Positions 1-64,000 of a stretch of DNA of 64,000 nucleotides are shown here, one piece after another; position 1 is the first letter of the stretch; every line of letters begins with the position of its first letter. Made by a program: the position numbers and the translations under genes. The notes under the pieces are model-generated. The model saw only the letters and a list, made by a program, of their open reading frames with translations. It made no database searches and was not told where the DNA came from. The stretch comes from Lingula anatina (Eukaryota; Animalia; Brachiopoda), in assembly GCA_051362555.1 (NCBI GenBank), contig CM120640.1, positions 40,774,788-40,838,787 of the forward strand. The letters run 5' to 3'.

Positions 1-5457
<5,457 letters not shown>

Positions 5458-6048
5458 GAAGTCTTTTTTCTCATAAACACCTTCATTGGAAAAAACATAA
5501 AACACAGTCTTCCACAGAAGAGAGAGAAGAAAAGACTGTCCGGCTTGCCCTGCGTTGGCAGACTTAAGCCGGCGTTATCAAAGTGGTACCAAGTGTCACA
5601 GGGATGAGACGACACTTGATTACGGTCACGTGGCGTTCTGTTTCAGGAAAATTGTCTCTGTGCATGGGTTGAGCATGGCTTTGTATGTTACTGAATAACT
5701 TGACATATCTGAAATAGAAAAAGGGGGGCGGGGATAGGGGGTGATGTAAGGCACATGAGAAAATTGTGTGGTGTGGGACTACCTAAACGTTGACAGTGAC
5801 GTTTTTATTGTAAAACGTGTTTCTACCTGGAGTGTCTAGTTTTCCGGATGGCCCTTCTATTTATAGTGTGCTCGTGGCCTGTGAGGCTATATATGCTTAC
5901 CAAAAAGATGACCAAGAAGACCAATGACCACTTATCATAATGTTAAAACGCATATTAAAATGTCTAGCTTTTAACTAAGATTTATGGGGATAAAGTAAAT
6001 GTATAAGTGGGAATAATTTCATTTTAATTGACAGAAATTATTGTTTTT

Positions 6049-6107
6049 TATGTTATGTGATGTTAATGTTATGTTATGTTATGTTATGTTATGTTATGTT
6101 ATGTTAT
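6049..6107. repeat. (TTATG)n microsatellite
   Basis: About 11 imperfect TTATG units; may be the tail of the adjacent GC-richer fragment at 6115-6235. Confidence 0.8.
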
Positions 6108-6456
6108 TTATTTTTCTGTTTTTGGTCCCCTCGTGTATACACAAACTCTAAGACGGGACGGCCTGACACTGGTATCAGAGTACTGATAACCCGAAGCCAC
6201 GAAGGGAGGCGTCCGTTGTTAATTATTACCCAATTCAATAGAGGTTTTAAGTACAAAAATGTTCATTCGTTTCTTCTGACTGATATTAATTGATCAAGAT
6301 TATTCATATGACCCACTGCTGCTTTCTTCAACCTTTGTTTCGTAAAATCTCTTTAACTTTTTTCTCATTTCTTAGAATAGTAAGTTAGCTGATTACAAAA
6401 ATGGTTTCCGAGTACCGAGGAAATGTACATGCTTAGTCCAGTGATACTTTTAAATG

Positions 6457-6716
6457 CAGTGGCGGATTTAGGGGAGGACCTGACCCCCCTCCCCCCCTTC
6501 GATTTCTGAGAAAAATCACACCAATAGTCTCTTCTTGAAATTAGAATTTTGATTAGCTGAATCATAGTTCTAAACAAAACCAAATGGCACCGTTCCCTCT
6601 CTAAAATACAAAAATTTTTCGGGGAACTTCAGCGGGCCCCGAACCCCATGCCAAAGGGGAGGGGGTCGACTTCGCATCCGCGGACCCCCCTTCAAATAAT
6701 TCTGGATCCGCCCCTG
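6457..6716. mobile_element. MITE of the CAG(G/T)GGCGGATCCAG type
   Basis: Imperfect TIRs CAGTGGCGGATTTAG ... CTGGATCCGCCCCTG; AAATG on both flanks; a related internally deleted copy lies at 11943-12085. Confidence 0.75.
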
Positions 6717-7710
6717 AAATGCACCACTGACATTATGTTAGAACCCAGCTCTGCCGCACTTATTCCACATTTGATACAAAATATGTACGCAAACTTTAAA
6801 TTTCGGGTCAAGTGTCACCTCGCACCCCCAAGATTTACATGCGCTACGTTTTTATGTCGAATAAAAAAATATCCTTTTAGCATTTTTTCAAAGACCTGTC
6901 TACTGGGTTTTGTTTTCAAAACAAACCATAAGTTATCTCATAAAAACCTGGGGATGGAGGTGCAATCGCCCAGTATTATGGTTATTTTCATATGATGCTG
7001 ATAGTATAACAAAAATTAAAGTTTTCTGCCTCTAAAAGTAACTTTGTTGAAGGGATTTTCAAATCTATTTTCATAGCCTTGCAATAGTGAAAAGGATGCC
7101 TACAGGGCATCAAACTAAAGTTAAAACTTTCGCAGTAATGTCTAAACGTAGTCCATTTTACTAAATCGTCTACCAAAAGCAGTCTGCGGCGTAAGCCAGC
7201 GGTATTCGCCCGTGGCAGGCACTGGTACATTAATCAGAATGTGTGAATTTAGTGGTCCAACATGGTCGTTAGATTTTTTCTATAAGGTTTTCAAATAGCT
7301 TTTGATTAATTTTTTTCTGAATTGTAACTGTTACATCATCATCATTATTCTAAAAACACATCAAGGTTTTGTTATTAGTAATATCTATCCAATCCAATCC
7401 AGTCTTATTAAAATTTTTATTAGTAGTGAATCCTGATTCGAACCAGTAGATTTTGGGTAAGTGGTCGTCTGAATGCCTAGTAATTGTAATTTAGTAAGTT
7501 GAAAACTTTATGCTTCAGAATGCAAAAGAAAAACTACAAAAAATACCTGTTGCAACCTATAAATATAGATGACAAAATGAATAATTATATTTGGTTTATT
7601 GATAGACCTATAGGTTCTACATCTAAAAGTAACTTTATTAAAGAAAGCTAAAATCTATTTTCACAGGCTTGTGATTGAATGACGTACATGTAGCCTATGT
7701 GTAGCACTGG

Positions 7711-7877
7711 CAGGGGCGGATTGAGGCCGTCTTCTGGGTCTTCTGAAAGACGGTCAGATTTTCAAGTTATCATTGACGGTTGTCTAATTTTTCCGTTAAA
7801 AGAAGGTCAAAAACAGAGGATGGGTCAACAATGATAATTTGGAAGACTGTGAGATAATATCTTTGGATCCGCCCACG
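7711..7877. mobile_element. MITE of the CAGGGGCGGAT type
   Basis: CAGGGGCGGATT ... GGATCCGCCCACG degenerate TIRs; interior differs from the 6457 element. Confidence 0.6.
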
Positions 7878-7972
7878 CGTACAGTGCATCAAACTAAAGC
7901 TAATCTTTTCGCCGCGTAGCAAGTTGCCCCTCCCCTCCTAAAGATTTTAAAATATGCGAGAGGCCTCTCCAT

Positions 7973-7981
<9 letters not shown>

Positions 7982-8027
<46 letters not shown>
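7982..8027. repeat. (CT)n microsatellite
   Basis: Pure CT run upstream of the orphan gene. Confidence 0.9.
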
Positions 8028-8028
<1 letters not shown>

Positions 8029-8030
<2 letters not shown>

Positions 8031-8051
8031 TCACATGACTGTCATGTGACA
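8029..8051. promoter_or_regulatory. Paired E-box/CLEAR-type palindrome
   Basis: TGTCACATGAC-T-GTCATGTGACA: perfect 11-bp inverted repeat of two GTCACATGAC sites, ending 18 bp before the ATG at 8069. Confidence 0.55.
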
Positions 8052-8068
8052 GTTTTGAGCATTTCAAA

Positions 8069-9703
8069 ATGGCGATTGTATTAGACAAGGTTCTAACACT
8101 GCTTGTTTCGAGAATAGCAAGCGAAGCAACAGATAAATTGTTCAAATCAGGAGGAGATAAAAACAAGGCAGATCTTGTTGGTGAAATTAAAGCATTAAAA
8201 GATGCTTTTGATGCGGAGAAAAACAGGTAATGCTTAAATAAACCGTCATGAACACATGATCATGGGTCTGGGGGAAAACGCGCTACTTATTATGATTAAG
8301 ACGAGCCTAACCGCCAGTACCGGATATTGGTTTGTAACGTTCAGGGGTAATTAGGACTTAACTTTTGCGGCATGCATAAACAGTAGTCGATCTACCACAC
8401 CTGGGTCTTTTGTTTTTGACAACTGTTCATTCGTCATCGAAGTGCTTGTTCAAAACTACAGACTGATATCTACAGTACTACTATTACCAGTGGCTTCATT
8501 AGTAACGTTCCCACACACACAAAATCTAACACGGTTTTCTGTCTATGCGTATATATCCTGAAAATGGTTAGCCTCACTGGCGAGAACAATGGTCGTTTCT
8601 CACCCCTCTTTAGGGTTACCCCTGCATGGGTCAACCTAGCATGAAATTTCATGCTTCTCTAAGATCAACCATGCAATTGTATACTAGTCAAATCTCTACC
8701 ATGGTAGGCCCTATATTGAACTGCATCATGTACATGTACACTCACATGTTCGTACAGGGCATGTGTCTTTTGGGCTTGGGCTTTGGAGTTTAACGGCCTC
8801 AGATATGTACATTGTACCTGCAACATTGAATGATATTTTCATAGTGGTAGAGATACGATATTCAACATCGTTTTAAAAGTAAAAGTAAATAATGACAATC
8901 TCATAGATATAACATGTGCATTTTAGTTGTAATTTCTATTACAAGTAAAGATTGTGGCATTTTCACTGCTTTACTAAACATTTACTACACTACCAGTATA
9001 TAAAAATATCACACAAGTCAGTACTGCAGTGTAAGTCAAATCAACTCAGATTTACTATAACTGGTACATATATGCTAAACATTATTTTTTGCACAGAAAC
9101 ATATTTGGCACACATATATAATAAATGTTTGATACCACACTTAATATGCAATCAAAATAAAATGCCATGGCAATTTGTTTTCCTTTCTTCAGGCCACTAG
9201 AAGTATCCTTAAAATTCCAGCCAGAATTGAAGGAGATTGCAGAAGACATGTCTGGAAAAATGAAAGAAGAGCTACACAGGACATTTGATACTTTCACATC
9301 AGCTGTTGAAAGAACAGTATCTAGGGAAATCAGACATACCACTAGTGCCTTATCTGAACATCTCAATAGAATTATTGTGGCACTGACATCACTACTTGCT
9401 TCTGTGGAGGAGAAACTAGCAGCAGCAGAGGAGGCAAAACAAACTGTGCAGAAACTGGGAAGCCTGTTCACTACTTTGAAAATTTTCATTAGGCTTCTTA
9501 CTGTTTGCTCATTTTTGCTGACATTCTTTTACATCTATAAAAGAACAGACAGTGCAGCTTCTGATTCATCTGGTTCAATGTGGATTAGTTATGGAAGATG
9601 TAGACAATTGATTGCACTGACTGTGATGGTCATGGCTTGCCTATCCCCTCTGTGGATCTTTGACCTGAAATTTAATTTTGTAAAGATGATGATCCCAGAA
9701 TAA
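8069..9703 (+). CDS. Uncharacterised 222-aa coiled-coil protein with two C-terminal hydrophobic (TM) segments
   Basis: Exon 1 8069-8226 (caaaATGg; MAIVLDKVLTLLVSRIASEATDKLFKSGG..., donor AG|gtaatg, phase 2). Exon 2 9193-9703 (ttcttcag acceptor; joins the 9167 ORF in frame). Heptad-rich middle; hydrophobic IFIRLLTVCSFLLTFFYIY and LIALTVMVMACLSPLWIF. Confidence 0.75.
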
Positions 9704-11942
9704 TTATAAGTATTGATAAATGAAGAGACTAAAAGTGTCAAAGCTTTTTGTTCTTTGGCTTATTAGAGCTATTTATTTTCTTCTTTGTGTGATAAAGACC
9801 ATTAATACAAGGTGTAAACATAATTTTAAGATTCATAGCACTGAGGAGTTACAGTAAAGTGTCAAATGACAGATGTTTATTTACATAAATTAATGACTGG
9901 AACTGTTTAAATCCAACAAAAATAACTAAGTTCAAATTTCATTATTTTGTAATCACATAGTTAGTAAATATATGTCCGATAATATCATTAAAAATACTTG
10001 CAAATAAGGTTGCAATGAATACTAAATTTAAATGATAGAGATTGGACTCATTTGCACTCATCGTAAACACTGCAGTTATATATTGAGAAAATCTGTTAAA
10101 CAATTACATAAAAGAAAAAAATGCAGGTAAAAACAAATTTATTTGTATATTTTCCAAATTTATTTACATCCTTGGAGTGTCAGGTTTGGAGAAGTGAATG
10201 CAGTGTATTGTGTAAATATCTAATTAATTCGCCAAAGATATGTATTTAAAATGTAAACGTTGTGTCCTCTGATGAAGTGCGCCCATAAAACAACAGTTTG
10301 ACTGAGCATGTATCAAGTGAATGTATATTGGGTCCCTGGTCTAAGCAATAAGGTGACTGATTTCTTACATAACAGAAGTGGTTATCTCCCTTCTCTCCCT
10401 CCCCCCCCCCCCCCACCCCCGACTTCAGGGTGCCCGTTTTATCGCCCCGTCATTCACATTACAACTGGTAATACCAGTAGTTAACTCGGTGTCTCATCTA
10501 TGGCATTTTCTTTGGTATCACAGGGGTCTCTAGTATATTATAGTATACGCAGTAAAGTACAATGCAGTACAGTACAGTATTCTATACAAAATCGAAAAAG
10601 AGGCGATTCAACAGTTTTCAACTAGCAGCCCCTGTGGTCAGAGAGTACTTATTTGGCACGTCGCTCATTACACCACTGATTCATTTCACGACACAATGGA
10701 AGACGGTTTCCATCAGTTCTGATCGATCTCTCAGATTAAGATGATTCAGTGTCGCAATGACTCCGTAATTAGGAACAAAAGCAGCAGATTATCTCTTGAA
10801 CTTGTTTAAAAATCACTACCAAATGAGAAATCTGATATTTGACCTCTTTTAAAATATTGAGCATAGACCTTTATTAACGATCCACACCAGTGCTCCGTAA
10901 ATAGTTAACGAATTGAAATAAATGAATAGAAAACCACAGCAACATTTGTATTTCTGAGAGATAATGTTTAATTGTCATATAAAAACAAAAATTACCTATG
11001 ATGTCGATTTAACGCATCATGTGCAACGCAATGGATTCACAAAACAACTCGAAAAATAAATTGATATCACGTCAGGCATGTTTTTCATTTCAACACGAGT
11101 CATTATGTGGCATTTGTAACCCACATGTGACGGCAAAATTTAGCAGCATTGTCTCCACAGAGCATGCATATACCACAGGAAACCTATGTAATCCTTCAGT
11201 TGTCCCGCCCTACGCCATAGATAATGTATCGTGCCTTCCTTTTATTATAATTCATAATCACACGGTCTGCTGATAGTCTAGTGAGATTTTTGAAAAAAGG
11301 CTCTGCATAAGAGACAAGGGGCATTTTGGGGTAAAAGTTGGGAACCAGGCTTATTAGCACAATTTTGGGATGCTGAATCCGATTTACCCGGTTCCCGAGC
11401 GAAATTTTGCGTTTTTAACGGTCTAATTTGCAAAAAAACAAAATGGCCGCCAGATTTCCTATTTTCTGCAATACCTCTGGAACTAGACAGGCAAATATGA
11501 CAAACGAAGTGTCTTAACCTATATTTTCAGGGTCGAGGAACATTATTAAGATGTTTCTGTTAGAACTAGATTTACGCAATTTTCCTAAATATGCAAATTA
11601 GGATCGCCATTACTGAAAAACTGTTTTACTTCTGTATCTCTGTAACTAGGCAAGCAAACATGACAAATGAAGTGTCTACACCTATGTTCTCAGGGTCAGG
11701 GAATGTGATAAATCAGATGTCTTGTCTTATGGGTAGCACTGACTTTGCGAATCGTGTCCAAGTATCACCTTTTATTGTTTCTTCCCTGTATCTGTCAAAC
11801 ACAAGTCAATCTGCTGATAGCTAGAACCTGCCTTCAGAACTGCTCTTACGTACGTGTCAGCCAAACTACCAAAGGTCACTGCATTGTCAGGCTTTCCCAG
11901 TGAAATTGTCAGTGCTTGCCCATCAATTATAAGGCAAGGTGA

Positions 11943-12085
11943 GCAGAGGCGGATCCAGGATTATTTGAAGGGGGAGTCCGCGGATGCAAAGCCCCCCCCC
12001 CCCCCCCCCCGACTTGGCAACGGGTTAGGGGCCTGTTGAAGGGGACCAGAATTCGAAGGGGGGGGGGGGGTCAGGGCCCGCCTTA
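11943..12085. mobile_element. Internally deleted MITE nested in the Academ-like element
   Basis: CAGAGGCGGATCCAGGATTATTTGAAGGGGGAGTCCGCGGATGC matches the reverse complement of the right end of the 6457-6716 MITE. Confidence 0.65.
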
Positions 12086-12233
12086 CGTAATATGTGGCAG
12101 TTTCTCTGAGCAGTCCTCTTCGGCTGGTTACAGAATGCGTATAAAAGGGCAGCAGTTCTGCAGAATAAGTCTCTATATTTCGACAACGTCCAGTCAGAAG
12201 AGTTTGATATTTTGCAGACTCTTAGCTGACCTT

Positions 12234-13206
12234 ACGGTATGTGAACTAACGGCAGCAACATGCCACACTATTGTTGCATTATGCCAGAATGGACAGAAGC
12301 AAACTGCTATTGCCAGACAGCTGAATGTGTCCCAGGGAGCAGTTTCTAACGTCTTACAGAAACACGCCCAGACTGGTGCATTAACACAGAGACCACGGCC
12401 AGGATGTCCTAAAGTAACCACCTGAAGGGAAGACCGCTTGCTTCTGCGGTTATGTCGCAACAACCGGACAAAGACAACTCTTGCTGTACAAAATGAGTGG
12501 CAAATTACCATTCAAAAGCATGTTTCTAGAACTCTAGTGAATGCAAGGCTTCTTTTAGCTGGTTAACTCTATGAACAGAGCAACATGGTGGGAAAGACGC
12601 CATTTGCGTTTCCAGGCACAGCACTGGGCTCATGTAGATTTTTACAGATGAGGCAGGGTTTGAGTTCCACCACCGCGATGGCTGAATCAGAGTCAGTAGG
12701 TTTCCAGACGAGTTACTGCACGAAGATTGTGTCACACTACAGTGACTTGTGGCCGTGACAGTATCTGTGTATGGGCCGGTTTCCACTCTGGAGCCAAAAC
12801 ACTATTGGTGGCAATTGACGGAAACCTCAACCAGATAAAATACAGGGACATTTTAGAGAATACTTGATTGCAATTTGCAAGAAGGTACTTCCAGGACAAC
12901 TTCATCCTGCAAGATGACACTGCCCGACCACACCATGCCCATGCAATAACTGCTTTTCTGCAAAACCAAGAGGTAAACCAGTTGCCTTGGCCGACGTAAT
13001 TCCCCTGACATGAATTCTATAGAAAACCTGTGGGCATAAATCGCTTGCAGAATCAAGAGCTTACCCGTCCACCCTACAAATCGGCACAAGCTTAGGCAAG
13101 CTCTGGCTAATGCGTGTAACACAATACTGGATCATACTCTCAGAAACCTCTCTGCATGGAATGAGGGATCTGGTTGCAGCTAGAAGAGGCTGCACGCATT
13201 GTTATC
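12234..13206 (+). pseudogene. Degenerate Tc1 (DD34E) transposase
   Basis: Paired-like HTH (TAIARQLNVSQGAVSNVL..RPRPGCPKVTT*REDR), FTDE at 12641, VWAGF, GNLNQIKYRDIL, LQDD at 12907, WP..PDMNSIENLW near 13019. Several stops and frameshifts; the start appears mutated to ACG. Confidence 0.92.
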
Positions 13207-15129
13207 AGTTTCCATTTTTCACATTTGTATTGATGATTCTTTTGTGTCAAAGAAAATCCTTACCAACTGATATTCTTGATAATATCGAGTTCATAAGAAT
13301 GTAATACCTCGTTATCAGCTATAAAATTATCCATGCGCTGTTTATAACGCTGATTTGAATATTAAATTATTATTTAAATTAAATTTTTGATGATGTATTC
13401 ACACGGGTTGATTTATTAAAGCCATATCGAACAAGATAACAAGTGTTTTTTCATCCATTACTAATATATGGGAAAAATTCAAAGAAAATATGTTTGAAAA
13501 AAATCCATTTTAAATGTGAAGTCTGTACATTGCATCACATGAATTACTTGATTCAGCAAATCCCTCCATTGCATTAATAAGGTAATCTTTTTTAAATCTA
13601 GGTAAAAGGGGCCATTTTGTGATCCAATATGTTTACATCCCAATGGATGTAATTGCAAAATTCAATTCAGATTCGAATAATTGCTACAGTGTGACAGTGT
13701 AGCACTCATTGCTGATTTGATTATAGTGAAAATGTCTTAATCACTTTCCCGCTGAAAACATGGGTGTGGGCACTTCATATGTCATGTTTGCTTGCCTAGT
13801 TAACGTAAAAGCAGTTCTGAAGGCAGATTCTAACTATCAGCAGAAACAATAAAATATGCTACTCGGACACGATTCACAAAGTCAGTGCTACCCATAAGAC
13901 AAGACATCTGATTTATCACATTCCCTGACCCTGAGAACATAGGTGTAGACACTTCATTTGTCATTTTTGCTTGCCTAGTTACAGAGATACAGAAGTAAAA
14001 CAGTTTTTCAGTAATGGCGATCCTAATTTGCATATTTAGGAAAATTGCGTAAATCTAATTCTAACAGAAACATCTTAATAATGTTCCTCGACCCTGAAAA
14101 TATGGGTAAAGACACTTCATTTGTCATGTTCACCTGTCTAGTCCCAGAGATATTGCAGAAAATAGGAAATCTGGCGGCCATTTTGTTTTTTTGCAAATTA
14201 GACCGTTAAAAACACAAAATTTCGCTTGGGAACCGGGTAAATCGGATTCAGCATCCCAAAATTATGCTAATAAGCCTGGTTCCCAACTTTTACCCCAAAA
14301 TGCCCCTACTATTCATCTTTTGTGGATATCCCACTAGACTATGAGATAGTTTGTTCTTATTGAGCCCTCACAATATAACTGGAAACACGACTTGTCATTG
14401 ACTCATACCAGGACCCCCGCGTTCTACTGCTGATGTCAATTTTTCGATCGTTGGCACAAACAATGTCAATATTTCATTAGGATTTCAATGTAACTCGAGC
14501 CCCAGTCAATATTGTAGACGTTGCTTTTTATCGGGTTGCAATTACTGCAAGTCATAATTTTTACTGCAATCAATGTCACTTTGGTAACTCCATTATTCGA
14601 AATCCTAAAGAAGAAAGTTGTTTGTTTTTGGTGGGATATATGTGTTAAAGATCCTTTTCTGTTTACAGCTGCCATAGAGAATTCAACATATAAGTTGTGC
14701 TGTGAATCATTACGCGATCAAACAATTACGTGCAAGAGTTATTAATGTTTTGCATGCAACAGTAATCAATTAACACGAGTAAGGTGTATACAGGGCGAGC
14801 TAGCAATGTCATAAAATTTTCAACAGCAGGACATCACCCTTTTTTTGGGACTGTAGGAAGTAAGTGAGGAAAAATCTTATTTTTCTATTAACACACTAAC
14901 TCATTAAAGTCGGTATCCTCTTTACATAGACATCTGTGTCAATCTTTTTGGTGAAATATAATACAACTGCGGCTGCAACTTAGCGTTCTGTCTAAAATCA
15001 GCTTGGTATGGAACAGGGTCGATGAAATAGTCTTAATACCGACCAAATAATCATGAAATTTAAATGCATGTGCATACCAAGCATGATGATATTAATAAAA
15101 TTTAAAAATCCGTTTTTCAGGGCGTTACC

Positions 15130-18100
15130 ATGTCTAACAGCGCAACAGAGTGCCCCAGCAATGGCATAGAGAGTCACTCTATTAGCCATGGCTCTCAAAT
15201 GTTAGCAGAAAAAATTGCTGATCACATGGAAGAAATTAACTCTCCTCGATCTATTGAAGACATGAATGAAAGTTTCAACAGGTGTTTATCATCTCCTAAT
15301 CCTTATGACGCGGTGAAATTCAAAAATGCATTATTCAAAGCTGCAAGCTTGAATGACTGTGACAGATTAGAGGCTCTCGTAGAGCTAATCAAAAGAAAAG
15401 ATATCCCGATTACTGATTTTTACAGAGAAGGCAATGAGACCCCGCTCCATCATGCTGCAACTTTCAGCAATCACTCTGTCATGGAAATCCTGGTGACAGA
15501 ATATCCCGATATGGTTCATGAGCAAAGAAATAAAGGTGCACTTTACGCCGGTCAAACTGCCTTACACATAGCAGTAGCGAGGAGAGATCTCTATGCAGTG
15601 AAAATGCTCTTGTCCCGTGTTTCTCTGGCAACTTCGGACCAAAACTGTGTTTCAGGCGTGGACGACAAGAAGAATACAAATAAAACTAAAAAGATAAGAA
15701 ATAAAGAAACGCTGCTGCATGCCAAAGTTGTAGGGGATGAATTTGTTGGTACTTGCATGGAGGCAGAGCTTGTCCTTGCAATAGCAGCATGGAACGCCGA
15801 CTTGCAGATGGTACGAGAACTGTTAAATCAAGGCGCTCTACCCTACAAACGGGACAGTAAAGGGAGGACTGTTTTTCATACACTTGTGTATCTCGCTTCT
15901 ATGGAAGGGCCAAAAAGTTCTGGCGTCGTTTCAGAATCTACACAGAATGCAAAGATGTCCAGTCACAAATCTAACATTATAAAGGAGACGTTACGCCTTA
16001 TCTCATCATTGGAAAAAACAAAAACAGCACACGAGAAGTTAGGCAAAGTCACAGATAGTATTTCAGACTCTTTGTGTGAAGCGGGTCCCTCTATTGAGAT
16101 CACTGACAAAATCAAAGAAGCTTTGAGAGAACTTTCATCTGTTGGACATTATACTGCTTCAAAAACTAAAGTTATCAAAGAAAATCTCTCAACACTTGCT
16201 TCAATGGAACAAGTTACCACACCCGTTGAAAATGACAACCGTGACAGAATAAAAGAGACGTTTCAGGAATTGCTTGATAAAACAGACATCTCAGACATGC
16301 CACAAGTCTTTGCCTCAGATCCGCAGAAAAAGCGAGCTTACATCCAAGCTTACTTGTTATCTCTACGCGACGCCCAAGGATTGACTCCCTTAACACTTGC
16401 AGCAAAGCTCGGAGTACATGGTTTATTTGAGCATATCATCAATTTAGAAAACACATACAAATTTTTGGATGATACCGATGTGGTGAATGACATTTACCTT
16501 TATGATGTCACTGACATAGATAGTGCAGTTCGTTTCAATGACAGGACATCAGCACTGGAGAGAATTCCATTTGATAAACCCGAAGAGGCTTTCATTTTCA
16601 TGGAACTGTCGCCCATTCGCGAAATGGTGTCAGCGAAGTGGAAGGAGTACAGGAAATATTATTTTTTGTGGGGATTCTTTCACTTATTGGCCATGGTAGC
16701 GATAACATTATGCTGTTGTTTTAGACCTCTTGATCTAGAACCCCAGTCTGTTTTGAATCCTAATGTTTCTAGATCAATTGGCCAGGCGGCTTTTTCACAT
16801 CTGACACAAATGTATTCAAAACCCATTGACATATTGAGAGCAACTTTTGAGATCAGTTTTGGCACATCGTGCTTTTTTATCCTTTCGTTCGAAGTGATAT
16901 ACGAAACCATTATCCACAAACACTTTCCATTCATCAACAGAATTCTTGGAAACGGTACCTATAGGCTCACTTACATAGCGTTTACTTTTTCTACCGTTCT
17001 TACATTTTTGTTCAGGCTGTTTGCATATCACTACGAAGAAATTCCTATGGTGGCAATGTTAGTCTCGGGCTGGTACTTTACACTTTTCTTCACAAGGGGC
17101 TTTAAAAAGTTTAGTTTCTTTACCGTCATGATCCAGAAAGTCTTTTTTGGGGATCTGTTTCGTTTCTCAGTAGTGTTCATTGTTTTGCTATCGGCGTTTT
17201 CATCAGCTATGTTTGTTAGTTTCCAGAATGTTCCAGAAAAAATCCCCGAAGAGTTTGCAGACTATCTCAGCACCATATTTACTTTGTTTAAACTTGCGCT
17301 TGGTTTGGCCGATATTGAAGTTCTCAGTCAAACAAGAAGGCCATGGCTGACAATTGTATTGTTTCTACTTTTTGTTGTTTTGGCATACATTTTACTCGTA
17401 AATATGCTAATCGCTCTTCTTTCCGAAACTTGTTCTGTAGTTGCAAAAAACAAAACAGCCCAGTGGAAACTGCAGAGATTATCTATAACTCTCCTCATCG
17501 AAAGAAGACTTCCAAAAAGATTGCGAAAATCATGCGGGACCGAAAAGTATTTGAAGGTCTTTCGAAATCCTCCTGGTGATGGGCAAATGGATGACCTTGT
17601 GCATCAGTCGGCTGCTCTTGCTATGTCCTTCCTTCGTATACCAGCCATGCAGAAACGTATATTTCAGAGAGTGAAAGCGGCCCCTAGCTCATCATCCAAC
17701 TCGTACGTTACGGCCTTGAACAGAATCACTACAGACTGGTTGAATAGAATACATGCAACGAATTTTACTTCTCGAGAGACAAACAATATGAATAAGAAGA
17801 CCACTGCAAGAAAACATGTCAAAGCAAATGGGGTGCTGAAGAAAGCTATAAATCAAGTTCTACCAAGCTACGGCAATGTTTCAACTTCGTCACCAACAGA
17901 AAATTGTTTAAAAACTAACAACCTGACAGTTTCCGTAAACCCGACTGCTATGGCAATATCCATGCGAGATAACATGCTGTCCACAATTCCAAAACTTAAC
18001 GATAGCCTTGAAATTGCTAGTGTAGACAAAAACATAGGTGAAAATCTGAAAAAAGGACAACAAACCAAACAAGAGCATTTTCAAAAGGACCTGCATGAGA

Positions 18101-18627
18101 CTGGCGAGAGAAGACGTCGGGCGAAGAAAAAAAAGAGCAAACAAAAAGACCAAAGAAATGAAACTAAAGTACCAGCATCAACATCGTTTAAGCCCATAGA
18201 AAACGTTAATGAGGTGGGTTCATCTCCACAAAATCCATCTGAAAACAATCTGGCCACAATCAATGCAGAACAAGAGCGGTCAGAAATTGAAAATGATGAT
18301 GATCAGTGCGCCAAAGAATATGGAGAAGAGGAAAGTCAATACCATGCCAATGAACTTAAACAACAGATCAATCAGAAAAGCACTCTGACATTTCCGTGTG
18401 AAACCAATGCAGTTCCGAAAGATGTCAAATCAAGACATAAAGGAAAGCATTTAGAATTAAGAAGCCAAATGGTGTCGACTCTTCCACAGGTTGAAAGCAC
18501 TCTTCCTTTTGACCAATCTGTGACAAATACAGAATTTTGGTTGAAAGACAGTCAGCAGTATTCAGAAAATGAAAAAGCATCTTTGCTGTCTGAAAATAAC
18601 ACAGATCAAAGTGCCATGGAAAATTAA
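15130..18627 (+). CDS. TRPV: TRPV-family cation channel, 1165 aa, intronless CDS
   Basis: Ankyrin repeats (ETPLHHAA, YAGQTALHIA, GRTVFHTL, GLTPLTLAAKLG), six TM segments, pore TLFKLALGLAD, S6 YILLVNMLIALLSET, TRP box WKLQR, long low-complexity C-tail. Acceptor ttttcag at 15114-15120 suggests a 5'UTR intron. Confidence 0.95.
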   Translation: MSNSATECPSNGIESHSISHGSQMLAEKIADHMEEINSPRSIEDMNESFNRCLSSPNPYDAVKFKNALFKAASLNDCDRLEALVELIKRKDIPITDFYREGNETPLHHAATFSNHSVMEILVTEYPDMVHEQRNKGALYAGQTALHIAVARRDLYAVKMLLSRVSLATSDQNCVSGVDDKKNTNKTKKIRNKETLLHAKVVGDEFVGTCMEAELVLAIAAWNADLQMVRELLNQGALPYKRDSKGRTVFHTLVYLASMEGPKSSGVVSESTQNAKMSSHKSNIIKETLRLISSLEKTKTAHEKLGKVTDSISDSLCEAGPSIEITDKIKEALRELSSVGHYTASKTKVIKENLSTLASMEQVTTPVENDNRDRIKETFQELLDKTDISDMPQVFASDPQKKRAYIQAYLLSLRDAQGLTPLTLAAKLGVHGLFEHIINLENTYKFLDDTDVVNDIYLYDVTDIDSAVRFNDRTSALERIPFDKPEEAFIFMELSPIREMVSAKWKEYRKYYFLWGFFHLLAMVAITLCCCFRPLDLEPQSVLNPNVSRSIGQAAFSHLTQMYSKPIDILRATFEISFGTSCFFILSFEVIYETIIHKHFPFINRILGNGTYRLTYIAFTFSTVLTFLFRLFAYHYEEIPMVAMLVSGWYFTLFFTRGFKKFSFFTVMIQKVFFGDLFRFSVVFIVLLSAFSSAMFVSFQNVPEKIPEEFADYLSTIFTLFKLALGLADIEVLSQTRRPWLTIVLFLLFVVLAYILLVNMLIALLSETCSVVAKNKTAQWKLQRLSITLLIERRLPKRLRKSCGTEKYLKVFRNPPGDGQMDDLVHQSAALAMSFLRIPAMQKRIFQRVKAAPSSSSNSYVTALNRITTDWLNRIHATNFTSRETNNMNKKTTARKHVKANGVLKKAINQVLPSYGNVSTSSPTENCLKTNNLTVSVNPTAMAISMRDNMLSTIPKLNDSLEIASVDKNIGENLKKGQQTKQEHFQKDLHETGERRRRAKKKKSKQKDQRNETKVPASTSFKPIENVNEVGSSPQNPSENNLATINAEQERSEIENDDDQCAKEYGEEESQYHANELKQQINQKSTLTFPCETNAVPKDVKSRHKGKHLELRSQMVSTLPQVESTLPFDQSVTNTEFWLKDSQQYSENEKASLLSENNTDQSAMEN

Positions 18628-21070
18628 CATAGGAAGAGAAGACTTCCTCTCTTAGGAATGAGAAAACTATGCACTAAAAAACTTTGATTGTCGAATTTGT
18701 AACATGACACTTTTTTGTAACAGCTTTGAGTGATATGGTGGATACAGGGAAATTACCAATAGGGAATGTATAATGACCCATGTATCAAAGAAGAACGACA
18801 AAATTACTTGAGATTACAATTTGAATTGTTTTTTCGAGGAGGGGGAAGAGCACCCTGAGTGTAAGAGGTCACTGAATGGACTGAAAACTCAACTCTATTT
18901 TCAACATGCCTCTAACCCACTGAGTGATGTCCCCAGTGACCTCTGAAAGCCTGGGTAGGTGAGAGATGCTTTAACCCTTTCCCTCCTGTCCTAGAACTGC
19001 CAGTCGCATGTAATCAAGAAACGTTTAAATAAATCGCTTTTATTTATATATATTTTTTGCAATGGACTCACTCCCTTCATATCTTTTTTATTTAAAAAAA
19101 AATTATATAAAAACATGGCAAGAGGATGAAACAGTACCATAACCAAGCCGAAATGATTAACATTTTTGCAAAATATAACATTTTGATTTGTTTTCTCCGA
19201 AACTCATAAAATTAAATACAGACATTCAATAGTTGAGAAACTATATACCCAAAAGGTACACAAATCTTGAGCTTTGGGACTTTATCATTATAGCAAATTA
19301 AAAAATAAAAAAACGAAAAAAAAATTTCCTGGAAATGTCAAAATTTGTCCCTTTATCAACAGAGATACAATAGGCAAACAGTTCACAAAAATGCGATCTC
19401 TAACACCATTTTTTAGTTGAGTTTCTAATTTTAGTCACTAGGCATACAAGCCAGTAAGGAGGCTGATGAATAGCCATGATTGTAAATGGAAAAATCAGAT
19501 TTATTGATTGTAATTTTTTCTTAAGGGTTTTAAGCAGAGTATACTTTGGTGATTAAAAAAAACTTCTGAAATTGAAGTGATTTTTTCTTTGCTAATGCAC
19601 ATTTTATGATTAAGACTTTTGGTTTCTATGAAAAACTTACTCAAGATTAAATGTACTTTAATAAAATTTTTTTCTATGATATTCATGAAAGGCAATAGGC
19701 AATATAATTTTGTATGTCAAAGTCTTTTGAATAACTAAAAGTTAAGCAATCCACATGGCAGCAAAGATATTTTCAAAACGAGTAAAGAAGCTGTATACCT
19801 TTTTCGAATTAGAAAAATGATGTTATCTAGAATGCTCACCCTAAAATTAATAGAGTGCAAAAACTCATGAAAAGAAAAGGAAATTTGCTTTTCATACACC
19901 AGTAAATGGTTTTAATGGCAAATTATGTTTTGAAGGTCTTCTTATATCTTATACAAGGAATTTCAATATATGCTTTGGGATTTTTATTGCAATAAAATGC
20001 TAACAAACATTTTTTTAAGGTTGTTACTTTCAACATCAGTCAAAAGAAATAAGCAACACGATCACTAACAGTAACAATTTGTGTTTTGTTATTCAAATCT
20101 AACTAACGCCACATCGTTTTTAAAGTAGAAAAAAATAAATAAAAAATCTAACCTGTTCAAATATAATTTTAAAATGGAAAAGAAAACGCACAAAGTGAAA
20201 TGAGGCTGTCTCTACCACAGGGAATGTTGAGATTTCAATGTCCTTAAATACTCAAATTCAAGGCAGGCGCGTAGGAAGCAGATCTTTTTTTTTTTTTTTT
20301 TTTTTGGGGGGGGGGGTTAACCATTTTGAAAGAAAATAATAATTAGAGATGGAGGGGGGAAGATAATGACAAAAATATGTGCCCATTGTATATTGCCTGG
20401 TTTAGCGATAACTTAGATGTGTACTTATTTGCCTGAAACTGTAGAATGACTTAAATACCCATTAGCCCCCTGCTTCCTGCGCCAAGGACTGACGTGTTTG
20501 GAAAAAGTGGGTCCTTTACTTATGTAAACACATAAAGAGTGATGGTTGGCAAATGCTAAAACATCGTTTACAACACCAAGAAAAACAATCTTTCTTACAT
20601 CAAATTCCCATATACAATCCTCTAAGCACGAAAGCCTACAGTACTCTAAACATATACACATCTAGCTGGTAAATCAACAGTTCCCATGACAACAAAAATA
20701 TCTGCAATCTATAGGATACTCCTACAAAAACCTAACATCATAATAAACATTAATTTCATGAAAATCAATTAACTTGTGATTAATTGTACTTTTAAAAATT
20801 GACCAAATTATTATAATTAATTTATATAACTATATGCTTTGTAGACTTGACATAAATTTTAGCTTATCAATAAAATGTCTTAATCAGGCAAATGTTTGCT
20901 GTGTTACAGCTAGTTGCAGTGCTCTCTCTAAATTATGTAAGAACTCAAAACATAAATTTAAGCAATTTAAGTAAATCTGTTTCTTATTTATCACAGTCCA
21001 ATTCAGGCATCAATTCAAGAACAATATTTGATATTGAAATTATTTGTTATCCTCTTGCTTCTCACAGTCT

Positions 21071-21850
21071 TCATACATATACATGCTGTTTGCGATGCAA
21101 ACTTCTCTTTGGTGCACCCTTACCCTAGAATTAAATTAATCCTTAATTTGAATACCCTGAATTTAATACAACAAAAATATCATTGGCGTTTCTTAAAAAC
21201 AGCTTCGAAATATTTGGATAGAAAGTATGTGCTATGGTTGAGCTGATGTTACATTATGGTTTTATATTGCAATAATTTTGAGGACTGGATTATCAAAATA
21301 GAAAGAGATACATTTTTTTTTTAATTATTCTAAACTTTAAAGTAAACATAGCTATAAAGCCAGCTTTTATTTACTTTTGGACCTTTTGGTTTGGGTATAA
21401 GCTTTTAATTAATTTTGGACTTTCTCATTTGTAGTCATGAATTAAGACAACTTTTCTTTTTCTATTTCCCTTTGCAATTTTATAAAAATACCACTATGAG
21501 TAACTCTACCAATCATTGTTTCAGATGTTAACTCTCATAAAGAATCAAAATTTGAAAAAAAGGCAGGAAATACCTTGGCACTTTGATGGAGAATACTAGT
21601 TAATCTGTTTCGTGTCCTACTTGTGTCCAGCTTCCTTGTTCTTATGTCTGTACCTGTAAAAAAATGAGACAAAATAAGGCCTAATTTTCACATTTAAATT
21701 TTATATTACCCAATTCTTTATTTTAGGACAATGTAAAATATGTTGTGTCAGCATATCTATAACCTATAATAATAGCTAACTGGTATATAACCAGTCTTGG
21801 TATTATATTTCACTGCTATTCCTCTACTCATAAACTTAAAATCACTTTTT

Positions 21851-21903
<53 letters not shown>

Positions 21904-23308
21904 GTTGTTTGTTTATTAATATGAAAACAAAAAATAACCCTTAAATAATGAAATGGAATATACATTTGTCAAATCAATAAAAATCAATATAGAAACATTT
22001 GCATTGCAACATGATATTGATTATTTCTGTTCAAAGTCCATTTTTTGTAAAATCGAAGTTATACCCATTTTTTCTTCTTTTCCACTTTGTGATATCTTTA
22101 CTTGTTTTTCTCTGAGGCTATGAATCTCTTCTGACATTCTACTTATGCAGTTTAATACATTTTGCCTTGCCTTAATCTAGAAAAAAAGTTTATGATTAGA
22201 GTTCAATATTATACTTTCTACTACATTTCATTCTCTTCCATAACCAAGATAGTAAAACATGCTCATATTTTATCTTTTCCCCAAAAAATCAAAGCTCATA
22301 ACATAACATGTAACATGATAAAATACACTGATATGCTCTTAAATGATTTTATAAATGAGGCATTTCAACGCATGATGATATATTAGATGATCAACCAGAA
22401 CTACTCTTATGTCTGTTTATCATCCCTAACACCAATAAAGGTTGAAAACAGGCATAGACTAATTGAAGATAGATAAAAATTTTTAGTAGAATTAAACACA
22501 TTGAGTCATTTACTGGACAGCTCAATAAAAAAATTACCATACCAATGATTAGTGGAATTGGTCTAGACAAGATCGATCACAACTGCACAAGTAAAAAAAA
22601 GATGAATCATGCAGATCTTTCTTAACAATTCATTTTTTCAAAGATCATGCTGAAATTTGAAGTAAAGAAGTATTTTCTATTAATGTATGTACATGCATCC
22701 TTGTAACAAATATGCTTTTCCCCCTTATATTAGAGTTGACTGATATACCAAACCTGTTTTTGCAAGGCAATTCTACTCTTCCGTGTTGTGCTTGACATAA
22801 TTTCACATCTTTTCTTGGCCTCTGGAGAAAGTTTGAATGTGTACATATCTGGATTCAAATTATTTTTTTGTGAGGATGTCTTCTTATCTGCTTTGGCTGT
22901 GGCACAATCTAAGCCCACAGCTGAAGTAATTAAAGTCGACTTAAGAATATTCTCTTTGTGTGAAACAATGACAGTGGGATCCACCAGCTCATCCCTAATG
23001 CTACTTGCCTCCAGATCTGGTGCAGTTTTAGCCTCCTGAGGAGAATGTTGGTATGAATCTTCTGGTAACTTTTGCGTAACATGAACAGTGTCATATGTTG
23101 GGCAGCTTTTGCATGTCCAACTTGCCTTGTTTTTTGTGTTGGTTTTGTTAGTTTTCTTAGTTCTCTGCTGTGTGTCACCCAAACGTGGTAAAGCTGGTGA
23201 GGTGTCCAATTCATCTAATATATATGGATTATGAGAAGTAGCCACATTAATTACATTGTGGCTGCTTTTTCTTGGAACTTTAAAGCCTGTTTTTGGTGTT
23301 TTAGGCAT
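21071..23308 (-). CDS. Uncharacterised basic K/S/T-rich protein (tentative model, ~237 aa)
   Basis: Main exon 22754-23334 (ATG 23308, MPKTPKTGFKVPRK...; donor after LQKQ). Candidate downstream exons 22538-22562, 21574-21653 and 21071-21124 keep phase but are speculative. Probable non-coding first exon with donor near 23932. Confidence 0.5.
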
Positions 23309-24224
23309 CTCCAAAGGACTGGTTTTATTTGGACCTATCAAGAAAAAACACTATACTAGTTGCATGTAGTACATGTAATAGAAATGAGTTTCAGTATTCA
23401 TCAATCTACCAGTATGGAATAGACCTATTTGTCTAGTTGTAGAAAGAGAAAATACTCAGGAAACCGTCCAATCATTTCATCATTTCACATAATAACTTGA
23501 TGTTAAATAAAATTTTAATGAAATACTGTGCAGCCATAATGAAGTGTCTTCAACACCATCGTCATCACTACCAGGCATATAATACAGTGTTCACTAGCCC
23601 GTATTATTATTATTATTACTATCACATTAGCCTCTACCACTCCTATTCGCGTTTTAAATATCAACAGATGAGCAAGCTGAGTAAATATTAAAATAATTAC
23701 AAATGTAAATGGGGGTGCGCTTTATTATTACAAAACAGGTACATGTAGTGCGTGTGCGTCAGCACAACTGCGACAATGCCCACCTGAGTTATACCGGCAA
23801 TCTGACAGGAAACAATTTACAGCTGCAGCAACACACACAAAAGGTGCCTATTTCATTATTTTTAACTTGATATGACGGACACTTTGCATTTATACAACTT
23901 ATCAACTCATTATATCAATCAGTCTGGCATACTTCCGTCTTCATAAGAAATAATCGTGAATACGCGAAGCTTCACATTTGCAGCCGACAGACGAGACAGA
24001 CGTCAATTGCATGATCGCTTAAAGTAATGTAAATATGTGCAAATGAAATTATTACCAGATAAGTATTATATCTTTTGACTGTTAAATTTTGTTTTAAAAT
24101 CATATTATTATTTAGAAGTTATTTATATATGTTTGTCACTTTGCTTTGATAAATGTATTGTTTTTAATTATGATGTAAGCGTCTTTAGCCTCTGTCTGGA
24201 AGTAGTCAAGACTGAAGAGCAACG

Positions 24225-24256
24225 ATGACAGCGAGCAGTCAGCTGTTCGTCAAAGA

Positions 24257-24272
<16 letters not shown>
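24225..24272 (+). promoter_or_regulatory. Overlapping uORF (MTASSQLFVKEWLVL*) of the polyamine oxidase
   Basis: acgATGa at 24225, out of frame with the main ATG at 24257; its stop TAA (24270-24272) lies inside the main CDS. Confidence 0.5.
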
Positions 24273-38358
<14,086 letters not shown>

Positions 38359-38673
38359 CGGTATTAAATATATGTAGTTACTGTCACAAAACCGTCAGAA
38401 AACTGATATATATATCCCACTGGCCTGAGAAAGTTTAAGATTTGACAACAAGTATTTTTTTTTTTTTTTTTTTTTTTTTGACAGAGCTATTGTTTAAGGA
38501 AAAGGATAGGATAGAGCTCTGCTTTTTCCTCATGATTTTATATTGTTGGTGTTTTCTTAGAAAAGACAAACAAAATAGAAAATAATCATGGCACCAGTGA
38601 AATACATGTAAGTCAAAAAAAGTTATCCAAACTTATCAGTAAAAGACCAGGCAAAATTGTATAAGTCAGCTGA

Positions 38674-38725
<52 letters not shown>

Positions 38726-41700
38726 GATAGGCTATAAACGTAACCTTTACCATTTTACCTTGCTGATTGTGATCAGTTCATCAGTAAAAAAAAAAAAAAC
38801 AAGACCATCTATTGACAAGTGATTTTCTTATCATTTTCAGGCCGCTGCTTTATAGATGCTTTCATTTTATTTTTAGCTTTTCTGCAATGAATACAGATTG
38901 AAGCAAGTGAAAATGAATGGAGATTTAATGTAGTAGCATGTCATGCACATTGTTGTTGACGTTTCTTTTTAAAACAGACAGCATTTTGCTTTTATCTGCT
39001 TATACATTGCAAAATGTTATTTGTTATTTCAATTTTTGATAAATGTCATAGGAGGCATAACTTTGCTTCAGTGAAAAGATAATCATTCAGATGCATTAAA
39101 AAAATATGAAACAATAAAGTTTAAATTTTAGGCCATTTCTGTTGTAATGATGTGACAGTCTATGTAGAGGACAAACTCTCATAGAAACATTAGAATCATT
39201 AGTGTTTTGTAGATATCAGTCTATTGGGAGCTTGCGTCTAATTTGTACCCAAGTATACATTTTTATCTACAATTTCTAGAATATTTATTGTGCTTGATTT
39301 TTCCCTCGTTTGGAAGACAGGCGTGACAAGTGTGAACCCACGTGTTAGGTAAGTGATAAATCATTCACCAGACTCGTGGTTTAGCAAAATAAAAGAAACA
39401 TGATAACAATGAGGGTCTATTACAGAAGAGAACCACAGCCTCCACTTAAACAGCTTGCTTGCAACAAACAGCTTTACAAAGATGTACGCTGACAGTATGA
39501 TATGTGAGACTTCCCAGTTTACTAGGCATAAACAGTAGGACACATGCAATTGTTAAGGAAGTTAAGTTTAGCCTGTTCATGACATTGGTATCATTGGCAA
39601 ATAATTTGGCATATTTTAGTGTGGGTTATTTTATTTTATTTTTTTAATTATTTAACATTTCCATATTTTCTTGTGATTTATTATTTGTTTCTATTTCTTT
39701 TTGAGGATCGATCATTACAAGATTGATGAAATTAAAGTTCAGTGGTTAACCTGATATGAACCATCAAAGTTCTCAAATTATCCGTCTGCACAGATATTTG
39801 CCAGTTTTCTCACCTAAAATGGGGGTTTAATTCACAGCAAATTTATAACTTTGACATATGACGGCATGATTGGATCTCTATTCAGCTTATCCATTGGTGC
39901 GGCTGCCTTCTCTCTCCCCACACAGTTAGAGCAGCGAGATTAACTAGTAGATGTGGCTAGTTTGATTAAGTCCTGTCCATCATTAGGAATCATTTGGAGA
40001 TGTAATGCAGTCTAATTTCCTGCCACGACACTGTTACCTTCTGATTATCGCAATACAAGCTGCTGTTTCCTGTGGAATAAATGACAGCAGGCATAATGCA
40101 GTCCTTGCTGCACCAAGGATACAATAATCAGGGACAATTATTTGGCTCCTTCCTGGAAAAAGAGTGAATATGGTGGTGATTATTTTTAGATCTCTGACCT
40201 ACTGGTGATTTTGACTTGGTTTTGTAGTGGTCTTGCTGTAACTAATAAAACTGGGGTATTTAACACATTCATTATGGCAGTCTTTAGTATTTCATATTGA
40301 AACAACCTATATAGAGATGTACTAATACATCAGCAGATGCTGGCTTCAGAAATTCTTTTTTTTTTTCAGATGGTGATTGATAGTATCTCCTGGTAGATTT
40401 TAGATAAAAGATTTCAGGTGCCAGTATTTGGCAACATCTCAAAGTAAATCATGCACCACATCCTTCTGATTTATTCTCATCTTCTCTCGATGCCCTACAC
40501 GTCACACATATAAAGTGGATAGCAGGTGTTTAATTTTGACCATTGGTGTCTTATTTGAAGTAATTTCCCTGTCTTCTAGCAGCACAACTTCTGCTTCTAT
40601 GTGGCAAATCATACTGTTGTTATCCTTGCTCTATAAAGAGTAATGTAGACAGTGTAGACTGGATTCCCCTGAGTTTGTACGCTGTGCAGATCAGTCAGTC
40701 TGTATTAGTTGTCAGAGTCGGATCAGAGATTGAACACAGAGATCCGAGATGCTCACAGAGCAGGTTGGTCATTACCGACAATGTTTCCCCACTGTCAGAT
40801 AATTGGTGCACTGTTTTTGACCTAAAATCTACCATGCAAATGCTGGTTACTTCCTGGGGCAAACTTTTTCTTACAAATTATCGGACATTGGGTCCTTGAT
40901 GAAAAAGAACTCTGTCATCAGGAGGTCAGTTGTTACCTCATGTAGGTTCTATGCCGTCTTTATTTTTGAAGAAGTTTCTTTGGCAGGTTAGATATAAGGC
41001 TGTTTAAGTTGAGGAGTTGTATATAACTAAAGATAATGACTGCATTTAAATTTCATGACAAGTATTTGTTGTAAGACTATGATGTACATGTAAGCATAAT
41101 TGTATTAAATGCAGCATTTATGGATTGATTTAAGATCTCATTATTTTCATATGGTTTAAAATGAGCACAAATTGAAATTGATGGAATGCTGGAGTATTAT
41201 TTGTAGAAAAAGAATTCCACCTCAGATTAATATAATATCAAACACACCGAGAATATTTTATTCAGGACGGTTTAATATGAATATGCATTTTCATATCCAC
41301 AGTTTACAGGTAATTTTTTAAAGAAGGTCAGCACTTAAAAGTATTTGCTATTATGTATGTACTATGCAATATGTTTGCTTATCAGAAAAGTAGCAGAATC
41401 CCACAGGAGGGGAATTTCCCCCTCGAATTTTTGTAGAGTCTTGAGTTATTTTATGAAGCCACCTATCAAATCCCATAGCATAATACCTCATCAAGAAGTT
41501 AACCTTTCTGTAGATTTGAATTTACTTTGCGGCATTAACTTTCTACTGTGTAGCACTAAGTTTTAACCCATCACTGGTCATTTTAGAATATGACTAACTA
41601 CTCATTCATATAGTTACCTCTGTTGCGCTGCTGTATTGGTGCAATAAGACAACATAATTTTTAGATCATAAGAATTAAGTAGAGCTCCCTGAGCTGAGTT

Positions 41701-44700
41701 CATACCCAATAGTTAGCACTGTGAACTGCACTGGTTCCTGAGGAATTAGTTCACATCTGTAAGATGGGGATGTAAATAATTGGATTGTTTGTTAAGAGGG
41801 GGTTAGCTCTTCTCTACATGTTCCTTACATGTTTCTCACAAACACCAATAGACGTTCAGCCTGGCCCCATGATGATTTGAGCTATTTAATGAAGAGGTCA
41901 AAATAGTTAATTTTCAATAGCAGTTTCATTATTAAATATGGTGATTTTCTTCCCTTAACAGAAGTGAATTGTTTTTGTTGGTGTTTGTACTAAATAGGAT
42001 TTCAGCCTGATTTGGTCATTTTTATTTGTGATAGCTTGCCCAAAATTGTAAGCTATCAGTGAAAATGACGTGCTTGCTTGTTTATTCTCCTCATGTGTAT
42101 CACACTATATGTAAGCACATTGTTCTCTGGTTGCTGTACATTACTGTGTTAATATTGTAATGCTTTTCAAATTTTTTCTCTTGAACCATCAGTGAAAGTG
42201 CATTTTAAGTTAACTGGAACATTTGACAAATGTGTGGGAATAAGATAATGGTATGATGATGGAGCAAGAAAGAGTGAAGTTCACACAGTGATTTTTGTGC
42301 TGTTCTATGTTATATGGATAACAACTATGAACTGTGTCTTAGAGTTGCATGGCAAATTTTTTTCACATAATTGTGAGGTCAACCTTGCACCATTTCACCA
42401 GTAACCCCCCATTTTGTCTCAAATTAATTATGCCATGTATAGTTTTTTTTTTACTAATTAAACCCTGTATTGAGGTGTAAATTTGTGCCGTTATGAAGAT
42501 TGAAACATTTTTGGGGTGTGTTATTGGTTACTTTTCCTATTATGTTAAAGATATATTTCCTTTGCAAAATATGAGGTTGAAATGTTGCAAATCATTGGAT
42601 GAGTTATGAATTTCTTTTATTTTATTTTTTTGCTTGATTACAATTTTAGAATTCTGTTTTTATATTTGTCGTCATTGGAAAGCAATGTCTTTCCGTTACT
42701 TGTACAGAGAGAGAAACTTCTGTGTATTGAATTGTTATGGCAATAAATAAATCAATCACTTATAGGCTTTTGCTGGTTCTTTTTATACCTGTAGTCTGTA
42801 CATGATTGTTACCAGATTCCAGAACCCCTTTTTTCTTGTGCCCCCTCATTTTTGATGGTGGGTATCAAAGTAGGGTTAGTTCTGCCCCATATAACTGAAA
42901 TATGTCTAATTAAAATTTTGTACAAAAGCATCTTTTGAGTACAAGATGATGCACAGTGAGTGATGTGGATTTCAGTCATAGGACTACTTGCTGTGCATAG
43001 GGAGATATAATTAGGTAATTCCAACATCTTCCAAAAATAGGTTTTGTTTGTAAACTCAGGTGATGCTTTCAACATTCTTTTCAACACTTGAATCAACAGT
43101 TTTAGGTTAAATATCAGAATCAAACAAGGCATAAGGAAAAATTTAGGTTATTACCAGATAAAGCATGACAAGTAGACATAGAAATGATTAGGAATCGTTT
43201 TCAGAATTCATGAATCAGCCGACATTAAGCATTGGCTTAAGAAGAGGATCAAAAATATAATTCAATGCCGTCTCGGAGAATATTTCACCCCAGTGATTTC
43301 CCTTCTGCCTTGAAGAAAAATACTGAATAAATCTCTCCTGGCAACTAGAAGAGAAATAATCACTAAACAATTCTGATATTAGATACAGACAGAAGTTGAT
43401 ATACCAGCAAAACAGTTGCACAAAAAAATACTTATGACGATGTTATAGCCATTAAGAAAGAGCACGCAGCAGACAGTTAAATTGCCTTCAAAAAGGATTC
43501 TCAGATCAATAACTGTCAAAAATAATATTACAATAAGACTTCTGATTGATTGGAGGTTTGACATCGATATGTCTGATTCACATTATGTATTTTTTTTAAA
43601 CGCGTGACAAAAAGACTGCATTTAAAAGGTTCTAGATGCAAGATACCTTATTTAATTCTCAAAAAGACTACGTGCAGACTTCATTAAATTAAATGTAACA
43701 ACATCCTCCGCCTCTCAAAAAAAAAAAAAAAGGGTGAGACTTAATCATATGCCCAAGGCTCATTTAAGGCATAACAAATAGAGTCTCTCTCTCTGTCTCC
43801 CTCTCTCTCTCTAACTACTAGAACTTGCCTTTATTCAAACAGAACACAGAAGCGGCCCACAGCTTCCACACCGAAAAACCTCGCACCGATTGCATCACCG
43901 ATAGGGGCAATTTTTGATCCGTGAAGACCGATTGTCTCCTTGATAAATTCTGTTGCGTAATTCGCAAAAACAGACCACAGTTAGTACTGTAAGGTCATTG
44001 ACACAGTAGCACAGTGGTCCGTATAAGCATTAAATCGCTGCTGTCACCCCTTGCCACCCAGGGTTTCAGAGGAGACTTGGAACTCACCTCTCAACCGCCA
44101 GCATGCCTCGGACGTTTCCAGTATTTGGAAACTGGAATTCTTTCTAGTGTACGCTGAAAACCCAGGGTGTTTCTTACTTACATTGTAAATACATGAACTC
44201 CATTATTGTTTAATAACTTGTGAGTTGGTCTTTCTCGAACAATTTGGGAGAGTTCAGCCCGTAGTCCAAATGTTAAAGAAGAGAGGAGATTTAAATAGCA
44301 CCCATATTTGTTTTGATTACATATTTGACACAAAGTGAAAATGCAATCCAAGAGTTCAAGTAAGTTATTGTGTCTGTTCAAAATTTGGTTTCCTGTGCGG
44401 GTTCGAGGTCTTTCGTTTGTAGCCAAAAGGCAAGTCTTTTCAAAATGACTTTAACATTATGACCTAGTTTGTTAAATATTTTCAGAATCCCCTTCCCCCA
44501 TTCCTGCTTCAACCAAGGACCAAAAAGATGTAGCCCATACCCCTACAAATCGTATCTCCATACTGTTAAAAACGGAATGAATGGATCGTCAGTCGTTCGC
44601 ATGATATTCTGTACAATTGCTAAATTACAAATTTATGAATGATACAAAATTCTGTTAATTCGTGAGAGTTCTATGTTCTAGCCATTCTGCATAGAAAATA

Positions 44701-45602
44701 AAAACTGTTATTTACGTTTATTCAGAATATGCCGTTTTTCACGTATGCATCAACAGCAGTGGCATTAGCCCGAGATAAAGTAAGAATTAGTGTCTGTTAA
44801 TGGCATTTTTGTTAATATTAATGAACACAACGGAACCCATAAGTGCTAACATTGCAAAAACTGTATAGCGTGAGTTCTGGATAAACGTGCAGTTTCTCGA
44901 AAATACCTAACCCTATCTTCGACACAACATTATTATCTCTTGCACCCTGCATTTTAAATGAAGCGGGTGATTCACTTTTAACAAGCAGATACTTGTGAAA
45001 GAAGACAGCCTGTAGTATGACTTGCTTCTCTTTATTTTGAAGTTTGCTTTCTTTGCGCTCTGATTTGAGTTTTTTCCTCATTTACCTCCGATTCCACTCT
45101 TAATCAGTAATCAACGGCTTTGTATTTTGATCAAGGTCAGGAAAGTGTTTGATTTCGAAAACAATATTCACATCAAATATCAATCCAGTAGGCGTCCGTC
45201 GCCTTTATTCTGGAACAAAGCCCGGGAAATGCTTACTTTCATACCAAATTACGTAAATTAGTTAAAATACTACTGAGCAATGAAGGACCGTAAGCCATCA
45301 GAATAAAGAAATGAATTAATCTTATTGTGCTTGAACACTTCAATTCCGCTTTCCGTGCCTATTCAGACCATCGACCCTGGATGATCTTTCTTGCGGTCTT
45401 TTCTTCTTTCATGAGCTAGACCCTAATTCAGACGTAATCTGTCTTGGCTGCGTACTGACTAACCCTCGTGCACCGTTCTTAGTCGCGCCGAGATTACATC
45501 ACGTCTCTTTTTACGGCAAAGAAACCAGAATAATCACCAAACAAATAACCCACTGCATGTCAATTGCAGTTGTTGAGATAGGAATCCGGTAGTCGTGTTG
45601 TA

Positions 45603-47314
45603 TCACCACAAGGGCCAACGATAATAGAGAGCCCCGCTCTGTCCTTTAAAGTCTGTGTTAGAAACTGGAACTTTAAGGACGCAGCATTTAACGTCTGTAA
45701 GTGACCTGTCACCGAGAGAAAATGCCTTAAACCATTTCCTTGACTTGGTGTGGTAGTATTCCACGTCCAGAACGCAATGGTCTGGGTTGTCAGGACGGTG
45801 ACCGCCTATTAGGTAAATTCGGTGACCTGTGTTTAAGATAGTAATGCATCTTAAAGAAATAGCATACTACTTCTTACAGTCTTCTACATAAATAAAGTTG
45901 GCCTGGTTAACACAGAGTAAGGAAACAGTACATAATAACAAGCTTAATCTACAGTATGATACACCTAAATATTGACTTGACAAAAATGAAGATATTGATT
46001 TATGCGTGTTATAATGATTTTCCTTGTTTGCCTCTTGGTATGAAGTTCCATTAAACATTTTCAGTACAATTTCTTTAGATCATAGTATCGTTATGCTAAC
46101 AGTCATAACTTACCTAGAGTTATGACACCTGCGCCAGTTCTCGGTTGCTGCAGGGAAATACATTCACAGCTAAGATGAAGGTCTTTAGCCCGTCGTGTAG
46201 TCTGAGAGAACTTCCCAGATTTTAGACGCTCAGTACATTGATCACCTAAAAAATACAAACAAATAGTTTTCGTACCACTATGCCCAATCGATCAAATAAA
46301 AAACGTGCTGGTAATTTATTATTTTAGCTAAGACGGGCCTTAACTGTACCTTCTACCGGGGTGACAGAGAGATTTTTTCCAGATATACACAAATCTTCGT
46401 CTGTGTACATTTCTGTACTGTGCAAAAGTTTTTGTAATTAATTAATTAATCAATTAATTAATTATTTAATTTATTTATTTATTTATTTATTTATTAAATA
46501 TGGCAGAGAGCACTATTAATGTTTTTGAGAAGTCTTCGTGTATCCTGGGGTCAATTTCATAAAAAAAAACTTGTGTCAAAAGTAGGTCTTAACTTCAAAC
46601 CAAAGTTTTTTGTCTGTTATACCCAGGATAAATTCGTTCAAAAATGTTTATATAACTGTCCATCTGAAACAAAACGCTAAAGAAAACTCCTCAAAAGGGT
46701 CACTATTTTCTCATTTAGACGGATCGACTAGTACTACTGATTTATCCTAAGTCAAAGTAGACTGATACTCTTGTTTTCAACTTTCGAATCGACTTATCTC
46801 GTGAAAACGGTTCCAGATTCCAGTCATTAGCTGAAGGAACTGAAGGAATGAGTGATTTCAAAGGGAGAGAAGATTTGATCTCCTGCTCTTTTACGTGCGC
46901 TTTAAAATGATACCGAACACTTTAATTTTTGCCCGGGTCATATTCATACAACGAAAGCAAGTAATAAACGTGTTGGCTTTATATGCAGCGGGCTCCACAT
47001 GCAATAAGTGAAACAGTAAACCAGCCTATGAGGTCCTCTATGATGTAACATTCTCCACAGGTATATGTCCTACCTGGCGTTAACGTGTCCGGTGAAATCT
47101 GTTTATGTGATAAACTTTCTGAAGTATCTTCAAGTCGCGGTCTTTTTGATCGTTGTTCCAGAAGCGAGGCGTCAGACGGGTTCGACTGAGACGGTACTTT
47201 AGGCAGAAAATTGACCTTAGTTGGGTCTGGAGGAAGAAAAAGTGCAATTACAATGTGAACGAGCAATCGGAACCCCCCTCCTGCCCCCTCTCTTTCTCTC
47301 TTTCTCTCTGTCTT

Positions 47315-47356
<42 letters not shown>

Positions 47357-49207
47357 CACGTCTGTCATTATACTTTGATTTAATTGCTATTTCTAATAAA
47401 AACCATTGATTTACCTCGGAATATGTACAGGACATCTCTGTGTATTGTGCAGAGAAGGTTGTCTTGAACCAGAGGAAGTAAAGTTTCCTGTGACTCCAGT
47501 TCAGACCACACATACTTAGGATCTGCCTGGAACCCGGACGGCCATTTCTTTTCGAGAACCCTAGAGTTAAAATTACAGAAAAATATACATACGAATTTAT
47601 TTGCGAATTTAAAAAATAGTGAGAACCCACCATTTATTTGATTAATCTGATTTTATAGCAATCAAATGATTGTCGGAATAGTATAAACGTAATAAAATTT
47701 TACTTTTACATACGCCAGAACGTCTTTCATATACGAATTATAAGATCCAACAGTGATCATACGAAAATAGCAACAATAAATAATTATAAATTCAAACTTT
47801 GTATGCTACTTAGCATGGGGTAAACGTCCGTATTACTACATTTACCATATGTTATTGGTTTGCCTTGGTTTGAAATGTTTTCCTGTGCTTCCCCCTACTA
47901 AGACTACCTTGTCGCGCCACGGCAGGAGACAATGGTTGCGACGTATTTTAGGTATTGGATCCTCATCTAACCACTCATTAATGAAGGGTTCATATGTCTC
48001 ACTGGCATCAGTAGCACAGGTCCCTTGCGGGATCTCGCCGCCTTTAAGATGCAGTCGAGGTTAATACGTAATTTAGGTATGTATTTTTTTCAATCTATTT
48101 ATCTATCTAATATGAAATATTTAACAGTATATATCTGATAGAGTCCGATTGCGATATTCTTTTTTCTAAAAATCTGTTTTATCTGTTGTCATTTCAAAGA
48201 GCATGTGCTTGTTTTTCGAATAAATATTATAATTGTTTAAAGAAAAAATTGAAAACACATCCATGCATAAAAGTTACATATATACTTCTTATTAAATCAA
48301 AAATGCAAGGAAGAAACGTTGTACTTAAACAGATATCCAAAAGGCTAATCGTTCCTTTTTTTAACAAAGTTAATGATGTTAAATATACGTAATAGAAAAT
48401 TGTCGTTATAACATGAAAATGTATTATTTGTTTTTATTTTTCACCTGGACTTAGCATACGTTCCCGACTCCATTTCAGTGAACGGCAAACTTATATGCTA
48501 ACTTATATAAGTTAGACTCACTTGTACACATAAAAACAGTGCTCAGATACGACCTACCTGCAATGTATATCTTTCCATCAAATGTACAAGCTGCGAAATT
48601 CCACCGCTTTCTCCTCAAGGGCGCGCTGTCTGCCCACTTATTAGAAGTAGGATCAAACTTAAGTACCTGTCGATAAAGCGTTTTCTCCAATAAGTAATTA
48701 CCGTTATTTGTTTGACACGGATAAATCAAAGTAATAAGCTTTACCAGACTGCCAAGATTACTAGTATTAGCTGTCGATTTGAGCTATGTCAAATAAAACA
48801 TAATCTCTATGATTATTATTTGGAATAATAATCTATCACTGTTGCCTCCCTTTCCGTGTCCCCCAAACCAAACATTTTCTTCGACCAAATCAATATATAC
48901 GTATTATATCATTTACCTCTTTCTTTCTCCGACCGTTTGCTTTCTTCTCTTTCCCTCCTAATATATACAGTTGGTTTTTTAATACCACTGGCGTAAAATC
49001 TGTTAGGTTTCGTAGCTTTGGCCAAGTGACGTAATTCAGTTTTGGTAAGATCGTTGTCGTTTTCTTGGGATCTACGGTCATGTAACCGACTTTGACATCT
49101 CCTCCGTGGCGCGTGAATACAAGGATAAATTTATAATATTCGTTGTTTGCGTCACTATCCGTCGAAAATTCACGTAGTTGAGGTAGCGGACCTGGCGCGG
49201 TGGACAT
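45603..49207 (-). CDS. Kelch-repeat protein without BTB domain, ~416 aa
   Basis: Exons 48917-49207, 48558-48666, 47846-48041, 47415-47560, 47074-47226, 46114-46245, 45603-45826; phase-compatible, 1251 nt. Kelch blades LYILGG..FDPTSNKW, IYIAGG..YEPFINEW, VVLVGG, IYLIGG..VEYYHTKSRKW. Confidence 0.85.
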
Positions 49208-51613
49208 TTTGCAAGAATGAATTAATCGTAGCTGTACAATCCAATCAAGATTAAGCCTTAATTAAATGGGCATTTTTCATGTGCTGCCTACTCTGGTGTT
49301 ATCGGTATCCTGCCGCATACTGTCGTGCGGGGGTTCTCAAAAATTTGTTCACTGATTGAATATTATTATCTAACAACAAATAACGGTTAATGTGCCCCTT
49401 CGGTAAATTGATATCTCATTAAAGTTGAAAGGGGATTTTACAGTCTATAGAACGCTTCTGATACTTATATGTACGCGGGATTATATTCAAGAAGTGCATG
49501 AATTTTTCAACCCTTTTCCAGAAACAACATAAGAATTCTATAGTGTGGTTCGATATCATTGTTAAACGTTTACGAAGGCTTCCTTAAAACACACTTGTAT
49601 GTTAGGCCTGTTTACTTTCAAATGGATTTTCTATAACAAGCTGTATGATATGGATTTTGTTTGAATAGTTATGCATGAGGTTATAATATGGTGTCTGTTT
49701 TATAATCCTTTCCATGGTTTCAACTCTATTGATTTCTCTTTGTTATTATCAATTTATCGACAAATTATATCACAGATCTCTGACTATATCGCACATCATA
49801 CCTCCAAACCCAGCCAAGCATGTGCTTATTCTTAACAATATCCACTTATCACCAATCACATATATTTTCCGATTTTTGCACAAACCAACTATGTAAAATG
49901 ATGTCGTTTTTATTTTTGGTTCTTTTTAATAGTCACTGGATGAAAATGCGTTTTTTTTTCAACATTGGTACAATTTCGATAATTTTATCGTACTTAATGA
50001 GGAGTTAGAAATTAGAAATGGAGAAATACGTGGTGATATAACATTTGCCCAACGGTTCTGCACCTGCTCGTTCCATACTTAAACCGGCATTTGTAAAATT
50101 TGAAGTACATTCATCGTTTTCATAAGCGAAAGGTGCTCGGTGAAAACTAATTATGATCGCGTTTTCTAGAACTCCTCTATTATAAAGACGTGATGTCCAA
50201 TTTTTTTATCGTTTTTTTTCTTCCGGACAAAATATCCTTAGCCACCCCTTGCCATTGCGTGTCTCCGTAAGCACTTTCCATTTGTGTGTTAAAACAGCGT
50301 ATGCAGTTCAAATGCGTTAGGAAACAATGCTTGTCCACGACAAAAACCGCTTCGTGTACAGATGGATTTAATTTCAACTCCTTTGCATTGAAACAACAGA
50401 ATATTTTTCTCGTCGTAAAATCGGCTGTGACAGGTGATCCAGGACTCGCCATCGTCATCAATTTACAACGAATGCATCCATCTTTTCAAGCTTGCTGTGA
50501 CGCAACAGCCGAGCTGTACAAGTGACGCATTGGGAGACATTTCAGTGCACTAATAACCGATATTTCTCCCATCGTAATATCCACGTGACCCCCACCCCGA
50601 GTCGAGCACCGACTGAAATAAATATGGTTCACCATTTCCGTATAATTCTAAAACTTTTTTTCACTTTTTCTTTTCGTGACAAGCGATTAAATTACCCCCT
50701 TCCCCTGAACATTGCCGATCCTTTTTAAATCCACTTTCGGATGGTCTCAGAGACCGAATTTTAGTCAACGTCCCTTCCATTATAACTTCCTTTAGATTCA
50801 CACATTTGGTTGCGTGGGGGATACATATTTAATCTAGAATTCTCAGACTCGTATATTAAAGAAGACGGACCCAGTCGCTGGTTTGTTTCCTTTTACTTCT
50901 ATGACACCGACTCAAAAAAAACTTAGTGTTCTGTATTCTATATCATCCATTTAAATATCTCAAAATGAAAAAGAAATCTTCATGTTAAACGAAAGCAAGA
51001 TTTGCAACATAGGGGACAAATAAATTAAGAGAAAATTTTGCTGCCTACAAGTTCTATTCATATCATTTATATACAAAAATGTTTAAAAATAAATGGAACA
51101 TCATATATATCTTCTGTACATCAAGTGCTGCCTTTGAAGCTCCTTTTTGTATTCATACTTACATCTTGCTTGGCTACTTATACTTTAAAGCAGATTATAT
51201 GTATTTTACAAAATGACCATTTTCTCTTTAAAAGCAAAGGGATTAATAACCACTTCAATTTTACGAAGGTCTTTCAAATTGGCATTAACAATATATATGG
51301 ACATGCACTTTAGTTGGTTCCATGTCACATTTGCTCTAAACTCATTATGCGCTATACTTAAATAAAAACAACACTGATCAGTTACCTATAAATTTCAGGT
51401 AGAGGTAGAATAAAACCAACTAACAATATATATTTGATAAAAGGTAAGAAAACCCCATGGCATATTTACATCCAGTACAATATTAAAGTTTCTCATGAAA
51501 ATAAATAAAACAAACAGAAAAAATTCTGAAATGACACAAATCCCCACTGATTCAACTCTCCACCACACAAGGAAATAATAAATAATTCAAATATCTATCA
51601 GGATAATGCCTGC

Positions 51614-53332
51614 CTATAATATAATGCATCTTCCAGCCTCCTTTGCTGAAGGTGACACAGGTGAAGGAGAAGATTTGACAGACTTTTCTGGAGAAGGCTT
51701 CTTAATGGATGGTGTGAATGGAAGTGGAGTGGTATAAACTGGAGTGTTTCTTTTAGGCGATGGTGTGGACTTGGGTTTGACAGCTGGTGTCATGGCTGCA
51801 CCCGACCTGGCAGGAGTTTTAGGATAAAGTTTGGCTGAAGGTGTCTTCACATTGGACACATTCACTTTCTTTGCAGATTTGTTACCTGGTGTCTTGGTGG
51901 TGACTTTCTTAGCTGGCGTCTTCAGCGGTGTCTTTGTTTCTTTAGCAGACGTAGATGGTGATTTGCTCCCAGAGCGTTTGGGAGAAGATCTTGATTGCGA
52001 TGGACTAGGATCCTTGGAGGAGATCTTGGCCTTTTTGGGAGGAGAAGCCTCTGCAGATTTCTCCGGAGATCTCTTTCTCTTTTGTGCAGACTGTGCAGGT
52101 GTCTTGTCAGCAGCAGGTTTACTTCTTTTCCTGGTGGATGCAGGAGTCTTAGCTGCTGAGCTCTTACGTGTGGATGCAGGTGTTTTAGCTGCTGAGCTCT
52201 TTCGTTTAGATGCTGGGGTTTTGGAGACTGGGGTCTTGCTCCTAGATCCAGGAGCTTTTCTTGCTGGGCTTTTGCTCCTAGTGGGAGATGCTTTACGTTT
52301 TCTGGAGCTTGCGCTTGCTGGAGTGACTGAGCTGGGTATTTCAACAGCTGCAGGTGTCCTTGATTTTTGAGACTTTCTGCCAGATCCTGGTGTTTTGGCC
52401 TTTGCAGGAGATCTGGCCCTGGAAGGTGTTTTTTTCTGATACACTGAGGCCCTCCTAGTTCTGCTGGACACAGCTGGGGATGTTGGTTGCTGAGACACTG
52501 GCTGACGTGTGCGTGTTGCCGGTTTCTTGAACTTTGGAGACCCTGGTTTTGCAGCAGTTGCACCTTTCCTCTGGTAGATAGATGACCTGAAGCATTTAAA
52601 AAAAACTTGTTTAATCAAATATCAGACTTCTTAATACAAGCACCTTGTATGGAAATAATTAACCAGACATGGCTTCTTATTTCAGGGAAAGTTGGAAATA
52701 AATACTGCAACTTTGAAATGTAGATTTCAACAGTTGTGCAACCTTAAAAGTCACTTTATGCTAATTACAACAAAGACCTGTCCTTGACTCACAAAGTGAA
52801 AGACAAAAAGGATCAAGCATACAAACTGCGTACCTCCTAGTATTTGGTCTTCTTGGGGGTGTTTTTGGAGATATAAAAAGAGCTGCTGAGCCACTTGTCC
52901 ACCCAGGTGACTTTGAGGGTGAAGATCTTGATGCACTTTTCTTTGTCTTAGGTGAATATACCCTTAAAGAATAATGAATAAAGATAGTAATGACAATAAA
53001 CTTGTTAAACAAAAGTGATATTTGTCTTATTTCAAGAAAACAATTTTGAAGTGATGCATTGAAAAAACTGCATATCAATTAAATTATGCATTGTTAAAAA
53101 TGTGTAAAATTTATTAATAAAAATTCACCCTATGTCACACTTCATGACCATGTTCTCAAACACCCCCCTCCCCCTTTTTAGCCAAGTTGCCTGCTTTGGC
53201 GTACCTCGAAAGTGCTGCTGCTTTAGCACCATCCCTAGAAGGGATCTTAGAGGGCTTAGCAGGTTTGCCTACACTTTTCCTGCGAGATGCAGCACTGGTG
53301 CGCTGTGGGGTTTTCCCACTTCTTGGTGGCAT
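51614..53332 (-). CDS. Basic S/T-P-rich disordered protein, 409 aa, with bipartite NLS and C-terminal CaaX (CIIL)
   Basis: Exons 53205-53332 (MPPRSGKTPQ...), 52834-52962, 51614-52586; both introns phase 2; 1230 nt. Many [S/T]P-x-K sites; KRKRSPEKSAEASPPKKAK; ends EAGRCIIL*. Probable non-coding first exon with donor at 54314-54315. Confidence 0.85.
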
Positions 53333-54399
53333 TCTAAAATAAGTAAAAAATATATAAATGGAAAAACTTAAAAGAAGATCTGTTTAAAGGTATATATGAA
53401 CCGAGCATTGGTGGAGCGTGGATTCCCAGTAACACATATAAACCACTTCTACTAGTTTCTTATACTATTATTATAAATTCAACATGCCAAGGGATAAACT
53501 GAATAAATCACTAGATCAGCCATAAAAGAGCTTTAGACTGCTTTCTTTAAATTTTTGGTCAGAAATTTAACCTACTTTCATGGCCTACTTTTCTGCCCCA
53601 TTGACATACAGCACTGAATGCTAGCAGAAAAATCCGTTCAAATATAATTTTCAGGTAAAATTAAACAATGCCTTTTGGTAATTCTCTTAGTTATATACTT
53701 AAAACTACATGCAGGCATTTAGTTGGCTTTTGTGGCAAAAAAAATTACTTCATATGCATCTTTAAACAATGATATTTAGAGTATCTAGATCATTCATTAA
53801 ATTAAGCTGATCAAAAGCATGTTAGAAGTTCTGCATTCCTTAAATCAGGATAAATAGAGAAAGGGAAATGTGCTTTTAACACCCTGATTTTTTTAGCTGG
53901 TTTACCAAATAAATGCACAATAACAATTAATTGTCATACTAGCTCAAATATTGAAACTCATTCGGTGTTGGGTGGTGGTGGTGGGAAGGGGGGGGGGGGG
54001 TCAGCTACATTGTATTTAAGGCACTTCTTAATTTATAGAATCAGATAAGATTCATTAATGTGCTGCACATCCCTGATGAAATTAATCTATCTGCTGGAGA
54101 AAAGAATGATTGGCATTATGTTACGAAAATAACAGAAATCTAAATACTATAAATTTACAAAAAGGCACTTTGTTTACAAATTACAATTAATCAAGAAAGA
54201 CCTTATGAACGACACTGTCAAAGACATTATAAATATGTTTAACACTTATCCGCTGGTTTAAATGATTAACAACTGAGTCTTTGAACACATAGTGAAAATT
54301 AAAACTAATTGATACCTTATGGTACGTTATATATCCTTTGAGTAAACTTATCAGCTGGTAAACCACATATCCCGCTCAGAGTGTAACGAACAACGACGC

Positions 54400-54770
54400 C
54401 AAAAGCATGACCTGAGATCTATCCGGAAATGACCTTTGACACATACCATATTTAGACAATTATCCTTAATGGGTCAAATAGCAACCAATCAAAATGGAAA
54501 ATGTGAAAATTCAAATTTGACCATTATGGCCTAGTTAGAGTAATATATTACTCCGCTTTGTTTTCATCTGTACAACCATATTCTTTATAATATTTTAAAA
54601 CCTCATTTTAAATATTTTGAGTATCATTTCGATTCAGAAGGATAAATGAATGGTGACGTGCAGAACAAGACATCTTGATATCTGAATATCTGAACTAATT
54701 TTTCGAACTATTTTGGCACGGAAGCAAGAAGTTGCGGTTAACCGTTTCAATTTTTGCGCGGAAAGGAGAG
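54400..54770. promoter_or_regulatory. Bidirectional cell-cycle-type promoter
   Basis: Lies between two divergent putative 5'UTR exons (donors at 54315 on - and 54883 on +). CCAAT 54485; CHR TTTGAA on - at 54510-54515; MYB-like GCGGTTAACCGTT ~54734-54746; TTCAA 54746-54750; E2F consensus TTTCCGCGC on - at 54756-54764. Confidence 0.6.
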
Positions 54771-56011
54771 TTCGAGACTGGATTATAAAATAAAATCGCG
54801 GTAATTTCCCAATACCGAGCACTCTTGGAGCTCGGATTTTAAGATTTTCAAGTACAACTTTACATTTGGGATTTCATGTAGGGTAAGTAGCACGTGTACC
54901 CAGAAAGACTAGTCGTAAACACGCTAAAATAGCATAGGGGTCTATATAGTATTTAGACTGCAGTGTTACAACTAATCTGGTGAACCACTCCAGTTTGCAC
55001 ATTATGAAGGTCACCAGTGTCCATTTTACTTTCCTTACGTCTATTAATGTGGATTCCTCGTGTTTTAGTTTGCTAAATATTTAGTCCAAATTGTATAATA
55101 GATTGAAAATAAGAACAGATTTTCTTCACCATAAGTAAACGAACATTCATCATGCCATACATGTAACCTGACTGCCATGAATAAGTAAATTTTACAAAAT
55201 TTTGCAAGCTTGTCAACCCTACGCTTAATTATCAATAACGTCACTCTTTTCCATGTGCAGAATTTTATTGTAAATAAGCTTGTCATGTAAATTATTTTCA
55301 ACGATCATTGTATTTGCATTTTGATTGACTAATCATTACCTTTGTTTGCATTCTTGTATTCATTTGTAATGCTTTTTTTTTTGTTGTTGTTTTATTGGAA
55401 AGAAAAATGCAAATTAAAATATTTGCTACTCATTTTTGTTTTTGAGATGATGATGTGAAGGTGAAAACACCTGCTTTGAAAATCATTGAATTTGAAAATC
55501 CAAGCTTTTTGTACAGATGCAAGCAGTGGTGCAAACCAATGTCAAATATTAGTTCACTTTGTTACCACAAAGATAACTCTATTAATTTGTGATTTAAAAA
55601 AAGCAGTATATGCCAAACTCTTATTAACATACTGGCCCTATAATATACCAAGGTTTTTTTTTTGTAAATGTGAAAAATTGAAATTGAAAATTTGTGTTAA
55701 AGTAAGTCAACACAATTTGTAATATAATGACTTATTAAATGTTTATCACTACTTTGAATACAAAGGTAGAAAAAGGAAATATAATTTAGTTATGTACAAT
55801 CTATGCAGAATGCTCTTATAATGTGGGTTTTTAGTCTTATAGAATTTTAATGCTAACCATGTTGTTCTCTCTGAAAAGCAAAAGTCTTTTTTCTGAAGTG
55901 AATGAAGTGGACTTGTCAGTAGCTTTTAGACCAAATAGTTATTAATTATATTCCAAAAGTATGTTACAAAAATACTAATGTTTAAAACTGTTATTTTTTT
56001 ACAGAAATAAA

Positions 56012-59000
56012 ATGCTTTATGGAAAAATTGTTGTAATTAAGAGAAATGGTGCAGATGGGGCCCATTTTCCACTGACAGCGACGTCATGTTTGATTGGAAG
56101 GTAAGTTTAGACCAAAGTAATATTCTCTTATTTATCAGTTTGACTAATGGGTGCATTTTTGAAATATTAGATATAACTATTTAACTGTCTGGTTTGTATA
56201 TATTGCTTATAAATGAGGCATTTGCAGCTAGTAATTTCCCTGCATTCATCATATTTAGAAAAAAAGGATCAGAATGTTGGAAGTGTGATCTTGTTACAAG
56301 CTAATTTCTTTTTATACTTGCATCAATATGGACATGAAAAAAATAAGTGTATGGCAAAAGAAAATTTGCCATCTGTTATTATTACCAAACTGACCAACTT
56401 ATGACTTTGTCTCATGCCCAGTGTTTTATTATTGCCTTTTGCAGAAGTAATGATTGTGACATCAGGATTCAACTGCCCAATGTTTCCAAGGAGCATTGCA
56501 AGATTGATGTTAATCAGGAAGGGCAGGTTGGTTATTCATGCAACACCTATCTATTATATGAGTCAAAGCACTTTTATATGTAGGATATTGCATTCAATAT
56601 GAATTGATTCAGATAGATGATGAAGGGGAACAGCTGAAACAATTTTCCACAATGTTTAAAACTGCCCTAATACTAATGGAGCTGAAAATCTTTTTCAGAT
56701 TTTTGTCACTAATTTGAGCACTGTGAATCCAACAATGGTAAATGGAACCTCCTTAACCAAGACCATGCTGATTGGGCACAATGATGTTTTCACAGTTATA
56801 GATCGTTCTTTTCGGTTTGAGTTCCCGCCTGGATCACCGTACAGAAATGTATCCCCATCAAAGGCAGTACCAGCTAAGATTTTAACTCCCAAGGCAAAGA
56901 GCCCAGCACCTTCTAAAGTTTTGACACCCATGGTATTTTCTTTGCAAATTTTTTATATAAGCACACGATTTGTATTTGGTTAAATGAAAAAAAAATCTAG
57001 TTACGATAATTGATCCAGCTTTTCAATGGGCTAATTATCAAACCTTCAGATACATATTTTTAAAATCACAAATTATATTTTTATATAGCATTTTTTGTCT
57101 TTTTACTTTATAGAACAAAGCTATGTAGTAACCTGCTTTTTCATTTTGTTGTTGCCACTCATTGGAAAGTTCTAATTTCAAGAAATTGTGACTTAAAAAA
57201 ATACAGAATCTGTAAAATGCACAATTTTCCTCCATTGAAAAGATCAAGTAACTACCATATGTTTTATCAAAACTTAACATTGCAGTTGGTAACTTTTGTT
57301 ATTGATATTTAATTCACCACGCTTTCAGAAGAAGCCTCCAACTCCCAAGCCTACTGGAGTTGAAAATGTAGCCCCTCAAACTCCAGGTTCAGCAAAGAAG
57401 ACACCTGTATCTAAAGGAAGATCACCTTCTCCGAAAAGACCAGCCACACCCAAGGCTGCTACACCTAAAACAACACCCAAAGCAGCTGCTCCTAAAACAA
57501 CACCTAAGGCTGCTACACCTAAAACAACGCCTAAGGCTGCCTCTCCAAAAGCTGTTACCCCTAGGGCTACACCTAAAGTTGCTACGCCAAAAGCCAACAA
57601 CAAGGCTGCAACACCCAAGGCTTCCCCTAAGGCTGCTACACCCAAGGCTTCCCCTAAGGCTGCTACACCCAAAGCTTCCCGTAAGGCTGCTTCACCAAGA
57701 GCTTCCCCTAAGGCTGCAACACCAAAAGCTTCCCCTAAAGCTGCAACACCAAAAGCTTCACCCAAGGCTGCTACACCAAGAGCTGGTACTCCTAAGGCCA
57801 GCCCCAAGGCTGCCACTCCTCAGGCTCTCACGCCTAGAGCAGCTTCTCCTAAGGCATCCCCTAAGACCAGCCCTAAAGTGAAAACACCACAGCGGAAGGC
57901 AGTGTCTCCTCAAGGTAAATTTCTGAAGGTTGAACAGCCCTCGACATACATACTGGTGATGGTTGTGTTTTGCAATTGGTTTGTTGGCCGGGCAAGTGAA
58001 ATTACCAAGCAGTTGCATTGAAATGCATGGGACTATCAGCTGCCTCGCCCTTTTATTCTTCAATTAATATTTATGTTAATATATTAGTCACTACTTATAA
58101 ATCAAAATTTTATTTTTAGAATAATAGGTGGAAATTGCATGATTTTTATCAGTTATCATTAATTTCCTATTTTAATTCTCAAGTGACACAGCTAAGACTT
58201 TTAAAGGGTGTTTGTTCATTTCAGCCACAACTCCTAAATCTGCTGGAAAGAGAAAATCTATCTCCAGCCCTAAATCTCCATCCCCTAAGAGAATGGCAAG
58301 TCCAAAGAAAAGTCCGAAGAGGTTAAGTGCTGGTAAAAAGGTATCATAACACATTTGGTTGAATTGAGCTTGAAAACATTAGACTGTGCATAAAAAGGAT
58401 AACAACTATTCATTTTGGCCAAAAAATAAACTTTCCTGGGGTAAACAACGATTTCCCCATACTTACTAATGGTTAATGAATCCATTTCTACATTCAAAGT
58501 TAGTCCCTGCTTTTTTTATAAAAATTTTGTTTTTTTGTAATAATCTCTTAAGAGATTATTACAAAGTATAGCCTTCAATGGAGGTCACATGGTTCAATGG
58601 CAAGCACAGATTTAAGAATAATTGCTATAACTGCCGTTTTTGTGGTAAAATAGAATATAATATATTTCTATGAATTGTTTACAGTGTATTTATTGTGAAA
58701 TATAGATTTCATACGAAGAGTTGTTATCCCTTTAACTTGTTAGATATCCAAATTTTAAATATTTTGATATTTATTGTACCACCAGCGTTAGCGCTGGCGG
58801 TACACATGGTTTCGGTCCCGTCCGGATCGTTCCGCCGGCTCCGCCGAACGGCTACCGTTACCGCTTCTCCTCCTAGACGGTAAGGGCCCCCGTACCCATC
58901 TCATGGATTTAGGTCACCTATAATCTCAACTCGTTCCACGTAAAATTTAGGCTTTGTCGGTATTGGGGTCTGGGTGTGGCACTCATTGCAATGCACCCTT

Positions 59001-62000
59001 GTCTAAAAATGGCAAAATTAAATGCTAATTATCTACCCTACGGAAGGAGTTATGGGAAAAATTTCTATAGCCGGCTTTCCAAAAGTCATATGTGTAGATT
59101 TCAAATATACCCTTGGATTTGACCTTTGACCTCTACTTCAAGGTCAAATGGGCCAAAATTTTCAAAAAAATGAAATTTTTTACGAAAAAATTTTTTTTTG
59201 CCCTGTTATTCACACACCACACAGACTTAACCAATAATATTATTGGAAAGTGTTACCCTTCAGGTCATCTTTCATCTCCATGAACTTGGGGTCAATCGGT
59301 GCATTTTCACGGGAGTAGCGGCCATAAGATACCGAAACTGAAAACTGTCTCTAATTCGGGAACCGTTAATGCTAGAGACCCATTCTTTTTTGCATTTTGT
59401 AGAGCATGTAAAGCCCAACACTGGAGGTGGTCTCGGTTTTTTTGTATTCCATACGGTTTTCGAGTTACGCTGTATCAAAAAGTACATATTGGTGGTAAAA
59501 GCAAAATGTGCAGTACGGTAATGGATAATAAATTTTGAACTCTGGAAAAATAAAACATAAGGCTTGGCAAAGCAGACAACTTGTGTTCAAAAATGACATT
59601 ATTTCATCAAATTTGAACTTCTGAAACTTCAGAGCACCTCCTATTTCAAGAATTTTGACCAAAATGACATTTTCTTTATTTTAATTAATTTTTTCTGTAC
59701 GAAATTTAAGGCACATTATGGTAACTCCAAAATTATAACATCTAGTCCCTTATATCTCCAAAACTGGCAGAGATAGGTCCATAGTTACTATTGAAGTTGA
59801 ATAGGAAGTCATATACTGGCAATCTTACTATGACCTTGAAATTGACCTTTGACCTACTTTTCACCATGAACTGAACTTTGCAAATTTTTCTTCCCTTTTA
59901 TCTCCAAAACTGGCAGAGATAGGTCCATAGTTACTATTGAACTTGAATAGGAAGTCATATACTGGCAATCTAAATGTGACCTTAACATTTTTTTTTTGCA
60001 AATTTTGCTTTCCTTTTATCTCCAAAACTGGCAGAGATAGGTCCGTAGTTACTATTGAACTTGAATAGGAAGTCATATACTGGCAATCTATATGTGACAT
60101 TAAAATTGACCTTTGACCTACTTTTCACCATGAACTGAATTTTGCAAATTTTGCTTTCCTTTTATCTCCAAAACTGGCTGAGATAGGTCCATAGTTACTA
60201 TTGAACTTGAATAGGAAGTCATATACTGGCAATCTAAATGTGACCTTGAAATTGACCTTTGACCTACTTTTCACCATAAACTGAACTTTGCAAAATTTGC
60301 TTCCCTTTTATCTCCAAAACTGGCAGAGATAGGTCCATAGTTACTATTGAACTTGAATAGGAAGTCATATACTGGCAATCTAAATGTGACCTTAAAATTG
60401 ACCTTTGTCCTACTTTTCACCATAAACTGAACTTTGCAAATTTTGCTTCCCTTTTATCTCCAAAACTGGCAGAGATAGGTCCATAGTTACTATTGAACTT
60501 GAATAGGAAGTCATATACTGGCAATCTAAATGTGACCTTGAAATTGACCTTTGACCTACTTTTCACCATGAACTGAACTTTGCAAACTTTTCTTCCCTTT
60601 TATCTCCAAAACTGGCTGAGATAGGTCCATAGTTACTATTGAACTTGAATAGAAAGTCATATACTGGCAATCTAAATGTGACCTTGAAATTGACTTTTGA
60701 CCTACTTTTCACCATGAACTGAATTTTGCAAATTTTGCTTCCCTTTTATCTCCAAAACTGGCTGAGATAGGTCCATAGTTACTATTGAAGTTGAATAGGA
60801 AGTCCTATACTGGCAATCTAAGTGTGACCTTGAAATTGACCTTTGACCTACTTTTTATCATGAACTGAACTCTGTTTATTTCTTTCTCTTTTAACTTCAA
60901 ACTTGACAGAGATAGGTCCATAGTTACTCTTGAACTTGAATAGGAAGTCATATACTGGCAATTTACTGTGACCTTGAAATTGACCCTTGACCTACCTTAC
61001 GAAGAACTTAAATTTGATTGTACCATATATATTTTTTGCAATAGTTTAAAAATTCTTGTTGATTGCATTTTTACAGCTTGTCAAGCACAAAACTGGTGGC
61101 TGTGTCCCTTATTTTGTGTATGTGGGGGTCTATACGAATGCGTTTGCTCCAGCTGGTGGTACAATATTTGGAGGCGGTATCGCTTCTCTGATCCTCTAGT
61201 TTTATTTGTTTGTTTACAGACTTCTCCTTTTGGTAGTCCCAGGACACCAAAGGTTGCTGCCCTTAAGCTGGGGATAACTGATTTACGCAGGCGTTCTCAG
61301 CCTGTAAAAGAGGTCGATGAGGCTGAAACAGTTTCGCCAAAAGTGACACCCAAAAGGGCATCCCCTGTGAAGAAATCTCCAGGTAAATCACCAAGTAAGT
61401 GTGTTTTATTATTATGTTTATTTTTATTATTATAATTATTACAGGTAAATGCTTTAGTTATTCTTATATTGATAACCATGATATAGCAGAGATTTATATT
61501 TTACATTTAATATTTAGGCAAAACTCCAGTATCAGGTCGCAAGAGAAAAGCATTTGAATTGCCTAGCCCTGCTCCGAGTGCAAAAAGAAAGAGTGTGTCT
61601 TTTGGCCCAGCACTTAGTCCAGAGCACTTTGATAAGCGTCTACCACCAGCAACTCCAGTTAAGAAGGGTGCAACACCAACCAGAAGACTTTCCGAGGGAG
61701 TGTACCAAAAGAAGGGAACCCCTAAAACTCTCCTGAGAAGATCCATTGCCACTCCTAGAGTTGCATCTATTGCAGAAAGTCCTTCGCCAAAAAAGACCCC
61801 TAAGGCTAAGACTCCATCACCAGCAAAGCGAGCATCCCCTAAGGCTAAGACTCCATCACCAGCAAAGCGAGCATCCCCTAAGGCTAAGACTCCATCACCA
61901 GCAAAGCAAGCATCCCCTAAGGCTAAGACTCCATCACCAGCCAAGCGAGCATCCCCTAAGGCTAAGACTCCATCACCAGCAAAGCGAGCATCCCCTAAGG

Positions 62001-64000
62001 CTAAAACCCCAGTGAAGACTACTCCAAAAGCAAGGACACCTTCACCTGCTAAACAGGCTACTCCTAAGGTTAAAACTCCTCCAACTGTTAAGAAAGCCAC
62101 TCCTAAAGCAAGGACCACATCCCCTGCCAAGGTTAAAACTCCCTCACCTGCTAAGACTCCAACTCCAGTTAAGTCTGCCAGTAAGGCAGTATCTCCCAAA
62201 GGCAAGCCAGCAACACCCAAGACCAAGACACCGTCACCAGCTAAGAAATCAACACATAAGGCTAGGACACCATCTAAGGCATCTCCAAGGACTCCTAAAG
62301 GGAAACTAGCAACCCCAAAGGCTGCTACACCCAAGGCTAAAACCCCTGCACCAGTTTTGACATCACCTGCTTTGAAGAAAACTCCAAAGGGTAAGACACC
62401 AGAGAAACATGTTCATGTGTTAAAGCCCATCGTTCTTCACCATGAAATGTCTCCAGAAGAAAAATTCTTGAAACACAAACAAGAAGTAGAAGAAGCTGCT
62501 GCTCTCAAACGATCATCTCGTAAATCTACTTCACCATTCAAGCGTTTTCCACAAGTTTCACCAGTGGTTTCTGTCAAGGGAGTGGCTAGGCTATTCAGCA
62601 CCCCAACACCCAAGAAATCTGCAACTCCTAAGAAGTCTCCAGCGGCAACCCCTAAGTCTGCAAAGAAAACCCCCATTAAAAAGAGTCCAGTCAAAAAGGC
62701 AACTACACCTAAGGCTGCTAAACCTGCTACACCAAAAGCAGTCACTCCAGAAGCACTGTCAAGCCTTGTTGATTTAATGGAAACCCCTAAGGCAAAGACA
62801 CCTAAAAAGGCAACGCCCAAGGCTAAGTCACCATCTCCAAAGAAGAGAAGAGCCAGCACTCCAGTGGGAACAAGTGCTAAGAGAAGGAAAGTAGCACCAG
62901 CAACTCCAGAACCTTCCTCGGCTAAGAAACTCAAAACTCCAGCATCAGACGTCAAAAAGGCTGTTGCACTGAGAGCCATTCATGGGAAATCTGCAACACC
63001 CAAACTGCCCTCTTCCATGAAAAAGCGAGCAACTCCTGCTAGGACTCCAAGAGGATCCCGCACCCCCAAGTCTTCTGTGAAGAAACCTAAGACTTGGGCA
63101 GATATTGTGAAGAAGGGAGTGGCTGTCACAGGTGTTGTTGTGCAGAAACCTGCTCCAAAACCAATGAAGGTGAAGGTTGTTTCAAAGAAGGCTAAAACTC
63201 CTGCCAAGGCCAAGTCCGCCAAGGTATTCATGATAACACCAGTAAATAAAATGTTAACTAGTAGTGGCATAAATATTTAGAATTTACAGAAATAATTATT
63301 TTTAAATTTATTTTATGTATTGTTAGTATTATTATTTTATGCACCTTGAAGGGGAAGTCCAATTTTACACATGTAAAATATGATGATAAAAGCCCTGAAG
63401 TTGGATTCAAATTGCTTTTGCTATTTTTAGAAAGCCCCCAGGACTCCAGCTGCAGTGAGAGGCCAAATATCACATACTGGACATGCTACCTCCCCAGCTA
63501 CCATTCTGATCCATAAGAAACTGTTGAAGACACCCAAAACTGCACCTAGGAAGGGAAGAAAGAGTCCTATAAAGGTAAATTCACATTTTCAAATGAAGAT
63601 GGATTTTTAAATGATGTGATAGTGTGATAAAAAGTTTGAACTGGGTTGTTGACAGCATTCTTTTCTGTACATGGGTTTTGCTACTCCTAGCATTATGTTA
63701 ATTATTGTTAATGTAGCAAAATTAAAGATTTTCTAAACATTGGTTATTGTAATGTGCTTGTTTCAATGGAATGTATTTGGTGCATAATCCATTACTTCTC
63801 CACAGCCTGGTAAGAAGATTGATGCTGCAGATGTCAGTTTCACTGGTATTCAGGACATTTTCAGCACTCCAAAGAGTGCAACTCCAAAGTCAACGAAGAA
63901 GGGACTTACTCCATATTCTGACCTTCCTAAGACCCCTGAAGGTCCAGGAATGATGTTTGTGTCCCCTATGACAACTCCTAGGCCTGCATCAAAGAGACCA
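56012..64000 (+). CDS. MKI67: Proliferation marker protein Ki-67 orthologue (3' end outside the window)
   Basis: Exons 56012-56100, 56445-56526, 56699-56932 (FHA: IKRNGADGAHFPL..GRSNDCDIRIQLPNVSKEHCKI..NPTMVNG..DVFTVIDRSFRFE), 57329-57914, 58225-58340, 61220-61394, 61518-63223 (PP1 motif KRKSVSFGPALSPEHFDKRLPPATPVKKG; KTWADIVKKG), 63431-63574 (TGHATSPATILI), 63806-end (FTGIQDIFSTP). Phases consistent. Confidence 0.95.
57440..57880 (+). repeat. Coding minisatellite, ~27-bp unit (KAATPKASP)
   Basis: Imperfect 9-aa tandem units in Ki-67 coding exon 4. Confidence 0.85.
58770..61200 (+). mobile_element. Non-autonomous Helentron/HINE (DINE-1-like) with central tandem array, in a Ki-67 intron
   Basis: Subterminal inverted repeat TATTGTACCACCAGC (58772-58786) / GCTGGTGGTACAATA (61152-61166); 5' fold-back GCTGGCGGTACA; 3' hairpin GGAGGCGGTATCGCTTCT; end CTAG-TTTT; T-rich insertion site. 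Confidence 0.8.
59753..60995. repeat. 146-bp tandem repeat array, ~8.7 units
   Basis: Units start at 59753, 59899, 60017, 60163, 60309, 60455, 60601, 60747 and ~60893 (degenerate); the second unit is shortened to 118 bp. Confidence 0.95.
61799..62003 (+). repeat. Coding minisatellite, 39-bp unit (PKAKTPSPAKRAS) x5
   Basis: Near-identical units at 61799, 61838, 61877, 61916 and 61955, plus a partial unit. Confidence 0.92.

What the first reader, a model, noticed from the sequence alone, without database searches (positions are those of the whole stretch)
51614..64000. Ki-67 is head-to-head with a Ki-67-like, NLS+CaaX (probably prenylated) protein: candidate membrane-anchored partner or paralogue
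Seen: a 409-aa basic, CDK-site-dense protein is transcribed divergently from Ki-67, with putative first exons only ~350 bp apart. It shares short motifs with the neighbouring Ki-67: RRSSIYQRKGAT and RRASVYQKKTP versus Ki-67 RRLSEGVYQKKGTP; SGSAALFISP versus the Ki-67 motifs KGVARLFSTP and TGIQDIFSTP; RRKSVG versus KRKSVSFG. It has no FHA domain but ends in CIIL and carries a bipartite NLS. Established: NLS plus CaaX targets proteins to the inner nuclear membrane (B-type lamins, Drosophila Kugelkern); Ki-67 coats mitotic chromosomes and influences heterochromatin-lamina contacts. Inference: a co-regulated two-gene module, soluble Ki-67 plus a lipid-anchored Ki-67-like chromatin tether released by mitotic phosphorylation, possibly from an inverted partial duplication. 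I do not recognise a described gene like this.
Basis: partly seen in the sequence, partly recalled or inferred. Interest (0 to 1): 0.85.

Follow-up and report, generated by a model that had tools for sequence, protein, structure and literature searches.

The report
Lipid-tailed basic protein beside Ki-67
An invertebrate gene that sits back-to-back with the cell-division marker Ki-67, and is high or low in the same RNA samples, encodes an unstructured, strongly basic protein ending in a lipid-attachment signal, which likely anchors it to the nuclear membrane, where it would hold chromatin until mitotic kinases release it; descent from Ki-67 is only weakly supported.

Summary
The gene is real. 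RNA reads confirm four exons on the minus strand, a 409-aa frame ending CIIL-stop with no listed splice joint that removes the end, and a start about 330-400 bp from that of a genuine Ki-67 (FHA, PP1-binding domain). Both genes are high in 3 of 8 RNA runs and low or absent in the other 5 (3 studies; rho 0.69, P 0.06). Allelic differences are mostly silent (10 of 14), so the protein is under selection. It is predicted disordered, has net charge +93, 15 full CDK sites and a bipartite NLS pattern; CIIL is a published geranylgeranylation signal. 'Ki-67 paralogue' is weak: no FHA, RVxF or PP1 domain, no true Ki-67 repeat motif, no composition-corrected alignment, no DNA trace of inversion. Only short motifs, chiefly a twice-repeated RRxS[IV]YQ[RK]K, beat shuffles. 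No homologue was found, but the same searches also missed this species' own Ki-67. Best reading: a proliferation-linked, prenylated polycation at the inner nuclear membrane that works like Drosophila Kugelkern without being one. Localisation, prenylation and chromatin binding are untested.

The parts
54316..54410 (-). Gene X exon 1, non-coding (upper end is an estimate, 54390-54430)
   Evidence: RNA joint 53333/54316 in 6 of 8 runs; start estimate
53205..53333 (-). Gene X exon 2, ATG at 53332; holds RRKSVG and SKIP
52834..52962 (-). Gene X exon 3 (43 codons, phase 2 on both sides); holds SGSAALFISP at 52866-52895
51614..52586 (-). Gene X exon 4, coding part: disordered, S/K/P/A/T/R-rich, 12-aa KTPAS repeats (52134-52222)
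52565..52586 (-). Motif copy 1, RRSSIYQRK (aa 85-93, begins in exon 3)
52430..52456 (-). Motif copy 2, RRASVYQKK (aa 130-138)
52025..52081 (-). Bipartite NLS-like pattern, aa 255-273
   Evidence: pattern match; untested
51614..51628 (-). CIIL plus stop: CaaL prenylation signal
   Evidence: covered by reads without a listed joint; CIIL geranylgeranylated in yeast lysate (PMC2192637)
51040..51613 (-). Gene X 3' UTR; a candidate end near 51040 with TATAAA about 30 nt before it, some reads to about 50900
   Evidence: tables 2 and 6; sequence
54410..54770 (.). Shared divergent promoter interval, CpG-richer than the window (o/e 1.64 at 54600-54799 against 0.5); CCAAT, CHR-like and CRE-like words present but not above shuffles
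54770..54882 (+). Ki-67 exon 1, non-coding (lower end is an estimate, 54755-54795)
   Evidence: RNA joint 54882/56005
56005..56932 (+). Ki-67 exons 2-4 (56005-56100, 56445-56526, 56699-56932), ATG 56012, FHA domain
57329..58340 (+). Ki-67 exons 5-6 (57329-57914, 58225-58340), basic TPK/SPK repeats
   Evidence: joints; model
61220..64000 (+). Ki-67 exons 7-10 (61220-61394, 61518-63223, 63431-63574, 63806 to beyond the window); PP1-binding domain 61583-61732 with RRLSEGVYQKKG at about 61682-61717; three Ki-67-repeat-type motifs

Best explanation
The minus-strand gene is a spliced, selected protein-coding gene that starts 330-400 bp from Ki-67 and is high or low in the same RNA runs; its product, predicted to be disordered and strongly basic, is likely geranylgeranylated at CIIL and likely reaches the inner nuclear membrane through its NLS, where it would bind DNA or nucleosomes through S/T-P-x-K repeats and let go when CDK1 and Aurora-type kinases phosphorylate it. 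Shown: gene structure, divergent arrangement, retained CIIL, purifying selection, expression pattern in 8 runs. From established knowledge: CIIL directs geranylgeranylation; NLS plus CaaX acts at the nuclear membrane. Inferred: prenylation of this protein (about 0.8), nuclear-membrane location (about 0.5), chromatin tethering with mitotic release (about 0.35), shared promoter control (about 0.75). It is best seen as a Kugelkern-like, non-lamin prenylated nuclear protein made in proliferating cells, which shares one short motif with Ki-67 rather than being a recognisable paralogue.
For: Three introns and an unspliced CIIL end in reads. Junction reads X/Ki-67 (first three joints each): X12 82/73, X13 121/81, X14 115/63, X15 0/2, X16 0/0, X18 10/0, X19 8/6, X20 15/0; Spearman 0.69, P 0.06; the kelch gene on the other side has depth 0-0.3 in 4 of 4 runs laid. 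10 of 14 listed coding differences of the P5 runs are silent against 26% expected, pN/pS 0.14, P 0.0005; 2 of 2 listed coding indels are 3 nt, 3 of 3 listed UTR indels are 1-2 nt. The only Cys sits at -4, followed by I-I-L (2 of 100,000 shuffles). CIIL incorporates geranylgeranyl in vitro and is the yeast Rho2 tail (PMC2192637, PMC11304957 passages). GFP-NLS-CaaX acts on the nuclear membrane, and Kuk was the only non-lamin farnesylated nuclear protein named in that 2010 paper (PMC2947476 introduction). The last 15 residues carry net +1, so there is no K-Ras-type polybasic patch next to the cysteine. No hydrophobic segment (best 19-aa hydropathy 0.11), disordered by charge-hydropathy, AlphaFold single-sequence pLDDT 46 with no secondary structure. 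15 CDK and 12 Aurora/PKA-type sites.
Against: No direct evidence on location, lipid or binding. Co-expression rests on 3 studies of unknown tissue and misses P 0.05; runs X15 and X16 have no single-copy positive control (mostly reads of intronic repeats were laid), and a shared promoter explains co-expression without any shared function. The NLS pattern is easy to meet at 25% K/R. The published NLS-CaaX cases seen are farnesylated, this tail is CaaL. No orthologue was found, so conservation of CIIL between species is unknown; variant tables were cut (69 and 175 rows not shown), so a variant in the tail is not excluded. Promoter words are not above shuffles. An SKIP motif points to a microtubule-end alternative.
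Confidence: 0.45

Rival explanations
1. The protein is prenylated but works outside the nucleus: a geranylgeranylated polycation at the plasma membrane or endomembranes that binds microtubules (basic S/P-rich body, SKIP motif for EB proteins) and is switched off by CDK1, like a cortical or spindle-linked cell-cycle MAP.
For: SKIP at aa 28-31 in a basic, Ser/Pro-rich context (the SxIP/EB rule is recalled); CaaL tail; overall charge +93 would favour acidic membranes and tubulin tails (inference); CIIL-tailed SNAREs reached the plasma membrane in yeast (PMC2192637 passage).
Against: S-x-I-P arises in 20,614 of 100,000 shuffles, and an Asp follows it closely; no polybasic patch next to the cysteine; several NLS-like clusters.
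Confidence: 0.22
2. Gene X is an old, inverted partial duplicate of Ki-67 that lost FHA and RVxF, kept and doubled the motif just behind the PP1-binding core, and gained a CaaX.
For: RRxS..[VI]YQ[KR]K occurs twice in X, once in the neighbour and in none of 8 other Ki-67s or 1 unrelated protein; short-window similarity to the neighbour is reached by 0 of 60 shuffles, to the reversed neighbour by 23 of 60, to 8 other Ki-67s by 3-46 of 60; X aa 51-94 aligns in register with the PP1 region (12 of 200 shuffles); adjacency and similar composition; Repo-Man shows that Ki-67 has been duplicated before (PMC8354752 section 3).
Against: No significant whole-protein, profile or DNA similarity; family-wise 62 of 200 shuffles reach the best 60-aa window; Ki-67 repeat motif not met; window lengths and motifs were chosen after seeing them; short kinase-site motifs converge easily. 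This rival concerns origin and is compatible with the best explanation.
Confidence: 0.25
3. X is a soluble basic chromatin or germ-line protein (histone-H1-tail-like or sperm-basic-protein-like); CIIL is unused or incidental and co-expression only reflects a proliferating or gonadal sample and the shared promoter.
For: Composition and S/T-P-x-K repeats resemble H1 tails and invertebrate sperm basic proteins (recalled, not tested); tissue of the high runs is unknown.
Against: The single Cys at -4 with I-I-L is very unlikely by chance; no Pfam family in exon 4, so no H1 globular domain there.
Confidence: 0.1

Closest known systems
Drosophila Kugelkern (Kuk)
   Same: Non-lamin protein with NLS and C-terminal CaaX; Kuk sits at the inner nuclear membrane (PMC2947476, introduction and passages read).
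   Different: Kuk has an N-terminal coiled coil needed for function and is farnesylated; X has no predicted structure, a CaaL (geranylgeranyl-type) tail, charge +93 and dense CDK sites. Not aligned directly; searches returned no Kuk.
B-type lamins
   Same: NLS plus CaaX.
   Different: No rod or Ig-fold tail: no Pfam family and no PDB match for exon 4, pLDDT 46.
Ki-67 (MKI67) and Repo-Man (CDCA2)
   Same: Disordered, basic, CDK-site-rich; shares RRxS..[VI]YQ[KR]K with the neighbouring Ki-67; expressed in the same runs.
   Different: No FHA, no RVxF, no PP1_bind profile match, no Ki-67 repeat motif; none of the 8 Ki-67s fetched ends in CaaX.
FOXM1/RHNO1 head-to-head pair
   Same: A cell-cycle gene with a co-expressed divergent neighbour on a bidirectional promoter (PMC8104967, search listing and start of abstract only).
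   Different: Different genes; only the arrangement is alike.

Membership tests
Ki-67 family (gene X) | N-terminal FHA domain | tested here: not met
   No Pfam hit in exon 4; the 86 aa of exons 2-3 are low-complexity and do not align to the FHA
Ki-67 family (gene X) | RVxF motif and PP1-binding domain | tested here: not met
   No RVxF pattern; profiles of 8-9 PP1 regions score X at shuffle level
Ki-67 family (gene X) | Ki-67 repeat motif (G-phi-x-x-phi-F/M-x-T-P) | tested here: not met
   3.0 bits against 17-26 for the neighbour's motifs; 169 and 291 of 2000 shuffles reach it
Ki-67 family (gene X) | Sequence homology beyond composition | tested here: inconclusive
   Short motifs above shuffles; alignments not
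Ki-67 family (plus-strand neighbour) | FHA, PP1-binding domain and Ki-67 repeat motifs | tested here: met
   the C-terminal LR domain would lie beyond the window
CaaX-prenylated proteins (GGTase-I type) | Terminal C-a-a-L retained in the mRNA | tested here: met
   CIIL as substrate
CaaX-prenylated proteins (GGTase-I type) | Actual lipid modification | not testable with these tools
   needs labelling or mass spectrometry
Kugelkern | N-terminal coiled coil and conserved C-terminal block | tested here: not met
   No helix predicted in exon 4 (single sequence); N-terminus is Pro/Ser-rich; no Kuk among search results
Kugelkern | Inner nuclear membrane localisation by NLS plus CaaX | not testable with these tools
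   patterns present; needs imaging
Lamins | Intermediate-filament rod and Ig-fold tail | tested here: not met
Pds5-binding YSR/PIM proteins (Wapl, Sororin, Haspin) | [KR][ST]YSR or K/P-S/T-Y-S/T/G-K/R | tested here: not met
   Consensus from PMC8198109 passage; none of the five Tyr contexts of X fits

The most novel reading that the evidence does not exclude
A spiralian lineage made a membrane-anchored offshoot of Ki-67: an inverted partial duplicate on the same promoter that kept Ki-67's basic CDK-switched body and a doubled YQ[KR]K motif, swapped FHA and PP1 binding for a geranylgeranyl tail, and tethers chromatin to the nuclear envelope in cycling cells (or helps rebuild the envelope on Ki-67-coated chromosomes).
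Probability: 0.15. Interest if true: 0.85.

Novelty: new variant of a known kind. Interest (0 to 1): 0.5.

Why it matters
Few non-lamin prenylated nuclear proteins are described (a 2010 paper names only Kugelkern). A second, unrelated and proliferation-linked example with a geranylgeranyl-type tail would show that 'basic disordered chain plus lipid' has been invented more than once as a chromatin-envelope link, and gives a small natural construct to test whether a Ki-67-like polycation behaves differently when tied to a membrane. The locus also documents a full-featured Ki-67 in an invertebrate; the review section read describes Ki-67 in vertebrates only, although database entries from trematodes carry FHA and PP1 domains.

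Tried and rejected
Homologue searches for X exon 4: 0 of 7994 candidates at E 0.001; 1 hit among 1.84 billion representatives, a repeat-driven match in an unrelated 1001-aa protein, rejected; 0 in PDB sequences; 0 Pfam families. Simulated collinear relatives at 40% identity would have scored E below 1e-23, but the word-indexed collection also failed to return this species' own Ki-67 at 323-2945 aa or the window's TRP-channel-like protein by exact look-up, so absence says little about lineage restriction. Synteny could not be tested: no whole genome is held; the metagenome scan gave 2 loci of 392 candidates, one a 3-kb fish Ki-67 fragment with 526 bp upstream of its ATG, the other a 30% match not examined. 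The ESM Atlas gave no result. No indexed RNA holder was listed; raw-read runs of the same species label were laid instead. Rejected: fusion to the downstream kelch gene (no reads); PP1-domain remnant; true Ki-67 repeat motif; YSR/Pds5 motif; E2F/CHR/CCAAT enrichment in the promoter (125-1000 of 1000 shuffles reach the counts); D-box or KEN box (none); DNA-level inverted duplication. Literature searches without a described counterpart: 0 papers; 0; 4, none about an MKI67 partner by listing; 2; 122, the 10 listed all on the lung lobe; 7, none fitting by listing; the library lacks most subscription papers and no supplements were read. Earlier scan notes: nothing on this gene by words, sequence, relatives or place. 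No complex prediction was run: both chains are disordered.
Full report
Observation. Reading the minus strand gave three coding exons (53205-53332, 52834-52962, 51614-52586) with canonical splice sites and a 409-aa product ending CIIL-stop; it is 19% Ser, 16% Lys, 15% Pro, net charge +93, with 40 S/T-P and 15 full CDK sites. On the plus strand nine coding exons give 1109 aa of a Ki-67 that runs off the window, with an FHA start (55-75% identical per exon to a fish Ki-67), a PP1-binding domain at E 1.2e-12 and three Ki-67-repeat-type motifs. Its PP1 region finds fish and trematode Ki-67s (8 of 184 candidates). Earlier scan notes on the same genome call the animal the brachiopod Lingula; I did not test that beyond noting that the PP1 core VSFGPALSPE is shared with trematodes, not fish.

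Transcription. Eight raw RNA runs from three studies were laid (8 of the 9 RNA runs offered). Stranded runs X12, X13 and X14 show X on the minus strand with joints at all three introns, including a non-coding first exon ending at 54316, and Ki-67 on the plus strand with a non-coding first exon ending at 54882. No joint inside exon 4 is listed, coverage continues past CIIL into a 3' UTR down to about 51040-50900, and the kelch gene further down has almost no reads, so the tail is not spliced away or fused. Junction counts X/Ki-67 are 82/73, 121/81, 115/63 (study P5), 0/2, 0/0 (P6) and 10/0, 8/6, 15/0 (P7); rho 0.69, P 0.06. This is three independent levels at best, tissues are unknown, the two calls used different likeness cut-offs (92 and 88), and P6 lacks a single-copy control.

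Selection. Of the 14 coding differences listed for the P5 runs, 10 are silent where 26% would be expected (pN/pS 0.14, P 0.0005); two further differences seen only in X18 were not counted, and 69 rows were not shown. The two listed coding indels are 3 nt, the three listed UTR indels 1-2 nt. The frame is therefore kept by selection.

The tail. The only cysteine is fourth from the end and is followed by I-I-L in a protein with 8% aliphatic residues; 2 of 100,000 shuffles end so, and it is the only such end among 250 frames in the window. CIIL was used as a geranylgeranylation signal and took up labelled geranylgeranyl in yeast lysate (PMC2192637, passages) and is the yeast Rho2 tail (PMC11304957, passages). 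There is no polybasic patch beside the cysteine (net +1 in the last 15 residues) and no transmembrane stretch. NLS-like patterns lie at aa 226-242 and 255-273. A GFP-NLS-CaaX chimera acts on the nuclear membrane, and Kugelkern was the only non-lamin farnesylated nuclear protein that paper knew (PMC2947476, introduction and passages). AlphaFold on exon 4 alone gives pLDDT 46 and no secondary structure, in line with charge-hydropathy.

Is it Ki-67-like? Uncorrected BLASTP gives E 1e-33, which vanishes with composition correction (best E 0.31); phmmer scores are negative. Composition-adjusted local alignments are matched by 63, 170 and 119 of 300 dipeptide shuffles at three gap settings (1, 32 and 35 of 300 residue shuffles). 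Short windows do carry a signal: the best hits are IYQRKG/VYQKKG, VYQKK/VYQKK and LFISP/MFVSP, and the top-3 sum is reached by 0 of 400 residue shuffles and 0, 1, 2 and 12 of 400 dipeptide shuffles at lengths 5-8. The signal is strongest against the neighbour (0 of 60) compared with its reversed sequence (23 of 60), 8 other Ki-67s (3-46 of 60) and an unrelated protein (3 of 60). The pattern RRxS..[VI]YQ[KR]K occurs twice in X, once in the neighbour just behind the PP1 core, and in none of the 9 fetched proteins; related words without the Tyr (GISQK, GVSQKKTP) stand at a similar place in one fish and two trematode entries. Against homology: PP1-region profiles score X at shuffle level, the best 60-aa window is reached family-wise by 62 of 200 shuffles, a Ki-67-repeat matrix built from 28 motifs of other species scores SGSAALFISP at 3.0 bits, X has no RVxF, and no DNA inversion trace exists. 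So one short motif is shared above chance; descent from Ki-67 is possible (about 0.25) but not shown. Separately, all five tyrosines of X follow V, I or L (0 of 100,000 shuffles, a pattern noticed after the fact), which suggests a repeated phi-Y binding motif; it is not the Pds5-binding YSR motif (PMC8198109, passage).

Relatives. None was found, although collinear relatives at 40% identity would be seen. The word-indexed collection also missed this species' own Ki-67, so the gap may be one of database cover. Synteny was not testable.

Mechanism. Most likely the shared promoter turns on both genes in cycling cells; X is geranylgeranylated, imported, and held at the inner nuclear membrane, where its basic S/T-P-x-K repeats bind DNA or nucleosomes; CDK1 and Aurora-type phosphorylation (15 and 12 sites) would cut the charge and release chromatin at mitosis. 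Gene structure, selection and the expression pattern are shown; the prenyl signal rests on published substrates; location, chromatin binding and release are inferred (0.45 for a prenylated nuclear-membrane protein of cycling cells, about 0.35 for the full tether model). Rivals are a cortical or microtubule-linked protein (SKIP, met by 21% of shuffles), a true Ki-67 offshoot, and a soluble basic chromatin protein.

Comparison and verdict. It likely works like Kugelkern but lacks its coiled coil and is not a member; it is not a lamin and fails the Ki-67 domain tests, whose definitions come from PMC8354752 (passages and first part of section 3). Searches showed no described counterpart, within a library that lacks most subscription papers; supplements were not read. 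Verdict: a real, apparently undescribed gene with an unusual anatomy and a testable link to proliferation; a new variant of the NLS-CaaX kind; interest 0.5.

Noticed in passing
window 53381-53768: A roughly 390-bp element with 20-nt terminal inverted repeats in intron 1 of gene X (pair I12); draws many partly fitting RNA reads in all 8 runs, so likely a high-copy MITE.
   Followed up: partly
window 59748-60995: 146-bp tandem repeat, about 7 copies at 93%, with 118- and 264-bp variants, inside a Ki-67 intron.
   Followed up: no
window 56012-64000 (+): A full-featured invertebrate Ki-67 with FHA, PP1 domain, a TGHATSP block and three repeat motifs; it is far richer in TPK/SPK repeats than the fish proteins fetched.
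   Followed up: partly
window about 45560-50490 (-): Multi-exon kelch-repeat gene with next to no reads in 4 of 4 runs laid.
   Followed up: partly
window 15130-18627 (+): Intron-less 1165-aa ORF with ankyrin repeats and what reads as a TRPV-like membrane part (by eye); exact sequence not in the collection.
   Followed up: partly
window 26100-27104 and 35035-35355 (+): Exons of a flavin amine oxidase (for the first piece).
   Followed up: no
window 11943-13300: Tc1/mariner-like transposase remnant (paired/HTH hit; pieces).
   Followed up: no
window 1849-2585 (-): MAM-domain exons.
   Followed up: no
window 51614-53332 (-): All five tyrosines of protein X follow V, I or L (VYSPK, IYQRK, VYQKK, LYPKT, VYTTP); 0 of 100,000 shuffles. 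Unexplained; may mark a repeated binding motif.
   Followed up: partly
window 51614-52021 (-): No letter differences are listed in the last 135 codons of X while 13 lie in 52022-52346 (tables cut); may reflect stronger constraint on the tail or a haplotype block.
   Followed up: no
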